Shown here piece by piece: positions 1-64,000 of a DNA stretch of 64,000 nucleotides; positions within the stretch are counted from its first letter, which is position 1; each line of letters starts with the position of its first letter. The notes under the pieces were generated by a model. That model had not been told where the DNA came from. It worked only from the letters and a program-made list of their open reading frames with translations, and did not search any database. The DNA is from Candidatus Levyibacteriota bacterium. Lineage in GTDB: Bacteria; Patescibacteriota; Microgenomatia; Levybacterales; GWA1-39-11. Both the position numbers and the translations under genes were made by a program. The stretch is taken from NCBI GenBank assembly GCA_036788695.1, contig DAIQMY010000001.1:61860-125859 (forward strand), in the 5' to 3' direction.

Positions 1-351
1 AGGAGTGTGAAGGGTCGCGATATTTGGAATGTTTCTTTTTTTAGCTATTCTCGTGCCTAAATAGCCAAGCAATCCAAGATGATTATGTACAACATCAAAC
101 TCCAAGTGGGAAAGTTGATCCTCAACCTTTTTATTCCAAGGAAATGTAAACCTATCAACCGGTCTCGGAGGAAATTTTACAGACGGCATCCTAAAAACAT
201 TCTTTTCAGGCTCAGTTTTAGGACCAAAGTCAGGTGCTACAATCCATACCTCATGCCCACGTTTTAAAAGTTCTTCTCTCAACAACACTAAATGAGTTAC
301 AATTCCATTTGTTGCGGGCTTGTACTGATCTGTAACTATAAGTATTTTCAT
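1..351 (-). CDS. Glycosyltransferase family 4 (GT4), N-terminal part; the gene continues beyond the window start
   Basis: Reverse translation of 351..1 gives MKILIVTDQYKPATNGIVTHLVLLREELLKRGHEVWIVAPDF..., a typical GT4 N-terminal Rossmann half. ATG at 351..349 overlaps the upstream gene's stop in an ATGA arrangement. Confidence 0.55.
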   Translation of the reverse strand, partial: MKILIVTDQYKPATNGIVTHLVLLREELLKRGHEVWIVAPDFGPKTEPEKNVFRMPSVKFPPRPVDRFTFPWNKKVEDQLSHLEFDVVHNHLGLLGYLGTRIAKKRNIPNIATLHTP

Positions 352-1691
352 TTAGCTCTAGCCTTCTGTTGCATCTTTTTTAATATGTATTCTGCTCCAG
401 ATCGTTCCATGGTTGCAATATTCATCTTTTTAATTCCACTGTAATTCTCTCCTATATCATGTCTGGCTTCTTGCTCTTGAGAACGAGCACGAATGAATCC
501 AAACGCATTTAGTATAAGGTTATTGTGGTGTGCTCCTTCCACTTCATATGAGTACAATCTTTTTTGGTTCTCTTCCACCAATGTTAATCGTGCCTTGTCT
601 ACTGCTGCGTTGATTGCTTGTGGGCGCGCCAACTGATCATCCCCACATCCCCAAATCTCTAAATCTCCCGACATGTTGTTTATAGCTTTTACAATCACTT
701 CTGAGTCATTAATTTGTCCCGCTGTAGCTTGTGATGAGCTTATAAATTTACGCGATTCCCATAGGCGTTTTCTCATGCTAACATCATGAAGTTGCGCACC
801 AGACTTTCTGTATGCATCAGTATTTCCCTGAAGAGCCATAATAACCTTTGCCTCAGGATCCTCCACGTTTCTTCGCTCGTCTTCGTTTCCATGAGACATA
901 AGTTCTTTTTGAGATCGATCCTCAAAGCCCACAGGCTGCAAAATGACGGCGTTTTCTATCTGAACTTTCTTTGTAAGCTCTGAATCTGCTGCAACAGCAA
1001 GCGCAAATGCCCCACCCAAAGAGTCTCCAAGTAGATTCACATGAGACAATCCCAAATTACTGATCGCGGAAGTAAACATTTTTATATTTTCCCTAGCGGT
1101 ATTCCTCAATAAGTCTTTCGGTCCACGAAACCCCTCCTGATCCCGCATTTGCTCTGGATGAGTAAGAACAATAACCTTTTCTCCCTGAAGCGCAAGAGCC
1201 ATGGAGAGCGCGGCGTTTTGTTCTGAGGTTGAATACGCGCCACCTATCATAACCCAGGGAATTCTTGTATCAGGCTCATTTGATGGCTCACGTAAATCAA
1301 GGGTGACAGCATAGATAGAGTCTTTCCTTTTATCTCCTTTCCCTGCTTCAAAAAATTTACCTGTTGTGTGAAATTGTGTGTCAAGTTTGTCCAAGTTCTC
1401 TGCAAGCTCTCTTGACTCTCTCACAAAACCTGGAAGAATATCAATTCTCATTTGCGGATCATTTTTAATATCTTTTAAGGTCGCCGCAAGAGAACCTCTT
1501 ATAAGACGCGTAGTAGGACTTCTTGGAACGCTTTCGTTCTCCCGCGTAAAACGTCTATCTGTCATTATGTCTGGCTCTGGTATGTTTGTCTTCTTTACTT
1601 CTCTGCCCCTGCGTGCTTGATCCGTTGCCCCCTCACGTCGTGCTTGAACGTTTGAGATCAGTTGATCTATCTGAGGTGATACTTCTGACAT
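348..1691 (-). CDS. Alpha/beta-hydrolase fold protein (serine esterase/lipase-like) with a ~170-aa N-terminal extension
   Basis: GDSLGG nucleophile-elbow motif (GxSxG) and downstream His (EGAHHNN). No signal peptide is evident. It is translationally coupled to the partial GT4 gene downstream. Confidence 0.5.
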   Translation of the reverse strand: MSEVSPQIDQLISNVQARREGATDQARRGREVKKTNIPEPDIMTDRRFTRENESVPRSPTTRLIRGSLAATLKDIKNDPQMRIDILPGFVRESRELAENLDKLDTQFHTTGKFFEAGKGDKRKDSIYAVTLDLREPSNEPDTRIPWVMIGGAYSTSEQNAALSMALALQGEKVIVLTHPEQMRDQEGFRGPKDLLRNTARENIKMFTSAISNLGLSHVNLLGDSLGGAFALAVAADSELTKKVQIENAVILQPVGFEDRSQKELMSHGNEDERRNVEDPEAKVIMALQGNTDAYRKSGAQLHDVSMRKRLWESRKFISSSQATAGQINDSEVIVKAINNMSGDLEIWGCGDDQLARPQAINAAVDKARLTLVEENQKRLYSYEVEGAHHNNLILNAFGFIRARSQEQEARHDIGENYSGIKKMNIATMERSGAEYILKKMQQKARAK

Positions 1692-1804
1692 GTACCTATT
1701 ATATCATTTGTCCCTATAATTCAAAGATGATAGAATAAGGAACTTGCTTTCTTTCGATTTCTTATGCAAGTTTGATGTATTAGCTAAAAAAATTTATTCA
1801 ATAT

Positions 1805-3025
1805 ATGAGAATTGCCTTTTTTGCAGAAAGCTACTTGCCTGATCCAAATGGTGTTGCAACAAGTGTTGCTGCAACAGCAGCTGAACTTGAACGGCAAGGA
1901 CATACAGTTTACATAGTCGCCCCAAAACATCCAGGCTACAAAGATCGCAAAAATGTTATCCGTCTCTACTCAGTTAAGCTCTATACAGACTTAGATATGA
2001 GAACTGCTCTCTATCTCCCAGAGCCAAACCTTATTAAGGTACTACGGATGAAGAAGCTTGATATAATCCACGGTCAAGATGGGGGCGTTATGAGTTTGCT
2101 CGGATGGGAAGTAGCAAATATAAAAAATCTTCCTTTTATTGGAACATATCACACAATAATACATGAATATACTCATTACTTACTCAAAGGGAAAGTATTT
2201 CGCCCTGGAATTGTTAAAACGGTAACTCGTATTTTTGGAAATATGTGCGAACAACTTATTGCTCCAACAGAACGCGCAAAGCAGGAACTTAGAAAATGTG
2301 GAGTGAAAACTCCTATCACCATTCTTCCCAATGGAATAGATAGAGCAAGGTTCTTAAACCAAAAAAAGGGATATCTTCACAAAAGATTAAAAATTTCAAA
2401 AAATACAAAAATTCTTCTCTATGTTGGAAGACTTGGGCGTGAAAAATCTGTTGAATTTTTAATAAAAAGCTTCCAACATGTACTAAAAAAGGAACCAAAT
2501 ACTGCACTCGTACTTATAGGTGGTGGCCCAGATAAAGATGTACTTGTGGAGCTTGCAAAAAAACTGAAGGTTGAAAAAAAAGTATATCTTCCAGGCTTTA
2601 TAGAGCAAAAATGTATGCCCCAGGTTTACTCAGACAGTGATATCTTTTTGTTTTCTTCAAAAACTGAAACCCAGGGTATGGCACCTATAGAAGCAATGAC
2701 TTCAGGCTTACCGGTTGTCGCGGTACAAGACAAAACAATGCAAGAGTTAATACGTGATGGGGAAAATGGATATTTAACGTCCAGAAATAACGGAGACTTC
2801 GCCAAAAAGATACTCCTGCTTCTTAAAAATGATGAGAAAAGAGATGAAATGGGGAAAAAAGCGCAGGCTTCAACAAAAAAATATTCTCTTGCGGAAACTA
2901 CAAAACAATTAGTTGCTATTTATACTGACTTTTTGAAGATACACAAAAAAAAGAAAGCGTCTCCTTTTAGAAAAACCGTAAGCGGAGCAAAACGTATTTT
3001 AAAACTTCTTTCAGAGCCTATCTAA
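1805..3025 (+). CDS. Glycosyltransferase family 4 (GT4), paralogous to the partial gene at 1..351
   Basis: N-terminus MRIAFFAESYLPDPNGVATSV...GHTVYIVAP is parallel to the partial GT4. C-terminal GT-B half with the EXXGXXXXE-like region (ETQGMAPIEAM). Confidence 0.75.
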   Translation: MRIAFFAESYLPDPNGVATSVAATAAELERQGHTVYIVAPKHPGYKDRKNVIRLYSVKLYTDLDMRTALYLPEPNLIKVLRMKKLDIIHGQDGGVMSLLGWEVANIKNLPFIGTYHTIIHEYTHYLLKGKVFRPGIVKTVTRIFGNMCEQLIAPTERAKQELRKCGVKTPITILPNGIDRARFLNQKKGYLHKRLKISKNTKILLYVGRLGREKSVEFLIKSFQHVLKKEPNTALVLIGGGPDKDVLVELAKKLKVEKKVYLPGFIEQKCMPQVYSDSDIFLFSSKTETQGMAPIEAMTSGLPVVAVQDKTMQELIRDGENGYLTSRNNGDFAKKILLLLKNDEKRDEMGKKAQASTKKYSLAETTKQLVAIYTDFLKIHKKKKASPFRKTVSGAKRILKLLSEPI

Positions 3026-3030
3026 GAACC

Positions 3031-3075
3031 CACAAAAAATCACAGACCCACAAATACAACATAGGGTCTGTGATT
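3031..3075. terminator. Bidirectional rho-independent terminator hairpin between convergent genes
   Basis: 11-bp inverted repeat atcacagaccc / gggtctgtgat with a 14-nt loop, flanked by an A6 run on the plus strand (U-run for the minus-strand transcript). A second hairpin aagtcac...gtgactt + TTTT sits at 3150..3183. Confidence 0.4.
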
Positions 3076-3162
3076 CTATTCCGTATCAATACATCTAAAT
3101 AGAATTTAGATTGAATTGGAATAAGCACCAAAAAGCTTAACGTTTCTTAAGTCACGTTAAAC

Positions 3163-3618
3163 TTATTTGTAGTGACTTTTTATCTGAAAGATTAAATAGA
3201 ACCCAACTAAAGTGAATACTATTCCTCCCAAATCAAGCGGTGCAAGAATTGCTGAAAGCAAAGCTACAGCCTCACTCCAAAAAAGAAAATTCCATCCTGA
3301 AATTTTGTATTTTTTGGTTCCCGGAAAAGCGGCAAGCAATAAACCTGATGAAACTATAGTGAGAATTGCTGCTAAAACTCCGCCACCCAAAGCCCTTCCT
3401 GCTCCTCCCATAATTGCGAATGGAGAGAAAACAGTAAGAAGTCCAAGACCTGCTATCCCACCAAGTACACCTAATATACCAAAAATAAGCGCAATCCATG
3501 GGGTAATCTTCGCAATAACATCTCTTGCTTCTTTTGGAAGTGCAGGGAGTTTATCAAATAATTCCTGCGTTTTATCAATAATGTTTTGTGTTGTTGTTTT
3601 TGCCATTTTTTTTCTCAC
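3163..3618 (-). CDS. Small glycine-rich integral membrane protein (hypothetical)
   Basis: 151 aa with 3-4 hydrophobic helices carrying G-zipper-like motifs (GILGVLGGIAGLGLL). Strong SD (AGGAGGTGA) 8 nt upstream of the ATG. The antisense ORF 3212..3652 was judged spurious. Confidence 0.5.
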   Translation of the reverse strand: MRKKMAKTTTQNIIDKTQELFDKLPALPKEARDVIAKITPWIALIFGILGVLGGIAGLGLLTVFSPFAIMGGAGRALGGGVLAAILTIVSSGLLLAAFPGTKKYKISGWNFLFWSEAVALLSAILAPLDLGGIVFTLVGFYLIFQIKSHYK

Positions 3619-3722
3619 CTCCTATCAAATTTGTCTTTTGAAAATAGAATAAATAATTTAATTGATGCCTTTCATTCTCTTATTCTATTCTTGCTCATTT
3701 GAAATAGTTGTGCAAGCCCCTG

Positions 3723-5102
3723 TTATAGAGCAAATCCCATCTGATCGTCTTTGCTCTTCACATCTACACTTTTCTCTTCTTTCCAAATACTTACCTTTCC
3801 ATATTCTCCATCATAGCCTGGAATTATGCTAATATCCCTACGCCTTACACGCTCTATCCCATCTGAAACTGTTTGCCCTGCCTGACTTCGTATGTCATCA
3901 ATTCCAGTTCTTAAAAGAATCTGGTGCTCTGTTCCAAATTTCTGAATTAAAGAATCAAACAAAGTTAATACTTTTTGTGAATTTGGAGCAGTATGCAAGG
4001 CTTCTGCAAGAATCTCTAAAAGCGGAACAAGGCTTACTGAGGAAGGACGAATGCCTCTTGGGTCTTTTACCCATACAACTCCATTATTATCCTTTACATA
4101 TGTAAAAAGCTGGTCTGACGACTCAGCAAGGTCCTCTACTCGCTTCATTACTCCTACTGTCAGAAGCCTTTTACATACTGGACACATATCATTTTGAGGA
4201 GTTTCACGAGGTGCATACGAAACTTTGCAATTCCTATGCCCTGTATAGTGGTATTTCCCCTCCTCAGGATAAAATTCTATTGTATAGGCAATTTCAAATA
4301 CTCTCTCTTTCCCCCGAACAAAAGCATTTAAAATATTGTCATATGTTATATCTGCGTCACGCACGCGCTCTCCCGTTTTCGTTCGGAGAACAGTTGCCTC
4401 ACGACCCATTTTCTCAAGAGAGTGAGCGTCTGAAAAAGATACTATGCTTCGAGTAGCAAGCTCTTTAACCCTCCAATTCATTGAAGGGTCAGAAGACAAT
4501 CCTGTTTCAACCGCAAATATACGAGGCGCATATTCACCAAAACATTCAGTAATATGATCATACCCCGACCTGCTACCGTATAAAGAGAACCAGGGAGTCC
4601 AGATATGACAAGGAATAACCGCAATCCTAGGACTTATTTCAAACAACAGCTCGCAAAGATTTCTGCTGCTGATCCCAAGTATTGGCCTCCCATCTGCCGT
4701 AAGGTTTATACCTCTTTGAGATAAGGATCTATTTATTTTCTCAGCAATATTGAAATCAGGCGCAAAGATTAAATTGTGAATTCTGTGAACCTTCCCTCCC
4801 TCCGTATAAATCGCTGCTACCTCGCAGGACAGCATAAAATACGGTCCTAATAAAGGCTTCTTCGCGAGTGTTCCTAACTGATCCTCAAGCGCATCTGCAT
4901 TCTTTAATGCATACATTCCGGGTGCTACCTCTGCTAATTGGGACTGTGCTTCTTTAAACCAAACTGGGTGAGTAAAGTCTGTAATGGAAAAAACGTTAAT
5001 CCCTTTCTTGCGACCCCACAGATACATATTGGAAAGATTCATACGGGGAGAAACAGCGCGCGAAAACCTTGAGTGTAAATGCAAATCGAGGACAAGTTCC
5101 AT
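3723..5102 (-). CDS. PHP-domain nuclease, endonuclease Q (EndoQ)-like
   Basis: N-terminal LDLHLHSRFSRAVSP PHP metal-binding motif (HxH...S) as in the EndoQ/TIGR00375 family. C-terminal CPVC...C zinc-ribbon-like element. 459 aa. Confidence 0.5.
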   Translation of the reverse strand: MELVLDLHLHSRFSRAVSPRMNLSNMYLWGRKKGINVFSITDFTHPVWFKEAQSQLAEVAPGMYALKNADALEDQLGTLAKKPLLGPYFMLSCEVAAIYTEGGKVHRIHNLIFAPDFNIAEKINRSLSQRGINLTADGRPILGISSRNLCELLFEISPRIAVIPCHIWTPWFSLYGSRSGYDHITECFGEYAPRIFAVETGLSSDPSMNWRVKELATRSIVSFSDAHSLEKMGREATVLRTKTGERVRDADITYDNILNAFVRGKERVFEIAYTIEFYPEEGKYHYTGHRNCKVSYAPRETPQNDMCPVCKRLLTVGVMKRVEDLAESSDQLFTYVKDNNGVVWVKDPRGIRPSSVSLVPLLEILAEALHTAPNSQKVLTLFDSLIQKFGTEHQILLRTGIDDIRSQAGQTVSDGIERVRRRDISIIPGYDGEYGKVSIWKEEKSVDVKSKDDQMGFAL

Positions 5103-5490
5103 TTGAGGACATTTAAACAGAAAAGCCTTTGGTTATTCAAGAGACAACGTTACAGGTTTAAGGGTACAAAGACGCAGAGACTTGGAGGAAAACTTTGCTC
5201 CTTTGACTCCCTGTCTCTTTGCCTCTATACTAGATGCATGCAAAAGATAGGAAACATACTGGACAAATTTAACCCCGTTGCAGATAAATACATATCACGT
5301 GAATTTCAATCATTTGGAATATACATGTCAGAAGAGCTACATGACCATAAGCATAAGTCCCTCTATATAAAACTTGCTAAAACAACAAATAGGGCACTTA
5401 TTGAACGCGCAATGTCGTATGTAAAAGACGCACACACCACAACCCCTAATAAAGGAGCTCTTTTTATGTGGAAATTAAAACAACTCAGAG

Positions 5491-5832
5491 ATGAAGAAAA
5501 AGGAATTAAGCCCCAGAAAAACAAATATGACACTAAATAAACACTACGAAAAAGTATACGAGCTTGTAAGAAAGATTCCCAAAGGAAAAGTTACGACATA
5601 TGGAACACTCGGTAAAAAGTTGGAAATGTCACCACGGGTAGTAGGTCAAGCGCTTCACGCAAACCCCTATGAAGGAGAAGTTCCCTGTCATAGAGTGGTA
5701 AATAAAATGGGTCGTCTAGCACCTACCTTTGCGTTTGGAGGAAAAAACGCTCAAAAACGCTTATTGGAAACTGAGGGAGTACTCTTTAAGAATGACTATG
5801 TAGACATGTCAAAGTCATATATAACGGCGTAA
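5491..5832 (+). CDS. MGMT-family protein (O6-alkylguanine-DNA alkyltransferase DNA-binding/active-site domain only)
   Basis: Canonical PCHRVV active-site motif. Helix-turn-helix region begins at YEKVYELVRKIPKGKVTTYGTLG. No N-terminal Ogt domain. An alternative start is MTLNK at 5527. Confidence 0.6.
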   Translation: MKKKELSPRKTNMTLNKHYEKVYELVRKIPKGKVTTYGTLGKKLEMSPRVVGQALHANPYEGEVPCHRVVNKMGRLAPTFAFGGKNAQKRLLETEGVLFKNDYVDMSKSYITA

Positions 5833-5834
5833 GG

Positions 5835-6377
5835 CTACTGCTGACTTTCTAATTTATAATTCCCAAACTTTGTACACCCGCCGCCTGTACCATCATAGTA
5901 ATTTGCTCCCCCCGCTTGAATTGATGGATCAGAAGCGTTCTCAAGTCGAGTTACAAGGATATATGACTGTCCGTCTGCAGTATAGTATGCGTATCCTCGT
6001 GTAGTCGTATCTCCTGGAGTGCATGCCCCACCCTGGTCAGTAAAAGAAGGATCCTGGCTCATTGCCTGAATATATGTGGATGCATTTGGTCCAAACATAG
6101 ATGATGCGGGATCTATGTTCCAACAATTCCAGCTTGTCGCACTAAAACATGTTCCGCTTGCATATACATCTGGATTTGGATATGCCCCGTTATCAGTGTA
6201 ATATTGTTCTAATGCATTTTGTACATCCCGTAACGTTGCCTTACGAGCAGCATCTCTTGATTTTTGAAGTTGGGCGACTGGATTTAGCACTACAATTCCA
6301 ACAGTCACAAGAATCCCCAAAACGGCAATAACGATTAAAAGTTCTATAAGCGTAAAGCCACTTGATTTCTTTCTCAC
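5835..6377 (-). CDS. Type IV pilin / pseudopilin (prepilin-type N-terminal cleavage-methylation domain)
   Basis: N-terminus MRKKSSGFTLIELLIVIAVLGILV is a class III signal: G|FTLIEL with Glu+5 and a hydrophobic helix. C-terminal region has paired Cys. Confidence 0.7.
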   Translation of the reverse strand: MRKKSSGFTLIELLIVIAVLGILVTVGIVVLNPVAQLQKSRDAARKATLRDVQNALEQYYTDNGAYPNPDVYASGTCFSATSWNCWNIDPASSMFGPNASTYIQAMSQDPSFTDQGGACTPGDTTTRGYAYYTADGQSYILVTRLENASDPSIQAGGANYYDGTGGGCTKFGNYKLESQQ

Positions 6378-6443
6378 ACTTTTAGTAAAGCATAGGGATG
6401 TTAGAGTGTCAATTTACGACAACTAAAAGAGGTACGGAGAACT

Positions 6444-6623
6444 GCAAAAAACCCGTTACTTTTTCTGTAGTTTAAAGATTTCTGCAATTTCAATCAGCGT
6501 TGTTGCGTCGTTTGGTTTTTTTAGGATCGCAGCAAAGCGAGAGCCGCAAAAAACCCGTTACTTTTTCTGTAGTTTAAAGATTTCTGCAATTTCAATCAGC
6601 GTTGTTGCGTCGTTTGGTTTTTT
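6444..6623. repeat. Perfect 78-bp tandem direct duplication (copies 6444..6521 and 6546..6623, 24-bp spacer) covering the last 15 codons plus stop of the DNA ligase gene
   Basis: Both copies read gcaaaaaacccgttactttttctgtagtttaaagatttctgcaatttcaatcagcgttgttgcgtcgtttggtttttt. Copy B is the real 3' end of the ligase ORF (…IAEIFKLQKK*). Copy A is a non-coding duplicate downstream. Confidence 0.8.
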
Positions 6624-8321
6624 ATCCTCCCTAAACCGCTCTAGCCTGGGAAATCGCAAGGCGTATCCTGGAACGTCCACATCATACGCTGATCCACTCT
6701 TTGAGGGCTTTAATGTTCTTCCCGCTGTATGCACAGGGGACCGGGTCAGTTCATCTGCTTTAATTTCTACTACAATCTCCGGGTTTACCCACACATCTGG
6801 CTCCAACCATTTATCTACTTCGTATAGTACTGGTTTTATTTTTGATTTTAATTTATCTCCTCGCTTCGCAAGTTCTCTCCACTCATCATCAGTAAGTCCA
6901 GTCCCTACCTTTGCAATAGTTAAGAACTTATCCTGTTTTGAGTCATAAATACCTATAAGAAACGCGCCAATTCCAAAACTAGTCCTCTTGCCACGTCCAT
7001 AGTAGTAACCCATAACTACACAGTCCACTGTATCGTCTAATTTTGACTGATATGATCTTTTCAGCTTTATCCAATTCCATCCTCTTGCCCCTGCTTGATA
7101 TGTGCCGTCAAGCTTCTTGGCTAATATCCCCTCAAGACCTCTAGAAATTGCATCATCAAAAAAGTTTTCTATTTCCTTTCCATCATTTAATACTTTCTCT
7201 TCAGCAGGATACAAAACACTTCCGTCTTTGATCATCTTGTTCAGCACTTTTCGTCTTTCTATGTAATGCTTGGGAATTAAATTCTCACCATCTACATATA
7301 ACGCGTCAAAAACCATGTATTTTAAGGGAATTTTGCGTGCCATCTCTTCTATGTCATATTTTCTTTTTCTCTGAGATGTTAACTGGAATGGAAGATATTC
7401 GTTTGTGTTAGGGTTATATGCTATTGCTTCCCCCTCAAATATAGCCTCTTTTGCCTTCATTTGCGATTTAATTCCTGCCTCAACATCAGGATACATAAAT
7501 GTTACTTCCTCTAAATTCCGCGTATACAATTTGACATTTTTCCCGTCCCAATGCGCTTGAAGCCTAAAACCATCAAACTTTTCCTCTACGGCACATTCAC
7601 CGATCTTATCAATTATTTCTTTTCCTGAACTTAATCTTTCTGCGCGAGCCATAAGTATAGGTGTTCCAACTGCAGGCTTCACCTTTCCAACGCCTTTGAT
7701 TCCATGCTCCTTGAGCATTTTGCCTATAACTCCCAGGTCTGGTCGTATGTTGTATGCCCTCTCTATTTCTTTTCTATAACTTTTGTTTCCTGCTAACATC
7801 CAGGACAAAGAATCTAAAACAGTCATATCAGAAAATCCTAAGCGTAACTTTCCAACAGGAATTCTAGCCACAAATCTTACGGATAATGGGTCTAAATCTT
7901 TAAATACATCTGAAAGCAATCCTATCTTCTTTTCAACTGAACCTGCACCATTTGTTTTCGTAATTTGTTCAAGAGCTGAAAAAACGTGTGCTATTGATGG
8001 ATCTTTGACTGAGTGTTTCTTACCCAAACTTAATTTTTCAGCCAAATCTCCTACATCTCCAATTTTTTTAAATTCAGCAGTAACATTCTTATCATCCTCC
8101 CCATATGCTAGGGCAACTGACCGCAGGATCATTTTGTCTGCCATCCCAAATTCGAGAGGAACATAGAGGGGTGCTACTCTTCCCTGGAGCAGATACATAA
8201 CGTGATCCATGTCTTCTACGGGAACTTTTTCAAAAAGCTCGGCTAAAATAAGCACCATTTCATTACGGGAAGTTATATTTTCTAATTTTTGAAGATAAAC
8301 TGAAAGGTCCGCAAATTTCAT
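6558..8321 (-). CDS. lig: ATP-dependent DNA ligase (archaeal/eukaryotic LigB-type, ~587 aa)
   Basis: Adenylation motif I EEKFDGFR (KxDG). N-terminal DNA-binding domain, then nucleotidyltransferase and OB domains. The size fits three-domain ATP-dependent ligases. Confidence 0.85.
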   Translation of the reverse strand: MKFADLSVYLQKLENITSRNEMVLILAELFEKVPVEDMDHVMYLLQGRVAPLYVPLEFGMADKMILRSVALAYGEDDKNVTAEFKKIGDVGDLAEKLSLGKKHSVKDPSIAHVFSALEQITKTNGAGSVEKKIGLLSDVFKDLDPLSVRFVARIPVGKLRLGFSDMTVLDSLSWMLAGNKSYRKEIERAYNIRPDLGVIGKMLKEHGIKGVGKVKPAVGTPILMARAERLSSGKEIIDKIGECAVEEKFDGFRLQAHWDGKNVKLYTRNLEEVTFMYPDVEAGIKSQMKAKEAIFEGEAIAYNPNTNEYLPFQLTSQRKRKYDIEEMARKIPLKYMVFDALYVDGENLIPKHYIERRKVLNKMIKDGSVLYPAEEKVLNDGKEIENFFDDAISRGLEGILAKKLDGTYQAGARGWNWIKLKRSYQSKLDDTVDCVVMGYYYGRGKRTSFGIGAFLIGIYDSKQDKFLTIAKVGTGLTDDEWRELAKRGDKLKSKIKPVLYEVDKWLEPDVWVNPEIVVEIKADELTRSPVHTAGRTLKPSKSGSAYDVDVPGYALRFPRLERFREDKKPNDATTLIEIAEIFKLQKK

Positions 8322-8746
8322 TGGGATTTTGATGGATTTAACATTTTTCTATAGTCTTGCACCATTTCTTGTAAATTTGTCGGCGTGTAAGGCTTTGGCA
8401 TTATACTAACTTTTAACTCTTGCATCTCGTTCTCTAAATCTTTAGTTTCGAGTGAATTCCCGCTTGCAAGAGTAATTGGCATTTTCTCATGTTGAACGCG
8501 AACCTGACGGATTAAATCAATCCCATTTACGCCTGGCATATCCCTATCTGTCATAAGAGCGTTAATAGATGGATCTTCTTGTAATTTTTCTAATGCCTCT
8601 TGTCCATTAGATACAAAGTCTACGTGAACTTGAAGTCGAGTTTTAAGCGCCATTTGTAGCAAAGCCTGAAGCAATTTATCATCTTCTGCTACTAGTAAAT
8701 GTAGCAGCACTTCCTGTTCTTGTTCATTTGTGGGTTGTCCTTCCAT
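8318..8746 (-). CDS. Stand-alone response-regulator receiver (CheY-like REC) domain protein
   Basis: LLVAEDD acidic pocket. Phospho-acceptor Asp in MTDRDMPGVNGIDL. Conserved Lys near MPKPY. There is no output domain. It overlaps the ligase start by 4 nt. Confidence 0.65.
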   Translation of the reverse strand: MEGQPTNEQEQEVLLHLLVAEDDKLLQALLQMALKTRLQVHVDFVSNGQEALEKLQEDPSINALMTDRDMPGVNGIDLIRQVRVQHEKMPITLASGNSLETKDLENEMQELKVSIMPKPYTPTNLQEMVQDYRKMLNPSKSQ

Positions 8747-8748
8747 AG

Positions 8749-9780
8749 TTACTTCATTACGTATTTTACACCTTTTGTAACTCCTTTTTTGGCTAAAATT
8801 CCTTTTTTCACTAAATCCTGCACTTCGCGCAGTACCGTATCCTCTGAAACCATAGAAAAAAGCGTTGCATACATTTTGTTCTCAATATATCCATTTGCTT
8901 TTATGTATTCAACTATTTTTAGTTGCCTATCTGATAGCATTACTGGACCACCTAGTTTTTTTCGAAGCGTTGCGTCAGTTGAAATCCCTTCCACTTTCGT
9001 TTTTATTTTTGAAAGCTCAAGAGCTAAACACTCTGTAAAATAGGTAAGCCACAAGGTCTGATCTCCCTTTTCTTTTTCAACGCTTTGGAGAGCACTATAG
9101 TACTCCTGAGCATTCCTGTCAAAATGCTCCTCAAGAGAAAAGAATTGTCTTGTATCATACCCCTCCTGAAACAAAACAAGCGTAGAAAGCGCACGCCCCA
9201 CTCTTCCATTTCCGTCAAGAAATGGATGGATTCTTACAAATTCATAGTGAACTACTCCCGCCTTTAGTACTGGATGCATCTCATGCTCTTCTTCTATAAA
9301 CTGTATGAGTTCTTTTACCTGCCATGGAACTTCAATTGTTTTAGGAGGCCGAAAAGAAACTTCTCCGGTAATTGAATTTTTAATAACCACATCACGATCT
9401 CTATAATCCCCCATCTTATCCATTGGTAAAATGTTTGCCACCACTATTTTATGTAATTGTTTTATAACATCTTCATCAATTCTCTTACCCATAGTTCTAC
9501 CCATGTACTCCACTACTCGTCTGTAATTTATAACCTCCTGAACATCTCTGTTTCTTGCTACAATATTTTCTCCATCTAAAATCTTTTGAACCTGTACTAA
9601 AGACAACTCATTCCCCTCTATGTGCGTTCCATAATGAACAGTTCTTACAACAGCCTCATCTTGGAATTTCTTTTCCCAATATGGTAATAGTGGCGCGTTT
9701 TCTATAACTTCACGAGCCGCCTCAATACTACCTATATTTTTTAAAATGGAGTTAGTTATGGAAAAAGTGGGTAAATACAT
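8749..9780 (-). CDS. Fic-family protein (AMPylase/adenylyltransferase) with Fic_N-like N-terminus and C-terminal winged-helix
   Basis: Canonical Fic motif HPFLDGNGRVGR (HxFx[D/E]GNGRxxR). C-terminal wHTH-like segment DRQLKIVEYIKANGYIENKMYATL. Confidence 0.85.
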   Translation of the reverse strand: MYLPTFSITNSILKNIGSIEAAREVIENAPLLPYWEKKFQDEAVVRTVHYGTHIEGNELSLVQVQKILDGENIVARNRDVQEVINYRRVVEYMGRTMGKRIDEDVIKQLHKIVVANILPMDKMGDYRDRDVVIKNSITGEVSFRPPKTIEVPWQVKELIQFIEEEHEMHPVLKAGVVHYEFVRIHPFLDGNGRVGRALSTLVLFQEGYDTRQFFSLEEHFDRNAQEYYSALQSVEKEKGDQTLWLTYFTECLALELSKIKTKVEGISTDATLRKKLGGPVMLSDRQLKIVEYIKANGYIENKMYATLFSMVSEDTVLREVQDLVKKGILAKKGVTKGVKYVMK

Positions 9781-9829
9781 GTATAAAGCTTTTTTGCCTT
9801 TTGAATTGGCTTATTGTATTATACAATAC

Positions 9830-10108
9830 ATGGCTGAAAAGAAAGAAACCCCAAAACAAAAACGTCTTCATATTGAATTGGTTCGACAGCTTCTAACGCT
9901 TGCCACAGCCGGATTCGGATTAGTAGCAGCGCTTGCATGGAATTCACTCATTCAAGAAGCAGTAAATACATATATCAAGCCGTATTTCCCCAATGGAAGT
10001 CTTGTGTCCCTTTTGGTTTACGCGCTTATTGTAACCTCTCTTGCAGTTTTCATAACATACCAACTTTCAAAAATTCTACAAAGACTCGACAATAAGTCAG
10101 GCAAATGA
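9830..10108 (+). CDS. Small two-helix membrane protein (hypothetical)
   Basis: The ORF is open from 9746, but that start overlaps the Fic start. ATG at 9830 (MAEKKETPKQK...) gives a 92-aa protein with two hydrophobic helices. Its stop overlaps the recF start (ATGA). Confidence 0.35.
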   Translation: MAEKKETPKQKRLHIELVRQLLTLATAGFGLVAALAWNSLIQEAVNTYIKPYFPNGSLVSLLVYALIVTSLAVFITYQLSKILQRLDNKSGK

Positions 10109-11151
10109 TCGTTACAAAAATAACTCTCAAGCAGTTTCGAAGCCATCACAAAAAAACGTTTGAATTTGGCCCCACAACCATTATTATTGGGAAAAACACT
10201 GCGGGAAAATCCAACATTTTAGAGGCGCTCTATGTTCTGTCCCATGGAACTTCTTTTAGGGCAGCACGTGACGCAGATATGATAGAAAATGGCTATGAAT
10301 TTGCCAGAATTGAGGGACAGGTGAAAGACACTACTGATTCAACAAATCTTGCAACTATTTTAGCACTTCAAAACAACTATCTTTCAAAAAAATATCTGGT
10401 AAATGATGTGCCCCGTGCTTTAAGAACTTTTTCAGATTATCTGTATACCGTCCTTTTTACACCACAAGATATTGAAATTGTAACTGCCTCTCCTGGGGGG
10501 CGAAGACGATATATAGATTCAATTCTTTCCAAGTCACACAAAGAATATAGGGTAGCTTTCAGCCGCTATGAAAAAGCGCTACGACAAAGAAACCGTATGC
10601 TTTCAGACATGAAAAATGGCCGTAAAACATACCAACAAGGAGATTTTGAGTTCTGGGAAAAACTCTTAATTGAACATGGTACAACCATTCATGAGTTTAG
10701 ACGTGGGTTTGTGGAATATGTAAACGGCTCACAGAAGCAGATATTTGATTTTGAAATGCATTATGACCACAGTATTATCTCAATTGAACGGCTTTTTAAG
10801 TATCATTTTGAAGAACGTGCAGCAGGCGTGACACTGGTTGGGCCACAGCGGGATGATTTTCAATTTTTTTATGCAAATACTAAACAAGAAGTAAAAGAAT
10901 ACGGGTCACGTGGTGAACAACGGCTTACGGTGTTGCAACTTAAACTACTTGAGATTGAATATTTAAAAGCCAGAACAGGGGCAATTCCAGTGTTACTACT
11001 AGATGACATATTTTCAGAGTTAGATAATGAAAACATAGATAAGATCTATCACTTTTTAGAGGGCCAGCAGACTATAATTACCACAACCCACAAAGAATTT
11101 GTGCCTGCAAAAATATTAAAACAAGGGGATTTGAAAATTATTGAGTTATAA
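10105..11151 (+). CDS. recF: DNA replication/repair protein RecF
   Basis: Walker A GKNTAGKSN near the N-terminus. C-terminal LLLDDIFSELD Walker B / D-loop. ~348 aa SMC-like ABC ATPase typical of RecF. Confidence 0.8.
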   Translation: MIVTKITLKQFRSHHKKTFEFGPTTIIIGKNTAGKSNILEALYVLSHGTSFRAARDADMIENGYEFARIEGQVKDTTDSTNLATILALQNNYLSKKYLVNDVPRALRTFSDYLYTVLFTPQDIEIVTASPGGRRRYIDSILSKSHKEYRVAFSRYEKALRQRNRMLSDMKNGRKTYQQGDFEFWEKLLIEHGTTIHEFRRGFVEYVNGSQKQIFDFEMHYDHSIISIERLFKYHFEERAAGVTLVGPQRDDFQFFYANTKQEVKEYGSRGEQRLTVLQLKLLEIEYLKARTGAIPVLLLDDIFSELDNENIDKIYHFLEGQQTIITTTHKEFVPAKILKQGDLKIIEL

Positions 11152-11994
11152 GAGTTCTTTCATCACCTTTGGAATTTTATTTGCCAAGTCTGAGGCGTTG
11201 AAGTAAATTCCCATACTTTTTTCAAGTTCCTCTCCTGCTTTTTTATTTATATAACTTGCAGCACAGGCAACCAAAAATGGATCATCATTCTTGCAATAAA
11301 GTGAGGCTGTAAGACCTGCTAGCACATCTCCCGTCCCACCTTTTGTCATTCCAGCGTTTCCTCCTGGAATAGAAACAATATCTGTGGGAGATGCAACGAT
11401 ATCGACTTCACCTTTTAACAAAACAGTGCAATGATACACCTCTGCAAACAACTTCACCAACTGCTCTATCGGCTCATTTCCAGAAGAAGGAACTGGAAGA
11501 ATCTTTAAATTTTCAAATTCTTTTTTATGAGGGGTGAGAATGGGCATTTGAGTAAGTTCTAAAAGAATTTTTGGATCCATTACTTGCAGGCTCCCCCCAT
11601 CGATCACCCACCTTTTATCTGGATACGTTTTTAAAAGTCTTTCTGTGAGTTCTTTTGTGTCATCATCACTTCCCCCTCTTCCATCTGGTCTGGGAAGTCC
11701 GGGGCCAATTAAAACACAATCTGCTTCTTTGATGTAGGAATCAAGATTATCCCGTCTCACAACTATCCCATTCCTAAAGTCTTCCTTGGCCTTCTGAACA
11801 ATTTCATTGTTCTCAGGAACTGATGAGTAAAACACCATGTCTAGCATTCTTGAGGCGACGGTTAAAGGCCACAGTGACGCTGCATGAAACAAAGTGGAAC
11901 CTGCAATTATAAGAAGCTTTCCATTCTGTCCTTTATGGGAATCTGCTGCAGGCATATATAATTTTTTTAGATTTTCTAAGTTAAATTCTTTCAT
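11146..11994 (-). CDS. NAD(P)H-hydrate dehydratase (YjeF C-terminal / Nnr2 family)
   Basis: HKGQNGKLLIIAGS motif and a C-terminal GGxGDVLAG-type segment (GGTGDVLAGL), as in ADP-dependent NAD(P)HX dehydratases. Confidence 0.7.
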   Translation of the reverse strand: MKEFNLENLKKLYMPAADSHKGQNGKLLIIAGSTLFHAASLWPLTVASRMLDMVFYSSVPENNEIVQKAKEDFRNGIVVRRDNLDSYIKEADCVLIGPGLPRPDGRGGSDDDTKELTERLLKTYPDKRWVIDGGSLQVMDPKILLELTQMPILTPHKKEFENLKILPVPSSGNEPIEQLVKLFAEVYHCTVLLKGEVDIVASPTDIVSIPGGNAGMTKGGTGDVLAGLTASLYCKNDDPFLVACAASYINKKAGEELEKSMGIYFNASDLANKIPKVMKELL

Positions 11995-12692
11995 AATGTT
12001 TTCTTAAACCATTCAGCTATCTTAGCAATTCCAGCATCTTGCGCTTTTATATCTTGTTTCAAACTATGTGGTGCGCCTTTTAAAACAAATTTCTCTTTTA
12101 GGCGGGCTTTCTGGGTTTTTTTTACATATTCTTCAACCATTTCCTTCGGTACAACCGTATCAAGCTCATGAAAAACTACTAATAGGTCCCCCGTAAATTT
12201 TGAGATCGCGTCATATGAATCGCTCTCATAAAAATTCCCCCTCTTGTCATCAGCCACGTCGTGGGTCATTTCTAGTCCTTCGCGGGAATAGGCAGATGGA
12301 GCCATAAGCATGAGAGAGGTGAAGCTATACTCTTCAGCCAGAAGTGCAGCAAGAAAGCCTCCGTAGCTTCCACCGCAAATGCCTCTTCTTGAAGTATCCA
12401 ATTCAGGAAATGATAAAAAAGCCTCAATGCCTTTTCTTGCATCCTCTATTCCATCCTTTACGCGCTCCTTTGAAAAATCTCCCGCACTTATCCCACAACC
12501 CGTAAAATTAAATACAAATGCAAGAATCCCCTCCTTCTGAAGAAGAGGGGCAGCTTTATAAAATGTCTCTGCTCTTGATCCGCTCCCATGAAATAAAATA
12601 ACCCCCGGGAAAGGACTGTTGTTGCCATTTGGAATAAAAACAGTACCCCTTAGAATGTTTTCTCCTGATTTAAATTCAACTTTCCGCTCCAT
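11991..12692 (-). CDS. Alpha/beta hydrolase (dienelactone hydrolase / S9-peptidase-like esterase)
   Basis: GGSYGG nucleophile elbow. HGSGS oxyanion-region motif near the N-terminus. C-terminal His (GAPHSL). Confidence 0.55.
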   Translation of the reverse strand: MERKVEFKSGENILRGTVFIPNGNNSPFPGVILFHGSGSRAETFYKAAPLLQKEGILAFVFNFTGCGISAGDFSKERVKDGIEDARKGIEAFLSFPELDTSRRGICGGSYGGFLAALLAEEYSFTSLMLMAPSAYSREGLEMTHDVADDKRGNFYESDSYDAISKFTGDLLVVFHELDTVVPKEMVEEYVKKTQKARLKEKFVLKGAPHSLKQDIKAQDAGIAKIAEWFKKTL

Positions 12693-12814
12693 AAATGCAT
12701 TATACTAACTTTAAATTTGAAATTCTCAATTTGAATTGAATTTTGAAGATTGAAGATTTGAGAATTAATTTTGAGTAATAAAATTGTAAATTTTAAATCA
12801 GAGCGAGGTGACTG

Positions 12815-13525
12815 TTACTCACCATCAATCGTTGTGCCAAAAAATTCGCGCCCTTCAAGCGCGTTTTTTATATTTTCAAAATTTTCTCCCTTAATAATAA
12901 CCACCTTAAGACCTAGTTCTTGAGCCTTTTTAGATGCTATAGGGTCAAATGGCATATTCATACCAGGATCCCATGTATCTCCTACAAGCTTTCTAAAGTC
13001 TGTCCAGGTGATATCTTTTATTGGGGTAGCCGTGGGGTCTTTTCTTGGGTCTGCTGTGTATACTTGAGGAATATTTGTTAAATTAAGAATTGTTTTTACA
13101 TTATAATCTTCGCAAATCATAGTCGCACAAAAATCAGTAGACCATCCTGGCTTCCACCCGGCTGCAACAATTACCGGCTCCTCTACTTTTCTTATTATTT
13201 CATAATGCTTTAATACAAACGGATGAGCAATATCACGAAACACCGTTCTTACTAAGTGTGCGTTTAATTTCGTTGCGTGAATCCCAAGCCAATCTAAATC
13301 ATCCGCTGTTAATTCATGTCCTACTACATCTCGCCCCGCATCTCTATATTTTCTTGCAATAGTACCTCCTCCGACAACCAAAAAAAACTGGCGGTTTGGG
13401 TCATGCGCCAGCTCGAGTCTTATAAAGTTATTTAGTTGCTTGAGAAATTCAGTGGATACCCCGCCATCAGGCACCAAGAGAGATCCCCCCACAGAGAGGA
13501 CAATTTTTTGTTTTCCGTTTCCCAT
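12815..13525 (-). CDS. pyrH: Uridylate (UMP) kinase, archaeal-type
   Basis: VLSVGGSLL, VVGGGTIARKY and LTNIPQVYTADPRKDPTATPI align closely with archaeal PyrH (VVGGG..ARKY; NVDGVYTADPKKDPTAK). Ends FGTTIDGE. Confidence 0.8.
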   Translation of the reverse strand: MGNGKQKIVLSVGGSLLVPDGGVSTEFLKQLNNFIRLELAHDPNRQFFLVVGGGTIARKYRDAGRDVVGHELTADDLDWLGIHATKLNAHLVRTVFRDIAHPFVLKHYEIIRKVEEPVIVAAGWKPGWSTDFCATMICEDYNVKTILNLTNIPQVYTADPRKDPTATPIKDITWTDFRKLVGDTWDPGMNMPFDPIASKKAQELGLKVVIIKGENFENIKNALEGREFFGTTIDGE

Positions 13526-13633
13526 ATGTAAATCGACCTTTTTTACTCAAACTGCCACAAGTAGGATAACAAATGAACGTATATAAATCAACACACATTG
13601 CAATTTCCCTCACAAATTACTACTATTAAAGTC

Positions 13634-13774
13634 TATGGATCAACTAAGTGATGTAAGCATTTTAGGATTTCCACTCCAAGACTGTCCAAAATGTAATGAA
13701 ACAATCGGAGCATTCCCTGGGGGACGTGACGCAACATGCGTAAATTGCGGATTCAAAGATCCTTGCTGTGAATA
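13634..13774 (+). CDS. Small zinc-ribbon protein (46 aa; CPKC...CVNC), hypothetical
   Basis: Manual translation gives MDQLSDVSILGFPLQDCPKCNETIGAFPGGRDATCVNCGFKDPCCE. It is below the ORF-track size cutoff. Confidence 0.3.
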
Positions 13775-13795
13775 AACAGTTTATCCTTTATATAT

Positions 13796-14293
13796 ATGAA
13801 CCCTTTTTTTGAAATCATTTTAAGAACAGCTGTCATATACCTTGTCATAATAATTGGCCTTCGGGTGTTTGGGAAAAAAGAACTCACTCAACTTTCTATT
13901 ACTGACCTCGTATTCATCCTTCTCATCTCAAATGCAGTACAAAGCGCTATGATAGGGAATGACACGTCAGTGCTTGGAGGGATAATTGCGGCTCTTTCAC
14001 TTTTTGTTGTAAATTATCTACTAAAAAATGTTTTCTATAAATCAAAAAGAATTAGCGAATTTTTCCAAGGAGACCCACTCATGCTTGTATACCATGGTAA
14101 ACCGATCGTTGATCATATGGCTAAGGCAAAAATTACTATGGATGAGTTAGAGGCAGTTGTCCGTGAGCACGGAGTAAATAAGATTTCAGACGTAGATTTA
14201 GCAGTGCTTGAGATAGACGGCAATATCAGCATTCTTTCGGAAGATTTCAAAAAAATCACATCAAAAAAGATAAATAAAAATAAGGAATACTAA
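13796..14293 (+). CDS. DUF421 (YetF-like) membrane protein
   Basis: N-terminal TM helices plus the GLRVFGKKELTQLSITDLVFILLISNAV pattern typical of DUF421. Soluble C-terminal domain. Confidence 0.6.
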   Translation: MNPFFEIILRTAVIYLVIIIGLRVFGKKELTQLSITDLVFILLISNAVQSAMIGNDTSVLGGIIAALSLFVVNYLLKNVFYKSKRISEFFQGDPLMLVYHGKPIVDHMAKAKITMDELEAVVREHGVNKISDVDLAVLEIDGNISILSEDFKKITSKKINKNKEY

Positions 14294-14358
14294 ATAAAAT
14301 ATTTTCTTTTGCCTCAGCCTTATAGAAATTCACTCCTACGTCATGCTACAATTGTCCT

Positions 14359-14910
14359 ATGGCTCAACTACAAACAGCAACACTTGCAGGGGGCTGTTTT
14401 TGGTGTACGGAGGCAATTTTTAAACGTCTCAAGGGTGTAGAAAATGTAATTTCAGGATATTCTGGAGGGGCAAGACCAAACCCAACCTATGAACAAGTCT
14501 CTTCTGAGGCAACAGGACATGCAGAGGCAATACAAATAGAGTTTGACCCAGCAATAATTTCATATGAAAAAATTCTTGAGATTTTTTTCCATTTCCATGA
14601 CCCAACAACGTTAAACAGACAAGGAAGTGATGAAGGAACTCAATACCGCTCTGCTGTCTTTTATCACACGAAAGAGCAAGAACAAATAGCTGAACACGTG
14701 AAGCAGGAAATTACTAATGAGGGGAAGTTTAAAGATGCAATAGTTACAGAAATTGTTCCTTTTGAGGCTTTTTACCCGGCTGAAGAAGAGCACCAGAACT
14801 ACTATGATACAAATACCAGTAAAGGATACTGCAACTACATAATCACTCCTAAAATTCAAAAATTATTAAAAGAGTATTCCAAAGAAGTGAAAAAAGAATA
14901 CCTAAGTTAA
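14359..14910 (+). CDS. msrA: Peptide-methionine (S)-S-oxide reductase MsrA
   Basis: GGCFWC active-site motif at the N-terminus and conserved EHQNYY region. Confidence 0.9.
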   Translation: MAQLQTATLAGGCFWCTEAIFKRLKGVENVISGYSGGARPNPTYEQVSSEATGHAEAIQIEFDPAIISYEKILEIFFHFHDPTTLNRQGSDEGTQYRSAVFYHTKEQEQIAEHVKQEITNEGKFKDAIVTEIVPFEAFYPAEEEHQNYYDTNTSKGYCNYIITPKIQKLLKEYSKEVKKEYLS

Positions 14911-14920
14911 GTACCCCCTC

Positions 14921-16348
14921 TTGCATTCTCGTAAGACACCATGCTACGCTTGTTATATGAGGATAAAAATCTTCGTTATTCTTCTCGTTGGGATAATCGT
15001 TCTTCTTCTGGGAACTGTCGGAATATTACTTTATCAAGCAAAATCACAGCAGAATACAAAAACTGAAACAAAAACCGCTTCCATAAGCGGAAAATTTAAT
15101 ATAAATGGTATCATTCCGGAAGGTGCATCTATAACGCTTACTCAAAAACAGATAGGAAAAACAGGCGCAACTCAAAAAATATTTGCTTCAAATTTGCCGG
15201 TTGCAGATCAGTCTCTTTGGAGCTTTAACACTGCACAAGAAAACGAGGAATATGAAATACAAGCACAAGTTGTTGTGGGACAAAACATAGTTGCATCATC
15301 AGACGTGCTTTTCGTAACTGCACCAGCAGATGACGAGACACTTACTGTAAACATTGAGTCAGAAAAACATACTCCTAACGCAGTTATTTCAGGAAACATC
15401 ATAATAAATGGATATATCCCCAATGGCGCAACAATTACTATCAAAGGAAGAAAGCTTGGCGCACAACAATTTACAACAGTTACGCAAAACCTTCCTGCAG
15501 CGTCACGTCAATTTATGAATTACACAACGGCACTAAGCGGTACAACATATGAAGTGGAAGGTATCCTTTTAACCTCAACAGGAACAGTAATTGGAACATC
15601 AAATATTATAACGCTCACAGCTCCTGCTGGAAACGAAGAGTTGATCATAAATTCTTCATCTCAACCTCCTCTTACCCCTACGCCTACTCCTTCAACGCAA
15701 ACAACAGTTGCTACTCCTACTCCTATCCCCCAGGGGGCAGCGATTTCAGGGGGTATAAATTTAAATGGAGCAGTACCTGCAAACTCCAGGATTGTAATCT
15801 TCCAACAAACCCAAAACAATCCCTCCTATCAGGTAGCTGTAAATAATGTCTCTCCTATGGACGGCGCAACTTGGAGTTGGGGAAGCGCCCAAAATGGAAC
15901 ATGGTATACGCTCATTGCAGTATTAAAGCAACACAATGCTGATGGAACAGATACGGATATAGCAACCTCCTCCCCCATAACAGTTGCTGCTCCTGCTTCA
16001 AATGTTATCTTTACTCTCAATTCTACAGTCTCACTCTCATCTCCTGGTGGACCAATATCTGTTTCTTGCCAAACATATAACGGAGGACCAAACCAAAATA
16101 CGTGGAATGTCGCAATTACTTTCCAATCCATTCCCGGAGCCCAATCCTATTGGTATCAAGTAGGAAGTACAAGTGGAAGCAACAATCTTGTTAACACTGC
16201 GAATCAATCAAATACAATTACAGCAACTTTCAGCAATAACACGACCTACTATGCAAGGTACGCCTATACAAACGTCCCCTCAACCCCGCTTGGATCCCCA
16301 CAATGGTCCGGCTTCTCGTCTTCTACTCCCCTTCAATGCAGCCATTAA
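14921..16348 (+). CDS. Surface-anchored repeat protein: N-terminal TM anchor, three ~100-aa tandem beta-rich repeats, Thr/Pro linker, C-terminal Cys-flanked domain
   Basis: Repeats start GKFNINGIIPEGASITL / GNIIINGYIPNGATITI / GGINLNGAVPANSRIVI. Linker is PPLTPTPTPSTQTTVATPTPIP. C-terminal domain has a CQ...CSH pair. The real start is probably MRIKIFVILLVG at 14957. Confidence 0.5.
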   Translation: MHSRKTPCYACYMRIKIFVILLVGIIVLLLGTVGILLYQAKSQQNTKTETKTASISGKFNINGIIPEGASITLTQKQIGKTGATQKIFASNLPVADQSLWSFNTAQENEEYEIQAQVVVGQNIVASSDVLFVTAPADDETLTVNIESEKHTPNAVISGNIIINGYIPNGATITIKGRKLGAQQFTTVTQNLPAASRQFMNYTTALSGTTYEVEGILLTSTGTVIGTSNIITLTAPAGNEELIINSSSQPPLTPTPTPSTQTTVATPTPIPQGAAISGGINLNGAVPANSRIVIFQQTQNNPSYQVAVNNVSPMDGATWSWGSAQNGTWYTLIAVLKQHNADGTDTDIATSSPITVAAPASNVIFTLNSTVSLSSPGGPISVSCQTYNGGPNQNTWNVAITFQSIPGAQSYWYQVGSTSGSNNLVNTANQSNTITATFSNNTTYYARYAYTNVPSTPLGSPQWSGFSSSTPLQCSH

Positions 16349-17950
16349 TTAGTTAATCTTATTCGTTACGTCTATAAATTTGTAATAATTATTTTCATCC
16401 TGGAAAATATAGTTTCTGTCTTCCAAGAGTGGGTAGTCTTCGTGAAAGTATTCATTAAATAAAATTCTGAAAGTGTTAACAGGAGTAATAGTCTGATAAA
16501 GGCTTGTTGTCTTTTTGCCGGGGAAATAATAGGCATTCAGGATGGGAAATTTTTCCCGCAATGAAGCTGTTTCTGCCGTTCCCCATGATTGGTGTTGCGG
16601 AAGTGGTACGTTCATGGGAAAAGGTCCTTCATCAGCCTGCAAAATAATAACAGGTGGATTTTTAGAATTTTTTAGAACCTTACCAATCGTATCTTTTATC
16701 ATGGAATTTGTGCATAGTATTTGATTTTTATAGTTCTCCTGATGATGCATTGTGTTTACAATCTTTTCAGAGATTGGATTGCAATTCTTATCAAAAACAA
16801 AAGGGTCATGAGGCAGTAATATATGCGTAAACACAAATTTTGGACCCTTCATCTGGGGTATTTTGTCAAATGCTTTAAATTCATAAAGAGCCGTAGATCT
16901 ATGAATATTGTTTTGAGGATCTAAAGACACATCCATGGGGTCGTGAAAAATATACTGAAAGATTGGGGATACGGCAGTAATATTTAGATATCCGGTTGTA
17001 AATTCATCAGAATTAAAATATCCTTTTTTTGGCAAAAATATATTTACATCAGCACTCGGATTTATTCTGGTAGGCTCCCACCATGAACCAACGTTTATAA
17101 CGCTATACCCTCGTTTTTTTAAAAACTCTAGCACTTTACTGTTGCGTATATATGGCGTCACAATAGACTCATCCCCTGATGCCCCACCGTTTGTCTTGTC
17201 TGTTAAAAAATCCATATACTCCATATTCAAAGATGACGCTAAAGACAAAAATGTCTTCGGATAGTTTGTTGTAGAGGAAGATGCGACATAAAACCCCTTG
17301 CTCTCAAGATAGGAAAGTAATGAACTATTATCAAAATTGTATTCCTCAGATAATGATTTTTGACCTGCATATCTATCAAGGATAAAATAATAGATATCAG
17401 GATCTGAAGATGATGCTTTTTTAATGTCTGTTTTAACAATTGGTGAGTGGTTGATACCACTCCAACCTCTTTTTGCCCTTAACTCAAAATTGACAATAGT
17501 AACTGAGGAAAAAAGAACTAATCCTAAAAATAAATATGTTAATAACTTATTTAACAGAATAAGTCTTTTTTTGTATTTCCTTGAAACACATGAGACTAGG
17601 AGAACAATAACAAAAATGCTTATGACGCTTGTTGCATTATGAGGAATTGATATCCCGCCAAAACGTAAATCCTGCTCTATTAAGACTGAAAACAATCTAC
17701 TATATGAGAGTACTACAAACACAATTGTTGAGGCAACCACTGTTGAGATTTCTTTTTTTTTAAATACTAAGTACGTTGCTGCTGAAACAAAAACTGCAAA
17801 TAACAATGCCAACGCAATAGGTATGGGCAAAACGCTTAACGTATATTGACGAAGATTATTTGCATACAAAAAAAGCACCGTATAAATTGCGATGAGATAT
17901 GGGGAGGAGAAAATATAGTTTTCTTTTACAAATGCCCCGAATCGTTTCAT
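16349..17950 (-). CDS. Polytopic membrane protein with extracytoplasmic sulfatase/LTA-synthase-like (alkaline-phosphatase superfamily) domain
   Basis: ~5 N-terminal TM helices, then a ~350-aa soluble domain. The assignment rests on architecture and weak motif resemblance only. Confidence 0.4.
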   Translation of the reverse strand: MKRFGAFVKENYIFSSPYLIAIYTVLFLYANNLRQYTLSVLPIPIALALLFAVFVSAATYLVFKKKEISTVVASTIVFVVLSYSRLFSVLIEQDLRFGGISIPHNATSVISIFVIVLLVSCVSRKYKKRLILLNKLLTYLFLGLVLFSSVTIVNFELRAKRGWSGINHSPIVKTDIKKASSSDPDIYYFILDRYAGQKSLSEEYNFDNSSLLSYLESKGFYVASSSTTNYPKTFLSLASSLNMEYMDFLTDKTNGGASGDESIVTPYIRNSKVLEFLKKRGYSVINVGSWWEPTRINPSADVNIFLPKKGYFNSDEFTTGYLNITAVSPIFQYIFHDPMDVSLDPQNNIHRSTALYEFKAFDKIPQMKGPKFVFTHILLPHDPFVFDKNCNPISEKIVNTMHHQENYKNQILCTNSMIKDTIGKVLKNSKNPPVIILQADEGPFPMNVPLPQHQSWGTAETASLREKFPILNAYYFPGKKTTSLYQTITPVNTFRILFNEYFHEDYPLLEDRNYIFQDENNYYKFIDVTNKIN

Positions 17951-17971
17951 GAAATACCTTTGACAAAGCTC

Positions 17972-19339
17972 CTATGCTTTCTTTTGCATTAAGTAGAGCG
18001 TTCTCTTACTGTCCCGGATGGCAACCTTTCTTTTTATGTCAAAATACTCTGAGAATTCTGCCTCAAAATCCTTTTGGGTGTACCATGGGAAAATATCTTT
18101 TCTGTTTGCAAGCAAAATCTGGATCTGAGAATCAGTTTTCTCAATAAATTCAATAATAAGGTTTCCTCCCATTTCAGAAAAACACGATGCCAAATATGAA
18201 AACGGTACATTACCTGGAAATACTAAATGATGAATAAGCGCCAATGCTAGAATAGTGTCCGCAGGCCCCCGGTCAAACAAAGACATACGCTCCTTTCCCT
18301 CCCACCCGAGTGACGGCGTAGGATTTGATAAATCTGAAAATAAAGGTAGGATATTTGTAACGTTTCCTTCTCTTAAGTGTAGGTAATTTTTTTCAATAGC
18401 ACCGTAATCAACATCAAAAGCCAAGACTTGTTCTGCTGATTTTGCGGCAATTTTACTAAAATGTCCCGTGTTTGCTCCCATATCCCAAACTACCTTGGCA
18501 CAACTCTCCTTCACAAACTTTTCAACCAATTCAGATTTATGGCGAAATGATGCAGATTTATAGTTGTTTTTATCTTCTTCATAATAGTCTTCCCATTGAG
18601 TACCCTGCGGACTCCACTTGAGACTTTTAATAGTTCCCTCCAGGTTATCAAGCAATCCAAGCAGCGCGCGTTTACTAAATTTTCTGCTTTTTGTTGCCCT
18701 ATCTATTTTCTTATTTGAGTATTTTTTCTGCGTTGATGCGTGGGCAAATATATGAAAAAGAAGTCTGGGGTTCAATCGGGCACGAACAGGAAGCATATGC
18801 GCTGTAAGCTCAATTGGAATTCCGTCTAAAAATGACTCTCCAAGTCTATTCAACCGTACATCTACATATGACATTAAACACAGAGGAGACAAAAAGTGCT
18901 CAACAAACTGTTTATAGGCAATCCATGGCTTTCCATCCTCATACTTCTCAAATGAAAGCGTATCAATAAAAATCGGCATATTATCTACAAACTGGATATT
19001 ATAAGCGCTTGCGTCCTTTAACGATAACTCATACTCCAACGCTTTCTTCTGAATATGAAGCGTAGTAAGCGCGGCATGTTTTAACATGCTAAATGACCAT
19101 TCATACCAGTATGAAATAAAAGGTATCTGTTGAGGCTCAATAACCTTCCAGGCATTAGCCTGATCCGGCATATTGATTTCTTTGTGTGTCACAAGCAATT
19201 TCTCGTCAGTGAGCGCGCTATAAAGACCGGATGACATAAGAAGTTCATAATCACTTTTATATGATTCATTTATATGGCGGTAAACAATGCCATTCCTACT
19301 AAAAACAAATCCGCTTGGATCTTTATATGATGCGGCCAT
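17972..19339 (-). CDS. Class I SAM-dependent methyltransferase with large N-terminal domain
   Basis: Motif I VWDMGANTGHFS (GxGxG-like) followed by the acidic LAFDVD motif II, in the C-terminal third. Confidence 0.55.
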   Translation of the reverse strand: MAASYKDPSGFVFSRNGIVYRHINESYKSDYELLMSSGLYSALTDEKLLVTHKEINMPDQANAWKVIEPQQIPFISYWYEWSFSMLKHAALTTLHIQKKALEYELSLKDASAYNIQFVDNMPIFIDTLSFEKYEDGKPWIAYKQFVEHFLSPLCLMSYVDVRLNRLGESFLDGIPIELTAHMLPVRARLNPRLLFHIFAHASTQKKYSNKKIDRATKSRKFSKRALLGLLDNLEGTIKSLKWSPQGTQWEDYYEEDKNNYKSASFRHKSELVEKFVKESCAKVVWDMGANTGHFSKIAAKSAEQVLAFDVDYGAIEKNYLHLREGNVTNILPLFSDLSNPTPSLGWEGKERMSLFDRGPADTILALALIHHLVFPGNVPFSYLASCFSEMGGNLIIEFIEKTDSQIQILLANRKDIFPWYTQKDFEAEFSEYFDIKRKVAIRDSKRTLYLMQKKA

Positions 19340-19355
19340 AGGAGAATTTTTTCTA

Positions 19356-19613
19356 TTACTCTTTTTTCTTCCCTGAGGATTTTTCAGAATTTTTTACTTC
19401 CTTTCCTTCTTTTTTGTTAGCAAAACTGCCCAAAAGTCCTTTAATTTGTGTCCACCAAGTTTTAACTAAAAAAAGTCCCGCAAAAAAAACTGCAGCAACT
19501 ATTTGTAAAATGTAACTTCCAGTTCCGGGATCCAAATATGCGTGGGCGTAAGGCGGAAATAAAACCACATATAAAACACTAAAAAAGACGATATGGCGAG
19601 TTATTTTTTTCAT
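19356..19613 (-). CDS. Small secreted/membrane protein (hypothetical)
   Basis: Signal-peptide-like N-terminus ...PPYAHA, one TM helix, Lys-rich tail. Confidence 0.35.
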   Translation of the reverse strand: MKKITRHIVFFSVLYVVLFPPYAHAYLDPGTGSYILQIVAAVFFAGLFLVKTWWTQIKGLLGSFANKKEGKEVKNSEKSSGKKKE

Positions 19614-19723
19614 GGGTATAAGAATGCTACTAATTGTACACTATTTTGAATTTACAACACAAGTCCAAATATTTGGATCATTTTCTACTTGACACAAAAC
19701 ACAAAACATGGGAATAATAAGTA

Positions 19724-20113
19724 ATGCCCAAAAAATCTGTCCATAAAAAAAAGACAAAGCCTGCAAAAAAAATCTACGAAAGACACTTTCTTTGGTCTAT
19801 CTTTTTTATCGCAGTAACTGCTGCGCTTAATATTTACTTTGTAGGAGACGCACGAATTATGGGTGATTCTTATACCTGGCCGTTGGTAGGCACACTCACG
19901 ACAATTGCAACGCTTCTTGTATTAGGATATGAGCGAAAAACTGGGAAATTAGGAAGTGGAAAGTACATGTGGTCCATATTTTTTGCCGCATTAACGCTTT
20001 CTGTCTCGCTTTATATCGCCAGTTCACAAAATTATTCTTCATGGTCTGTTATGGCAGCCGGCGCATCTGTAATTGCCCTTACTCTTCTCATTTACGAAAA
20101 ATACAACGGATAG
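19724..20113 (+). CDS. Small 4-TM membrane protein (hypothetical)
   Basis: Four hydrophobic segments. Lys-rich N-terminus. Confidence 0.4.
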   Translation: MPKKSVHKKKTKPAKKIYERHFLWSIFFIAVTAALNIYFVGDARIMGDSYTWPLVGTLTTIATLLVLGYERKTGKLGSGKYMWSIFFAALTLSVSLYIASSQNYSSWSVMAAGASVIALTLLIYEKYNG

Positions 20114-20145
20114 TTTTCCCTTTCTGCTGCATGTAAAAAATTCAT

Positions 20146-20886
20146 ATGTTTTTAATTCCAGAATCATCATGGGAGGTAAAAGATACAAAAGAGCACGGAC
20201 GTGGCATCTTTGCTACGAAAGAGATTTCAGCAGGAACTGTAATTGGCGACTACACAGGACGCGTAATTCGCCCTCAAGAAGAAGATGAAGTTGAAAAAGG
20301 CGCACACTTCTATTTAATGTATTATCATGACTATGCATCCATTTATCCTAATCTTAAAAAACCAGGGATTCATTTAATAAATCATTCCTGCACACCAAAT
20401 GTTTGGATGTACACATATCATGGGCATACGCTCTACTTTGCGCTAAGAAAAATATTCAGAGGTGAACAGATAACAGTGTCTTATCAGCTAAGTCCTCTGG
20501 ATAAAAATTGTGCCCCATGCACTCATACCTGCACATGTGGAGCAGCACTTTGCTTCCAAACCATGCATTTATCTCAAAAAAGATATAAAGAATGGGATGC
20601 ATTTCAAACAATACAAGAAGATAGAACGCCAAGAGAGCGCGTACGCTTTGGCGAACTACTCCCCCCTCTTGCCTCTTATCCTAAAAGCATTCCTGACAAC
20701 TCAATATATATTCTATTTGGCGCGAAACAGGAACTTTCTGTAAAGCTTATGGATAAAAAAATCCCTAGCAAAACAGAGATGAGAAAAATAATAAGAGACA
20801 CAGGACGCACTATTCAGTTTTACAATCTCAACCTAAAAGTACACGGAGTATTTGAAGATCTTCTGATTTCTGAATCAAGAAAATAA
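20146..20886 (+). CDS. SET-domain protein (putative protein-lysine methyltransferase) with Cys-rich post-SET and ~100-aa C-terminal extension
   Basis: GRGIFATKEISAGTVI (GxG motif), INHSCTPN (NHSCxPN), EQITVSY (ExxxxY), and post-SET CAPCTHTCTCGAALC. Confidence 0.75.
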   Translation: MFLIPESSWEVKDTKEHGRGIFATKEISAGTVIGDYTGRVIRPQEEDEVEKGAHFYLMYYHDYASIYPNLKKPGIHLINHSCTPNVWMYTYHGHTLYFALRKIFRGEQITVSYQLSPLDKNCAPCTHTCTCGAALCFQTMHLSQKRYKEWDAFQTIQEDRTPRERVRFGELLPPLASYPKSIPDNSIYILFGAKQELSVKLMDKKIPSKTEMRKIIRDTGRTIQFYNLNLKVHGVFEDLLISESRK

Positions 20887-20942
20887 TTGTAGAAAGAAGA
20901 AATTTTATAAATTTAAAAAAATGTTGTTTGAGCGGGCTTTTT

Positions 20943-20968
20943 TGCTGACATCAGCAAAAATTCAGAAT
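20943..20968. terminator. Terminator-like hairpin between convergent genes
   Basis: gggcTTTTTTGCTGAcatCAGCAAAAAtt: a 10-bp stem whose arms are themselves T/A runs, so it could act bidirectionally. Confidence 0.3.
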
Positions 20969-20993
20969 AGTACCTTCCTCCTCCTGAAAGCTA

Positions 20994-21299
20994 CTAAATA
21001 ACTCCTGAAAAAAGTAGAATTAAAATCAAAGCTGTAAAAACTGCGAAAACACCTACAGTTTTAACAAATAAATTCACTGCTTTTTTCTTCTTCCCCTCAA
21101 TAAAAAGCTGCAGTGGCTGATAAAAAAATAAAAAGACCATTACTGTAACTGAAAGTGTTAACAGTGATAAAAATACAACCGGGGCAAAAGCAGTGTCAGG
21201 CTTGTTCTTGTGGGTTTGGGATATGAGGTTAATGACTAAAACAACAATGCCAATGTAGCCTGCGGCACTAAGAGCATTAATAATAGGATTCTTGGACAT
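20994..21299 (-). CDS. Small 3-TM membrane protein (hypothetical)
   Basis: Hydrophobicity pattern only. Confidence 0.4.
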   Translation of the reverse strand: MSKNPIINALSAAGYIGIVVLVINLISQTHKNKPDTAFAPVVFLSLLTLSVTVMVFLFFYQPLQLFIEGKKKKAVNLFVKTVGVFAVFTALILILLFSGVI

Positions 21300-21393
21300 A
21301 TACTAATTATACCAAATAATTATGTGTTAGTCTTTAAAAATCTTAAAGTAGAAGCTACTTGTTTTCTTTATGTTAATATGTAATACTATTTAG

Positions 21394-22209
21394 ATGAGTG
21401 AACTTGGTACTAAAGACGGAACTCCTGGAATTGCTTCCGTAGATGCTGTCAAAAGACCAACAATTGCTAATCCCGATAGAGCAAGAAAAATAGATGATTT
21501 GCAAGATGCCTTTAGAAGAAAAAATCAAGAAGTCGGCGGTAGATTTCTAGTCGAAGTTCCCTTGGGAGACGGATCAGATAGAGTTGTGCAGGTATTAAGA
21601 CCAGATGCCTTAAAATCTGCCAAAACAAATTTTGACCCAAAAGCAAGCACTGTAGATCCTAATCTTTTAAATTATTTTGCTGGAGACGGCGATACAACAT
21701 ATCCTGCACTTCCTGTTGTTTTACCTGAAATTGGAAATTCTTGGGTATTTGGATCTATAAGATACGTCGGAGATAATCCAGGCGTTGAGGAGTTTACAGC
21801 TGAGATTATGGGGCACGATTCTATATCCCTGAATTGGGATGCTAGGGAAAAAAATTTTTTGGACCTTGCTCAGAAAAACGGTCTATCTTTTTATACGCAT
21901 CCTGGTCTTGAGGCGGATGATACGCCTTCATATGCGCATTCAATGGGAACAGGTAAAGTACAAATACTCTCTCGGGGTGAGAAGTGGGATAAAATACAAA
22001 TCCGAGAATTGCATAAACTTTTAGAGGGCTGGAAAGGTGGCGTACCAGCGGGAGGCTCAGGAATAGTACCTGTTCGGGGAAATGTTTCTACCGACCTTTT
22101 CAATTTGGCCATAAAAGGTGCATTCGAACGGGCAAAAGAAATAGAACGAGGTCCCTCACCAGATAGAAATATTAGAAATACAATAAATTTGCTTGAAGAT
22201 TTGAAATAG
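21394..22209 (+). CDS. Hypothetical protein (271 aa), no recognisable domain
   Basis: Long ORF with normal codon usage. No motif recognised. Confidence 0.4.
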   Translation: MSELGTKDGTPGIASVDAVKRPTIANPDRARKIDDLQDAFRRKNQEVGGRFLVEVPLGDGSDRVVQVLRPDALKSAKTNFDPKASTVDPNLLNYFAGDGDTTYPALPVVLPEIGNSWVFGSIRYVGDNPGVEEFTAEIMGHDSISLNWDAREKNFLDLAQKNGLSFYTHPGLEADDTPSYAHSMGTGKVQILSRGEKWDKIQIRELHKLLEGWKGGVPAGGSGIVPVRGNVSTDLFNLAIKGAFERAKEIERGPSPDRNIRNTINLLEDLK

Positions 22210-22430
22210 CTCTTTACTATTCTAACCTTTTCTTCTTGATCAATTATATTTAGACGCTTTTTAGGTATCACTTTGAACCTTGCTCCCCAAGCCTCTAGTC
22301 TTTTATGGTTCGCAAGCCAAAAAACACAAACCCGCTATTTGGATTTAAGAATTGTGTTTTTATCTGTTCAGTTTTTGGGACAGATATTTTTTTCTGCTTG
22401 TTTGGAAATTTAATTTTTTGCTAGCTTCCC

Positions 22431-23012
22431 CTATGAGTCTGTGCTGATGATTGGGGGTGTTGATCCTTTGAAAGCAACACCTTCTTGAGTTAAATCTTCC
22501 AATAAGACTGAGTATGCTTGAATATCCTCTGCTCCTGCTCGTTTTTCCCATGCAGGCTTGCGGGGGGTTCCAATCGGCTTCATAGTAATAGGTTCTTGTC
22601 TCCACGCTTTTGATTGCAAGCGAGCTTCTGAACCTTCAAGAATCAAAATTCTATCAAGTTCTTCTACGTCTACCTGGTAATCCAAATCTTTTGCTGAATC
22701 TGGATTTTCTGCTTTTGGATAAGCTGATGCTGATATGCTAACCGTTGTTAATGTTCCACCTTCTAATGGAATAGTTGCAATAAGAACAGTCTTACGTTTA
22801 TCTGGGTTACGTGGATCAAACTTGTCAAAGTTTGCGGGTGTAATGACTTCAGGTGCAGGAACTTTTGAAGTAATTAAACTGCCTAATTGTACTTTGAAAT
22901 CTGGAAGCATTTTCTTTGCCTCAGCCTCACTTAATTCTTTGGCTTCATTTGTCTTTCTCTGCTGGATAACCTGGTCAATAAGAGGATTTGGTCTTCTATT
23001 ACCTTCAACCAT
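22431..23012 (-). CDS. Hypothetical protein (193 aa), no recognisable domain
   Basis: Long ORF convergent with 21394..22209. No motif recognised. Confidence 0.35.
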   Translation of the reverse strand: MVEGNRRPNPLIDQVIQQRKTNEAKELSEAEAKKMLPDFKVQLGSLITSKVPAPEVITPANFDKFDPRNPDKRKTVLIATIPLEGGTLTTVSISASAYPKAENPDSAKDLDYQVDVEELDRILILEGSEARLQSKAWRQEPITMKPIGTPRKPAWEKRAGAEDIQAYSVLLEDLTQEGVAFKGSTPPIISTDS

Positions 23013-23339
23013 AATTGAAGAAATTTAATCATTTTAACCCCTGCTTGTCAATAAATGATTATGCAATGGCCACAATTCTAGCAAATTTAAACGCGCATGC
23101 TCAAATCTTACTAAGAATATGTAAAAACTAAAGATGTAATCTTAAACTGCGCGATTGTTTCAATGCAAATTAACAACTACTCTGAAGCTTTAGTAAAAGA
23201 TGGCTCCCCCGCTGGGAATCCCTTCTGCTATTTCAGCTACATTGAACTTTCTGAAATGTTCAGGGTAAACTTCTCGTCCTTACTGGGGAATTCGTTTTCA
23301 CCTTGCTTGCACTGAGTGAAGCAAAGCGAAACCGAAGTG

Positions 23340-23411
23340 CTCCCCCGCGAGGACTCGAACCTCGAACCTTTTCGTTAACAGCGAATTGCTCTACCATTGA
23401 GCTACAGGGGA
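23340..23411 (-). tRNA. tRNA-Asn (anticodon GUU); CCA not encoded
   Basis: Minus-strand sequence TCCCCTG-TA-GCTC-AATGGTA-GAGC-A-ATTCG-CTGTTAA-CGAAA-AGGTT-CGAGG-TTCGAGT-CCTCG-CGGGGGA-G folds as a cloverleaf. 7-bp acceptor (U1:A72, one G-U), D-loop GG, U33, anticodon GTT, A37, T-loop TTCGAGT, discriminator G73 as in bacterial tRNA-Asn. Confidence 0.85.
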
Positions 23412-23553
23412 TTACCCATTACTAAGTGCTTGATATTTTAGCATGTAGGAATATTGAAATCTAGAGTTGCATGGGTAAAAATCCTAGGTACAAAAATATC
23501 TCCACCCTTCTCTGCTTTGACTTCAGGCTCACTTTACTTCATAATGGAGGCTC

Positions 23554-25032
23554 ATGATTCAAGTTAAAAATGTCTCCTTTAATCATTTACGTCCTATTTT
23601 TAAGGAAATCAGCTTTACGGTAGGGGTTGGACAAAAAGTAGGATTAGCAGGGCCAAACGGTGCGGGTAAAAGTACCCTTTTTAACCTTTTAACACGGCAA
23701 GAATTACCCCATGAAGGAAATGTAGAAATAGAAGGGTCAGTTGTTTTAGTTCCCCAAGAAGTAAAAAGAGATCCAATTTTGGAAAAATCTCAAACAGCAC
23801 GCGAATATTTAGATGAGCAGTATATACATGACAACCGGGATATTCTGGAAATGTTGCGCGGTCTAGAACTTTCTGAGATTGAGCTGTACGAATCAGCACA
23901 TGGGCTAAGTGGTGGTCAAAAAACAAAACTGGCAATTGCCCGAGCGCTCCTTCATACGCCTGACATACTTCTCCTGGATGAACCTACCAACTTTTTAGAT
24001 ACAAAAGGAAAACTATGGGTAATGAATTTCCTTAGTACATACCCAAAAACCTTAATCTTAGTCTCGCATGATCTAGAGCTATTGGATAAATCTATTGATA
24101 AAGTGATCGTAATCAATCCGGAAAACTCAAAAATTGAAGAATATAAAGGAAATTACAGTCAGTATATAAAGCTTAAGGCACAGCACGATGCATTACTCAT
24201 AAGGCAAATAACAAATGAGGTGAAACATGTAAAAAGGATGGAAAAAAGCTTAGTGGGACTCATGAGCAGAAAGTCAGAAAAGGGTGTAAGACAGCGTGTT
24301 CAGCTTCAAAAACGGATCGAAAGAATAAAGGAGGCACTCCCCCCGCTTCCTAAAGAAGCAAAGCGAATCCAAGTAGCACTACCAAAACCTCAACCTCTTT
24401 CTGACGCACCCATAAAGGTACAGGATATAAAAAAGAGTTTTCAGGAAAAGCTTATATTTGAACATCTCTCCCTCATAGTTAATAGGGGTGAGCGAATAGC
24501 ACTCATAGGACCAAACGGTGCGGGAAAAAGTACCCTAATCAAAATACTCATGGGTACGCTTATCCCGGACGTTGGAGAAGTAATTCGCAATGAAAAATTA
24601 AAAGTTGGATATTACTCACAAGAGTTTGAAACATTTAACTTCAACCAAACGCTTATAGATTTAATCGCGGAACGGGGGGCTATGCCACATGAAAAAATTC
24701 GGGCATTTCTGGCAGCATTCCTATTTAATGGTACAAAACCATTCCAAACCATAGGATCGCTATCTGGAGGAGAAAAAACAAGACTCTCAATTGCCACACT
24801 TCTTCTTGAGAATTATAACTTGCTGGTCTTGGACGAACCTACAACGTATTTAGATGTCATGTCTCAAAGAATAATTTTAGAAGCACTAAAAAAATACACC
24901 GGAGCAATTCTTATAGTAAGTCATACGGAGGATTTTATTAAGGAATTAAAGCCTGATCGAGCGCTACTGTTACCCGAAAATAAAGTGCTTGGTTGGTCGG
25001 ATGAGTTGCTTGACGAAGTCGGCAAAATCTAA
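23554..25032 (+). CDS. ABC-F family ATPase (tandem ABC domains, no TMD; EttA/Uup-like translation factor)
   Basis: Two Walker A motifs GPNGAGKST, two signatures LSGGQKTKLAIARAL / LSGGEKTRLSIATLL, Walker B LLLDEPTN / LVLDEPTT, and an inter-domain linker. Confidence 0.85.
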   Translation: MIQVKNVSFNHLRPIFKEISFTVGVGQKVGLAGPNGAGKSTLFNLLTRQELPHEGNVEIEGSVVLVPQEVKRDPILEKSQTAREYLDEQYIHDNRDILEMLRGLELSEIELYESAHGLSGGQKTKLAIARALLHTPDILLLDEPTNFLDTKGKLWVMNFLSTYPKTLILVSHDLELLDKSIDKVIVINPENSKIEEYKGNYSQYIKLKAQHDALLIRQITNEVKHVKRMEKSLVGLMSRKSEKGVRQRVQLQKRIERIKEALPPLPKEAKRIQVALPKPQPLSDAPIKVQDIKKSFQEKLIFEHLSLIVNRGERIALIGPNGAGKSTLIKILMGTLIPDVGEVIRNEKLKVGYYSQEFETFNFNQTLIDLIAERGAMPHEKIRAFLAAFLFNGTKPFQTIGSLSGGEKTRLSIATLLLENYNLLVLDEPTTYLDVMSQRIILEALKKYTGAILIVSHTEDFIKELKPDRALLLPENKVLGWSDELLDEVGKI

Positions 25033-25080
25033 TGTATTTCTAACTCTTGAAATTACGTTTTTCCACGTTATACTAACAGT

Positions 25081-25452
25081 ATGTTAAATTTAAATTCAAT
25101 AATGATAGGCACCTCAAAAGTTCAAGAAATGGCAGAGTTTTACAAGAAAGTATTTGATCGCCCGGCTGACATGGTTGATGGAGATTGGCATGGTTGGCAG
25201 GTTGGAAAGGGATTTTTAACCATCGGTGCACATTCTGAAATACACGGGAAGGCACAAGAACCTCAAAGAATCATTATGAATTATGAAACAACAGAAGTGA
25301 AAGAAGAATTTGAACGCATTAAAACTCTAGGCGCAACTGTCATAAAAGAACCATATGATATGGGAGGAGCATGGATTGCAACATTAGCCGATCCTGATGG
25401 AAATTATTTTCAACTTATGACTCCCTGGGAAGAAGTAAAACAGGCAAATTAA
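25081..25452 (+). CDS. VOC-superfamily (glyoxalase/bleomycin-resistance fold) protein
   Basis: ~123 aa with a beta-alpha-beta-beta-beta module pattern. C-terminal DPDGNYFQL, typical of VOC proteins. Confidence 0.55.
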   Translation: MLNLNSIMIGTSKVQEMAEFYKKVFDRPADMVDGDWHGWQVGKGFLTIGAHSEIHGKAQEPQRIIMNYETTEVKEEFERIKTLGATVIKEPYDMGGAWIATLADPDGNYFQLMTPWEEVKQAN

Positions 25453-25881
25453 ATGAAGACTGCATTAATTCCATATCTTAATTTTAACGGAATAGATACT
25501 GCAACTGCTATGAAATTTTATCAGGGTATTTTTGGTGGCGAACTAAAAATGAGTACATTTGAAGAATCTGGCATGGCAAAAAATGATACGGAAAAAGATT
25601 ACATAATGCACGCGGAACTAAAAACTGAAGACTTCTCCTTTATGGCAAGTAGTGGACAACCAGGAAATCCTATTAAATTTGGAGATAGCATAAGCCTAAG
25701 TCTTATTGGAACAGATGAGGCAGGACTCACTGAAAAATTCAATAAGCTATCCGCTGGTGGGAAAATAACCATGAAACTTGAAAAACAATTTTGGGGAGAT
25801 ATCTTTGGAATGTTAACTGATAAATTTGGGATTCAGTGGATGATAAACATAACTGCTGAAGAGGGAGAGAAAAATAAATGA
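25453..25881 (+). CDS. VOC-superfamily protein, PhnB-like (3-demethylubiquinone-9 methyltransferase-like domain)
   Basis: N-terminal PYLNFNG and C-terminal DKFGIQWMIN are characteristic of the PhnB/VOC subfamily. Confidence 0.55.
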   Translation: MKTALIPYLNFNGIDTATAMKFYQGIFGGELKMSTFEESGMAKNDTEKDYIMHAELKTEDFSFMASSGQPGNPIKFGDSISLSLIGTDEAGLTEKFNKLSAGGKITMKLEKQFWGDIFGMLTDKFGIQWMINITAEEGEKNK

Positions 25882-26276
25882 AACAATCCCCCGTGGTACA
25901 TTTTGAGATGCCAGCAAAGGATAATGCACGAGTTGCTAAATTTTATACTGAAGCGTTTGGCTGGCAAATGAACCAGTTGGGACCTGAGATGGGAAATTAT
26001 CTTCTTGCAGGGACTACTCCGGTTGATGAAAACCAGATGGCCTTAAATCCAGGCGCAATCAATGGAGGATTTTTTGAATGGAAAGATGAAGCAGGATTTT
26101 CCGCTCCTCATATTGTAATTCAGGTAGAAAATTTAGATGAATCTATTGAGGCTGTTAAGAAATCAGGTGGAGAAGTTATAGGTGAGAAAATGGATATTCC
26201 CGGAATAGGAACCTACGCTTCTTTCAGAGATACCGAAGGCAATAACGTTGGCATACTTCAACCACCAAAAGCATAA
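25878..26276 (+). CDS. VOC-superfamily (glyoxalase-like) protein
   Basis: VVHFEMPAKDNARVAKFYTEAFGW, then FRDTEGNNVGI. ATGA overlap with the upstream VOC gene. Confidence 0.55.
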   Translation: MKQSPVVHFEMPAKDNARVAKFYTEAFGWQMNQLGPEMGNYLLAGTTPVDENQMALNPGAINGGFFEWKDEAGFSAPHIVIQVENLDESIEAVKKSGGEVIGEKMDIPGIGTYASFRDTEGNNVGILQPPKA

Positions 26277-26323
26277 TACATTTTAAACAGTCTCCATTCA
26301 CAATTCATAATCCTTTGTTCGGC

Positions 26324-26668
26324 TTAATTTCTCGTGTGAAAAAAGCGCCAAAGTCCGTTAACTAAATAACATACTCCAATAAATACTAAAAGCATACGCC
26401 CAGGCAGACTACTGACTAATGATCTCACCATATCCCCCACCGCGACAAAGCCCCATACTGATGCGACAATAGCTGATAATAATATTGACACTCCAAAAAT
26501 TACTTTCATAAAGCTATCTACTCGTTCTGTAAAAAGATATGCAAGCTTGGTTCTTTCATGAACGGCAATCGTGTTCTTATTTTTTCCCTCTGGCCTCTCT
26601 AATAAATGCTCAAAAATATCCTCAAAAAAATCTTTTGCCTCTTCAATTATTTCCTCAAACATAACCAT
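26324..26668 (-). CDS. Small membrane protein (hypothetical)
   Basis: Acidic N-terminal region, then two TM helices. Confidence 0.35.
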   Translation of the reverse strand: MVMFEEIIEEAKDFFEDIFEHLLERPEGKNKNTIAVHERTKLAYLFTERVDSFMKVIFGVSILLSAIVASVWGFVAVGDMVRSLVSSLPGRMLLVFIGVCYLVNGLWRFFHTRN

Positions 26669-26712
26669 ATTCTACCGCGCGTTTTCCTATTTGCATTTGA
26701 TATACTTCACAT

Positions 26713-27078
26713 ATGAGAAAAATGCTTATACTAGATGCTTTCGGTTGGGGAATAGGACTTTGGCTCTTAGGGTACGCTCTTGGAATAGCTTTATTTGCTG
26801 TAGTTCCAACATCTCTTTTAGGATGGGTTATTTCTCCCATTGGGGTACTTGCTACTCTTTTTGTGCTCATTAAAAAGATCAAGTCTCACAATTTAAGCTA
26901 TTATCTTCTGTTATCTATCTCATGGACACTCATAGCGATTCTTTTTGATTATTTTTTCCTACTTCAATTGTTCCACCCAAAAGACGGGTATTATAAATTA
27001 GACGTATATCTCTATTATCTTCTCACCTTTACGCTTCCAATCATTGTAGGTTTTATGAAAACAAAAAAAACTACCTAA
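26713..27078 (+). CDS. Small 4-TM membrane protein (hypothetical)
   Basis: Hydrophobicity pattern only. Confidence 0.35.
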   Translation: MRKMLILDAFGWGIGLWLLGYALGIALFAVVPTSLLGWVISPIGVLATLFVLIKKIKSHNLSYYLLLSISWTLIAILFDYFFLLQLFHPKDGYYKLDVYLYYLLTFTLPIIVGFMKTKKTT

Positions 27079-27083
27079 TTACC

Positions 27084-27245
27084 ATGAAAATCAATGCAAA
27101 GTGGCACCTGAAAAACAAAATGCCTAAAAATCCTAAGATTGAAGAACAAATAAAATGGCACTTAGAACATATTAAAAACTGCACATGCCATCCTATCCCC
27201 GCAAAACTTCAGAAAATAATTGATACAAAAGATAAACAGAATTAA
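27084..27245 (+). CDS. Small Cys/His-motif ORF (53 aa), hypothetical
   Basis: Manual translation gives MKINAKWHLKNKMPKNPKIEEQIKWHLEHIKNCTCHPIPAKLQKIIDTKDKQN. It has a WHLEH...NCTCH motif and is below the ORF-track cutoff. Confidence 0.2.
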   Translation: MKINAKWHLKNKMPKNPKIEEQIKWHLEHIKNCTCHPIPAKLQKIIDTKDKQN

Positions 27246-27411
27246 ATCTAAAGCTTAGCCAATGTCTATCTATAAATCTGCTGTTTAAACTAGCATATTC
27301 CAGAGATTACATACAAAACTCTTGACCTATGTTAATAAATATTTTGATATACTGAATCTTACCTGGCTTAGGTCGCCTACGCAGCAAGTATTGCATTTGA
27401 AAAATAAAAAT

Positions 27412-27912
27412 ATGACACAACAAATTACACCAAATCTTTGGTTTAACAATAACGCACAAGAAGCAATTAATTTTTATCTTTCAGTTTTTTCTCGCATGCC
27501 TGGTGACTTTAAAATATTAAATACTGACTACTACACAGAAGTAGGAGAAGAAATTACAGGACACAAAAAAGGAGACGTTGTGACGATTGAATTTGAGTTA
27601 TTAGGTATGAAGTTTGTGGCGATCAATGCTGGTCCAGAATTCGTATTTAACCCATCTATTTCTTTTTCAATTGAGTGTAAAACTCAGGAGGAAATCGACT
27701 ACTATTGGGAAAAGCTTTCAGCAAAGATGGAGGCAGAACAATGCGGATGGCTTCAGGATAAATACGGTCTTTCATGGCAAATAGTCCCTGAACATTTAAG
27801 TAAAATGTTAAAAGACGGAACACCCAAACAACGAAAACGCGTTACAGAAACATACATGCCGATGAAAAAAATGATTATAGCCGATCTTGAAAAGGCATAT
27901 GCTGAAAAGTGA
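27412..27912 (+). CDS. VOC-superfamily protein, PhnB-like (fourth VOC paralog in this neighbourhood)
   Basis: Starts MTQQITPNLWFNNNAQEAINFY, the typical PhnB-like N-terminus. Contains YGLSWQIVP. The ORF-track start at 27322 is probably an artefactual upstream extension. Confidence 0.55.
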   Translation: MTQQITPNLWFNNNAQEAINFYLSVFSRMPGDFKILNTDYYTEVGEEITGHKKGDVVTIEFELLGMKFVAINAGPEFVFNPSISFSIECKTQEEIDYYWEKLSAKMEAEQCGWLQDKYGLSWQIVPEHLSKMLKDGTPKQRKRVTETYMPMKKMIIADLEKAYAEK

Positions 27913-28042
27913 TTTGCATGTGAACTTTTTGAGTGGGGCAAGAAAGAAGTAAAGCAAGAACTGCAAGGATCAGTATAGTATTATTCCAAATAATCTTTGA
28001 GTTTTAGAGCCGAAGCAGCAGCGAGGTTCGCAAACTTAAGGC

Positions 28043-29137
28043 TTACTCTAAGTAGTCCTTAAGTTTATTGCCCCGGCTAGGATGTCTTAATTTTCGAAGC
28101 GCCTTTGCTTCAATCTGACGGATGCGCTCACGGGTAACCGCAAACATTCGCCCCACCTCTTCTAGCGTCTTTGGTTTTCCGTCTCGTAAACCGAATCTTT
28201 CTTCTAAAACGCGTCTTTCACGGTCAGATAATGTTCCCAATACTGAACCTAATTGTTCTTTGAGTAAACCGCGGGAAGCAGTATCAAAAAGAGTTGGTGC
28301 TGTAATATCATAAATAAAGTCTCCTAAGTACGAATCTTCCTCATCGCCTACCGGAGTATCTAATGAAGCGGGCTGTTGTGAGATTTTTATAATCTCCCGT
28401 GCTTTATCTGGATCTATTTCTAATATTTCAGAGATTTCTTCTGGGGTTGGCTGACGACCCAATTCCTGCATGAGTTTTCTTTGTACACGCATGAAACGGT
28501 TTATATTTTCAACCATATGTACCGGAATACGAATTGTTCTTGCCTGGTCAGCAATTGCGCGCGTTATAGCTTGTCTAATCCACCAGGTAGCATACGTGGA
28601 AAATTTGAAGCCTTTTTTCCAGTCATACTTTTCAACAGCACGAATAAGCCCCTGATTTCCTTCCTGGATAAGGTCCAAAAGCGTCATTCCTCGACCTACA
28701 TATTTTTTTGCAATAGAAACAACTAGTCTCAAGTTTGACTCAACAAGCTTTTTTCGCGCTTTAGGATCTCCCTTCTCAAACCGTTTTGCAAGATCAACTT
28801 CCTGTTCAAATGTGAGAAGTGGAATTCTTCCAATTTCCTTTAAATACATGCGTACAGGATCAGTAACCGCACCGCCTTGAATTATATTTAATGCCTCTAA
28901 TTCCCGCTCTAAATCCTCAATAGATTTCTGGTTTTCCTTTTCCTCCTCAACGGTTTCAAATATATCTATGCTCTTTTTTAAAAGCTGATCATATAGATAG
29001 TCTAGCTCTAGTACATGCTCTTCAGGCTTTGGAAATGTAAGAAGTATTTCATCCTGGGAAATATACCCTCTTTTTTTAGCTGTTGCAAGAAGTGTCGCGA
29101 CTCTATCACTCTTTGTAGGGTTTACTTTAGCTGTCAT
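28043..29137 (-). CDS. rpoD: RNA polymerase primary sigma factor (sigma-70 family, short Firmicute-like form)
   Basis: Region 2 [45 protein letters not shown]. Region 4 [15 protein letters not shown]. The ORF-track start at 29167 is a GTG; the ATG (MTAKVNPTK) is at 29137. Confidence 0.9.
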
Positions 29138-29154
29138 AATTATACGCAAAAATA

Positions 29155-29182
29155 CCAAAAACCCCACTCTTTATGGGGCTTT
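29155..29182 (-). terminator. Hairpin + U-run between dnaG and rpoD (partial terminator/attenuator)
   Basis: Minus-strand sense AAAGCCCCAtaaagagTGGGGTTTTTGG: a 5-bp GC stem followed by U5. Confidence 0.35.
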
Positions 29183-29221
29183 TGGGAAGTAAAATGATTG
29201 TACTCTTTTGTTTGTCTGCAG

Positions 29222-30997
29222 TCAAGCTGCACCATTTTCCTGAATTTTTCCGGTTAAGTGCGCGACCTCACTTTGAAGCATATCTACCTTCTTTGTATCC
29301 CGTGCGCGCTCTGCCTCAACCAATTCGCTGGCTATCTGTGTTATTCTCTTTTTTATAGCCAAACTCTTTTCCTCGATTGCTGTTTTTTTAAGTTCATACG
29401 TAAAATCTTTCTCTGAAAATTCCTGGATTGGAAACAAATATGCAGTGTCGTAAGCCTCTGTTAACTCTGGTGGAAGATTCCTTGAGAAATCTACTGGCTC
29501 AAATACGCCACCTTTCTCAGCATGTGTTTTCAAGCGCAGGAATAGCTTCTGATAGACAGGCATAACCCAAGCAACATCTGAAATAATTGAATCTACTGTT
29601 CGTATAGCCTCAAGCATATGGGGAGATTGCAGTATTAACGCAAACAGGTAGACTGAAATCACATCTTCACGTGTTTTTTTCTTGAGGTCTATGGGGAGGG
29701 TTTTTGTAACCTTTGCACTTTTCTCTTTCTCTGCTTGACGCAAAACTGCATCAAAACTTGTGTCAAGAGCCACGGCTAGCTTCTTCAGATAATGCTCTTT
29801 TATAACCTGATTATCTATTACAGATAGATAAGGAATTGTTTTTTCCAATATTGCTCTCTTCCCATCCGCGCTCTGCGGGTCTGACTGGGCAACTGCCGAG
29901 TCTATAATAAAGTCATATATATGAACGTCTTTTTTTAAGGCCTGCTTAAAGGCGATTGGGTCGGAGGATAATAACTCATCAGGATCTTTTCCTGTGGGAA
30001 GTACAATAACTGAAGCAACTATACCTGCGTTTTCTATCATCTGAATAGAACGTCTTTGCGCACTCGTTCCTGCAGGATCAGTATCAAAACAAAATACGAG
30101 TTTTTGAGCATACCTTTTTAATAGGTCTATCTGTTCCGGCGTTAATGCCGTACCCTTAACTGCAACCACATTCCCAATTCCCTCCCTATGCGCTGAAATT
30201 ACATCAAACTCCCCTTCCATAATAATCACCGCTCCTTCTTTTTTAATTTCGTCACGCGCAAGGTTCAATCCAAAAACAGTTTCTCCTTTCTTGTATAGCA
30301 TTGTCTCTTTCGTATTCACATACTTTGGCATCTGGTCAGAAGACAGCGATCTTCCGGAAAAGGCAATAATATTCCCCCTAGGATCAGTTATGGGGAACAT
30401 AATTCTATGCCTAAAAAAATCTATAACACGCGTACCTTGCCTAAATGCAAGTCCTGCGTCTACCAAATCCTGAGGCTGATACTTTTTTTTACTTAAAAGA
30501 AATTTGGCTAGCGAATCCCCAGTATTGGGCGCGTATCCTACCTGAAACGTTTTAAGAAGTGCCTCTTTCTGGTGTCTCTTTTTGGTCACATACTCCAAAG
30601 CCTGTTTCCCTACACTGTGAGAAAACAAAATATATTCATAGTACTGGGCTGCTAAAAGATTTAAGGAATACAGTAAGTCACGTTTCCGTTCAATTTCAGA
30701 ACGGGCAGCTGAAGTAGTTAGTTTAACCCCTGCCTTCTGTGCTAAAAACTTTAATGCATCCGCAAAAGTAGTCTTTTCATATTCCTCTACAAAAGTAAAC
30801 ACATCCCCACCTTTATTACATCCAAAACAATGCCAAATCTGCCTATCAGGGGACACCACAAAAGAAGGAGACTTTTCACTGTGAAAGGGGCATGGAGTTT
30901 TAAAGTTGCGTCCTGCCTTTTTAAGAGGGATATATGATTCGATTAACTCGACTATGTCTGTTTTTTGTTTTACTTTTGCAACATCATCCACGCCCAT
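29222..30997 (-). CDS. dnaG: DNA primase DnaG
   Basis: CHC2 zinc finger CPFHSEKSPSFVVSPDRQIWHCFGCNKGGD, TOPRIM domain (EGEFDV), C-terminal helicase-interaction region. Conserved dnaG-rpoD arrangement. Confidence 0.9.
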   Translation of the reverse strand: MGVDDVAKVKQKTDIVELIESYIPLKKAGRNFKTPCPFHSEKSPSFVVSPDRQIWHCFGCNKGGDVFTFVEEYEKTTFADALKFLAQKAGVKLTTSAARSEIERKRDLLYSLNLLAAQYYEYILFSHSVGKQALEYVTKKRHQKEALLKTFQVGYAPNTGDSLAKFLLSKKKYQPQDLVDAGLAFRQGTRVIDFFRHRIMFPITDPRGNIIAFSGRSLSSDQMPKYVNTKETMLYKKGETVFGLNLARDEIKKEGAVIIMEGEFDVISAHREGIGNVVAVKGTALTPEQIDLLKRYAQKLVFCFDTDPAGTSAQRRSIQMIENAGIVASVIVLPTGKDPDELLSSDPIAFKQALKKDVHIYDFIIDSAVAQSDPQSADGKRAILEKTIPYLSVIDNQVIKEHYLKKLAVALDTSFDAVLRQAEKEKSAKVTKTLPIDLKKKTREDVISVYLFALILQSPHMLEAIRTVDSIISDVAWVMPVYQKLFLRLKTHAEKGGVFEPVDFSRNLPPELTEAYDTAYLFPIQEFSEKDFTYELKKTAIEEKSLAIKKRITQIASELVEAERARDTKKVDMLQSEVAHLTGKIQENGAA

Positions 30998-31103
30998 ATT
31001 GTAGCATACGACTCAAAAGCTGAATCTGAACATAAATAATCTAGTCGACTTGAACGGAAAATTCATACTTGATACTTCGTATGTAATACTTAATACTAAA
31101 TTT

Positions 31104-32645
31104 ATGTTTGCGAAGGTGTTATCAAGCGCTGTCGTAGGACTGGATGGAGTTTTAGTTGAAGTAGAAACTGATATTTTAAACGGGCTTCCCGCATTTACCG
31201 TAGTTGGTCTTCCAGATAAAGCAGTTGAAGAATCAAAAGAACGTGTTAGATCAGCACTTAAAAATACAGGCGCTGACATTCCACCTAAAAGAATCACAGT
31301 AAACCTGGCACCCGGAGATTTACCTAAAGAAGGTCCATCTTTTGATCTGCCCATAGCAATCTCCATTCTTACTGCCTCAGAACAGATCCCAATCAAAAAA
31401 AATGAAGCTTATCTTTCAAATTCAATATTTTTAGGTGAATTGTCTCTTGACGGATCACTGCGTCATACAAAGGGAATTTTACCTATGGTGTTACTCGCAA
31501 AAGAGAAAAAGATTGAAAATGTTTTTATCCCCTATGCTAACGCTGCAGAAGCCAGCATGATCCAGGGTGTATCGTTATATCCCGCGAAAACACTCAAAGA
31601 TGTTTTTCTTCATGTTTCAGGGACTACTTTTATAGAAAAACTTACACATATTCCCTTTGAGGAAATTGAAAGCGAAGAACTGTATGAATTTGACCTAAAA
31701 GACATCAAGGGTCAGGAATTTGTAAAACGCGCGGTGGAAGTTGCTGTTTCCGGAGGGCATAATATTTTACTAAAAGGACCACCGGGAGCCGGGAAAACAT
31801 TACTTGCCAGAACTATCCCGTCTATTCTTCCAAATCTCACTTTTGATGAGGCAATAGAGGTAACCAAAATATACAGCATTTCAGGGCTGTTAAGCGAAAA
31901 CGCCATCATCAAACAACGCCCCTTCAGATCCCCCCATCATACAACCTCCCACATAGGGCTTATTGGAGGATCTGCAAATCCAAAACCAGGAGAAGTATCG
32001 CTTGCACACCGCGGAGTTTTATTCCTGGATGAATTCCCTGAATATCCCAGACACGTTTTGGAGGCTATGCGGCAGCCTATGGAAGACGGACACGTGATCA
32101 TCTCCAGGGCGCGTGAACGCGTTAAATTCCCAAGTCGTTTTATGCTTGTTGCAGCAGCCAATCCTTGCCCATGTGGATACTATGGCGACCATACTCGTAA
32201 GTGTAGCTGCACAACACTTCAAATCTTAAAATACCAAAAACGTGTCTCAGGTCCAATACTTGACCGTATAGATATTCATATAGATGTACCAGCCGTAAAT
32301 ATTTCTAAAATTACAGAAGATGATAATTCAACAGCAGAAACATCAAAAGTCGTTAGAAATCGCGTTGAGAAGGCAAGAAAGCGGCAATTAAAAAGGTTTC
32401 AAGGAAGAAAAATTATCACAAATTCAGATATGTCCGCAAAGGATATAAAAATACTCACACAAATAGACAAAGATGCAAAAGATATTTTACGAAATGCAGT
32501 GACAAAATTTTCTCTTTCAGCAAGGTCATATCACAAGGTTATAAAAGTTGCGCGAACAATTGCCGACCTCACAGAATCTGAAACCATAAAAAAGGAGCAC
32601 ATTTTAGAAGCACTTCACTATAGACCAAAAACCTCCAGCGAATGA
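31104..32645 (+). CDS. comM: YifB/ComM family Mg-chelatase-like AAA+ ATPase
   Basis: Starts MFAKVLSSAVVGLDG (typical YifB N-terminus). Walker A GPPGAGKT. Walker B LFLDEFPE. Zn-finger-like CPCGYYG. Confidence 0.85.
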   Translation: MFAKVLSSAVVGLDGVLVEVETDILNGLPAFTVVGLPDKAVEESKERVRSALKNTGADIPPKRITVNLAPGDLPKEGPSFDLPIAISILTASEQIPIKKNEAYLSNSIFLGELSLDGSLRHTKGILPMVLLAKEKKIENVFIPYANAAEASMIQGVSLYPAKTLKDVFLHVSGTTFIEKLTHIPFEEIESEELYEFDLKDIKGQEFVKRAVEVAVSGGHNILLKGPPGAGKTLLARTIPSILPNLTFDEAIEVTKIYSISGLLSENAIIKQRPFRSPHHTTSHIGLIGGSANPKPGEVSLAHRGVLFLDEFPEYPRHVLEAMRQPMEDGHVIISRARERVKFPSRFMLVAAANPCPCGYYGDHTRKCSCTTLQILKYQKRVSGPILDRIDIHIDVPAVNISKITEDDNSTAETSKVVRNRVEKARKRQLKRFQGRKIITNSDMSAKDIKILTQIDKDAKDILRNAVTKFSLSARSYHKVIKVARTIADLTESETIKKEHILEALHYRPKTSSE

Positions 32646-32679
32646 CTAGGACTTCATACAATTTGGTATACTGATAAAT

Positions 32680-34989
32680 ATGCCCTTAGACAATGTGCAG
32701 GGATTGTCTGCGTCACAAATCCCCGCCCTCCAAAAACAATTTGGAAAAAACTCTGTTGAAACAAAAGATTCGTTTTTTTTCCTAAAACTGCTTCTCTCAC
32801 AATATAAAGACATCACAACGCTCATACTCTTTCTTGCCGGAGTGTTCTCATACTTTATAGGCGATACCATAGACATGGTCTTTATCTTTATGGTTCTTGT
32901 CTTTAATGGTGTCTTTGGATTTATCCAAGAGTATAGGGCACATGACACAATTGGAAAGTTAAAGGAGCTAGTGTCCCCGATAGCACGCGTCATACGAGAC
33001 GGACAAGAAACGGAAATAGACGCGCGCTACATTGTCCCTTCAGATATCGTAGTCATTCGTGAGGGGGATAAGATACCCGCTGATGGAAAGCTCATCACGA
33101 ACGTGTCAATGGAGGTTGATGAATCTATACTTACAGGAGAATCAATATCTGTGGAAAAAGCATCAAATTCTCTCCTGTATTCCGGAACGTTTGTTGTGCG
33201 TGGCCGTGGAATGCTTTTAGTGGAAACTATTGGCTTTAAAACAAAGCTTGGTGAAATAGCATCTGAACTTGAGAACACTAAAAAACCGGAAATTCCACTT
33301 ACAAAAAATCTTTCATCGCTTAGTAAACGACTTGCTTTTGTGGCACTCATTTTATCTTTCGCACTCATACCCATAGGTTTTCTTCAAGGAAGGGATATAA
33401 CTCAAACAATTTTAATTTCAGTAAGCGTTGCGGTAGCTCTTATACCTGAAGGGCTTGCGTTAATAGTTACTGTCGGGCTTGCTGTTGGCGCATACAGAAT
33501 GGTTAAGAGAAAGACTATCATGCGTAAAATGGCTGCCGTTGAGACACTCGGAACAACAAACGTTATTTTGTCTGATAAAACCGGAACGCTTACTCAAAAT
33601 AAGATGAAGGTTAAAAAATTCTATCTTCATAATAAAGAGAAAGAAAACCTTTTCCTGAGATGCATGGTCTTAGGAAACACTGCAAATCTGGTGCTAAAAG
33701 AGGACGGAAATAGTTTTGAGATAACAGGAGACGGGACAGACGGCGCTCTTCTTGCGTTTGCTAGCGAGCAATCCCAAGATATTGAAAATCTTCAAAAAGA
33801 AGGAAAAATCATAGAAGAAAAACCTTTTAATCCGGAAACAAAAACTATTGAGGTTACTTGGGAAAATAATGATGAGCGGCACATTTTAGTAAGAGGTGCA
33901 CCAGAGACAATCCTTGCATTAACCAACGAACACGCAGAAGTTAAAAAATTATTAAGTGAATATGAAAAAGAAGGTCTCCGAGCAATTGCCTTTGCGGAAA
34001 AGTCACCCAAAAGCTCATATTTTACCCTGCTTGGAATTACGGCACTGTACGATGCTCCCAGAAAAGAAGCAGAACAGGCGATAAAAGAAGCACGAGATGC
34101 TGGAATTAAAATTGTAATGGTTACAGGAGACAATCCGGTTACAGCCAAAGCAATTGCTGAAGAAATTGGTCTTATCGCAGACGGAGAGTTGATAGTAACT
34201 CACGACGAATTGGGTAAAATGGGAGATCAAGAGATTCTTAAACTCCTACCCCGAGTTAAAATTTTTGCGCGCATGATTCCAACAGATAAGCTTCGCCTGG
34301 TAAGACTTTATAAACAAGCAGGGTTAATTGTTGCGGTAACAGGAGATGGAGTAAATGATGCGCTCGCACTTTCAGAAGCACATATTGGGATTGCCATGGG
34401 AAAAACAGGAACTGATGTTGCAAAAGAAGAAGCAGACATGATCATAACAGATGATAATTTGTATACCGTTATAAAAGCTGTTGAAGAAGGACGCGGGATC
34501 TATGAAAATATTGTTCGTGTAGTTATGTTTCTTTTCGCAACAAATCTTACGGAATTTGCACTCATATTATTTGCGGTTGCTTTCGCACTCCCGCTTCCTC
34601 TTACGCCAACTCAAATACTGTGGGTAAATCTTATTGGAGACGGGCTACCCGCTTTTGCACTCGCAATTGATAATAAGCGCAGAAATTTGCTAAAAAAGCG
34701 TCCAAGACCTGCGTCTGAACAAATACTAAATCGCAAGAGACTTCAATTTACTCTAACCATAACCGGAATTTTTTCCACAATATTAATCATACTTTTTATG
34801 CTAGCACTTCACTATAATTTTTATCCTGATGCGCTCGTCTTTAATCTTTTAGTAGTCGGTGAGATGATTATTGTGTTTATTATAAGAGGAGGCATTTTCC
34901 CCATAAATAGGTTCTTAATTCTATCAGTTGCGATAACTTTACTACTTCAGTATTTTGCGGCAACTCACTTTAGCGGATTCTTCCATTAA
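32680..34989 (+). CDS. P2-type cation-translocating P-type ATPase (Ca2+/SERCA-PMCA-like)
   Basis: TGES actuator motif, IPEGLALIV (PEGL) in TM4, DKTGTLTQN phosphorylation site, TGDNPVTA and hinge TGDGVNDALAL. Confidence 0.85.
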   Translation: MPLDNVQGLSASQIPALQKQFGKNSVETKDSFFFLKLLLSQYKDITTLILFLAGVFSYFIGDTIDMVFIFMVLVFNGVFGFIQEYRAHDTIGKLKELVSPIARVIRDGQETEIDARYIVPSDIVVIREGDKIPADGKLITNVSMEVDESILTGESISVEKASNSLLYSGTFVVRGRGMLLVETIGFKTKLGEIASELENTKKPEIPLTKNLSSLSKRLAFVALILSFALIPIGFLQGRDITQTILISVSVAVALIPEGLALIVTVGLAVGAYRMVKRKTIMRKMAAVETLGTTNVILSDKTGTLTQNKMKVKKFYLHNKEKENLFLRCMVLGNTANLVLKEDGNSFEITGDGTDGALLAFASEQSQDIENLQKEGKIIEEKPFNPETKTIEVTWENNDERHILVRGAPETILALTNEHAEVKKLLSEYEKEGLRAIAFAEKSPKSSYFTLLGITALYDAPRKEAEQAIKEARDAGIKIVMVTGDNPVTAKAIAEEIGLIADGELIVTHDELGKMGDQEILKLLPRVKIFARMIPTDKLRLVRLYKQAGLIVAVTGDGVNDALALSEAHIGIAMGKTGTDVAKEEADMIITDDNLYTVIKAVEEGRGIYENIVRVVMFLFATNLTEFALILFAVAFALPLPLTPTQILWVNLIGDGLPAFALAIDNKRRNLLKKRPRPASEQILNRKRLQFTLTITGIFSTILIILFMLALHYNFYPDALVFNLLVVGEMIIVFIIRGGIFPINRFLILSVAITLLLQYFAATHFSGFFH

Positions 34990-35654
34990 TGATCTACTAC
35001 AATTGAGTAGAGTCTCTCGTATGCTATTTTCGGGTCTTGAGCATTCCATATATATGAAGTTGCGACAAACCGTACCGCACCAGCACTTTTTCCAAATAAA
35101 ATAGTTGTGTCCTTTACCCCCCCATCTACCTCTATGGGAATCTGAGAACGTGTTTTAATCAGCCTTACCTTATCAAGCTTTCTCTCATCAAATTGCGCAC
35201 CTGTAAACCCGACTTGTTGACATGTATAAACAGTTACACAGTCTAGGTCAGAAAGCGGAATGGTATCTATAATTGACTTATCAGTTGGACCATCTAATGC
35301 GATCCCTACTTCACCGTACAGCTGTGCTTCTGCTACAAAATCAGAAATACTTGGCATCTTCTCTATATGCCCTAAAAATCTCTTAAAACCTGCGTCAGCA
35401 AAAGGCTTTAGGTATTTTATCGGATCTTCCACCATCATGTGAACTTCCAAAATCAAATCCTTTGCATATTTGGCAAATGGCGCAGGATCCATAAAGGTAG
35501 TGTTGCTTGCAAATTTCCCATCTATCAAGTCTATATGAACGGTTTTTGCAAAACCCTTTGCCCGTTCAAGTTTTTCCTCAATGGGGCCCCACTCTTTTTC
35601 AAGAATTCCCGGCACTATTTCATATACATATTCTTCAACTGTTAATTCCTCCAT
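34986..35654 (-). CDS. rpe: Ribulose-phosphate 3-epimerase
   Basis: HIDLIDGKF (HxDxMDGxF-like) and IEVDGGV motifs. ~222-aa TIM-barrel size. Confidence 0.75.
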   Translation of the reverse strand: MEELTVEEYVYEIVPGILEKEWGPIEEKLERAKGFAKTVHIDLIDGKFASNTTFMDPAPFAKYAKDLILEVHMMVEDPIKYLKPFADAGFKRFLGHIEKMPSISDFVAEAQLYGEVGIALDGPTDKSIIDTIPLSDLDCVTVYTCQQVGFTGAQFDERKLDKVRLIKTRSQIPIEVDGGVKDTTILFGKSAGAVRFVATSYIWNAQDPKIAYERLYSIVVDH

Positions 35655-35663
35655 TTTTTTATA

Positions 35664-36116
35664 TTATGCTCCCGTTTCAAGGCTTTTGATTTTCTCAATT
35701 CGTCTTATGTGCCGCTCTTCTTTGGAAAAAGGCGTTTTAAGAAATGTTGTAAGAAGAGTCTCAAGATCTTCTCCTTTTATAAAATCTAATCCGATTGACA
35801 TAACATTTGCGTCGTTGTGCTCCCGCGCAAGCTGCACATTTTGCCTGTTTACCGCTAAAAATGCTCGAATTCCGTTAATTTTATTTGCCGCAATGCACTC
35901 ACCTGCACCTGACTTTCCAAAGACAACACCAAAAGATCCAGCTTCAGAAGCTACCTTACGCGCTGCTTCCGCGCAAAAATCTGGGTAGTCATCATCCTTA
36001 TCATAGGAAAAGGCACCACAATCTATTGGGTCATAACCTATTTTTTTAATAATCGGTTTAAGACGCTCCTTATAGGCAAATCCTGCGTGATCTGTTCCCA
36101 AATATACCTTTATCAT
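35664..36116 (-). CDS. rpiB: Ribose-5-phosphate isomerase B (RpiB/LacA/LacB family)
   Basis: MIKVYLGTDHAGF...GKSGAGECIAANK, the characteristic RpiB core. 150 aa. Confidence 0.85.
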   Translation of the reverse strand: MIKVYLGTDHAGFAYKERLKPIIKKIGYDPIDCGAFSYDKDDDYPDFCAEAARKVASEAGSFGVVFGKSGAGECIAANKINGIRAFLAVNRQNVQLAREHNDANVMSIGLDFIKGEDLETLLTTFLKTPFSKEERHIRRIEKIKSLETGA

Positions 36117-37000
36117 AGTACCGCTCTCCCGGTAGACCCGAATATATCCATTCTTTCTTCTACTACTTTTTGCACCTCATCCTCAACTGGCTTCATAAGT
36201 TTTACGACAGCATATTCGTCTGGATTATCCTTCAGCTGATGTTCAAGTTCTGTTCTAAAGGCGTAACGCATGTCTGAATTTATATTTATCTTACTTACCC
36301 CAACCTCAATTGCCTGCTTAAAATATTCCGAAGGAGTTCCCGACCCCCCGTGAAGACTTATTGCGCAGGACAGCACTGCCCGAATTTGCCTCAATAACTC
36401 AATATCAAGTACTTTAGGAACAGGATATTTACCATGAAGATTCCCGATTGCAGCAGCAAATGTATCTATTCCTGTTGCCTCTACAAATTCTCTTGCTCCC
36501 GCTGGAGTGCTAAATGTTTTTTTAATCTCATCGTAGTCAATTTCATCATGGTGTACGTTTGAACTACCCCCAAAATAATGAGGCTCACTTTCAACTAACG
36601 CTCCCGTGGTTTTTGCGTACTCAACTACTTCTTTTGTAGCCGCAATAATTTCAGAAAGTGTTGCTTCCTTTTTTTCTTGAGACAAATCTATGTGAATAAA
36701 TTCAAATCCGGCATCAATCCCTGCTTTTGCTGCTTCAACTGAGGGTGAATGATCTAAGTTAACATACATCTCTATACCATATTCTTTTTTATAGTTGTCA
36801 ACTAGGCAACGAACATTTGCAAGCCCCATAGCCTCAACCTCTCCATGCGAAAGTTCCACTAACACCGGAGAATTTTTATTTTTAGCAGCACGAGCTATTG
36901 CTATAAGTGTTTCTTGATTATCTATATTAAATGCGCCTACAGCAAATTTTTCTTCACGTGTCCGAATCCAAAGAGAGCGGGCTGAGTCTTGATTAGTCAT
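36113..37000 (-). CDS. fba: Class II fructose/ketose-bisphosphate aldolase
   Basis: AVGAFNIDNQE N-terminus, LDHS, HGGSG zinc/phosphate-binding motifs. Confidence 0.8.
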   Translation of the reverse strand: MTNQDSARSLWIRTREEKFAVGAFNIDNQETLIAIARAAKNKNSPVLVELSHGEVEAMGLANVRCLVDNYKKEYGIEMYVNLDHSPSVEAAKAGIDAGFEFIHIDLSQEKKEATLSEIIAATKEVVEYAKTTGALVESEPHYFGGSSNVHHDEIDYDEIKKTFSTPAGAREFVEATGIDTFAAAIGNLHGKYPVPKVLDIELLRQIRAVLSCAISLHGGSGTPSEYFKQAIEVGVSKININSDMRYAFRTELEHQLKDNPDEYAVVKLMKPVEDEVQKVVEERMDIFGSTGRAVL

Positions 37001-37006
37001 GAGTTT

Positions 37007-37981
37007 TTATATCTGCATTACCTGAAAATCTGAACGCGCAACTAGCATACTTTCAATTTTGTCTTTCGTCAAGAGCCCATCTTGAGCGCCAAGCTTACTC
37101 ATTACACCATGCGCATTTACTGCACCCCATGCCATAGCGGTTTTTATGTTTTTCCCAAGCAAAAGTGCTCCAAAAAAAGCAGAGGCATATGAATCCCCCG
37201 CTCCTGTTTTATCTACAGAACGAAAATTTTCATCGTATGAGGGAATAGCGTAATATGCGTTTTCTGAATAGCTATATGCTCCATTTTGACCATCAGTCAC
37301 AGAAACAATATCTGGACCAAACTGAGACAACTTGTATAATAATTCTCGCATGTTACCTGCCACTTCTTTTTTTTTGGCAAGAAGCCTCTCCCCTTCTTCT
37401 TTGTTTACAAATAAAATTTTTGATGCTGCTAACACCTCAAAAATAATTTCATTACTATCCTTCAATTGGTGTGACCCCGGAGAAAATGCTAAAAGTAAAG
37501 GATGAGATTGGACATATAATAAAACATCTTTGTATGCCTTCCGCCAATCTTCCCCGATTGAAGTCAAATATAAAGATTGAATATCGCTTACTCGCGTTGC
37601 ATCAAAGTCGTACGGAAGTGCTTCATGATGCGAGAAAATAACTCTGTCCTTATCAAAATCAAAAATCAGAGAGAGTGAAGAGCTTTTTGTTTTTAACGTA
37701 CTCTCTATAAGATCTACTCCTACCCCCTCTATAGTCTCCCTCATCTGACGTCCTAACACGTCCTCACCCATATAGGTATAAAAGGATACATCAAGGCCAA
37801 GTCTCTTGAGTGCTACTGAAACGTTTGAACCGTTTCCTCCTAGTTTCATTTCTGAAAGTTTTATGGGAATTTTATCCCCTAGTCCAAAAGAAACGTCCTT
37901 ATCAGTTTGGGTATATGAAGTGTTTGATTCTGGGGAAAGAAATATATCTATATCAGATGATCCAACAACAAGTGTATGCAT
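37007..37981 (-). CDS. PfkB-family carbohydrate kinase (candidate phosphofructokinase/fructokinase in the glycolytic cluster)
   Basis: GG dipeptide region GGNGSN and PfkB signature DKTGAGDSYASAFFGALL. Confidence 0.75.
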   Translation of the reverse strand: MHTLVVGSSDIDIFLSPESNTSYTQTDKDVSFGLGDKIPIKLSEMKLGGNGSNVSVALKRLGLDVSFYTYMGEDVLGRQMRETIEGVGVDLIESTLKTKSSSLSLIFDFDKDRVIFSHHEALPYDFDATRVSDIQSLYLTSIGEDWRKAYKDVLLYVQSHPLLLAFSPGSHQLKDSNEIIFEVLAASKILFVNKEEGERLLAKKKEVAGNMRELLYKLSQFGPDIVSVTDGQNGAYSYSENAYYAIPSYDENFRSVDKTGAGDSYASAFFGALLLGKNIKTAMAWGAVNAHGVMSKLGAQDGLLTKDKIESMLVARSDFQVMQI

Positions 37982-38110
37982 AATAATTTTGAGCCATTTT
38001 TATTGTAGTATGTATGATTCTATCTTTGCAACTGATGCTTCTGCATTCGTTTTACAACTGAACCTCTAGTATGGTCTCCCTTAAACAAAAGGCTCAATCA
38101 TTTTTACTAC

Positions 38111-38198
38111 TTGCGTCCATATTATCCCTTCAGTATAATCTGATTCAAATTCCCCTGTTTTATCCGATAGGTGTACTCTATCCGAATGAATCGGATAA
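38111..38198 (+). promoter_or_regulatory. Sigma-70-like promoter (TTGCGT-17-TATAAT, 38111..38139) followed by a TATCCGA-type operator (inverted repeat TTATCCGAT 38160..38168 / ATCGGATAA 38190..38198 plus direct half-site 38179..38187) in front of PBP1A-1
   Basis: Hexamers and 17-bp spacer read directly. Three copies of the TATCCGA half-site overlap the first possible start codons. Confidence 0.35.
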
Positions 38199-40585
38199 TT
38201 GGGAGCGCCATGAGACTTATAGTAGATCTTTTTTATCTTCTGATTTGGCTCCTCATTTTAGTTGGGGATAGCGTGCTTTATCTTTTTTCTCAATTGGAAA
38301 GGATTTTAACAAAAAGCTCTAAAATAGTAATAAAAATATACAAAAACCCCTCAAAGCTTCCTCGTTTTACCTTACAAAACAAAAATCATCATCTCAAGAA
38401 AAAACAGATACTATTTAAAACAAAAAGAAAGCACAATTACTACATTCAGTACTACACAAAAAAGATCAGTAAAAAAACAAAAAAACTATTCAACTCAGTA
38501 ACGTATCCATTCGTGAAGCTTTACGAATTTGAAAAACAAAGACGTGATGAGTTTATTTTTGAGGAGAAAATTTTGTCTGAAGAGAAAAAGCTCAGAAAAG
38601 CACACAGGGGGCGTCCTTCCTTCTGGTATAGAGTTAAAATATTTTTTTGGGGAGTTACTTTCGCAACCATTTTCATCTTTCTTCCATTAGTTGCCCTCGT
38701 CTTTCTCTCAGATCTTCCGAACCCATCAGGAATTTCAACAACATATATACCAAAAACTACAAAAATTTATGATAGAAATGGAATATTGCTCTATGAGATA
38801 TTCGCAAATCAAAATAGATCAATTGTTCCATTACATAAAGTTCCTAAACACCTCCAACAGGCAACGATTGCAATTGAGGATAGAGATTTTTACACGCACC
38901 CGGGCTTTGATGTTCGAGGCATGCTGCGCGCACTTGTTTCAAACCTGAAACACAATGATCTTCAGGGCGGATCAACAATTACCCAACAGCTTATAAAGTC
39001 CTCCCTTCTTACCCCTGAGCCAACTATCACACGAAAAGTAAAGGAAGTGCTTTTGGCCTTTTGGGCAGAGCGGGTTTATAGTAAGGAACAGATATTAGAG
39101 CTTTACTTCAATTATGTCCCTTACGGAGGGACTGCGTGGGGAGTTCAGGCTGCAAGTGAGATATATTTTGGCAAACCTGTTGAAAAGCTAGACCTTGCTG
39201 AGTCTTCCTTTCTTGCCGGTATCCCACGCGCTCCTAGTGTATATTCTCCCTACTCTACAACCCCTACTTTGTGGAAAAAAAGACAAAAAGATGTATTGTC
39301 AGCAATGGTAAGAATGGGTGCAATCAGTAAAAATGAATCAGTTAAAGCATATAACAAAAAACTTACCTTTGCAGGCTCACGCGTAGGAATTAAAGCACCG
39401 CATTTTGTAATGTACATAAAGGATTTGCTCGTTCAAAAATATGGTTTGTCTGAAGTAGAGCTTGGCGGTCTCCAGGTAAAAACAAGTCTTGACATGAAAA
39501 TGCAAGACAAAGTACAGGAAATTGTAACAAATGAAGTAAACGGAAACGCAGCACTTAACATATCAAATGGTGCATCAGTCGTTACAGATCCTAGAAACGG
39601 TGATGTGCTTGCAATGGTTGGCTCCAAAGATTACTTTGACACGGATCATGATGGAAATGTAAATCTAGTCACCTCCCTGCGTCAACCCGGATCTACTATT
39701 AAAATTGTAACCTATGCTCTTGCTCTCTCTTCAGGATACACTCAAGCAACAATGCTTGACGATTCACCTCTCACGATAACCCCAGCACAAGGTCCCGCCT
39801 ATACACCCGTGAATTACGACGGAAGCTACAGAGGAAACGTACCTTTACGCTTAGCATTCGCAAATTCACTTAACATCCCTGCTGTACGGGTCGCTCAAAA
39901 AATGGGAGTCAATAACATCATTGAACAAGGAAAGCGAATGGGAATAAAGACGTGGAATGAACCTGAAAAGTACGGTCTATCAATAACTTTAGGTGGGGCT
40001 GAAACTACAATGCTAAATCTCGCAAGCGTTTATGGAACAGTCGCAAACTCTGGAAAACGGGTTGACATAGATCCAATTCTTTCAATTACTGATTCTTTCG
40101 GAAACTCACTCTATAAAAAAACACCTCAAGAATCCCAAGTTTTAGATACGGGAGTCGCATTTATCATTTCAGACATTTTATCCGACAACAGGGCAAGATC
40201 AATCGAGTTTGGCAGTAACTCACCTTTAAATGTCCCAAATCACCGAGTATCTGTAAAAACGGGAACAACTGATAATAAGCGGGATAATTGGACAGTAGGA
40301 TTTACTCCTAATCTAGTAGTTGCAACCTGGGTAGGCAATAATGATAATTCTCCCATGAGCCAATCATTGGCATCTGGGATAACAGGCGCTGCCCCCATGT
40401 GGAACAGAATTATTACAAACCTCCTTCAAGCAAGAAGTGAAGGTCCTCTTCTTATCCCCAACAATGTAACCAGAAAACCATGTTACGGATTTGAGATGTA
40501 CTTTCTACAAGGAACAGAGGGAACATGCAGGTACACACCAATCACTCCATCCCCCACAAAACCGGCAACGGCACTTGCTCAGTAG
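38186..40585 (+). CDS. Class A penicillin-binding protein (PBP1A-type transglycosylase/transpeptidase) with ~150-aa Lys-rich, two-TM N-terminal extension
   Basis: GT51 motifs IEDRDFYTHPGFD and GGSTITQQL. Transpeptidase motifs STIK (SxxK), SLN (SxN), KTGTT. The ORF-track start 38171 is GTG. ATG candidates are 38186 and 38210. Confidence 0.85.
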   Translation: MNRIIGSAMRLIVDLFYLLIWLLILVGDSVLYLFSQLERILTKSSKIVIKIYKNPSKLPRFTLQNKNHHLKKKQILFKTKRKHNYYIQYYTKKISKKTKKLFNSVTYPFVKLYEFEKQRRDEFIFEEKILSEEKKLRKAHRGRPSFWYRVKIFFWGVTFATIFIFLPLVALVFLSDLPNPSGISTTYIPKTTKIYDRNGILLYEIFANQNRSIVPLHKVPKHLQQATIAIEDRDFYTHPGFDVRGMLRALVSNLKHNDLQGGSTITQQLIKSSLLTPEPTITRKVKEVLLAFWAERVYSKEQILELYFNYVPYGGTAWGVQAASEIYFGKPVEKLDLAESSFLAGIPRAPSVYSPYSTTPTLWKKRQKDVLSAMVRMGAISKNESVKAYNKKLTFAGSRVGIKAPHFVMYIKDLLVQKYGLSEVELGGLQVKTSLDMKMQDKVQEIVTNEVNGNAALNISNGASVVTDPRNGDVLAMVGSKDYFDTDHDGNVNLVTSLRQPGSTIKIVTYALALSSGYTQATMLDDSPLTITPAQGPAYTPVNYDGSYRGNVPLRLAFANSLNIPAVRVAQKMGVNNIIEQGKRMGIKTWNEPEKYGLSITLGGAETTMLNLASVYGTVANSGKRVDIDPILSITDSFGNSLYKKTPQESQVLDTGVAFIISDILSDNRARSIEFGSNSPLNVPNHRVSVKTGTTDNKRDNWTVGFTPNLVVATWVGNNDNSPMSQSLASGITGAAPMWNRIITNLLQARSEGPLLIPNNVTRKPCYGFEMYFLQGTEGTCRYTPITPSPTKPATALAQ

Positions 40586-40594
40586 ACATTATTT

Positions 40595-41656
40595 GTGTAT
40601 AAAAGTACTATGACGCTCGGAAGCATATCAGATGTACATAGTTTTCAAAATAAAAAAGTTTTAGTAAGAATTGATTCAGATGTGGACATTAAAAATAATG
40701 TCATCCTTGACGACTCGAGGCTTTTGTCTTCACTTGAAACAATTAAATACATTATAAATCACGGGGGAGTCGCTCTTCTTATTGGACACTCAGGGCGACC
40801 GGATGGTAAGGTAAATCCCGAATACACCCTGGAAATCGTCGCAAATTGGTATGCAAAACACCTTGGAGGAAAGGTTAAAGAGGAAACGCTGGATGAATTC
40901 CCCTGTTGGCAAATTAATGATAGTCTACTATTACTTGAGAATGTTCGTTTCTACAAAGGGGAGGAGGAAAATGACGAAACGTTTGCAAAAAAAATAGCTT
41001 CTCTTGGAGATATCTTCGTCAATGAAGCCTTCGCAGTTTCTCATCGTGCGCATGCAACCACAGTTGGAATAGCAAAATTACTTCCATCATACGCAGGGTT
41101 TCATCTTCAAAAAGAAGTACAAACACTAGAAAATGTTATGAAAAATCCAAAACGTCCGCTTGCAGTTCTTATTGGAGGAGCAAAAATTGAAACAAAACTC
41201 CCCATGGTTGAAAAAATGCATCATATAGCAGATTACGTGCTTGTTGGAGGAAAAATTGCCGAAGAAACAAAAACCCTCATTAAGGTTCAACATGAAAAAA
41301 TAGTTGGTCAAAAATCTGCTGTATTGGTAGCTGATAACACTCCAAACGGTGAAGATATCACTGAAAAAGACGCAGAAAATTTTATACAAATTCTTGCACT
41401 TGCTAAAACTATTGTATGGAATGGACCCGTCGGCAAGATGGGAAATCCAAAAACTGAAGAAAACACGCTAGAAATAGCCAGAGCAATTGCTGAATCAGAT
41501 GCATACACAATAGTTGGTGGTGGAGACTCAATAACGCTTCTAAAAGAGCACAACATGTTAGGTAGTTTTTCTTTTATCTCAACAGGTGGAGGCGCAATGC
41601 TAGAATTTCTATCTGGCAAAAATCTTCCTGGAATAAGCGTACTTGAACGGACCTAA
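40595..41656 (+). CDS. pgk: Phosphoglycerate kinase (compact form)
   Basis: N-terminal KKVLVRIDSDV...LLIGHSGRP pattern and C-terminal STGGGAMLEFLSGKNLPGISVLE. Confidence 0.8.
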   Translation: MYKSTMTLGSISDVHSFQNKKVLVRIDSDVDIKNNVILDDSRLLSSLETIKYIINHGGVALLIGHSGRPDGKVNPEYTLEIVANWYAKHLGGKVKEETLDEFPCWQINDSLLLLENVRFYKGEEENDETFAKKIASLGDIFVNEAFAVSHRAHATTVGIAKLLPSYAGFHLQKEVQTLENVMKNPKRPLAVLIGGAKIETKLPMVEKMHHIADYVLVGGKIAEETKTLIKVQHEKIVGQKSAVLVADNTPNGEDITEKDAENFIQILALAKTIVWNGPVGKMGNPKTEENTLEIARAIAESDAYTIVGGGDSITLLKEHNMLGSFSFISTGGGAMLEFLSGKNLPGISVLERT

Positions 41657-41985
41657 GTACTCCTATGGTGTGTTAAAAGAAACTTGGGTATGGTCGTAAA
41701 GAGGGTTAAGACTTATATCAAGCATGCCATGATTTAAAGATATTATGGGAGTTGATCTTGCAAATAATTTACCAGTTGCGCTACTATCAATCGTTGAAAG
41801 AACAAGCGCTGAAGCCAAACCCCTTGATTCCTCTAAATCCGTTTTAACATTGTCCTGCGCAACATTATACATCTCAAGCACTTTGTTCTTATCTTCTGAT
41901 GCAATGGTAGCAAGTGCTAAACGTATATCTGTGTGCTCATCCGATGAAAATTACCATGCCAAATCTTTCTCTACAAGCAATGAAA

Positions 41986-41994
41986 TGGTATAAT
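41986..41994 (+). promoter_or_regulatory. Extended -10 element (TGgTATAAT) placed 7 nt from an ATG: leaderless-transcript promoter candidate
   Basis: TATAAT at 41989..41994 with TG at 41986..41987. ATG of the downstream ORF is at 42001. Confidence 0.3.
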
Positions 41995-42000
41995 TTACCC

Positions 42001-42462
42001 ATGAATGAAAGATTTTCAAAACAGACGGAGCCAAACAGTGAAAAATTAAAGCTACGGCTTATTAAAGCTGCTGAGCCTTTAAAAAGAGAGCGAAGAAGTT
42101 TAAGCATAAGTAAAAGTTCCCTAATTCAATCGTCAAATAATCTTGCCAACACATCAAGTGAGGAAATGTTTGTTATGCTTGTTGAGGAAATGAAGCGGTA
42201 TAAAACGTTAATTTCTAGAAAGGCAGCTGATCATGCGCTTGCAGGAATACAGCAACTAGCAGATGGTCTTGCAGATACTCTTCCGGGAAATGACTCTGGT
42301 GTAAAATTTGTTGTGGAATCCATGAACTATATTGAAGGCAATAACCCTAAACTCAGCACTGAAATTACTTGGCAGATAGATGCAGCAACTAAAAGAAGTC
42401 ATGAAAGAGAAGTAAAACGTGAAGAATTTTATAGAAAATGGAGAAAAAACCAAACGAGTTAA
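42001..42462 (+). CDS. Hypothetical charged protein (153 aa from MNERFSKQ...)
   Basis: The ORF is open from 41914. The start was chosen at the ATG adjacent to the extended -10. No domain recognised. Confidence 0.3.
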   Translation: MNERFSKQTEPNSEKLKLRLIKAAEPLKRERRSLSISKSSLIQSSNNLANTSSEEMFVMLVEEMKRYKTLISRKAADHALAGIQQLADGLADTLPGNDSGVKFVVESMNYIEGNNPKLSTEITWQIDAATKRSHEREVKREEFYRKWRKNQTS

Positions 42463-42482
42463 AGTAACGCTACCCAAAAACC

Positions 42483-43052
42483 TTATTTCTTCTCAAGTAC
42501 GTCCTGTACGATTTTCAAAGTTTCTTCTTTGCTGTGCTCAAAGGTGTTTATAACAAAATCATAGTATTTAGGGTCGAAATATACCCAATCCTGATCATCA
42601 TGCGCGTACATATGCCTCCACTTTGCAAGATCGTTCTTCTCTCTTTCTAGTACCTCTTTTTTTGCATCCTCCATTGCTTTTCCCTCACGGTTTACTAATC
42701 TATCAATTCTCATTTGAGTCTGGTCTACTCCGAGTCTATCCTCACAAATAACGAGTATTTTAAACACACCATCAACTCCTTGCGCATTGTAGCCTGCAAG
42801 CTTGGTCTCCAAAACAATGTTTCTATTCTCTTTAAGAATTTTTTTAAGCTGTTCATCAAAAAGCGCATCTTCTTCATCTGGGCGAAGATGTGTATCCTTT
42901 GCGTCAACATTCATTCGGGAACGTATAGCCTCCCAAAAGATTTCCCCACCTTCTATATGCTTCCAACCTAAATGGTGAGCTATCCCATTTGCAAGAGTTG
43001 TTGAACCGGCTCCAATTCTTCCTGAAACAGTAATTATCCTTGTGTTTTCCAT
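42483..43052 (-). CDS. Cytidylate kinase, archaeal-type (P-loop NMP kinase)
   Basis: P-loop ITVSGRIGAGSTT and HIEGGEIFWE resemble archaeal CMP kinases. 189 aa. Confidence 0.65.
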   Translation of the reverse strand: MENTRIITVSGRIGAGSTTLANGIAHHLGWKHIEGGEIFWEAIRSRMNVDAKDTHLRPDEEDALFDEQLKKILKENRNIVLETKLAGYNAQGVDGVFKILVICEDRLGVDQTQMRIDRLVNREGKAMEDAKKEVLEREKNDLAKWRHMYAHDDQDWVYFDPKYYDFVINTFEHSKEETLKIVQDVLEKK

Positions 43053-43114
43053 ACTATATTTAAAAATTACTTGAGATATTTGGGTATTAAATCATTATTT
43101 AATAGTCAGGTCAA

Positions 43115-44200
43115 TTAGTAATTAGTTTTTACCTGATATTTTTTCCCGAGGATTACAGTTTCTTCTACAAGCCTATTTGCATACCCAAATTCATTGTCGT
43201 ACCATGCAATAACCTTTACCATGTTCCCGCCTACTACTTGCGTCAATGAAAGATCCACAATGGAGGAATGTGAATCACCAATAATATCACTTGAAACAAT
43301 TGGGTCCATTGTTGCTCTCAATATTCCTTTCCATTTTGGAGCATCTGCGGCATTTTTAAGCTCTGAATTTACCTGCTCAACGGTAACATTTTTTTTAAGT
43401 AAAAAAGTAAAATCTGATAAAGACCCTACAACTGTCGGCACTCGTACTGCAAGACCATTAAATATTCCTTCAAGTGCTGGGATTGCTTTGGCTGCCGCTT
43501 TGGCTGCCCCGGTTGATGTTGGAATAATATTTTGGGCCGCAGCGCGTGCTCGCCTATAATCTTTGTGCCCACCGTCTTGTACTCTCTGGTCTGAAGTATA
43601 ACTGTGAATAGTCGTCATCATCGCCTTTTCAATACCAAATGCTTGTTCCATAACAGCGGCTACGGGCGCTATGCAGTTTGTTGTACATGAAGCATTACTT
43701 ATTACATTTTCCAGACTATCAGTTTTACCCGGATCCAAATTTACACCCAACACATAAGTTGCGGAAGCCGCCTCATCCTTAAAAGGCGCAGATAGAACAA
43801 TGGATTTTGCACCTGAATCAAGGTGTGGTTGAATTTTTTCTGGTGTTGTAAACGCTCCTGTTGATTCAATCACTACATCAACGTCCAACTCTTTCCATGG
43901 GAGCTTAGTTGGATCTTTTTCGGAGAAAAATGGGATTACCTTATCATCTACTACTATCGCGCCTATCGTGGGAATAGACGTTGTAACAGCTACTTCCTCA
44001 GGTTTTTGTATAAATAATGCATGGTGGGAAAGCGGTCCGTACGTAGTATCGTACTTGAGTAAATACATCCATCCTTGCATGTCAGTACTGGATCCTGCGT
44101 TTATTGCCACTACCTCTATTTCATCTGAATGTTTTTCAATAATAATTCTATGAGCAACACGTCCAATTCTGCCATACCCATTTATTGCAACTTTTATCAT
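43115..44200 (-). CDS. gap: Glyceraldehyde-3-phosphate dehydrogenase (type I)
   Basis: MIKVAINGYGRIGR NAD-binding N-terminus and catalytic SNASCTTNCIAP. Confidence 0.9.
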   Translation of the reverse strand: MIKVAINGYGRIGRVAHRIIIEKHSDEIEVVAINAGSSTDMQGWMYLLKYDTTYGPLSHHALFIQKPEEVAVTTSIPTIGAIVVDDKVIPFFSEKDPTKLPWKELDVDVVIESTGAFTTPEKIQPHLDSGAKSIVLSAPFKDEAASATYVLGVNLDPGKTDSLENVISNASCTTNCIAPVAAVMEQAFGIEKAMMTTIHSYTSDQRVQDGGHKDYRRARAAAQNIIPTSTGAAKAAAKAIPALEGIFNGLAVRVPTVVGSLSDFTFLLKKNVTVEQVNSELKNAADAPKWKGILRATMDPIVSSDIIGDSHSSIVDLSLTQVVGGNMVKVIAWYDNEFGYANRLVEETVILGKKYQVKTNY

Positions 44201-44311
44201 ATGTTCAGAGTATCAAAAAAATGATTAGATGAAAAGAGGAAAGATTATTGAGATAAAAGCATCTCAAAATTAACTTACTTAATTGGATTTTTATGGTTCT
44301 GAGCCTGCTTA

Positions 44312-44340
44312 TTGTCAACTGCCTTACAATTTAGTACAAT
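44312..44340 (+). promoter_or_regulatory. Sigma-70-like promoter TTGTCA-17-TACAAT placed 7 nt from the rpmH ATG (leaderless candidate)
   Basis: Hexamers and spacer read directly. The -10 ends at 44340 and the ATG begins at 44347. No SD sequence. Confidence 0.35.
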
Positions 44341-44346
44341 ACACAT

Positions 44347-44490
44347 ATGTCTGAAAAACGCATGAAGCACAAAAAGGTGAAAGGAATAAAAAAGCATGGA
44401 TTTATATCCCGAAATAAAACCCATAGCGGAAAAGCAGTTTTAAAAAGAAGAAGGCTTAAGGGAAGAAAGAAATTAGCCCCCTCAAACTAA
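44347..44490 (+). CDS. rpmH: 50S ribosomal protein L34 (missed by ORF track, 47 aa)
   Basis: Manual translation gives MSEKRMKHKKVKGIKKHGFISRNKTHSGKAVLKRRRLKGRKKLAPSN. KHGF...GKxVLxRRRxKGRKxL is the L34 signature. It sits directly upstream of rnpA as in most bacteria. Confidence 0.8.
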   Translation: MSEKRMKHKKVKGIKKHGFISRNKTHSGKAVLKRRRLKGRKKLAPSN

Positions 44491-44501
44491 CTTTTTACTT
44501 C

Positions 44502-44816
44502 ATGTTTAAAAAAATTCAAAGGTTTTCCTTTAAAAGTGGTGCCCCAAAACAAAAAATTATTACCCCCTCTTTTGTCTTTCGATATCAAAAATCTGAAACT
44601 CCAACATATGCTGTCATTGCTGGGAAAAAAGTATCTAAAAAGGCAGTACTCCGAAATAAGGGTAAACGTATGGTGCGCGAAGCAATTATAAATGCATGTA
44701 AGAATTTACAAAACTCATATACCATTGTAGTTATTTTAAGATTACCCTTCCAAGAGTACAAAAAATCAGCTATAATAGACGAAGTTGAACAGGTTGTTGC
44801 ACGACTAAACAAATAA
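44502..44816 (+). CDS. rnpA: Ribonuclease P protein component
   Basis: RNR-like motif AVLRNKGKRMVREA. 104 aa. Position between rpmH and yidC. Confidence 0.8.
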   Translation: MFKKIQRFSFKSGAPKQKIITPSFVFRYQKSETPTYAVIAGKKVSKKAVLRNKGKRMVREAIINACKNLQNSYTIVVILRLPFQEYKKSAIIDEVEQVVARLNK

Positions 44817-44818
44817 TT

Positions 44819-45679
44819 ATGGACTTTCAGGCAATAGGATCATTATTTAACATATTATTTATTAATCCAATCACAAATATCTTGGTTGGAATTTACCAAC
44901 TTTTACTTTTTGTACACGCACCATATCCTCTTGGTTTCTCAATTATAGGACTTACCATTCTTATTCGTCTTGTCCTCTATCCTTTTACATCCCAGCAGAT
45001 AAGATCAGCTCATAAAATGCAGAAAGTTGCTCCTCACGTTGCAGCGATAAAAGAAAAACACAAAGGTGATGCAAAGCAACAACAAGCAGAAACAATGAAG
45101 CTCTACAAAGAGCACGGAATAAACCCAATGGCAGGATGCCTACCTCTTTTAATACAACTTCCTATTATTTGGAGTTTATATAACGTTCTAACACATGTTG
45201 TAAACACTGACCCTAACACATTAAAAAGCATAAATAAGGTACTCTATTTCCCATGGCTGCATATAAATCAAGCAGACTGGAATGTTTACTTTTTTGGCAT
45301 TTTGCTTTCTTCAACCCCCGCAAAACTTATAGCATCAAACCCACTTTTTCTTTTAATTCCTCTTGTGACAGGACTTCTACAGTTCATACTCTCTAAAATG
45401 ATGCTTCCACACCCAGACGATGTCGTTAAAAAAGAAAAAGGAAAAGATTCATCCAAAAAAACCGCTAAGAGCGATGACTTCCAAACCGCTTTCCAAAATC
45501 AATCATTATTTATTTTTCCCATTATGATCGCGTTCTTTTCATATAACTTACCACTTGGTTTATCTCTCTATTGGAATACGTTCACAATTTTTGGTATAAT
45601 TCAGCAGTATTTGATTGTAGGCGCAGGAGGGGCACATCCCTGGTTTAAGAAAGTAAACTTACATGGAAGAAAAAATTAA
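44819..45679 (+). CDS. yidC: Membrane protein insertase YidC/Oxa1 (short form)
   Basis: Conserved core PLxxxQLPIxxxLY (GCLPLLIQLPIIWSLYNVL) and 5 TM helices. Confidence 0.85.
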   Translation: MDFQAIGSLFNILFINPITNILVGIYQLLLFVHAPYPLGFSIIGLTILIRLVLYPFTSQQIRSAHKMQKVAPHVAAIKEKHKGDAKQQQAETMKLYKEHGINPMAGCLPLLIQLPIIWSLYNVLTHVVNTDPNTLKSINKVLYFPWLHINQADWNVYFFGILLSSTPAKLIASNPLFLLIPLVTGLLQFILSKMMLPHPDDVVKKEKGKDSSKKTAKSDDFQTAFQNQSLFIFPIMIAFFSYNLPLGLSLYWNTFTIFGIIQQYLIVGAGGAHPWFKKVNLHGRKN

Positions 45680-46115
45680 AATAATAACTGAAAAAATTGA
45701 AGAGCTCATGGACCTTATGGATGTAGAGGCAGAAGTCTCTGTGTCAGAAAGAGATGAAGCACTTGTAGTAGGCATTGACGCAAAGGACAATAACGCACTA
45801 CTAATCGGAAAACATGGGAATACATTATCCGCTCTAGAATATGTAATTTATATTCTTGTCGCAAAAGATCTACCTGAGGGAAAACGAATTCTTATTGAAA
45901 TAGGCGGATATAGAGAAGAACGCGAAGCATACCTTGCTGACTTGGCCGCAAGACTTAAGGAAGAAGTTCTTGAAACAGGCGTTGAAAAATCTGTAAGAGG
46001 CTTAAAGCCATGGGAAAGACGACACGTACACATGACACTCGCTGAAGATACTGATGTTATGACAGAATCCACTGGTGATGATCGTGATCGCGTATTGATA
46101 ATCAAAAAGAAGTAA
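45663..46115 (+). CDS. Jag/KhpB-like RNA-binding protein (KH + R3H domains)
   Basis: KH-like GKHGNTLSALEYV and C-terminal R3H LKPWERRHVHMTL. Position after yidC. Confidence 0.8.
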   Translation: MEEKIKIITEKIEELMDLMDVEAEVSVSERDEALVVGIDAKDNNALLIGKHGNTLSALEYVIYILVAKDLPEGKRILIEIGGYREEREAYLADLAARLKEEVLETGVEKSVRGLKPWERRHVHMTLAEDTDVMTESTGDDRDRVLIIKKK

Positions 46116-46130
46116 TCTACAATGTTCTAG

Positions 46131-47435
46131 TTGAAACGACTACAAATCTCCAAATTAATTTTTTTTCTTTTTATCATTTTTCTTCCCCAACAGTTTGGTC
46201 CACATTTTTGGCCAAATTTCTCATATATACAAGGAATCAGAGTTGACTATCTTTCTTTGTCCCTCTATATTTCAGATGTTTTAATTATACTTCTCTTTGC
46301 GGTATCTATACGTTTTGTTTCAAAGAAACCTCTTTTTAAAAAATGCTTTTCAAATAAACTGCTTCTTCTACTTATAACACTTTGTGTTGCTTCTCTGTTT
46401 TATGCAAGAGCGCCATACGCAGTTCTTTTAGGTATGTTTAAGTTTTTTGAGTTTCTCTATTTGGGACTTTTTACCGCAACTGTAATAACAAAAAAGGATA
46501 TGGTAACAGCGTGCATTCTTTTTACATGTACTGGCGTGCTTGAATCAGTGCTTTCTATTTTTCAATTTATAAACCAGCAATCTCTAAATGGGGTCTTCTA
46601 CTACTTTGGAGAACGGTACTATAATATGTTAAGTATTGGAGTGGCAACTATGAGCTTGCCTCAAGGAATTTTGATACGTCCGTATGGCACATTCCCCCAT
46701 CCAAATGTACTCGCTTTTTTTCTTTTTTTCACCTCTGTATTTGCGACCTATGGAATGCATAATAGTAAAAATTTAAAACGGTATGTATTTTTTGCGGCAA
46801 TTATATGTATCCAAGCAGGTTTATTTCTTACGTTCTCAAGAGTTGTACTTTTTCTTAATCTTTTGTTTCTTCTCTATGCTTTCGGGTTTGTAACATTGCG
46901 TGAAACTACAAAGAAAAAATTAAATTATGTGTTTCTCGCTTTCCTTCTTCTGTTTACCCTATTCTATCTTTTTCTATATGGTATGCGTTTTAATCCTGCG
47001 AATTTTGTAGACAGCATAAATCCGCGTGGGAACCTAACTGGATTGAGTATAAAAGCTCTTTCTTCAAACCCTTTAACAGGTGTGGGATTATTAAACTTCT
47101 ACTCCTTTGAGGAAGAGGAACAATTAAACTTTTCAGCTATACATTTGCAACCCGTTCACAATATTTTTCTATTAATAGCAAGTGAGCTTGGATTATTAGG
47201 GTTATTCGTTTTCGGGTATTTTTTAAGTGTTGTATTTGCAACTGCGTGGAAAAAAGCAAGGTCTGAGAGTAGTCTGTTTTCTTATGATGAACTCCCTCTT
47301 GTTCTACTTTCCTCTCTTGTTTTTGCAGGCTTATTTGACCACTACCCCTTAACAATTCAACAAGGTCAACTACTTTTTGCCATAATCGTAGGATTTTCGT
47401 TTATAAAGGCCGATTCAAAACCAATTGGTATGTAG
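46131..47435 (+). CDS. O-antigen ligase/polymerase family (Wzy_C-like) polytopic membrane protein
   Basis: ~10-12 TM helices with a periplasmic loop near the C-terminal third (RPYGTFPHPN), consistent with the WaaL/PglL/Wzy_C family. Architecture-based call. Confidence 0.5.
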   Translation: MKRLQISKLIFFLFIIFLPQQFGPHFWPNFSYIQGIRVDYLSLSLYISDVLIILLFAVSIRFVSKKPLFKKCFSNKLLLLLITLCVASLFYARAPYAVLLGMFKFFEFLYLGLFTATVITKKDMVTACILFTCTGVLESVLSIFQFINQQSLNGVFYYFGERYYNMLSIGVATMSLPQGILIRPYGTFPHPNVLAFFLFFTSVFATYGMHNSKNLKRYVFFAAIICIQAGLFLTFSRVVLFLNLLFLLYAFGFVTLRETTKKKLNYVFLAFLLLFTLFYLFLYGMRFNPANFVDSINPRGNLTGLSIKALSSNPLTGVGLLNFYSFEEEEQLNFSAIHLQPVHNIFLLIASELGLLGLFVFGYFLSVVFATAWKKARSESSLFSYDELPLVLLSSLVFAGLFDHYPLTIQQGQLLFAIIVGFSFIKADSKPIGM

Positions 47436-47446
47436 CTCCCATATCT

Positions 47447-49609
47447 TTAAGGGTTTGGCGTAAGGGAAGGTTGAGGATGAGGACAATCAACACAGTATCT
47501 ATCCCCAGTCGGGTCAGTTACCACTCTATGATCTTCTTCTATAAGATTGTCCGTCTTACCTTTTGGGGAAAGATCATGCGTATCTTTATCAACTTGTATC
47601 TTTTGTTTTCCGGGATCTGTTTGCTTTGGTTGTGTCCCTTTTACAAAATACTCGTATCTGGTTGGACACCTGTCAGGTGCACCTTCAGGTTGAGGTAAAA
47701 GCCCTGAGTCAGCACAAACTGTAAGACCAACTACATTATCCGGTTGAATAAGAGCCTTAGGGGGATTTTTTTCGACCATATAATCCATCACAGACCTCCA
47801 AATGGGAGCAGCACCTGATACACCAGAGACTATTCCGCTCATGGGTGTGTTATCATTATTCCCTACCCATACCGCGACTACATACGAAGGAGAATAGCCA
47901 ATTGTCCAATTGTCTCTATAGTCATTTGTAGTTCCAGTTTTTACTGAAATCGGATAATTTTTAACTTTTAATACTGAGGACGGACCAAAGGCTGCGGTCC
48001 TTGCGCTATTATCTTGCAGCATGTGGGAGATGATAAATGCAACTCCGCTTGGAAGAACTTTCTCCCCAAATATTGGACTGCTTGGAGGAACATACTGCTC
48101 CAATACTTTCCCATTACTATTTGTAACCTTCAAAATTGGAGTAAGTGGAATTTTATACCCGCCATTTGCAAATACACCAAATGCCTCAGCCAAATTAAGC
48201 ATGGTAACTTCTCCGCCACCGAGCGTAAGGGACAATCCATACCGTTCGGGATCTGTAAAAGTTGTTATCCCCATTGCGGATGCAGTTGCAATCATAGCGT
48301 CAATTCCATTTGCCTTAAGCATTTTAACTGCCGGAATATTATATGAGTTTCCTAGTGAATACCTCATTTGCTGCACTCCATGGAATTTACCGTCGTAATT
48401 CACAGGACAATAATCAGGCTGTCCTACATTATTGAAACAAGTTTTCTCATCAACAAATGGCGTTGCAGCTGTAAATCCTTTTACTAATCCAGTCGCATAG
48501 TTAATAGGTTTTATAGAGGAACCAGGCTGTCTTCTTGAAAGAGCAACATTTACATTTCCGTCTTGGTCCGTATCAAAATAATCTTTTGACCCAACCATGG
48601 CAAGTATTTCTCCAGTTCCAGGCTGTGTCACAAGCGCTGCACCATTTGTAATTTTGTACTGTGAAGAATCCTCAATTTCAGCAGAAAGAGACGCCTGGGC
48701 ATATTCCTGCAATGCAAGGTCAAGCGTAGTTGTTACTTGTAACCCTCCTTGTTCAACCATCTTTTGTCCATATTTTTGTACCAACAAGTCTTTTACATAA
48801 AAAACAAAATGAGGAGCAAGAATTCTGTCTCTTATTTTTGTAAATTTAAGATCTTCTTTTAGGGCTTTTTCCATCTGTTGTTTTGTTACATATTTCTGTT
48901 CATACATTTTTCTTAATATCTCCTCCTGTCGTCTCTTTGCTGCTTCTGGATGCGAACCAAATGGTGAATAAAGAGAAGGCGCTTCAGGAAGCCCTGCTAG
49001 AAACGCGGATTCAGCCAAATCAAGCTTTGAAACTGGTTTATCAAAGTACACTTGGCTTGCTGCTTGTACTCCATAAGCAGTACCACCGTATGGTACTTGA
49101 TTTAAATACATCTCTAAAATTGAATCCTTCGAGTGAGTTTCCTCAACAATAAAAGAAAGTATAACTTCCTTAATTTTCCTTTGAATTGTCTGTTCAGGAG
49201 TAAGTAAGGTTGTCTTCACAAGCTGTTGAGTAAGAGTGGAACCTCCTTGTGTTTGCTTTTTAATAAGAGTAGAGTATGCAGCTCTTATTATCCCCCGAAT
49301 ATCAACTGGTCCGTGATTATAAAAATCTTTATCCTCTATCGCGATAGTTGCGTTTTGCAGATTCTTGGGTATTTTTGACAATGGGACAAAGGTTTGATTT
49401 TTAGAGGTGTAAATGGTGTAAAGCAGTTTTCCATTTCTGTCATAAATTTTTGATGACTGTGGGAAATTACGACTTCCTATAGTAGCAGTTGTCGGGATAT
49501 CTTTTAATACATAGAAATACGCAAATATAATAAAGGCAATAACTACAATAATAATTGTTATTCTTTTCCAGTGCATAAATACAAAGGTTTTCTTTATTCG
49601 TTCTTTCAT
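47447..49609 (-). CDS. Class A penicillin-binding protein (second PBP1A-type paralog)
   Basis: IEDKDFYNHGPVD and GGSTLTQQL (GT51). SSIK (SxxK), SVKTGTT (KTG). Single N-terminal TM. Confidence 0.85.
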   Translation of the reverse strand: MKERIKKTFVFMHWKRITIIIVVIAFIIFAYFYVLKDIPTTATIGSRNFPQSSKIYDRNGKLLYTIYTSKNQTFVPLSKIPKNLQNATIAIEDKDFYNHGPVDIRGIIRAAYSTLIKKQTQGGSTLTQQLVKTTLLTPEQTIQRKIKEVILSFIVEETHSKDSILEMYLNQVPYGGTAYGVQAASQVYFDKPVSKLDLAESAFLAGLPEAPSLYSPFGSHPEAAKRRQEEILRKMYEQKYVTKQQMEKALKEDLKFTKIRDRILAPHFVFYVKDLLVQKYGQKMVEQGGLQVTTTLDLALQEYAQASLSAEIEDSSQYKITNGAALVTQPGTGEILAMVGSKDYFDTDQDGNVNVALSRRQPGSSIKPINYATGLVKGFTAATPFVDEKTCFNNVGQPDYCPVNYDGKFHGVQQMRYSLGNSYNIPAVKMLKANGIDAMIATASAMGITTFTDPERYGLSLTLGGGEVTMLNLAEAFGVFANGGYKIPLTPILKVTNSNGKVLEQYVPPSSPIFGEKVLPSGVAFIISHMLQDNSARTAAFGPSSVLKVKNYPISVKTGTTNDYRDNWTIGYSPSYVVAVWVGNNDNTPMSGIVSGVSGAAPIWRSVMDYMVEKNPPKALIQPDNVVGLTVCADSGLLPQPEGAPDRCPTRYEYFVKGTQPKQTDPGKQKIQVDKDTHDLSPKGKTDNLIEEDHRVVTDPTGDRYCVDCPHPQPSLTPNP

Positions 49610-49619
49610 TATAGGGAGT

Positions 49620-49721
49620 TTTATCTAAACGGTGGAGTTGGATATAGATTCTGTATATAATATATATCGCATCACCCAATATGTTTAGATAAATTATATG
49701 TTTTTTTGTAACAAGATTCAA
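49620..49721 (-). promoter_or_regulatory. Minus-strand sigma-70-like promoter TTGAAT-17-TATAAT (49721..49693) immediately followed by a perfect 11-bp inverted repeat TTTATCTAAAC/GTTTAGATAAA (49693..49683 and 49630..49620) in the PBP1A-2 leader
   Basis: All read directly. The IR arms are 52 nt apart, and the downstream arm ends 10 nt before the ATG at 49609. Confidence 0.35.
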
Positions 49722-49726
49722 ATTTT

Positions 49727-50734
49727 ATGGATTTTTTAAACGTATACCACACGCTTACAACGCTACTATTTTCACTGCCCATAAATATTTTTGATATTAT
49801 CTTGACTATCGCGTTTATTTTTTACGTGTATGAAGAGGCCTCTTTAGGAGCGCTTCCAGCTTTAACAAATCTTGCAGCAATTGTTGCAGCGTTTATTGGT
49901 GGGCTATTGCTCTACCCACATCTTGCGTCTTTACTTATTGCCGCGTTTTCATTTTCAAAAGGTGTATCTGACGCTCTCTCATTCATTATTATTGCGGTAG
50001 CACTCTACGCTGTTACCACAAATATTATTGCGTACTATACACGAAGATCATCCCTCGTATTCCCAAACATATACTCAAAACTTTTAGGTGGCTTCTTTGG
50101 TGTAGTTTCATTTTTACTTATTTGTTCCTTTATCATATCTGTACTCTTATCCTTCCCTGTATCGATTGCTATAAAATCACAAATAAAATCGTCTCTTACG
50201 GGGCGCCTTATATTTACAAGAACTCTTTCCTTTGAGCTTGCAACTCGGCGAATTTTTGGAGGAGCAATATCTGACAGTCTTAACTTTTTGACAATAAAAC
50301 CTGATGCAGATAGCACAGTTACTCTCCACTTTAAAACGAATAAAGGAACCATAGACAGTACATCTGAAAAAAAAATGATAGCTCTTATAAACGCGGAAAG
50401 GGAGAAAAAGGGTATTCCCGCACTTATATTTGATAAAGCACTTACACTTGATGCACGCGCTCATGCAAAAGATATGTTAGTTAGAGGATACTTTTCACAC
50501 TATACGCCTGAAGGGCTATCCCCATTTGACAGACTAGAAAGCAACTCAATCTCCTACACAAGCGCTGCTGAAAACTTGGCTTTCGCACCCGAAGTCGATC
50601 TGGCAATGTCAGGTCTTATGAAAAGTGAAGGGCACAAAAAAAATATTTTAGATAAATCCTTTCATAAAGTTGGGGTAGGGGTTATTGATGCCGGAGTCTA
50701 TGGCAAAATGTTTGTTCAGGAATTTAGCGACTAA
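49727..50734 (+). CDS. CvpA-like membrane domain fused to extracellular CAP/SCP (YkwD-like) domain
   Basis: Four N-terminal TM helices. C-terminal ...HAKDMLVRGYFSHYTPEG...AENLAF...GHKKNIL is typical of bacterial CAP-domain proteins. Confidence 0.55.
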   Translation: MDFLNVYHTLTTLLFSLPINIFDIILTIAFIFYVYEEASLGALPALTNLAAIVAAFIGGLLLYPHLASLLIAAFSFSKGVSDALSFIIIAVALYAVTTNIIAYYTRRSSLVFPNIYSKLLGGFFGVVSFLLICSFIISVLLSFPVSIAIKSQIKSSLTGRLIFTRTLSFELATRRIFGGAISDSLNFLTIKPDADSTVTLHFKTNKGTIDSTSEKKMIALINAEREKKGIPALIFDKALTLDARAHAKDMLVRGYFSHYTPEGLSPFDRLESNSISYTSAAENLAFAPEVDLAMSGLMKSEGHKKNILDKSFHKVGVGVIDAGVYGKMFVQEFSD

Positions 50735-50762
50735 AAAATTATCTTTTTAGGCTACCCACAAG

Positions 50763-53402
50763 TTAATCTTTTATTTGAGTTAATTCTCTTGTAAATTCTT
50801 TATCCCCTAAAATATAGTCATTAAATAAAATAGTATCCTGGCTCCCTTTTTTACTTATTGTAAACCTTGTGTCGGACTGCAGTTGAACAGTTAATAGGTA
50901 CTTATCTGTTCCTGGTTGTTTTATGTAAAGAAGCGAGTAGGGCACCTTGCTTGTCTTCGGAACTATTTTTGCATTTCCGTACAAAACTCTCACCCTGCTT
51001 GTCTTTTGTGCTGGAATTGTAGCAATAAACCCTATCACCTTGTGGTTATTCGCGTCAATTTCTTGATCCACTTCAAGACCTGCTGGTTGTCGAAACCCTG
51101 GCTTTTCATATTGTGCAAACGCGGTCACAGCAGGAATAATTTCTTGCCTTACGCCATCAATAAATATGTTTACCTCTTGTGCATCTTGAGGTATTATAAA
51201 ACGTATATATGCCTTGTAATCCTGGTCTCCTGAATTTTGATATTCAGCAAGAACATCAGATTTAAGAATGCCCGGTTCAATAAATGCGGAATATAAAACT
51301 CTCCTATCTATGTGCGCATTTGCCTTATTTACTCCAATATTTGCTTCATTTATGGACAGGAAATCGGCTACTTCATACTTTTTATCTCTTGTATCTGACA
51401 TGCTCCCCGCAAGTCCCGCCCCCACAAAAGCCCTTTGGGTTGAATTATTAATAAATGAAAAGAGTATGTGTTTCTGAAACGCGAGCGGAAGAAGGGAGTG
51501 TGCTAGTTTAATTTTTTTTTGTTTATCGTTTTCAAATACAACCATCATTTTATTAAAAAGAGTATTGAGAGTATCTTTCTTTGTGCTAGATCCTGGGAAA
51601 AAATCTTCATGTATTGTTTTATCTAATAGCCCCACAACATTTTCACTTGTTATTCTATCCCCTGAAGGCAAACTTATCGGCCCGGTTATTTTTAATGCTT
51701 CTTTAAGAAGCGCCGTATCCACCGCTATAACCCCGTCTACTCTCCCTCCACCTTCCAGGTTGTATAATAAAGCAGACATGCTAGCTGAGGATGAAAAATC
51801 GGGAGAAAAATTACTATCCCTAAGATACAAATGCGGCTGAAGATATCTGCGTATAATATAATGTGGCTCAACATGCCCCTTTAACTGTCCATCTAAGTCA
51901 TAAACGTCCTGTATCTTTAATTGCTTAATTTCCCCATCTTTAAGAGTTAATTTACCAACTGACCCTACAAAACCGCCTGTTGGTCTAAGCTCTGTATTAT
52001 TTTGAAAAAGCAAAAGATACGTTTTTTCATCTTCAAATCCTAATACCGATGGCATAACAGGCAAAAGAGGAAGAACACTTGAGAAACTAGAAAGAAGTGA
52101 GAGAATTGCGCTTTTTCCATACTGAGGGGTATCTGGTCTTTCAAGAAGAAAATATAATTGGGTAAACGTAGAAAAAGCTTTCTTTAACTCCTCCTGGGAT
52201 ATTGCAGCATCATTCCCTTCAAATTCCGAAATAACGAGAACTATTTCATTTGATATATGAACCACATCTCCGAATAGTACAACCTGATCCCGAATCTTCC
52301 CCTGCGTTAGCTCTGATGGAAAAACAATAAATACAGAAATACTTTTGTTTGTAATCTCATACAGAATACGACTTGCGGAAAGGTATTTACTTGCTTGAGA
52401 AAAATTTCCCTTCGTAATTTCTTTAACTCCTAACTTAAATGTAAAAATGCTCGTTAAGAATAATAAAACCGTTAAAAAAACATATATAAGAAATCCAACA
52501 AGTAAAAACTTAAACATCGTCAGTACTTTTTTTAGAAAATATGTTTTCTCTTGGTACTTTTTCTTTTTTCCTTTCATTGGCTGCTGCTTTTTTATATCAA
52601 TCAGCTGTTCAATACTTTTTTCAAATCCAATTCCGTACTGAACGTAATGAGGCGTGATCGCAAGCCTCTCTTTGATTAATTGCATCCTATCTTTTTTTGC
52701 CAAAAACGTGTTCCCATCTGTATTATCTGCATAAGTCACGGAAAGTTCTGGCTCTTGCCGCTTCAAGATATGAATAAGAGACGTGAGCGTTTGAGGAGAT
52801 TTATAGAACAGATTATAAATAAACACAGGAGCCCTTACACCAAAAAGTAAATACTCAATTGATGATACTGCGTCAACGTCTGATATGGGGAATACCCTCA
52901 TAAGATCGTTCCCGGAAATAGTTATCTTCTTATCAGCTATAGCAGATTTGATAAGCTGAGATAGTGGAGTAGTCTGGTTACTATTGCCATAGATATCTCC
53001 TAAAAGCGCAATGACTACATTTTTTTTGTCCCGTAGAGACAGTAGTACGTCTATAAACTGTTCAACAACTCTATAAGGTATGATTACCACCACACGTGTT
53101 TTTCTTTCTTCTAATTTTAAAATTATCTCAAGTGCTTTTTTCTTTTGAGAAATATCGTCCAGGAATATGACCGAATGATTTAAATCATCTGAAAGATGGT
53201 CAAGAAAATGTGCTCCTAATGGAGATATTCTCTCATATACCCCTTCTACATTTTTTGAAGTTAACACATATATCTTACCGTTATCTCCTATTTTTTTAAC
53301 CAATAAATTTAAAAGTGTATTTTTGAGTCCAGAATTCGTATCAATTAATAAAATAGGGGGAGGGGCTTTCTTCACTTCTTCAACTACAAGGTGTTGGGAC
53401 AT
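50763..53402 (-). CDS. Large (879 aa) single-pass membrane protein with N-terminal cytoplasmic nucleotide-binding-like domain and large extracytoplasmic domain (DUF4012-like, tentative)
   Basis: N-terminal ILLIDTNSGLKNTL...IYVL Rossmann-like beginning. Central TM FLLVGFLIYVFLTVLLFLTSIFTF. C-terminal ~500 aa beta-rich domain. Family assignment is from memory only. Confidence 0.4.
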   Translation of the reverse strand: MSQHLVVEEVKKAPPPILLIDTNSGLKNTLLNLLVKKIGDNGKIYVLTSKNVEGVYERISPLGAHFLDHLSDDLNHSVIFLDDISQKKKALEIILKLEERKTRVVVIIPYRVVEQFIDVLLSLRDKKNVVIALLGDIYGNSNQTTPLSQLIKSAIADKKITISGNDLMRVFPISDVDAVSSIEYLLFGVRAPVFIYNLFYKSPQTLTSLIHILKRQEPELSVTYADNTDGNTFLAKKDRMQLIKERLAITPHYVQYGIGFEKSIEQLIDIKKQQPMKGKKKKYQEKTYFLKKVLTMFKFLLVGFLIYVFLTVLLFLTSIFTFKLGVKEITKGNFSQASKYLSASRILYEITNKSISVFIVFPSELTQGKIRDQVVLFGDVVHISNEIVLVISEFEGNDAAISQEELKKAFSTFTQLYFLLERPDTPQYGKSAILSLLSSFSSVLPLLPVMPSVLGFEDEKTYLLLFQNNTELRPTGGFVGSVGKLTLKDGEIKQLKIQDVYDLDGQLKGHVEPHYIIRRYLQPHLYLRDSNFSPDFSSSASMSALLYNLEGGGRVDGVIAVDTALLKEALKITGPISLPSGDRITSENVVGLLDKTIHEDFFPGSSTKKDTLNTLFNKMMVVFENDKQKKIKLAHSLLPLAFQKHILFSFINNSTQRAFVGAGLAGSMSDTRDKKYEVADFLSINEANIGVNKANAHIDRRVLYSAFIEPGILKSDVLAEYQNSGDQDYKAYIRFIIPQDAQEVNIFIDGVRQEIIPAVTAFAQYEKPGFRQPAGLEVDQEIDANNHKVIGFIATIPAQKTSRVRVLYGNAKIVPKTSKVPYSLLYIKQPGTDKYLLTVQLQSDTRFTISKKGSQDTILFNDYILGDKEFTRELTQIKD

Positions 53403-53420
53403 GGTCTTATTGTAGAAGAA

Positions 53421-53870
53421 TTAAATTTTACCATCAAGCGCCAGGTTAACCATACGGTCTGCTTCCTTATTTTTTTCACGCGGAATCGCCGTATAGACCG
53501 TTTGAATGCTCATTACTTTCTCCAATGACTTAACAGTAAAATATAAACTTCTCAATCCTTCATTTTTCACCTTGAATACTCCATTCATCTGATTTACCGC
53601 TAATGCTGAGTCCAAAAAAAAGTGAATGTCTGAACAGAGAGGTATGTTTTCTTTTACCCAAATTAAAGCTTTCACAATTGCTGTATATTCTGCTACGTTA
53701 TTTGTTGCTATTCCAATCTTTTCTCCCTTTTTAAAAACTACTTTCCCACCATCATAGATCACAAATCCATATGCCGCCTCTCCTGGATTATTTCGACTAC
53801 CTCCATCACAAAAAATTGTAAGCACCATACTATTTGATTTTACGTTTCGTAGAATTTTCCATGGTTGCAA
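53421..53870 (-). CDS. rnhA: Ribonuclease HI (short, archaeal-like form)
   Basis: CDGGSRNNPGEAAYG (DGGxRGNPG-type first catalytic Asp), conserved E (NVAEYTA) and C-terminal D (EADRMVN). Confidence 0.75.
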   Translation of the reverse strand: MQPWKILRNVKSNSMVLTIFCDGGSRNNPGEAAYGFVIYDGGKVVFKKGEKIGIATNNVAEYTAIVKALIWVKENIPLCSDIHFFLDSALAVNQMNGVFKVKNEGLRSLYFTVKSLEKVMSIQTVYTAIPREKNKEADRMVNLALDGKI

Positions 53871-55095
53871 ATATAAATGCGGGAATCATACAGAAAAAAA
53901 CAAGAATTTCTGTACCTACAGTAACTGCAGCTGATGCATTATACGAAAATACAGGAACAAGTACCACATTCAATACTATGTTCATGCACATGGTTAGAAA
54001 ATATATAATAATGAGACTGCGTATTTTTCCTTTCAGTAGTAATACCCATTGCATAAGACTCGTTAGGAAAAAAAACGGCAATGAAACTGATAGTATTTGA
54101 AGAGGAGTTTGGGACGCGGCAATATCACTTTTTATATACACTAAAAGCGGAGCTAAAAGAAAAACAAGAATTGACATAAAAACTGAAATTCCTAGCAGAA
54201 TCACAGAATACGATTTTACTCTTTTCCTGAATTCATATGAATTATTTTTATGTTGAATAAGAATGGGGAAAACGCTTGCTGAAAGAAATGTTGGAATAAC
54301 GAGTAAAAACTCAAAAATCTTATAAGAAAAACCGTATATACCAACATCTACATTTGTTTTATACATCGATAGAACTATGGTGTCAATCCTAAAATATATT
54401 ACATTTAAAAATAGCATGAAAGCGAGTGGAACTGCAGCAATAAGTGTTTTTTTTGAAAATGAATAGAACGAAATAGGCAAAATCCTAAAAAGAATACTTC
54501 TTTTCACCAAGTACAAGAGAAGTAATATTTGAACTAGCTCACCAATTGGATAGGAGAGTAGAATAAGAAAAAAATTTGATGATATAACACCCAGAATTAC
54601 CAAAAATATCACTACAATTGATGATATGATGCTAGGTAAAATTAATGTTTTTTGAATAAGTTTTTTTTGAGTTAACCCCGAAAAAGAAATAAGGACGCCT
54701 TCAGTAAATAGAGTAAAAGAATATACAAATACTCCTAGTTTCTCCAGCTGCGAAAACCCAAATGAAAAACCTGCTGGGACAAAAACTAACACGCAACACA
54801 CAAGTAAAAATACGCACAGTGAAAGAAGTAATCTTAAAAATATCAGGTTCCCAAAAAAATCTTCAGTTTTATCAAAATGATCCCTTAGATAAGTTGTATT
54901 TAGCCCAAAGTCAATGAGTATATAAAAAAGCGCGACAAATGAAGTAATCTTTACAAAACTTCCTAAGCTTGATACTCCTAAAAATGAAAGGATGAGTAGA
55001 GTAGTTAGAAATGTAGTAATAGTTCCCGAAAATCGGACAGCAATTTGAGAGGCAGTATTTAATAAAATTCGTACTAACTCAGACCGTTCAACCAT
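53830..55095 (-). CDS. MOP-superfamily flippase (Wzx/MurJ-like polysaccharide or lipid-linked oligosaccharide transporter)
   Basis: 421 aa with ~12 TM helices in the Wzx-like arrangement. Its 3' end overlaps the rnhA start by 41 nt. Confidence 0.6.
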   Translation of the reverse strand: MVERSELVRILLNTASQIAVRFSGTITTFLTTLLILSFLGVSSLGSFVKITSFVALFYILIDFGLNTTYLRDHFDKTEDFFGNLIFLRLLLSLCVFLLVCCVLVFVPAGFSFGFSQLEKLGVFVYSFTLFTEGVLISFSGLTQKKLIQKTLILPSIISSIVVIFLVILGVISSNFFLILLSYPIGELVQILLLLYLVKRSILFRILPISFYSFSKKTLIAAVPLAFMLFLNVIYFRIDTIVLSMYKTNVDVGIYGFSYKIFEFLLVIPTFLSASVFPILIQHKNNSYEFRKRVKSYSVILLGISVFMSILVFLLAPLLVYIKSDIAASQTPLQILSVSLPFFFLTSLMQWVLLLKGKIRSLIIIYFLTMCMNIVLNVVLVPVFSYNASAAVTVGTEILVFFCMIPAFIFATMENSTKRKIK

Positions 55096-55127
55096 TCTTA
55101 TATTATTATACGCACATCTTCTGTGGA

Positions 55128-56693
55128 TTATTCTAGATTCTCACGCTTTGAGTGAAGATATAAAAACCATTGATCAAAAAATCCAAAAAGTCCTTTGAAG
55201 GGAGTTTCTATCACGAAATCAAACAAGAAAAGAATTATGTTTACCTGTGAGATTCCCTCTGTTAAATACATACCTACTCTGGCTACAGGTAAGAAGAAGA
55301 AATCAGCAACGAGTGTTTTAATGCTTTGCTTGTCCTCAAGAGTATAAATATGGGCAGTTTGACTGATTCTATAAGATAAGAAAGAAACAATTGCAATAAA
55401 GAACAGAAAAATACCCTGACTGATAATATTAAAGTCTAGCTTTGTTAATACGAATACAATAAAGCCAAAGCTGATAAGAAATGTGGTGAGCCACAATACG
55501 GTAAAAATGATATCAGAAAATGTGTTTTTCTTTTTTGATGGGTCTTGAAAAGTGATTGCATATCCAATTCTCGGCTCAGCTGAAAACATAAGCTCACGGA
55601 TCGCATGAAGAATTCTTAACGAATTACTTCTGTTTGGTGTAGTAATAAAAAAGCTTGCAATAATCATAAGAGATACGGGAGCAACTATATTAAGCCCCAG
55701 AGTTAACCACTGAATATGCCCATATGCATACTTTTCATACGTTCCTTCTATAACAAAGGCGAAAAGAACTTTTGATATTAATATAAAAACAACTGATCTT
55801 ACAATTGCCCTTCTGACTTTTGATGCAATACCACTATATTTCTTCTCACATGTAGAAATTACCACGTTTGAAAATTCTTCCTCATTCTCTATAAGGGTGT
55901 ACATATTCCCCTCCTGAGTTCTTATAATATCCTCAAGAATTAAGAAGGGAGGAATATATTTTTTTACATAATTTGCAATCTTATATCTGAGCGGATGCTC
56001 AATTGCTCGTTCTATGCTCGCAAACGCCTCTGAAAATCCTACTGAAACTTTTTCAAAGCTATCACTTGTTACCCCGCCAAAATATTGCTTAAAAAGATTG
56101 AACCGCAAAAGGGCTAAGTTGTCTTTCGTGTAAGACCTTCTTATTGCAATAAATAATTGCACATTAAGCGTGTCTTCTGTTTCATTCTCCAACGTGATAT
56201 TTGGATGCAGCGAGTGGAAGATATAGTTTGCCATCGCCTCACGATCAGGTCTTGGATTGAGAAGATTTTCAAGGTCAGATGAAAGAAGGTCATATACTAG
56301 CTTTGTTGCCTCACCATCTTTTAAAATTTTATTATCTATAATGTATCGTCTTAACTTAAGGTATGTATCTATTTTGTCTTGTGAAGCATGAATTAAATCC
56401 TCTGTTACGCTCCCGTCTGGAAGGTAACGCGCCCATATCAATTCGCGAACCAGTGGCCCTGCGACCCCTTTCCCGCCACCTAATAAAATTCTTCGTTTAA
56501 TTATTCGCAATATTGTAGACTGAAGCAAAACCTCATCCTGTCTATACTCCATTGCATTTCTTAATTTTTCATACCATGATGCTATTTCTGAAACAATTGG
56601 ATTAACGGTTAAGCCTTGTTTTTGAAGCTTCTTCTCCTCCTTAATAAAATATTTAAATAATTCTTTCGTGTACTGATTTATAGATGTCTGCAT
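55128..56693 (-). CDS. Hypothetical protein: ~300-aa soluble N-terminal domain + 5-TM C-terminal domain
   Basis: Hydropathy pattern only. First gene of the minus-strand envelope operon. Confidence 0.4.
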   Translation of the reverse strand: MQTSINQYTKELFKYFIKEEKKLQKQGLTVNPIVSEIASWYEKLRNAMEYRQDEVLLQSTILRIIKRRILLGGGKGVAGPLVRELIWARYLPDGSVTEDLIHASQDKIDTYLKLRRYIIDNKILKDGEATKLVYDLLSSDLENLLNPRPDREAMANYIFHSLHPNITLENETEDTLNVQLFIAIRRSYTKDNLALLRFNLFKQYFGGVTSDSFEKVSVGFSEAFASIERAIEHPLRYKIANYVKKYIPPFLILEDIIRTQEGNMYTLIENEEEFSNVVISTCEKKYSGIASKVRRAIVRSVVFILISKVLFAFVIEGTYEKYAYGHIQWLTLGLNIVAPVSLMIIASFFITTPNRSNSLRILHAIRELMFSAEPRIGYAITFQDPSKKKNTFSDIIFTVLWLTTFLISFGFIVFVLTKLDFNIISQGIFLFFIAIVSFLSYRISQTAHIYTLEDKQSIKTLVADFFFLPVARVGMYLTEGISQVNIILFLFDFVIETPFKGLFGFFDQWFLYLHSKRENLE

Positions 56694-56866
56694 ATGTCCA
56701 ATGTCTAGGGTATTTTCTCCTGCTCTTCCGACCCCTCAGTATTATAACAACTTTATGAACTTGTTTCCTCAATTCTTCTTTATAGATCCTTAGGGTAATT
56801 AATCTTACACCCATTTAGTGATCTATATTACAGACGATTTAACGTTTAAGGAATACAATAAAAAGT

Positions 56867-57502
56867 ATGAATGAGATATTAAGTAAAACCTTCTTAAAAG
56901 AAACCCTCGAACATAACGAGATTATAAACTTCCTAACATTTCCCGATGAAAAACTAATTCTTGCCGTACGTGAACACGCAGCTGAACTTTTTATAAGACT
57001 TTTCCAAATGACTACTTTTTCTCTTCTTATAAACGCGATCTTTACTGGGCTTTCTTACTTTCTCTTAAAAGACCTAGTGCTTTCTCTTGCTGTTTTTTCT
57101 GTATTTATGCTGATAGGAAGTGGCACTTTTATAAGAGAGGTTATTCACTGGTATTTTCACTTATACATAATCACAACCAAAAAAGTTATTGAAATAAAAT
57201 ATAACCCTCTCTTCTCAGAAGTTTCAAATTCCGTTCTCCTTGACCAGATCAGATGTACTGAGATAGATGCGGAACTTTATGGATTTGTCTCAGAACTGTT
57301 AGATTTGGGAAATGTCGTAATAACATTTGATAGACCAACCCACCAAGAAGAATTTGTTATCAGGGGGATAAGATCTCCCCGAAAAATAGCAAACTATCTG
57401 TCTTCACACCTTCATACCTTGCCAGATTTAAAATCTCAACAAATTTGGGTTATGCCTAGAAAACCCCAAATAAGTGAATATGGAACACAATTACATAATT
57501 AA
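56867..57502 (+). CDS. Hypothetical membrane protein (2 TM + soluble C-terminal domain)
   Basis: ORF and hydropathy only. Confidence 0.35.
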   Translation: MNEILSKTFLKETLEHNEIINFLTFPDEKLILAVREHAAELFIRLFQMTTFSLLINAIFTGLSYFLLKDLVLSLAVFSVFMLIGSGTFIREVIHWYFHLYIITTKKVIEIKYNPLFSEVSNSVLLDQIRCTEIDAELYGFVSELLDLGNVVITFDRPTHQEEFVIRGIRSPRKIANYLSSHLHTLPDLKSQQIWVMPRKPQISEYGTQLHN

Positions 57503-57719
57503 TATGATGACTATTTCTTTTTTTTTAAAAATTATTCTTTTACTTGTACTTCTTTCACTCCTGGCTGTAAATTACCTACATCAAAGGGAAACCTTACGAA
57601 TTGCAAAACGGCTAGACATTGCACTCCCAGTACTCGTTAAAGAAGCGGCTTCAATTCAAGTATTTATATCTATGTTACTCCTAGGAATCTTTACAGTGCT
57701 TTTTCTTGTCTTTGCATAA
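57474..57719 (+). CDS. Small 2-TM membrane protein (hypothetical)
   Basis: ORF and hydropathy only. Overlaps the previous gene by 29 nt. Confidence 0.3.
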   Translation: MNMEHNYIINMMTISFFLKIILLLVLLSLLAVNYLHQRETLRIAKRLDIALPVLVKEAASIQVFISMLLLGIFTVLFLVFA

Positions 57720-57797
57720 AGCAACAATCCACATACATAGCTTTTAAAAAAACTTTACTACTACTAATATGTATTTTGTGCTACAATTAGCCTCAAT

Positions 57798-59921
57798 ATG
57801 GATAAAGTATATAATCATGGAAGTTCGGAAGAAAAAATATATGCATCATGGGAAAATAATGGTTATTTTAAACCAGAGGTACATCCAAATGGCAAGCCGT
57901 ATTCAATTATTCTCCCTCCACCAAATGCAAACGGTGCGCTTCATTTTGGACATGCCATGTTTACCGTTGAGGATATTTTAATTAGATATCACCGCATGAA
58001 AGGGTACGCAGCACTATGGCTTCCAGGAACAGACCATGCTGGGATAGAGACTCAATTTGTTTTTGAAAAAAGACTAAAAGAAGAAGGAAAAAGCAGACTC
58101 GATTTTGATCAATCAACACTTTATTCAATGATTCATGAGTATGTAGAACAACACAGGGGAGGTATTCAAAAACAACTAAAAAGACTTGGGTTCTCACTTG
58201 ATTGGTCAAGAGAAAAATATACGCTTGACCCGGAAATTATAAAGCTTGTCTATAAAACATTTCATCAAATGTATAATGATAATCTTATATATAGAGGGTA
58301 TAAATTAGTTAATTATTGCACGTTTGATGGAACTTCCTTCTCAGACCTTGAGGTTGTTGCTGAGGAAACACAAGGATTACTTTATGAAATCGCTTACCCC
58401 CTTGAAGGAGGAGGAGAAATTCTTGTTGCAACAAGCAGACCAGAAACGTTATTTGGTGATGTGGCAGTTATGGTAAATCCGACAGATATAAGATACACCA
58501 ACCTTATTGGAAAAAATGTACTTCTTCCGTTAACTGATCGGAAGATACCTATTATTAAAGACGACTTCGTAAATAAAGATTTTGGCACTGGAGCCGTAAA
58601 GGTTACCCCTATGCAGAATTTTGATGATTGGGAAGTTGCAAGTAGGCATGCGCTGACAGGAATTCAGGTGGTTAACTTTGACGGCAAGATGATAAATACA
58701 GGGGTCGTAGACGGACTTTTTGTGAAACCTGCACGGGAAAAAACACTTCAACTACTGGATGAGAAAAATTTACTCAAGAGAGAAAAAAAATACACAACAG
58801 TTAGAAAAATTTGTTATAAATGCAAACATGAACTTGAACCGCTTCCGCTTGAGCAATGGTTTGTAAAAGTAAAAACGCTTGCTGATGAAGCAATACATGC
58901 AGTTAAGACAGGAAAAATAACGATTACTCCTAAAAATTTTGAGGCAATCTATTTTCAGTGGCTCGAAAACCTACGGGATTGGAATATAAGCAGACAAATA
59001 GCATGGGGGATACGTATCCCTGCCTGGAGATGTCATGACTGTGATGCATGGATTGTCACAGAAGGAGAAACCCCCATACAATGCACTGAATGTAAGTCAC
59101 TCAAACTCTCCCAAGACTCAGATACATTTGACACATGGTTCTCTTCTGGTCAATGGCCATATCTAACGCTTAAAACAAGTGGGGGGGATTTTGAAAAATT
59201 CTATCCTACTGATGTCATGGAAACAGCATATGACATTTTAAAGGCGTGGGTAACCAGAATGGTCATGCTTGGACTTTATGTCACGAATGATATCCCATTT
59301 AAAAACGTTTTGTTCCATGGAATAGTAAACGATCCATATGGGAAAAAGATGAGTAAAAGCCGGGGAAATGTTATCAACCCACTTGAATTAGTAGATGAAT
59401 ATGGAGCTGATGCGGTACGCTTCGCCCTTATCTATGGTAACGCAACAGGAAACGACCAAGCTCTCTCTTATCCAAAACTTGAAGCAGCAAGAAAATTTAC
59501 CAATAAAATTTGGAATATTGGACGCTTTATAGAGATGCAAAAAGATAAGCTTACAGAAAATAAACCACAGATAAATAAAACAATTTCAGATGTAAAAGCT
59601 AAAAATGCAACAGACCAAGAATGGGTTGAGAGGGTACATGCCTTAAACATGGAAATCACCAAATATCTTGATGCTTATCAATTTAATTTAGCCGCGGAAA
59701 GACTGTATGAGTTTATTTGGCATGAGTTTGCAGATATTTACATAGAGGATGTTAAAAATAGAATGGACAACGATTCCTACTCCATATTAGTTTTACTCTA
59801 TACAAACCTCTTACTACTTATTCATCCTTTTATGCCTTTTATTACCGAAAAAATAAATCAAGAGCTAGGGCTTGAGAATGAAATGCTTATTATTTCTGCA
59901 TGGCCAGGCACATATGCATAA
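57798..59921 (+). CDS. valS: Valine--tRNA ligase, compact form lacking the C-terminal coiled-coil
   Basis: HIGH-class motif PPPNANGALHFGHA. TDHAGIETQ. KMSKS motif KMSKSRGN. 707 aa, versus ~880 aa in typical bacteria. Confidence 0.85.
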   Translation: MDKVYNHGSSEEKIYASWENNGYFKPEVHPNGKPYSIILPPPNANGALHFGHAMFTVEDILIRYHRMKGYAALWLPGTDHAGIETQFVFEKRLKEEGKSRLDFDQSTLYSMIHEYVEQHRGGIQKQLKRLGFSLDWSREKYTLDPEIIKLVYKTFHQMYNDNLIYRGYKLVNYCTFDGTSFSDLEVVAEETQGLLYEIAYPLEGGGEILVATSRPETLFGDVAVMVNPTDIRYTNLIGKNVLLPLTDRKIPIIKDDFVNKDFGTGAVKVTPMQNFDDWEVASRHALTGIQVVNFDGKMINTGVVDGLFVKPAREKTLQLLDEKNLLKREKKYTTVRKICYKCKHELEPLPLEQWFVKVKTLADEAIHAVKTGKITITPKNFEAIYFQWLENLRDWNISRQIAWGIRIPAWRCHDCDAWIVTEGETPIQCTECKSLKLSQDSDTFDTWFSSGQWPYLTLKTSGGDFEKFYPTDVMETAYDILKAWVTRMVMLGLYVTNDIPFKNVLFHGIVNDPYGKKMSKSRGNVINPLELVDEYGADAVRFALIYGNATGNDQALSYPKLEAARKFTNKIWNIGRFIEMQKDKLTENKPQINKTISDVKAKNATDQEWVERVHALNMEITKYLDAYQFNLAAERLYEFIWHEFADIYIEDVKNRMDNDSYSILVLLYTNLLLLIHPFMPFITEKINQELGLENEMLIISAWPGTYA

Positions 59922-61749
59922 ATTACTTGTATATCTTTTTTTCATAGCTTTGTTTCTATTTCCATCACAAATTTTTGCGAGTGAAAACTCATACATCACG
60001 ATTGTTAACCCTCAAAGAATTTCCTCCTACACAAAAAACTACCTTGCAAGTTTCCAAGCAGAAAAGTATGAGATAGAATCCAGAAATCTACCTGCCACTT
60101 GGCTCCTAACATATAACGTCCTTACTAAAAACGACTTTGTAAAGGAGTTAAAAACTCTAAACCGCAATCAGGAGCTTGGCATATTTCTGGAAATTACACC
60201 TGAGCTTTCAAAAAAAGCAAATGTAGTCTACAACAGCACTTCCTCATGGCATTATGCCACATCCTTATTTCTATCCGGATATTCACAAAATGACCGCAAG
60301 AAATTAATAGATACAGTTTTTGAGACCTTTAAAAATACCTTTGGCTATTATCCAGTGTCTGTAGGAGGATGGTGGGTTGACTCATATTCTCTTGAATATA
60401 TGAAGAAAAAATATAATATTACAAGTGTACTTGGTGTTTCAGACCAATACGATCTTGATCACTACACAGTATGGGGAACTTGGTGGTCAGTACCATACTA
60501 TCCAAACAAAACACACGCCGCAATCCCCGCACAAAATATAAATGAAAAACTAGACATAGTGTCCCTACGGTGGGCAGCTCGCGACCCGCTTCACGGGTAT
60601 CACAGCCCTAGCAGTAGCGCGGCCAGTATGTATAGTGTACAGGACTATTCAACACTACAAATAGACTCCTCCTATTTTGAGAAACTCTTATCCACATTTG
60701 CCCCCAAACATTATGAAAATTCGTTTGGACATATAACTGTGGGGCTTGAAGGAGATTTAGACCCCTCAATATATAAAACTAATTTCGCAAAACAACTTGA
60801 CATGGTAAAGCAATTTGCCCAAACAAATAATACAAAACTTCTTACCATGGGAGAGTTTTCAAAGTGGTATCGATCATCATTCCCTTCCGTCTCACCAAAC
60901 CATCTTGTTTATGCTCAGGATCTTTTAGGAAGGGGCGATAAACAGTCTCTATGGATGCAAACACCATATTATAGAATTGGCCTTTTGTATGACTCCAAAA
61001 AAAAGACTTTACAAATAGTAGACCTAAGAGAATACTACCCTAACTTTAAAGAACCTTTTTTTATTGAAAAAAATATGCAAAATAATCTACCCATAACACT
61101 ACCGTACTTAATAGATACAGAAATTAATCCGGGGACTCAAGAAAACTTTAATCTTGGCGAATTACTGAAAGCAACCAATAAATCACTCGTATTTGAGAAG
61201 GGGATAGTTCAGTTCAATGATAATTCCATAACTTTTCCTACCAAAACATTCACTTTCGGCAAAAAGTATTCTGTTCCGAACACGGGTATCGTTTATAAAG
61301 ATGCATCTATCACTTTTCCTTTCACCCTAAAAAGACGCTTCCCGTATCTCCCTGGGGCTATACCGTTTATAATTCCTCAGCTATTTTATATTAGTCAATC
61401 AGAGTATGACGCGCTACAAGTATTAAAAAAGCAAAAAATGGGTAATGTGCTCGTTTTTGATAAAGACTGCATTAAATGCGCATTTACAAGTCAATATAAG
61501 CCTGCTGCAGCAGCTGGTAAGAAGTCTTATATTAATGTCTTCACAAATAAGCCTGTGCAGGTTGATATATCATTTTTGCTTGCGCGCTCAAGTATGAATG
61601 CAAGAAATATCCTGAAGAAAAAAAATATCAGATATATTTACCTTTCAAAGTATGAGAGTTATGTTGAGTCGCTTCCCTATTTGCCTCAGGATCTGGGGTT
61701 AAAGAGAGTGTACCAAAACGCAAATGCTGAAATTTGGAAAGTAGACTAA
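59914..61749 (+). CDS. Large secreted protein (signal peptide; Trp/Tyr-rich), hypothetical
   Basis: MHKLLVYLFFIALFLFPSQIFA|SEN signal peptide. No recognised catalytic motif. 8-nt overlap with the valS stop. Confidence 0.45.
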   Translation: MHKLLVYLFFIALFLFPSQIFASENSYITIVNPQRISSYTKNYLASFQAEKYEIESRNLPATWLLTYNVLTKNDFVKELKTLNRNQELGIFLEITPELSKKANVVYNSTSSWHYATSLFLSGYSQNDRKKLIDTVFETFKNTFGYYPVSVGGWWVDSYSLEYMKKKYNITSVLGVSDQYDLDHYTVWGTWWSVPYYPNKTHAAIPAQNINEKLDIVSLRWAARDPLHGYHSPSSSAASMYSVQDYSTLQIDSSYFEKLLSTFAPKHYENSFGHITVGLEGDLDPSIYKTNFAKQLDMVKQFAQTNNTKLLTMGEFSKWYRSSFPSVSPNHLVYAQDLLGRGDKQSLWMQTPYYRIGLLYDSKKKTLQIVDLREYYPNFKEPFFIEKNMQNNLPITLPYLIDTEINPGTQENFNLGELLKATNKSLVFEKGIVQFNDNSITFPTKTFTFGKKYSVPNTGIVYKDASITFPFTLKRRFPYLPGAIPFIIPQLFYISQSEYDALQVLKKQKMGNVLVFDKDCIKCAFTSQYKPAAAAGKKSYINVFTNKPVQVDISFLLARSSMNARNILKKKNIRYIYLSKYESYVESLPYLPQDLGLKRVYQNANAEIWKVD

Positions 61750-61753
61750 AAAC

Positions 61754-63520
61754 TTATTTAACCGTAACGGACTTTGCAAGATTCCTAGGTTTATCTGGAT
61801 CATTTATTCCTTTTGCAAGTGCTATATAATAGGATAAGAGCTGAACAGGCACAATTTGTGTCAGGATAGTCGCATCTTTTAAGTCCTTTATCTCTATAAA
61901 GTCATCAAATGCTTCAGAATTCTTAGGACTTATACCAATAATTCGCGCTCCACGGGATCGTATTTCAATAGCGTTTGAAATTATTGCCTCATATGTCTCG
62001 TCTAATGGCGCAAAAACTATACATGGAGTTCCTTTTTGAATCAGTGCTATTGTCCCATGTTTTAATTCTCCCCCTGCAAGCCCCTCAGTATGAATATATG
62101 TTACTTCTTTTATTTTTAGAGCTGCCTCAAGCGCACTCGGGTAAGACATACCGCGTCCAATAATAAATATGCTTTGCGCGCTTGCAAGACCTTTTGCCAG
62201 ACGCTTTATTTTTTGAAGTTTTTTCTTATCCAACATACCTCTAATCTCATCTGCTGCCATATGTACGTATGGAAGAATTTCTTTTGTCTTGTCATCCAGG
62301 GAATATGCCAAGAGTAAAAGGGTAGTGAGCTTTGCGATATATGCCTTGGTTGACGCAACAGCTTTCTCAGGACCTGCGCCTAACAACATTTTATAGTCTG
62401 CCATTCTATAAATGGTTGAACCTATAACATTAACAACTGCCGCGATTGTGGCCCCTTTTTCCTGTGCTCGCGTTAACGGCTCAACAACATCTATTGTTTC
62501 TCCGCTTTGTGAAAACGCCATAACTAAACTTTTCTTCTTCAAAAAATCTTCAACATAATTAAATTCTGAAGCAATAGCAGAATTCACATGAATCTTTGCG
62601 ATTCTTGAAAAAAGGTAGATACCAGATAAACATGCGTGATAAGCTGTCCCTGCCGCAATAAAAAATGTCCCGTGGGCACTTTTTACAACGTTTGAAAGCC
62701 TTTTTATTTCTGGTAAACACTCATTTGCTAAGTGCTCAATAACAATTGGCTGTTCCGCAATTTCCTTAACCATAAAATGCTTAAATGTTCCAAGCTGCGC
62801 TGTTTCCTGCTGCCAATTAATTCCCTGTATATTTGGTTTTTCTTTTTTACCGGTTTTCAAAGACAAAACTTCTATGGATTTTGTGAGGGTAGCAAGCATA
62901 TGGTCTTCAAGAAAAATCATATTTTTTGTGTGAGGAAGAATTGCTGACATATCAGAAGCCACAAAATATTCACCTTTTCCTACTCCTATAACTAGTGGTG
63001 ATCCGTTTTTTGCGACAACAAGTGCATTTGTCTTTTGATCCATTACAACCACCGCTGAAAGACCATGAAGCTTTTGAAAGACTGAAAATACCGCATGGGA
63101 AAGGTTATCGTCTTTTTTTAGCTCCTCCTCAATTAAATGTACAATTACTTCTGTGTCGGTCCCTGAAACAAAGGTATGTTTTCTTTTAATAAGCCCTTCC
63201 TTTAACTCTTTATAATTTTCAACGATTCCATTATGAACTAAGGCGATTCTATGGTCACAATCCATATGGGGATGAGCATTCTCAACAGTAACTCCACCAT
63301 GCGTTGCCCATCGGGTATGCCCAATTCCTAAAGAACTTTCGGCTAGTGTTGTTGAGGCTCCGCCAATCTTCCCAACATGCTTTTCCATAGCAATCTTTTC
63401 ACCGCCATTTACAGCAACGCCCCATGAATCATAACCTCTATATTCAAGAGTTTTTAAGCCATCAAGCACTATATTTGCAGCATTCTTTTTTGGACCAATA
63501 TAACCTAATATTCCACACAT
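61754..63520 (-). CDS. glmS: Glutamine--fructose-6-phosphate aminotransferase (isomerising)
   Basis: Starts MCGILGYIG, with the N-terminal nucleophile Cys after Met. Two SIS domains. C-terminal ...KPRNLAKSVTVK. The ORF-track start at 63613 is an upstream extension. Confidence 0.9.
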   Translation of the reverse strand: MCGILGYIGPKKNAANIVLDGLKTLEYRGYDSWGVAVNGGEKIAMEKHVGKIGGASTTLAESSLGIGHTRWATHGGVTVENAHPHMDCDHRIALVHNGIVENYKELKEGLIKRKHTFVSGTDTEVIVHLIEEELKKDDNLSHAVFSVFQKLHGLSAVVVMDQKTNALVVAKNGSPLVIGVGKGEYFVASDMSAILPHTKNMIFLEDHMLATLTKSIEVLSLKTGKKEKPNIQGINWQQETAQLGTFKHFMVKEIAEQPIVIEHLANECLPEIKRLSNVVKSAHGTFFIAAGTAYHACLSGIYLFSRIAKIHVNSAIASEFNYVEDFLKKKSLVMAFSQSGETIDVVEPLTRAQEKGATIAAVVNVIGSTIYRMADYKMLLGAGPEKAVASTKAYIAKLTTLLLLAYSLDDKTKEILPYVHMAADEIRGMLDKKKLQKIKRLAKGLASAQSIFIIGRGMSYPSALEAALKIKEVTYIHTEGLAGGELKHGTIALIQKGTPCIVFAPLDETYEAIISNAIEIRSRGARIIGISPKNSEAFDDFIEIKDLKDATILTQIVPVQLLSYYIALAKGINDPDKPRNLAKSVTVK

Positions 63521-63797
63521 ATAAAATAGTTGGGTGACAAAACAAAGGTAATTTATACAAATACCTTGGGGACTGAGGTGAGTAGTGCACGAATTCTTCT
63601 TTGTTCTCCTCATTACTGAAGAGTGTTAAAAAAATTCTTTAGGTTGGCATTGCAACCTGAAGGTTTCCGCAAATCCTCCCCTCACTTTTCTGTGAGTGGG
63701 GTCCGATCTCTCTTGCAACAAATGGCAAGAGACCTTCTCCTCGTTATCCCGCAAGCGGGATCTACACGCTCTTAACTTAAAAAAACACGCTCAATTC
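63521..63797 (-). ncRNA. Long (~277 nt) highly structured 5' leader of glmS ending in a terminator-like hairpin + U7: candidate cis-regulatory RNA (riboswitch/attenuator; possibly a divergent glmS-type element)
   Basis: In the glmS sense there are four hairpins: ATCCCGCttGCGGGAT (63761..63746), TCTCTTGCcatttgttGCAAGAGA (63732..63709), CCCCaCTCACagaaaaGTGAGGGG (63701..63678), AGGTTGcaatgcCAACCT (63658..63641). Then AAAGAATTTTTTT (U-run 63634..63628), ~105 nt before the ATG. ACGAGGAGAAGG loosely resembles the glmS-ribozyme GACGAGGAUGGAGG core. Confidence 0.35.
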
Positions 63798-63804
63798 CGC
63801 CCAT

Positions 63805-63865
63805 AGTATATCTATAAACTCTTACAATGTCAAGCTTTGACATATATTCTAGCCCTTGAGATAAT
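63805..63865. promoter_or_regulatory. Back-to-back divergent sigma-70-like promoters sharing an inverted repeat TGTCAA-GCT-TTGACA
   Basis: Minus: TTGACA (63833..63828)-17-TATACT (63810..63805), directing the glmS leader. Plus: TTGACA (63837..63842)-17-GATAAT (63860..63865), reading out of the window. The two -35 boxes are the two arms of the palindrome. Confidence 0.4.
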
Positions 63866-64000
63866 AGAACAGTGAACATAAAGCAGTTATTACCGCATAA
63901 TTACCGAATCATTACCGCAACCCAAAATCATATCTCTCAAAATAAAAAAATGTATTCGATTTATGCCTTGTGTTTTTCGACTTTGCTTTTACTATTTTTA

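What the first reader, a model, noticed from the sequence alone, without database searches (positions are those of the whole stretch)
6558..9780. Fic AMPylase - orphan receiver - ATP-dependent DNA ligase encoded as one tightly coupled operon next to recF
Three minus-strand genes are packed without intergenic space: Fic stop to receiver start has a 2-nt gap, and the receiver stop overlaps the ligase start by 4 nt. Co-transcription and translational coupling are therefore likely. The Fic protein carries an intact catalytic motif HPFLDGNGRVGR, so it is probably an active nucleotidyl (AMP) transferase. The third gene is the cell's ATP-dependent DNA ligase, whose own catalytic cycle goes through a lysine-AMP intermediate (KFDG motif present). 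Known bacterial Fic toxins (FicT class) AMPylate the DNA-topology enzymes GyrB and ParE. Hard-wiring a Fic enzyme and a phospho-receiver input module to the replicative/repair ligase suggests an undescribed signal-controlled post-translational switch on DNA joining. recF follows immediately upstream on the opposite strand, and EndoQ/MGMT lie just downstream, so the whole ~10 kb is DNA-repair flavoured. I know of no described Fic-REC-ligase module.
Basis: partly seen in the sequence, partly recalled or inferred. Interest (0 to 1): 0.6.

Follow-up and report, generated by a model that had tools for sequence, protein, structure and literature searches.

The report
Conserved Fic–DNA ligase operon in Microgenomates
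A Fic-type AMP-transferase gene sits directly in front of the DNA ligase gene in nearly all relatives of this tiny uncultured bacterium, even where the ligase has been replaced by an unrelated type, which points to an undescribed link between Fic enzymes and DNA joining; the receiver gene between them is only a strain-specific insert.

Summary
Fic (8749-9780), a receiver (8318-8746) and an ATP-dependent DNA ligase (6558-8321) lie on the minus strand, with a 2-nt gap and a 4-nt ATGA overlap. Tight packing is common in this Levybacteria (CPR) genome: 11 of 30 same-strand gene pairs have gaps of 4 nt or less. The real evidence is comparative.

- **Ligase-anchored search:** Fic lies directly upstream, on the same strand, in 48 Patescibacteria loci spanning at least four different syntenic contexts.
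- **Fic-anchored search:** 67 of 71 informative metagenome loci have a ligase downstream. 45 are ATP-dependent. 22 are NAD-dependent LigA, swapped in at the same position.
- **Fic conservation:** All orthologs keep the catalytic motif, the FICD-like inhibitory glutamate and a C-terminal winged helix. Fic evolves as slowly as the ligase.
- **Receiver:** It is not conserved. It occupies a variable cassette slot, and a relative with 96% identical Fic carries an unrelated gene there.

Best reading: a DNA-binding, autoinhibited SoFic/CbFic2-like (de)AMPylase is functionally coupled to DNA ligase or to ligation intermediates. The target and the chemical direction are inferred, not shown. The Fic-REC-ligase module is not. 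I found no prior description.

The parts
8749..9780 (-). Class II Fic enzyme with a C-terminal winged helix (343 aa); first gene of the operon
   Evidence: Pfam Fic 1.3e-20. PADLOC SoFic model 9.5e-56. AF2 model pLDDT 83. Foldseek matches 4RGL, SoFic, CbFic2 and FICD. Conserved upstream of a ligase gene in more than 110 loci.
9610..9630 (-). Inhibitory-helix motif G-T-H-I-E-G-N (aa 51-57); E55 aligns with FICD E234
   Evidence: phmmer alignment to FICD. G-T-[HR]-[IVL]-E-G-N is kept in all 48 ligase-linked orthologs of the genome set.
9193..9228 (-). Fic catalytic motif HPFLDGNGRVGR (aa 185-196)
   Evidence: Read directly. HP[FY]x[DE]GNGRxxR is kept in all 48 orthologs.
8752..8943 (-). C-terminal winged helix-turn-helix domain of Fic (about aa 280-343)
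   Evidence: AF2 secondary structure H284-296, H301-307, H313-325, E329-332, E339-342. Full-length Foldseek matches to SoFic, CbFic2 and 4RGL, which carry this domain. Invariant R285, Q286, S312, D314, T315, R318, K331, G333, T335, K336.
8318..8746 (-). Single-domain response-regulator receiver; strain-specific cassette in the variable slot between Fic and ligase
   Evidence: Pfam Response_reg 1.9e-16. Phospho-acceptor D67 (8546-8548), D22/D23, S95 and K117 are present. Replaced by an unrelated 187-aa gene in L007/L008, with the break points at its own start and stop. No homologue beyond 99-100% copies.
6558..8321 (-). Three-domain ATP-dependent DNA ligase (archaeal/Lig1 type); last gene of the operon
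   Evidence: Pfam A_N, A_M and A_C. TIGR00574 at 420.7 bits, above the 217.8 cut-off. KFDG at K248 (7569-7580).
6437..6623 (-). Tandem duplication (period 102 nt) of the last ~21 ligase codons, the stop codon and the following ~20 nt
   Evidence: the repeat finder found two 85-nt copies at 98% identity. There are 3 copies in another strain (L002) and 2-3 copies of a 107-nt period in the sister species L007.
9794..10108 (+). DUF5654 membrane-protein gene, divergent from Fic with only 13 nt between the two start codons, and overlapping the recF start by 4 nt
   Evidence: Pfam DUF5654 9e-19. Called as 104 aa in L001. Divergent neighbour of Fic in many Microgenomates loci.
10105..11151 (+). recF; a frequent but not invariant neighbour
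   Evidence: TIGR00611 at 265 bits, above the 172 cut-off. Present in 32 ligase-anchored loci, in varying position and orientation.
9813..9840 (-). Candidate sigma-70-like promoter for the Fic operon, inside the DUF5654 coding region
   Evidence: Consensus scan, 9 of 12 matches. This is weak: 14 such sites were found in the region against 10.6 expected. No terminator-like site lies between the three genes.

Best explanation
The conserved unit is a two-gene core operon, Fic followed by DNA ligase. It is characteristic of the Microgenomates branch of the Candidate Phyla Radiation.

The Fic protein is a class II enzyme of the SoFic/CbFic2/FICD kind. It has an N-terminal inhibitory helix carrying an invariant glutamate, an intact HPFx[DE]GNGRxxR active site and a C-terminal winged helix that probably binds DNA.

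I propose that it is recruited to DNA and reversibly adds or removes AMP on the co-expressed ligase. Alternatively it may act on the AMP-bearing ligation intermediates, ligase-AMP and 5'-adenylated DNA. Either way it would tune or proof-read nick sealing.

The gene between Fic and ligase is an exchangeable cassette. In this strain it is a phosphorylatable single-domain receiver that is translationally coupled to the ligase. At most this adds a strain-specific input.

- **Shown:** gene order, co-orientation and start/stop overlaps; conservation; motif integrity; fold; ligase swap in situ; cassette swap.
- **Inferred:** co-transcription, DNA binding, the identity of the substrate and the direction of the chemistry.
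For: 1. **Ligase-anchored scan** of GTDB species representatives with tblastn and clustering. Fic is the commonest neighbour of the ligase (48 loci, against 32 for recF and 22 for the next family). It is always directly upstream on the same strand. The surrounding contexts differ in at least four ways (Levy-, Roizman-, Gottesman- and other types) and both outer flanks vary.
2. **Fic-anchored metagenome scan**. Of 71 loci with usable downstream sequence, 45 have the ATP-dependent ligase and 22 have NAD-dependent LigA (Pfam PF01653 + OB + HhH + BRCT). Four have none, and two of those four have only about 1.5 kb of flank.
3. **In-situ displacement**. L134 reads PilC-PilB-PilB-HolB-Fic-ATP-ligase. 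L101, L113 and L122 read PilC-PilB-PilB-HolB-Fic-LigA. In L120 the Fic-LigA pair is inverted as a block. LigA-linked Fic proteins form one clade nested among ATP-ligase-linked ones.
4. **Direct coupling.** ATGA start/stop overlap occurs directly between Fic and ligase in L043, L088, L142 and L147.
5. **Motif integrity.** The catalytic motif and the inhibitory Glu motif are kept in all 48 genome-set orthologs. E55 aligns with FICD E234.
6. **Evolutionary rate.** Fic evolves as slowly as the ligase (mean identity to the window 54.5% for both, n=86). It is more conserved than RecF in 48 of 48 loci and than the NAD(P)HX dehydratase in 32 of 35. This is core-gene behaviour.
7. **Fold.** It matches SoFic, 4RGL, CbFic2 and FICD. 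CbFic2 has the same architecture and is a bifunctional AMPylase/deAMPylase switched by DNA binding through its C-terminal HTH (PMC10628234).
Against: - No biochemical or structural evidence identifies the ligase as the substrate.
- No Fic-ligase fusion occurs among the 150 best cluster representatives; all are 105-385 aa.
- The link is confined to one clade. Relatives at 33-39% identity from other organisms sit beside unrelated genes.
- The ligase swap is a single evolutionary event. The Fic-ligase gap is also an insertion hotspot, so LigA could have landed there by chance before the old ligase was lost.
- Known Fic deAMPylases act on Ser/Thr/Tyr-AMP. They are not known to act on Lys-AMP or on pyrophosphate-linked AppDNA.
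- Genes in this genome are generally tightly packed.
Confidence: 0.5

Rival explanations
1. SoFic-type toxin/antitoxin or abortive-infection module. Fic would be a growth-arresting AMPylase. The variable downstream gene (REC here; family X, a 2-TM peptide or a methyltransferase elsewhere) would be its antidote or sensor. The ligase would be a neighbour, or the cellular target that is shut off on infection.
For: - The PADLOC SoFic model matches at 9.5e-56 over nearly the full length.
- EcSofic is toxic and is neutralised by a 47-aa protein encoded just downstream. Its target is unknown (PMC12249575).
- The slot downstream of Fic is fast-evolving and swapped between close relatives.
- Mobile-element-like genes (Bro-N, EEP nuclease) are inserted there in some loci.
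Against: - Defence genes are sporadic and fast-evolving. This Fic is present at the same position across a class-level clade, and it is as conserved as the ligase and more conserved than RecF.
- Many lineages have no gene at all between Fic and ligase, with gaps of -1 to 46 nt.
- There are no PADLOC hits for any slot protein.
- The score against the NCBIfam SoFic equivalog is 78.7 against a cut-off of 550.
Confidence: 0.15
2. Fic (de)AMPylates some other DNA-associated protein, for example GyrB/ParE as FicT, NmFic and Fic-1 do, or a nucleoid protein as CbFic2 does with histone H3. It would merely be co-regulated with the ligase as part of a replication/repair regulon.
For: - Known chromosomal Fic enzymes target GyrB/ParE (established knowledge of FicT, NmFic and Fic-1).
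- CbFic2 acts on a DNA-bound protein (PMC10628234).
- recF, EndoQ-like and MGMT-like genes are often nearby.
Against: Only the ligase is an invariant partner. recF, EndoQ and MGMT come and go. The partnership survives replacement of the ligase by a different ligase family, which is hard to explain by loose co-regulation alone.
Confidence: 0.15
3. The winged-helix Fic protein is mainly a transcriptional regulator of its own operon. The Fic domain would serve as a nucleotide sensor or auto-AMPylation switch rather than modifying the ligase.
For: - A conserved C-terminal wHTH with invariant recognition-helix and wing residues.
- Its position as first gene of the operon.
- SoFic was originally deposited as a 'Fic domain containing transcriptional regulator' (3EQX title).
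Against: - The full catalytic motif and the flap region are strictly conserved, which suggests catalysis on a substrate.
- The region upstream of Fic is only 13 nt long before the divergent DUF5654 gene. No operator was identified.
Confidence: 0.1
4. Neutral conserved synteny. The pair is an inherited gene order in small, slowly rearranging CPR genomes and has no functional meaning. LigA happened to insert into the hotspot next to Fic.
For: - The association is restricted to one clade.
- The slot is an insertion hotspot.
- There was only one ligase-swap event.
- Tight gene packing is the rule in this genome.
Against: - Both outer flanks are reshuffled many times while the Fic-to-ligase order and orientation hold in about 114 of 118 informative loci.
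- The Fic-LigA block inverts as a unit (L120).
- Start/stop overlaps occur directly between Fic and ligase.
Confidence: 0.1

Closest known systems
SoFic / EcSofic (class II Fic with C-terminal domain; single-gene anti-phage system with downstream antitoxin AS1)
   Same: Same architecture: inhibitory helix, Fic core and C-terminal winged helix. PADLOC SoFic model 9.5e-56. Foldseek 3EQX 4e-13. A small or variable gene lies directly downstream, as with AS1 (PMC12249575).
   Different: - Not an equivalog: NCBIfam score 78.7 against a cut-off of 550.
- About 19% identity in the structural alignment.
- Not in a defence island. It is vertically conserved, slowly evolving and fixed in front of the DNA ligase gene.
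- The inhibitory motif has Gly instead of Ser/Thr at position -4.
Coxiella burnetii CbFic2 (PDB 8CIL)
   Same: Class II Fic plus C-terminal HTH; Foldseek 1e-12. Published as a bifunctional AMPylase/deAMPylase whose activity is switched by DNA binding (PMC10628234). This is the best mechanistic template.
   Different: CbFic2 is a secreted effector acting on host histone H3. Here the protein is a housekeeping-like gene of a free-living or episymbiotic CPR bacterium with a ligase partner. No activity data exist.
FICD/HYPE and Enterococcus EfFic (bifunctional Fic enzymes)
   Same: The Fic core superposes on FICD at 2.3-3 A over about 255 residues. E55 aligns with FICD E234, the residue that blocks AMPylation and catalyses deAMPylation (role of E234 from established literature).
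   Different: No TPR or transmembrane parts. It has a wHTH instead. The substrate, BiP in FICD, is unrelated.
FicT/VbhT, NmFic and Fic-1 (Fic toxins that AMPylate GyrB/ParE)
   Same: Fic enzymes acting on ATP-using enzymes of DNA metabolism.
   Different: Those are class I (inhibitory Glu on a separate antitoxin) or class III (C-terminal helix). This one is class II, and no antitoxin with an S/TxxxE(G/N) helix is encoded nearby. VbhT NCBIfam match is only E 0.0035.
Aprataxin (HIT-family 5'-AMP-DNA deadenylase of eukaryotes)
   Same: Only a possible functional analogy: an AMP-handling enzyme that cleans up after DNA ligase. Both ATP- and NAD-dependent ligases generate the same ligase-AMP and AppDNA intermediates. 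That would explain why the Fic partner tolerates a change of ligase family.
   Different: Unrelated fold and chemistry. No Fic enzyme is known to hydrolyse AppDNA or Lys-AMP. This is entirely hypothetical.

Membership tests
Fic/Fido superfamily | Core motif HxFx(D/E)GNGRxxR on the Fic fold | tested here: met
   HPFLDGNGRVGR at aa 185-196. Pfam PF02661 at 74.5 bits against a cut-off of 24. Foldseek probability 1.00 to many Fic structures.
Class II Fic (cis inhibitory helix N-terminal to the core) | Inhibitory helix with the glutamate of (S/T)xxxE(G/N), preceding the Fic core in the same polypeptide | tested here: met
   H-I-E55-G-N on helix 32-53/54-57 of the model. It aligns with FICD ...AIE234GN. 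E-G-N is invariant in 48 orthologs.
Class II Fic (cis inhibitory helix N-terminal to the core) | Ser/Thr at position -4 of the inhibitory motif | tested here: not met
   Position -4 is an invariant Gly (G51), and Thr sits at -3: G-T-H-I-E-G-N. This is a subfamily-specific deviation of unknown consequence.
SoFic-type proteins (Fic + C-terminal wHTH) | Two-domain architecture with a C-terminal winged helix | tested here: met
   AF2 model. Full-length Foldseek matches to 3EQX, 8CIL and 4RGL. PADLOC SoFic 9.5e-56, aa 39-332.
SoFic equivalog (NCBIfam NF046030) | Score at or above the curated cut-off | tested here: not met
   78.7 bits against a cut-off of 550.
SoFic anti-phage defence system | Sporadic, defence-island location; protection against phage; toxicity | tested here: not met
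   The genomic criterion is not met. The gene has a fixed position in front of the ligase across a class-level clade and a slow evolutionary rate. Phage protection and toxicity cannot be tested with these tools.
SoFic-AS1 toxin-antitoxin pair | Small neutralising protein encoded directly downstream | tested here: inconclusive
   A downstream slot gene exists in many loci: REC, family X, or a 60-67-aa 2-TM protein. It is absent in many others.
Class I FicTA toxins (FicT/VbhT) | Inhibitory glutamate supplied by a separate antitoxin | tested here: not met
   The glutamate is in cis. VbhT model E 0.0035, 16.5 bits against a cut-off of 800.
Response-regulator receiver domain | Acidic pair, phospho-acceptor Asp, Ser/Thr and Lys of the CheY fold | tested here: met
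   D22/D23, D67 (in TDRDMPG), S95 and K117-P118 read from the sequence. Pfam model positions 2-111 of 111 covered.
Two-component system | Cognate histidine kinase encoded nearby | tested here: not met
   No H-box match and no second REC in the 64-kb window. The rest of the genome was not available.
ATP-dependent DNA ligase (three-domain Lig1/archaeal type) | DNA-binding, nucleotidyltransferase (KxDG) and OB domains | tested here: met
   PF04675, PF01068 and PF04679. TIGR00574 at 420.7 bits against 217.8. K248-F-D-G.
   REC occupies the slot only in this species, L014, L019 and L051. It is replaced in L007/L008 and has no wider homologues. Fic plus ligase alone is conserved.

The most novel reading that the evidence does not exclude
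This Fic subfamily is a dedicated partner enzyme of the cell's DNA ligase. One possibility is a reversible AMPylation switch on the ligase itself. The other is a Glu-dependent hydrolase that removes AMP from stalled ligase-AMP or from 5'-adenylated DNA, making it a bacterial, Fic-based counterpart of aprataxin. The shared AMP intermediates of ATP- and NAD-dependent ligases would explain why the partnership survived a change of ligase family. It would also nominate DNA ligase or ligation intermediates as the still-unknown target of SoFic-type defence proteins.
Probability: 0.2. Interest if true: 0.85.

Novelty: new variant of a known kind. Interest (0 to 1): 0.66.

Why it matters
No post-translational regulator or dedicated AMP-handling partner of a bacterial DNA ligase is known. 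The cellular target of SoFic-type Fic enzymes is explicitly stated to be unknown (PMC12249575).

A Fic gene that stays glued to the ligase gene across a whole CPR class, and through a swap of ligase family, gives a concrete, testable candidate for both questions. Two purified proteins and adenylated DNA would settle it.

It also shows that the Fic-ligase gap is a polymorphic cassette site (receiver, methyltransferase, unknown family X, 2-TM peptide). That may reveal how such an enzyme is modulated.

Tried and rejected
1. **Tight spacing as evidence of coupling: rejected as weak.** 37% of same-strand pairs in the window are equally tight.
2. **REC as a conserved component: rejected**.
3. **The slot proteins of other Levybacteria as diverged receivers: rejected.** hhalign links f30, f37, f38, L036 and L042 to each other (probability 46-95%) but not to REC or to the methyltransferase. 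Pfam, PHROGs and PADLOC give nothing for them.
4. **Rosetta-stone Fic-ligase fusions: none** among the 150 best representatives.
5. **Histidine kinase, second receiver or LigA in the window: none**.
6. **Archaeal, Dependentiae and actinobacterial ligase loci: no Fic neighbour**.
7. **More distant Fic relatives (33-39% identity) from other organisms: not ligase-linked**. The link is therefore not a general property of SoFic-like proteins.
8. **Literature.** Searches for Fic together with DNA ligase, Microgenomates or CPR gave nothing relevant.
9. **Promoter/terminator scan: uninformative.** Hits were at background level.
10. **Complex prediction of Fic with ligase: not possible** with the monomer-only structure tool.

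Full report
**What is in the window**

Three minus-strand genes lie at the stated coordinates:
- Fic at 8749-9780 (343 aa).
- A single-domain receiver at 8318-8746 (142 aa).
- A three-domain ATP-dependent DNA ligase at 6558-8321 (587 aa).

There are 2 nt between the Fic stop and the receiver start. The receiver stop and the ligase start share a 4-nt ATGA overlap.

Pfam and NCBIfam confirm all three.

Two details of the finding need correcting:
- A DUF5654 membrane-protein gene (9794-10108, +) separates Fic from recF. Its start is only 13 nt from the Fic start.
- A type IV pilin gene lies between the ligase and the MGMT-like and EndoQ-like genes.

The same locus occurs in several assemblies of one species of Candidatus Levybacteria, including GCA_964419005.1. 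The organism therefore belongs to the Microgenomates branch of the Candidate Phyla Radiation.

**Is the packing special?**

No. In a crude gene call of the window, 11 of 30 same-strand neighbour pairs have gaps of 4 nt or less. No terminator-like site lies between the genes, and promoter-like hits are at background level. Spacing is compatible with an operon but does not show a functional module.

**Neighbourhood anchored on the ligase**

A scan of one genome per GTDB species returned 80 ligase loci. tblastn and ORF clustering gave the following:
- Fic is the most frequent neighbour: 48 loci, against 32 for recF and 22 for the next family.
- It is always directly upstream on the same strand.
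- It occurs in at least four different contexts (Levy-, Roizman-, Gottesman- and other Microgenomates types). In these, the genes upstream of Fic and downstream of the ligase differ.
- Among CPR-like loci with enough upstream sequence, only L046 and L048 lack it.
- Archaeal, Dependentiae, Coprothermobacterota and actinobacterial loci have no Fic.

Many record titles are generic or wrong ('uncultured Gammaproteobacteria'). Affiliation therefore rests on similarity to named Levy-, Roizman-, Shapiro- and Gottesmanbacteria.

**Neighbourhood anchored on Fic**

An alignment of diverse orthologs (A1) was used to scan JGI metagenomes. Of the 80 loci returned:
- 9 have too little downstream sequence to judge.
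- 45 have the ATP-dependent ligase downstream.
- 22 have a roughly 650-aa gene that Pfam identifies as NAD-dependent LigA: adenylation domain, OB, HhH and BRCT.
- 4 have no ligase. L112 and L156 have only about 1.5 kb of flank, and a near-identical relative of L156 has the ligase 2.2 kb away. L132 is a clear exception.

Most gaps are below 250 nt. In L043, L088, L142 and L147 the Fic stop and the ligase start overlap as ATGA.

**The ligase swap**

The LigA-linked Fic proteins form one clade nested among ATP-ligase-linked ones, with L134 as sister. They are labelled Shapiro- or Woesebacteria by their sources.
- L134 reads PilC-PilB-PilB-HolB-Fic-ATP-ligase-EndoQ.
- L101, L113 and L122 read PilC-PilB-PilB-HolB-Fic-LigA-Pth.
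- In L120 the Fic-LigA pair is inverted as a block between Pth and HolB.

This is an in-situ non-orthologous displacement of the ligase with Fic retained in front of it. It is a single event. Because the Fic-ligase gap is an insertion hotspot, a chance landing cannot be excluded. Even so, the pair has stayed together throughout that clade.

**The Fic protein**

- All 48 genome-set orthologs keep HP[FY]x[DE]GNGRxxR and G-T-[HR]-[IVL]-E-G-N.
- phmmer against the PDB aligns E55 with FICD E234.
- The AF2 model (pLDDT 83) matches 4RGL, SoFic, CbFic2 and a Mycobacterium Fic over the full length. It matches FICD at 2.3-3 A over about 255 residues.

It is thus a class II Fic with a C-terminal winged helix. 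One deviation is an invariant Gly at the usual Ser/Thr position of the inhibitory motif.

It matches the PADLOC SoFic model (9.5e-56) but is far below the NCBIfam SoFic equivalog cut-off (78.7 against 550).

It evolves like a core gene:
- Its mean identity to the window protein is 54.5%, the same as the ligase (n=86).
- It is more conserved than RecF in 48 of 48 loci.
- It is more conserved than the NAD(P)HX dehydratase in 32 of 35 loci.

The subfamily has 211 representative clusters at E of 1e-30 or better, and no ligase fusions among the best 150. A relative at 35% identity is still CarbK-Fic-ligase-Pth. Relatives at 33-39% identity from other kinds of organisms are not ligase-linked.

**The receiver and the slot**

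The gene between Fic and ligase is variable:
- Most Levybacteria carry a 160-200-aa protein of one fast-evolving family, family X. hhalign probabilities between its sub-groups are 46-95%, and there are no Pfam, PHROG or PADLOC hits.
- L009 and L050 carry a SAM-methyltransferase-like gene.
- L012, L015 and L023 carry nothing.
- Many non-Levy lineages carry a conserved 60-67-aa two-transmembrane protein.
- Others have Fic abutting the ligase.
- Some have mobile-element-like inserts, such as Bro-N or an EEP nuclease.

A receiver occupies the slot only in this species, L014, L019 and the distant L051. All four have intact phospho-acceptor residues.

Against the closest relatives L007 and L008 (Fic 95-96% and ligase 88-94% identical), the DNA is alignable through the Fic stop plus 'CTATGGA'. 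It is alignable again from the 'AATGA' at the ligase start. Everything between is unrelated. This is a precise cassette exchange.

The window's receiver has no homologue other than 99-100% copies in a word-indexed search of 5.8 billion proteins. No kinase or second receiver is in the window.

**Mechanism**

What is shown:
- A conserved, co-oriented and often overlapping Fic-ligase pair.
- An intact active site with an inhibitory and potentially hydrolytic glutamate.
- A conserved winged helix.
- Tolerance of a change of ligase family.

Published work on proteins of the same architecture is relevant:
- CbFic2 is an AMPylase/deAMPylase switched by DNA binding through its HTH (PMC10628234).
- EcSofic is a toxic AMPylase with an unknown target and a small downstream antidote (PMC12249575).

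My best inference, with confidence about 0.5, is a DNA-bound (de)AMPylase acting on the ligase or on the AMP intermediates common to both ligase families. In this strain the receiver is an optional input.

The rivals are:
- A SoFic-like toxin/defence module parked at the ligase.
- A different DNA-associated target.
- A mainly transcriptional role.
- Neutral synteny.

None is excluded. Core-gene behaviour argues against the first. The reshuffled flanks and the block inversion argue against the last.

**Novelty and verdict**

Full-text searches found no paper linking Fic enzymes to DNA ligase or describing this operon. The library covers open-access papers only.

The components are known kinds. 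The conserved partnership is new and directly testable. The three-part 'Fic-REC-ligase' module and the claim of an active AMPylase are not.

Noticed in passing
window 6437-6623 (also L002:13158-13463, L007:7699-7957): The last ~21 codons of the ligase gene, its stop codon and ~20 following bases are tandemly duplicated with a period of 102 nt. Copy number differs between strains: 2 here, 3 in GCA_964419005.1. The sister species has 2-3 copies of a 107-nt period. This explains why tblastn ligase matches overrun the stop codon.
   Followed up: partly
L033:5797-5997, L052:5806-5991, L087:6074-6265 and about 25 other loci: A conserved 60-67-aa protein with two predicted transmembrane helices (consensus ..DPQFLYMILvLPtLFGLTLvGEGLNKvLK.E.qGW.S..FG..F) fills the ~190-250-nt Fic-ligase gap in many non-Levy Microgenomates. 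It has no Pfam hit and is absent from the window. It may be an analogue of the small AS1 antidote of EcSofic.
   Followed up: partly
L007:5441-6004, L010:5492-6004, L011:5491-5997, L042:5477-6001 and others: Most Levybacteria carry, in place of the receiver, a 160-200-aa protein of a fast-evolving family ('family X') with no hit in Pfam, PHROGs or PADLOC. Its stop usually overlaps the ligase start (ATGA). L024 has two paralogues in tandem.
   Followed up: partly
window 9781-9793: Only 13 nt separate the divergent start codons of Fic and the DUF5654 gene. Each promoter must therefore lie inside the other gene's coding region. DUF5654 is a recurrent divergent neighbour of Fic in other Microgenomates.
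   Followed up: no
window 5491-5832 (+) and 5835-6377 (-): The 'MGMT' is a 113-aa protein consisting only of the C-terminal DNA_binding_1 domain, with the PCHR active-site motif. The convergent gene next to it is a type IV pilin with a weak match to the ComP DNA-uptake-sequence receptor pilin (7e-5, below the cut-off).
   Followed up: no
L113:6117-7306, L148:6141-6473, L031:4090-5861, L038:5262-5948: The Fic-ligase gap acts as an insertion hotspot. It holds DUF559/Vsr-like endonuclease-like ORFs, a Bro-N protein plus an unknown 307-aa protein, and an endonuclease/exonuclease/phosphatase-family gene in different lineages.
   Followed up: partly
L168:1286-3156, L169:627-3151: Two Fic relatives at 37-39% identity are not ligase-linked. 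Both sit next to a TP_methylase (RsmI-like) gene, one of them also next to RrnaAD (KsgA-like). This may be a second conserved context for a sister subfamily.
   Followed up: no

Follow-up and report, generated by a model that had tools for sequence, protein, structure and literature searches.

A copy-number-variable tandem repeat of a DNA ligase gene end in two sister species of Levybacteria

The ligase gene and the repeat at its 3' end

The stretch of DNA analysed here (the window, 64 kb in length) carries an ATP-dependent DNA ligase gene on the minus strand at positions 6558–8321. This gene appears in the open reading frame list with a product of 587 amino acids, matches the Pfam families DNA_ligase_A_N, DNA_ligase_A_M and DNA_ligase_A_C (PF04675, PF01068 and PF04679), and is called identically on a public contig. 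The exact ligase protein is found on four public contigs; the one corresponding to the window is ENA ERZ794922 NODE_17 (L001 in our numbering of the survey of relatives, which covered roughly 160 related loci). The genes located within 5 kb of the repeat on either side are Fic, response regulator, ligase, pilin, MGMT-like, PHP-like and glycosyltransferase genes.

The intergenic region downstream of the ligase is bounded by a type IV pilin-like gene with an N-terminal methylation motif (5835–6377, minus strand), which is itself outside the repeat. The pilin-like protein has a weak match to the ComP DNA-uptake-sequence receptor family (E 7e-5, below the curated cut-off). The gap between the ligase and pilin genes is 180 nt in length, and the second repeat unit sits inside it. 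Directly downstream of this unit is a candidate pilin promoter (TTGACA, 17 nt, TTTACT; 6384–6412, minus strand) that was read by eye: a consensus scan did not call it, nor did it call any sigma-70 promoter around the repeat. L001, L002 and L003 share the conserved candidate promoter block AAATTGACACTC.

The repeat is built on a 78-mer (GCAAAAAACCCG...GGTTTTTT) that occurs at 6444–6521 and 6546–6623 with 0 mismatches and is present exactly twice in the window; none of 100 dinucleotide shuffles contained any 78-mer match. The perfect 78-bp duplication reported in the first-pass annotation is thus confirmed. The similarity extends to 85 nt (6437–6521 versus 6539–6623, spacing 102), over which the copies are 98% identical (97.6%): the two mismatches, at 6441 and 6443, both fall in the 3'UTR, and the coding part is identical. 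The 24-bp spacer originally placed between the copies has been corrected to the 17 nt (6522–6538) that separate the 85-nt copies. Tandem Repeats Finder describes the region with a period of 102, 1.8 copies, 97% matches and a score of 360. This is the sole direct repeat of at least 31 nt in the 64 kb. The only other repeat of at least 30 nt in the window is a 30-nt direct repeat at 23649–23678 and 24507–24536 (93% identical, 858 nt apart).

All parts of the repeat are described here in the sense of the ligase, on the minus strand. Unit 1 (copy B, 6539–6623) consists of the last 21 ligase codons, KKPNDATTLIEIAEIFKLQKK (6561–6623), the TAA stop codon (6558–6560), and the beginning of the 3'UTR, which contributes 12 nt to the perfect part of the repeat and 19 nt to the full unit. 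It is followed by the spacer (6522–6538), GCTTTGCTGCGATCCTA, which is the distal 3'UTR of unit 1 and is unique in the window. Unit 2 (copy A, 6437–6521) is non-coding, but has its own TAA codon (6456–6458) and is in the ligase frame in the window, as the period of 102 nt equals 34 codons. The open reading frame positions agree with the earlier assignment of copy B as the true coding end of the ligase and of copy A as a non-coding copy between the ligase and the pilin gene.

Copy number, distribution and age of the array

The repeat recurs in other assemblies of its species, and the number of copies differs among them. The window has two units, while L141 (JGI Ga0268298) and L161 (GCA_964419005.1) each have three, with the same 102-nt period and the same spacer; the ligase coding sequences of the window and L161 are 99.4% identical at the nucleotide level. 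In L141 and L161, a synonymous difference tells the units apart: GAG in units 1 and 2 corresponds to GAA in unit 3 and in both window units. An array with the same architecture and a period of 107 is found in a sister species, the ligase of which is 86.7% (nucleotide level, coding sequence) and 94% (amino acid level) identical to that of the window species. In the sister species, L162 has two units, L002 has at least four in an array broken by a run of 100 Ns, and L163 has a contig end inside unit 3. The units are therefore head-to-tail with a constant period and vary in number among close strains, as read from short-read assemblies. The exact number in any one assembly is uncertain, because the ligase genes of L002 and L162 are 100% identical yet assembled with at least four units and two units, respectively.

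A single gene end is found in two lineages with 88% ligase identity, one represented by five loci (L003 and L165–L168) and the other by L164. No further lineage above 88% ligase identity was found in a collection of 5.8 billion proteins, and the array is therefore confined to the two sister species. Comparison of orthologous 3' regions, the check proposed with the first-pass annotation, accordingly gives two, three and three copies in the window species, two to at least four in the sister species, and one in the 88% lineages. The gap varies in other ways: L164 has a 106-amino acid gene on the opposite strand (3282–3602) between the ligase and the pilin. Runs of 100 Ns are located at the ligase 3' end in both L002 (6958–7057, inside the array) and L005 (6757–6856). 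These may be scaffold gaps or masked stretches, and that of L005 may hide a similar repeat. Many of the TPA metagenome bins titled 'uncultured Gammaproteobacteria' (L003–L019 and others) carry a Levybacteria-type ligase and gene order, and their titles look like placeholders or mislabels.

The 85-nt cores are far more similar within genomes than between species. Identity is 97.6% within the window and 97.6–100% within a genome, compared with approximately 81% between the two species, a pattern of concerted evolution. Between the two species, 27 of the 33 aligned positions in the stop-distal UTR plus spacer are identical; when the spacer is taken by itself, as good a score is obtained in 43 of 5000 shuffles. 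A multiple alignment of the UTRs, although short and weak, places the internal UTR and spacer against the UTR of the terminal unit and against that of single-copy L003. Examples are the pairing of TGCGATCCTA (window spacer) with GTGCGTCCTA (L003), and of TTCACTTTCGT (internal unit of the sister species) with TTTACTTTCAT (last unit of that species). We have moderate confidence, from these alignments, that the internal UTR and spacer are homologous to the native 3'UTR and that the unit contains no foreign filler; because the 17-nt spacer aligns with native sequence, there would be no foreign DNA between the copies. The excess of within-genome over between-species identity, together with the homologous spacers, indicates one duplication that predates the species split and was followed by concerted evolution. 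A slippage-type tandem duplication, one of the origins proposed in the first-pass annotation, fits these data, but its description as recent or trivial does not: the duplication predates the split of two species and its copies have evolved in concert.

We consider it likely that the array is a locus-specific minisatellite of variable copy number that arose from one old illegitimate tandem duplication and has been homogenised since. In the common ancestor of the two Levybacteria species, a single event of this type would have duplicated a unit of 102–107 nt comprising the last 21 ligase codons, the stop codon and approximately 33–38 nt of 3'UTR. The first unit alone remains attached to the gene and is translated; the units after it are non-coding and form 3'UTR or intergenic sequence. 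The copies would since have been kept near-identical, and their number changed (two, three or at least four), by slippage, gene conversion or unequal crossing-over in the 85-nt core, while the array ends, which are not exchangeable, would have drifted apart. We read the poorly matching distal UTR as old divergence at the array edge, beyond the reach of recombination in the core. For the first duplication, a hairpin-assisted template switch is plausible but unproven: an A-run, AAAAAACC, opens the unit and shows complementarity to GGTTTTTT of the 3'UTR, so that an 8-nt inverted repeat of the UTR falls on the left unit boundary.

Experiments with E. coli are relevant to both the variability and the age of the array. 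In this species, 101-bp tandem repeats are deleted without RecA, and a palindrome between the repeats strongly raises deletion (PMC7145654). The variable copy number of the ligase array fits RecA-independent deletion of this type. Such repeats are expected to be lost quickly, and so survival of the array in two species that have diverged by approximately 13% at the nucleotide level is not obviously neutral.

Gene ends in relatives, the junction hairpin and other origins

Natural competence is known among Patescibacteria, and a type IV pilin gene adjoins the ligase. The array could have begun as gene-end displacement in natural transformation (homology-facilitated illegitimate recombination), in which incoming DNA pairs on one side with the ligase gene, joins illegitimately upstream of the resident gene end and pushes this end downstream; repeated rounds, or later unequal crossing-over, would build an array. 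C-terminal displacement at T6SS and Rhs loci, for which the model is established (PMC5361080), is the nearest described process to the duplicated gene ends of the relatives, and L014 (6725–6888) shows the expected pattern. Over its body, the L014 ligase is 90.4% identical to that of L013, but the end of its coding region resembles L090 (87.5% versus 75%). A non-coding copy 31 nt downstream, with its frame intact, translates to exactly the L013 end. The coding end is therefore foreign and the displaced downstream end native, as displacement predicts. However, the L014 spacer resembles the native L013-type UTR, which is also consistent with duplication first and allelic replacement later.

Duplicated ends are also observed at the ligase genes of other relatives. 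In L046 (6684–7399), genes encoding a HicB-like antitoxin (6807–7067) and a HicA toxin (7067–7297) are located between the ligase end and a second copy of it (7323–7399) that is 73–76% identical. In L135 (681–1794), an APH-family kinase gene (718–1794) directly follows the ligase stop codon and ends ...EEIFKLQGK*: a 29-nt copy of the ligase end (1763–1791) replaces the last codons of the kinase itself (compare the L007 homologue). L007 has a 20-nt repeat spanning the ligase stop codon, with GAAAAAATAAGGAGACCTTG occurring twice (6755–6804); within the 10-nt spacer lies TTTTTCTG, which is the reverse complement of CAGAAAAA, the final ligase codons. Breakpoints vary among these lineages, lying at the codons KKP in three cases (window, L014 and L046) and at EEIF in L135, which argues for illegitimate recombination and against a fixed att site.

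Similar patterns occur at genes other than the ligase. In L017 (972–2895, minus strand), the last 47 codons of recF (1849–2895) are recopied with the frame intact at about 972–1115, 876 nt downstream and past an insert of approximately 0.8 kb. The 3' end of trxB (thioredoxin-reductase-like) in L037 (10445–11627) is copied 153 nt downstream, and that of an unannotated gene in L081 (8905–9919) is copied 314 nt downstream, in both cases with 82–84% identity. When one criterion was applied to 1055 open reading frame ends, the strong matches were the ligase in the A/B clade and L046, versus recF, trxB and two other genes; in a reversed-sequence control, no match reached the score of these cases (mirror self-matches near position 2500 were discounted). 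The ligase end was considered as a special hot spot, but its excess over other genes is marginal. This marginal enrichment also counts against displacement at the ligase, although the recF, trxB and L081 cases speak for the process. Since the window copies are identical, a foreign end would not be recognisable among them, and the array may have begun either by displacement or by a replication error. We regard displacement as an unlikely origin for the array.

A second possibility concerns the junction between the units, where a hairpin is predicted at 6514–6555 (minus strand). Its outer 8-bp stem is formed by GGUUUUUU (3'UTR of unit 1) and AAAAAACC (first codons of unit 2), and short inner stems are located in the spacer. 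Folded by itself, the stretch that begins at the stop codon and reaches into unit 2 gives -15.1 kcal/mol (z -1.45) in the window. The junction of the sister species, in which GGUUUCUU pairs with AAGAAACC, folds at -20.2 kcal/mol (z -3.0), a value equalled by 1 of 200 shuffles. One pair in the outer stem is compensatory between the species (U-A to C-G). The inner stems of the two species are not homologous in sequence alignment, and neither the UTRs of the last units nor the single-copy UTR of L003 fold. A search across about 30 relatives for a hairpin shared by the gene end and the UTR found no common structure. Based on two independent sequences and a single covarying pair, the junction hairpin is suggestive at most. 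If it were functional, unit 2 might have been retained as a selected 3'UTR element, its first 8 nt serving as the 3' arm of a post-stop hairpin that protects the mRNA 3' end or insulates it from the pilin promoter.

The persistence of the array in two species despite the instability of such repeats (PMC7145654) would agree with selection of this kind, as would the presence of the compensatory change and the lack of folding in last-unit and L003 UTRs. On the other hand, the comparison involves only two independent sequences with a single covarying pair and inner stems that are not homologous in alignment; template switching can create and 'maintain' hairpins, and create compensatory changes, without selection (PMC8794818); and the hairpin requires 8 nt of unit 2, not 85. 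The stem also lacks the features of an intrinsic terminator, as its U-run is inside the stem and no U-tract follows it. The first-pass annotation had suggested a terminator-like element in copy A, and this was not borne out: a consensus scan found 0 terminator-like sites in 5700–7000, and folding of the whole region is no better than that of shuffles (z-score 0.04), the inter-copy junction being the part that does form a predicted hairpin. No Rfam match with an E value of up to 1 was found in 6300–6720. Retention of unit 2 by selection is, in our assessment, quite improbable.

Three further candidates for the origin or role of the units were rejected. Fold-back synthesis could have formed the spacer by copying the adjacent UTR in inverted orientation; such a match is significant with the 8-nt A-run arm included (equalled by 63 of 5000 and 97 of 5000 shuffles), but not without this arm. 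The signal is thus carried by the 8-nt arm only, and the spacer aligns with native UTR instead. Read-through extension of the ligase would be possible with the in-frame period of 102, but the period of 107 in the sister species is out of frame, and so there is no conserved read-through product. A template and variable repeat pair of a diversity-generating retroelement is not indicated, as the coding parts of the copies are identical, both differences are in the UTR, and no reverse transcriptase gene is present within 5 kb on either side.

Repeated gene ends are a classic mark of integration into the 3' end of a protein-coding gene, as for e14 and phage 21 in icd, and the first-pass annotation had raised the possibility that the ligase repeat is such a footprint: an element carrying a surrogate gene end would have integrated, producing attL and attR, before decaying or being deleted. 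Cassettes between two ligase ends in distant relatives (HicB/HicA in L046, the APH-like kinase in L135) are in keeping with this reading. It is nevertheless very unlikely for the array. Close strains have three and at least four head-to-tail units; as the earlier note itself observed, no element lies between the copies, only 17 nt that align with the native 3'UTR; and the lineage-specific breakpoints described above argue against a fixed att core. No integrase, transposase or recombinase gene was found within 5 kb on either side of the repeat, and no tRNA gene in the first 20 kb of the window. The repeat unit (searched in IMG/VR as a degenerate pattern) had no match in IMG/VR, the INPHARED phages or the PLSDB plasmids, although absence from these collections is not proof, and the 78-mer was not found in the rest of the window.

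Least probable of all, to the point of being barely credible, is that a single gene end was falsely duplicated by the assembler: short-read de Bruijn assemblers do handle tandem repeats near the k-mer size poorly, and L002 and L163 have an N run and a contig end within their arrays, but a copy-to-copy junction of the type TTTGGTTTTTTTAGGATCGCAGCAAAGCGAGAGCC, running from the end of one unit through the spacer to the start of the next, recurs in six assemblies that differ in sample and pipeline (ENA, JGI and NCBI) and come from two species with differing unit sequences, which excludes an artefact of a single assembly, and the GAG/GAA difference distinguishes the units in L141 and L161. The existence of at least two copies is therefore established against the artefact that the first-pass annotation had allowed for.

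Significance and comparison with known systems

The repeat is real, inherited and variable in copy number, and adds another case to a kind of feature that is already known. Only three points go beyond the ordinary: its persistence, the junction hairpin, and the recurrent stranded gene ends in relatives, with any function putative. In practical terms, the array is a minisatellite of strain-typing grade, and serves as a warning to annotators and assemblers, as scaffold gaps and contig ends fall inside it. That an approximately 100-bp tandem repeat with an inter-unit hairpin has outlasted a species split is unexpected from laboratory deletion rates. We see only a small chance that the array is non-neutral, either because the junction hairpins are functional or because gene-end duplicates trace transformation-driven insertion of small genes in reduced genomes. 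If the transformation reading were true, a new gene end and its cargo would enter and the old end would be pushed downstream, with ligase, recF and trxB as examples. If systematic, stranded gene ends behind small inserted genes would represent a route of gene insertion in bacteria of the candidate phyla radiation, which are poor in recognisable mobile elements.

Mycobacterial MIRU-type minisatellites are tandem repeats of 46–101 bp between genes. The ligase array resembles these and other bacterial minisatellites (VNTRs) in its head-to-tail units of approximately 100 bp at a gene boundary, its strain-variable copy number and its homogenised copies. It differs from the MIRU type in that the unit is made of the gene's own end and 3'UTR and is found at this locus only, with no dispersed family. 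With the attL and attR sites of e14 and phage 21 in icd, the array shares a duplicated gene end and a restored reading frame; unlike them, it is accompanied by no element or recombinase, exceeds two copies and has breakpoints that vary among relatives, and we found no attP.

The array also has features in common with template-switch hairpin mutations (PMC8794818) and RecA-independent rearrangement (PMC7145654): a boundary at an 8-nt inverted repeat, a hairpin at each junction and a compensatory change. It differs from template-switch mutations in that the inverted-copy signal is restricted to the 8-nt arm, with two species available for comparison. As outlined in PMC5361080, citing Jackson et al. 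2009, the C-terminal displacement arrays at Rhs, CdiA and T6SS effector loci consist of divergent toxin tips and immunity genes under diversifying selection. In contrast, the ligase copies are identical, have no separate product and belong to a housekeeping gene. What the array shares with the Rhs, CdiA and T6SS loci is the presence of orphaned 3' ends downstream of a functional end, and the relatives L014, L046, L135 and L017 further share with these loci the inserted DNA between the new and displaced ends.

Follow-up and report, generated by a model that had tools for sequence, protein, structure and literature searches.

SET-domain proteins in bacteria and archaea

SET domains occur widely among free-living bacteria and archaea, and the SET proteins which have been characterised from host-associated bacteria are secreted histone methyltransferases (PMC3980110). 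Here, NUE from Chlamydia, RomA/LegAS4 from Legionella and BtSET from Burkholderia are T3SS or T4SS substrates, which carry NLS or ankyrin modules and act on eukaryotic histones (PMC3980110). For Go1-SET of Methanosarcina mazei, the target is thought to be an endogenous DNA-binding/chromatin protein, MC1-alpha (PMC3980110).

The locus described here, positions 19356-23411, is part of a stretch of 64,000 nucleotides, referred to as the window, from a Levyibacteriota (CPR/Microgenomates) bacterium. In a first-pass annotation, these 4 kb had been interpreted as an accessory block acquired laterally next to tRNA-Asn, and SET domains had been called rare in bacteria, a view that is outdated. In the literature library searched, no paper pairs SET domains with Patescibacteria or CPR terms.

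Organization of the locus

The 4-kb stretch is a composite of a native left part and a variable right part and not one accessory block. ORF and tRNA calls confirmed six ORFs and tRNA-Asn at the coordinates annotated previously (Table 1), and hydropathy revealed three small membrane proteins (tm85, tm129 and tm101) where two had been counted. As had been noted, no recombinase is present among the ORFs; recombinases were found only in relatives. The GC content of the block (0.36-0.40) is like that of the flanks, and the k-mer comparison of 19.3-23.4 kb with the flanks, which had been proposed as a check for acquired cargo, gave no deviation (z of the 3-/4-mer distance from -1.0 to +1.1).

The left part (tm85, tm129 and the SET gene) belongs to the native chromosome of the bacterium, and the right part (hyp271 and hyp193, together with the semi-conserved tm101) is located within a plasticity zone anchored by tRNA-Asn. 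Among relatives, hyp271 and hyp193 are missing at 25 of 25 genome loci and tm101 is partly polymorphic; tm85, tm129 and the SET gene are not polymorphic in this way. As the best overall explanation, with a probability of about 0.62, we regard a native left part, encoding a SET methyltransferase that would act endogenously, next to a plasticity zone anchored by tRNA-Asn.

Table 1. Features of the locus, with positions in the window
Feature	Position	Strand	Characteristics or basis
tm85, 85 aa, small secreted or membrane protein	19356..19613	-	signal-like N-terminus and 1 TM; AYLDPGTGSY motif conserved
tm129, 129 aa, ~4-TM small membrane protein	19724..20113	+	ORF call, hydropathy
Predicted SET-domain protein-lysine methyltransferase, 246 aa	20146..20886	+	SET core, post-SET and family-specific C-terminal extension
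SET core (aa 1-118) and post-SET Zn-cluster region (aa 119-141)	20146..20568	+	MLL1 alignment, conserved columns, MLL1 superposition
C-terminal extension, aa 142-246 (~105 aa)	20569..20883	+	helix 144-159, extended linker, small alpha/beta unit
tm101, 101 aa, 3-TM small membrane protein, semi-conserved	20994..21299	-	ORF call, hydropathy
hyp271, 271 aa, soluble acidic protein of very rare family	21394..22209	+	variable segment
hyp193, 193 aa, soluble acidic protein of small lineage-restricted family	22431..23012	-	variable segment
Putative old att scar, partial direct copy of tRNA-Asn 3' end incl. CCA (tgGCTCCCCCGCTGGGAATC)	23200..23220	+	15/18 identical to 23339-23356
tRNA-Asn(GTT)	23339..23411	-	3' end facing block

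Within the left part, tm85 is native and travels with the upstream MT455 gene; it is syntenic in four relatives (L001, L002, L003 and L005; 49-93% on amino acid level) and shows a dN/dS of 0.07-0.15. The tm129 gene ends 32 nt upstream of the SET gene on the same strand, and a tm129-SET co-transcript is possible. A sigma-70-like match (11/12) lies upstream of tm129 at 19689-19718; promoter-like sites are no commoner than in shuffles. tm129 is kept only in the closest relatives, L001 and L002 (93-94% on amino acid level), and other membrane-protein genes replace it in L003 and L005. The third membrane protein, tm101, is encoded beside the SET gene in L001 and 10 kb away in L011, is missing from L002, and gave sub-threshold matches to DUF7942 and the SCO4225 family.

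The SET protein

The SET protein is genuine and, judged from its sequence, looks catalytically complete. The Pfam profile PF00856, which had been suggested for verifying the assignment, matched residues 18-114 over profile positions 1-105 of 105 with 68.9 bits (curated threshold 22.4 bits; E 5.8e-19). Direct reading and an alignment of 101 sequences recovered all of the annotated GxG, NHSCxPN and Cys-rich post-SET motifs, namely G18-x-G20, N79-H-S-C82-x-P-N85 (read as N79-H-S-C82-T-P-N85 in the window) and C129-x-C131-x4-C136, together with Y113, C122/C125, H127 and H141. The 'ExxxxY' motif reported previously holds for the Glu and the catalytic Tyr but not for their spacing, which is E107-x5-Y113. 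Y113 is kept in 101 of 101 aligned sequences and the Cys residues, N79, P84 and G18 are likewise invariant, the other motif residues being 94-99% conserved. Q108 takes the place of the canonical Glu of ELxF/YDY; this position is occupied by Glu in 92 and by Gln in 9 (this clade) of the 101 relatives, and the neighbouring E107 is invariant. In the post-SET region, C82 together with C129-T-C131-GAAL-C136 is invariant and aligns with CNCGAKKC of MLL1. The SET beta-fold with its pseudoknot was recovered, and 136 residues superpose on the SET/post-SET region of MLL1.

SAM binding would use the pocket of GxG, NHSCxPN and Y113, and the lysine channel would be closed by the post-SET Zn cluster (C82 with C129/C131/C136). 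Hydropathy revealed no hydrophobic N-terminus or signal peptide, and a Pfam scan detected no domain besides SET/PR, neither ankyrin nor NLS-type. The SET protein is predicted to be a cytoplasmic protein-lysine methyltransferase.

The extra C-terminal region of ~100 aa described earlier is present (residues 142-246) and conserved. Its linker carries a YPxxIPDxxIYxLFG motif. The extension is basic (pI 9.7), has no match to a known family or fold, and would probably act as a targeting module.

Distribution and inheritance of the SET gene

The SET gene is a conserved, inherited gene of the Levyibacteria (CPR) lineage and not imported cargo. Synteny in relatives had been named beforehand as an observation speaking against lateral acquisition, and the SET gene was found syntenic with MT455 and tm85 at 94, 91, 67 and 65% identity. 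Its dN/dS of about 0.05 indicates strong purifying selection. With 24 loci and ~400 metagenomic proteins as its basis, the SET family appears lineage-wide and marked by the conserved basic C-terminal extension of ~105 aa. Several distant relatives likewise carry the SET gene close to tRNA-Asn, the genes between the two being different, and this proximity is therefore ancestral. No recurrent operon partner is present across the 24 loci; a RecQ-like helicase is found near the SET gene in 5 of them, at varying distance and orientation. One SET relative is located 1.5 kb from a serine recombinase and a reverse transcriptase on an IMG/VR contig. Occasionally, the SET gene may be mobile.

The substrate is most likely one of the bacterium's own proteins, and an action on an endogenous protein, as thought for Go1-SET, is by analogy the favoured functional model. 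The more specific idea that the enzyme methylates the cell's own nucleoid protein and serves as a chromatin-like regulator is tentative, and the odds are against it in this narrow form.

The variable genes hyp271 and hyp193

The convergent genes hyp271 and hyp193 are genuine, rare and lineage-restricted, and appear to be weakly constrained accessory genes. That this pair lacks recognisable domains, as annotated, was borne out by Pfam, NCBIfam, PHROG and PADLOC, all of which gave no match, and profile searches against the PDB returned only noise (E>0.2) for both proteins. For hyp271, 4 homologues were found among 5.8e9 proteins; an exhaustive HMMER search gave 10 representatives among 1.84e9 proteins, 2 of them spurious, and added only few fragments. 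These 2, multi-stretch matches of 2722 aa and 532 aa, were rejected as repetitive proteins matching a short VDQVLRPDA-like motif. The alignment revealed conserved motifs within the hyp271 family, and an AF2 model built from a 5-sequence alignment was unusable (mean pLDDT 39.6).

For hyp193, 16 homologues were aligned. These relatives are singletons at unrelated loci, and the contexts differ in L035 and L038. A distant relative in L002 resides on an insert of ~1 kb flanked by an 11-bp direct repeat; the ends of this cassette show no terminal inverted repeats, and no flanks are common with hyp193 of the window. On strain level, a dN/dS of 0.43-0.87 for hyp271 and hyp193 points to weaker constraint, a value that rests on ~17 substitutions in total. 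A recent sweep or transfer, considered on the basis of the low dS of these orphans, was dismissed, since the whole region is a mosaic of 92-100% identity in which core stretches are equally similar.

The tRNA-Asn attachment site

In sibling strains, mobile elements use tRNA-Asn as a live attachment site. The site is occupied in L026/L041, L042 and L044 and empty in L040 and L043. The insert is a serine-recombinase element of ~10 kb, located exactly at the 3' end of tRNA-Asn, and its edge encodes a 500-aa Resolvase + Recombinase + Zn-ribbon protein next to an HTH_17 gene. The element junctions have a 5-bp core alone in common; the junction sequences place the crossover core of attB, which is empty in the window, at GCTCC (23339-23343), the 3' end of the tRNA. 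The large serine recombinase crosses over within GCTCC, and the element, which encodes CCA, restores the tRNA. The window represents the empty-site allele and retains an older att scar, 136 bp away from tRNA-Asn. The 14-mer of this scar has 4 occurrences with up to 3 mismatches (0.61 expected), and contig L030 parts from the window exactly at 23200-23220. At every junction seen, hyp271 and hyp193 lie on the chromosomal side. In L001, a tyrosine integrase with cargo is located downstream.

Alternative explanations

Of the accessory block claimed beside the tRNA, only hyp271 and hyp193 (~2 kb) are truly variable, and the tRNA-Asn flank is a plasticity zone; the claim does not stand for the SET gene, which is syntenic, native in composition and under purifying selection. 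That the whole of 19.3-23.4 kb, including the SET gene, is an island at tRNA-Asn whose integrase was later lost is extremely unlikely. The block adjoins the tRNA-Asn 3' end, contains orphan ORFs and lies at a site demonstrably used by integrative elements; furthermore, a 21-nt imperfect direct repeat at 20896 and 23017 (D4) brackets tm101 to hyp193. However, D4 is probably chance, since 20 such short two-copy repeats, D4 included, occur within 5 kb, the block shows no compositional deviation, and no tRNA-derived repeat is present in 19356-23199, the sole partial copy being the one 136 bp from the tRNA. Together with the ancestral proximity to tRNA-Asn, the synteny that SET, tm129 and tm85 show with core neighbours, in four relatives and at identities as low as 65%, already contradicts an island for the SET half. 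For the right part, hyp271 and hyp193 could be remains of an integrative element or prophage that once occupied tRNA-Asn and has decayed, as selfish or anti-phage cargo, which is conceivable yet doubtful. Both genes are missing from relatives at 91-94% SET identity, and a relative of hyp271 with 38% identity directly follows a large serine recombinase of 552 aa, HTH_17, HNH and DUF3800 being encoded as neighbours; the scattered single relatives of hyp193, the insert in L002 and the high dN/dS would fit as well. Nevertheless, their composition is native, PHROG and PADLOC are blank, IMG/VR contigs gave no relative of either, and neither a recombinase remnant nor an att repeat is present at their borders. 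They fall beyond both junctions of the current element and also beyond the scar, and occur together only in this strain cluster.

The first-pass annotation had also raised the idea of a host-directed effector, delivered by an episymbiont to methylate host proteins like NUE or RomA/LegAS4. CPR bacteria are generally host-dependent (PMC11665869), and the SET proteins characterised from host-associated bacteria are secreted. Both sequence and structure match eukaryotic SET domains of the MLL1 type most closely, and the C-terminal extension, being unmatched, might in principle serve for delivery or targeting. Still, such a role is improbable, and no effector feature was found: the protein has no signal peptide or hydrophobic segment, ankyrin, NLS-type and other domains are absent, and the match to the LegAS4/AnkI equivalog NF043024 covers only 32 residues, at 24.7 bits where the cutoff is 550. 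No secretion genes are present among the neighbours, and synteny down to 65% identity with a dN/dS of 0.05 is unlike the fast turnover typical for effectors. The hosts known for CPR bacteria are themselves bacteria or archaea, and histones are mostly absent from both. A variant in which the extension is a new targeting or delivery module, so that the enzyme methylates a protein of an attached bacterial or archaeal host cell, has an equally small chance of being correct; if true, it would be the first SET effector to target a prokaryotic host.

Catalogues should list the SET gene neither as island cargo nor as a putative host effector. The real mobile-element biology of the locus resides in the tRNA-Asn attachment site, of which one population contains both occupied and empty copies. 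If a nucleoid or translation protein of the cell itself is the target, the regulatory repertoire of CPR bacteria, which is very reduced, would gain a layer of lysine methylation. In the same case, the C-terminal extension would represent a new domain for substrate targeting.

Comparison with known systems

The insert of the sibling strains at the tRNA-Asn 3' end resembles integrative elements which target tRNA genes by large serine recombinases. In contrast, the window harbors no element, and none of the genes of the block is found inside the sibling-strain element.

Compared with NUE, RomA/LegAS4 and BtSET, the CPR SET protein has neither a secretion signal nor a eukaryotic host, and its gene is conserved and syntenic. 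The nearest match is the SET and post-SET catalytic domain of eukaryotic KMT2A/MLL1 (Trithorax/SET1-type), a likeness by which membership in the KMT2 subfamily is not claimed. In contrast to MLL1, the CPR protein comprises only 246 aa, the eukaryotic flanking modules were not detected, and the organism has no histone H3. An additional invariant set of C122/C125/H127/H141 distinguishes it from MLL/SET1 proteins, and its extension of ~105 aa has no counterpart in any MLL/SET1 structure.

Go1-SET resembles the CPR SET protein in its general description: both are stand-alone, non-secreted prokaryotic SET proteins of a free-living or environmental organism. Go1-SET is reportedly a minimal SET protein that lacks a long C-terminal domain, whereas the CPR SET protein carries a long C-terminal extension.

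Inheritance of the SET gene

The six ORFs and the tRNA-Asn gene were found exactly where the first-pass annotation had placed them. Its observation is confirmed, and its interpretation of 19356-23411 as tRNA-linked accessory cargo with a possible effector is partly supported. The accessory block reduces to approximately 2 kb. A simple hydropathy scan revealed three small membrane proteins (tm85, tm129 and tm101) where two had been counted, and no hydrophobic segment in SET (the 246-aa SET-domain protein), hyp271 or hyp193.

Features of the locus and of related loci (L handles denote genome loci or metagenome contigs of relatives; bare coordinates are window positions)
Feature	Position	Strand	Remark
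tm85	19356-19613	-	ORF
tm129	19724-20113	+	ORF
SET, 246 aa	20146-20886	+	ORF
tm101	20994-21299	-	ORF
hyp271, 271 aa	21394-22209	+	ORF, convergent with hyp193
hyp193, 193 aa	22431-23012	-	ORF, convergent with hyp271
tRNA-Asn(GTT)	23339-23411	-	3' end towards block
Element and attB core	window 23339-23343; L026 9560-10010; L041 1-9858		also L042, L044
Junction, window			agtG CTCC cccgcgagg
Junction, far side of insert			agtG CTCC gcctcgcag
Junction, recombinase side			ttgG CTCC cccgcgagg
Tyrosine integrase	L001 14973-15878		Phage_integrase, E 4.8e-19

Scanning one genome per species yielded 25 loci, and those record titles that are informative name Candidatus Levyibacteriota or other CPR taxa. 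Many public MAG records (L001, L003-L005, L007, L008 and others) are collinear with the Levyibacteriota contigs, and the 'uncultured Gammaproteobacteria bacterium' MAGs (TPA_asm binchicken, SRP co-assemblies) are therefore evidently CPR with placeholder taxonomy. The gene order g14921_475 / g16349_533 / MT455 (the 455-aa gene upstream of tm85) / tm85 / SET is kept in L001, L002, L005 and L003. Here, the divergence of SET (94, 91, 67 and 65% identity to the window, respectively) follows that of its neighbors, as seen for MT455 (91, 91, 67 and 65%). The only gene limited to the closest relatives is tm129, the slot of which holds two other membrane-protein genes in L003 and L005. The dN/dS of SET is 0.05–0.065 against strains (L026, L028) and species (L001, L002), which lies inside or under the range of the neighboring genes (0.025–0.19). 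Furthermore, every 2-kb segment across the block deviates by |z|<1.1 from the window average for 3- and 4-mers, and its GC content is unremarkable. Synteny, native composition and constraint thus contradict the cargo reading for the SET half of the block, and for this half only; SET has been inherited vertically under strong constraint.

Downstream of SET, the tRNA-Asn gene follows within a few kb in L002, L005, L015 and L020 and after approximately 8.6 kb in L008. Since the intervening genes differ among these five loci, the proximity is ancestral.

Upstream, at 16349-19339, a conserved trio keeps its synteny in relatives as distant as 65% identity. It comprises a 533-aa multi-TM protein with no Pfam match, a 455-aa protein whose C-terminal region is of the class-I SAM methyltransferase type and which has a weak PADLOC 'mad2' match (E 2e-5), and tm85. 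Of the whole window, the segment 52500-57000 deviates most in k-mer composition (maximal 3- and 4-mer distances, GC as low as 0.31); it is a stronger candidate than the block for DNA of foreign origin. Directly upstream of a 619-aa ORF at 61754-63613 (-), a ribozyme of the glmS class (Rfam RF00234, 58.6 bits) is present at 63581-63781 (-).

The tRNA-Asn gene as attachment site

Within the window's own population two alleles exist at tRNA-Asn. The empty one, as in the window, is present in L040 (ENA ERZ794922 NODE_17, 100% identical and probably the source) and L043. In L026/L041, L042 and L044, approximately 10 kb are inserted between hyp193 and the tRNA gene. One such sibling is GCA_964419005.1 (97% DNA identity), in which the element sits precisely at the 3' end of tRNA-Asn. 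The L026 sequence matches the window at 97% identity as far as position 23349 and diverges beyond it. The element encodes, in order, DUF4396, DUF305, a CsoR-like repressor, DUF1428 and DUF1801, then proteins resembling S26 and SpoVG, HTH_17, an Erm-like RrnaAD methyltransferase and, last, a large serine recombinase of 500 aa; of this cargo, CsoR, DUF305 and DUF4396 are metal genes. The recombinase ORF overlaps the intact, restored tRNA-Asn, whose encoded CCA comes from the element, and the empty-site tRNA-Asn of the window has no encoded CCA. Only the GCTCC core is common to the three junctions, which fits the expectation for a serine recombinase.

The tRNA-Asn 3' end recurs as a partial direct copy with CCA (tgGCTCCCCCGCTGGGAATC) at 23200-23220, 136 bp away from the genuine end. 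Contig L030, with MgtE and Dam-like methyltransferase genes, departs from the window exactly at this copy, which is probably an older att scar of an earlier integration. Moreover, four metagenome contigs break at 23337. The element junctions, the scar and these breaks together indicate that tRNA-Asn has repeatedly been used as attachment site. At every junction observed, the block genes are on the chromosomal flank. The actual mobile-element activity centers on the tRNA-Asn attB, of which the window represents the empty allele; this site had been suspected in the first-pass annotation but lies outside the genes highlighted there.

The variable zone with hyp271 and hyp193

From SET to tRNA-Asn/ABC-F the gene content is different in every relative. 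In L002 this interval is filled by small membrane genes and metal-related genes (approximately 5 kb), and L001 keeps tm101, followed by an Erm-like 309-aa methyltransferase, a tyrosine integrase and cargo. This region of L001 (11701-19466), which also contains several phage-like small ORFs, is a second, different mobile element of the same zone. Both hyp271 and hyp193 are missing from all 25 genome loci. The right half of the block is therefore a real plasticity zone, and the accessory part is confined to these approximately 2 kb. A 21-nt imperfect direct repeat (18/21; 20896-20916 and 23017-23037) surrounds tm101, hyp271 and hyp193; since 5 kb contain 20 short repeats in two copies, this one included, it probably reflects chance.

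With motifs conserved across homologs of 38–98% identity, hyp271 and hyp193 are real but very rare genes. For hyp271, four homologs were found among 5.8 billion proteins, and an exhaustive profile search of 1.84 billion proteins returned ten representatives, two of them spurious repeat proteins; hyp193 has 16 homologs. As had been noted, neither contains a known domain (no match in Pfam, NCBIfam, PHROG, PADLOC or PDB-sequence searches). IMG/VR contigs held no relatives, and the AF2 model of hyp271 gave no usable fold (pLDDT 39.6). The two do not form a conserved pair: relatives of hyp193 occur singly, at loci that are unrelated.

One hyp271 relative (38% identity) lies directly downstream of a 552-aa serine recombinase. 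A hyp193 relative (24% identity, 233 aa) is the sole gene of an insert of approximately 1 kb between tm85 and tm129 (L002 8523-9533), flanked by an 11-bp direct repeat, CCCCAAATATT, which is single in L001 and has the variant GTCCAAATATT in the window. The arrangement resembles a cassette of one gene bounded by a target-site duplication; terminal inverted repeats of the insert were not found. Strain-level dN/dS of hyp271 and hyp193 is 0.43–0.87 vs. 0.05 for SET, based on few substitutions, and their low dS falls inside the general recombination mosaic of the region. Our best guess, a tentative one, is that both are accessory genes under weak constraint that stem from mobile elements. Another hyp193 homolog lies on a Logan contig (L035, SRR22372591, 427 kb), which also encodes a 1148-aa protein (12939-16385) of reverse-gyrase-like architecture (ResIII/DEAD helicase, Toprim and Topoisom_bac).

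The SET protein and its possible role

SET matches the Pfam SET profile with 68.9 bits (cutoff 22.4). The motifs described in the first-pass annotation, G18-x-G20, N79-H-S-C82-x-P-N85, Y113 and the post-SET C129-x-C131-x4-C136, are either invariant or conserved to at least 94% among the 101 aligned family sequences, as are C122, C125, H127 and H141. Judged by these motifs, the SAM-binding and catalytic SET pocket and the post-SET Zn cluster are complete. In this clade, Gln108 stands where ELxF/YDY has its canonical Glu (92 of 101 relatives have E there), and it adjoins the invariant E107.

The family is large and tight (397 matches). Its best 120 members share 50–99% identity over 87–100% of the query (mostly 98–100%) at approximately 246 aa, so the C-terminal extension (residues 142–246), already noticed earlier, belongs to the family definition. 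A shorter form of approximately 190–210 aa (L018-L023) matches query residues 1–188 and lacks the last 55 or so residues of the extension. L017 contains a second SET-like ORF (140 aa, about 11560-11985) 1.5 kb downstream of the main copy. The only IMG/VR match for the family is L045 (IMGVR_UViG_3300020195_001307, 1656-6304), where SET is flanked by a Pif1-like helicase and a DsbA-like protein, with a large serine recombinase and a reverse transcriptase approximately 1.5 kb away; L045 is probably a host contig carrying an integrated element.

The extension has no Pfam match, is conserved at ≥90% in 16 of 105 columns (including W150, Y178-P179, D184, Y188, G192, R213, G220 and G234) and is strongly basic (pI 9.7 vs. 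6.7 for the SET part). This conserved region without known fold is the sole unusual feature of SET.

That SET might be a secreted, host-directed effector was proposed by analogy, and nothing beyond this analogy speaks for it. The hydropathy scan revealed no export signal, the LegAS4/AnkI model scores 24.7 bits vs. a cutoff of 550, neither ankyrin nor NLS modules are present, the neighborhood is devoid of secretion genes and the evolutionary pattern is opposite to that of effectors. The earlier view that SET domains are rare in bacteria is outdated as well, since SET genes are widespread among free-living bacteria and archaea (PMC3980110).

SET is a cytoplasmic protein, and by analogy it most likely methylates a lysine of one of the cell's own proteins. 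The basic extension probably targets it to nucleic acid or an acidic protein surface, and C122, C125, H127 and H141 may build a second metal site. No neighboring gene family recurs across 24 loci, so the context is silent on partner or substrate, and the literature searched held no papers linking SET domains with CPR terms.

SET is a new, uncharacterized member of a well-known enzyme superfamily. Among solved structures, KMT2A/MLL1 is closest to it in sequence (60 bits, E 1.7e-15, approximately 32% identity), with the Set2, NSD and SUV39 types far behind (≤37 bits). As a model for its action, Go1-SET, which acts on MC1-alpha in Methanosarcina, may serve (PMC3980110).
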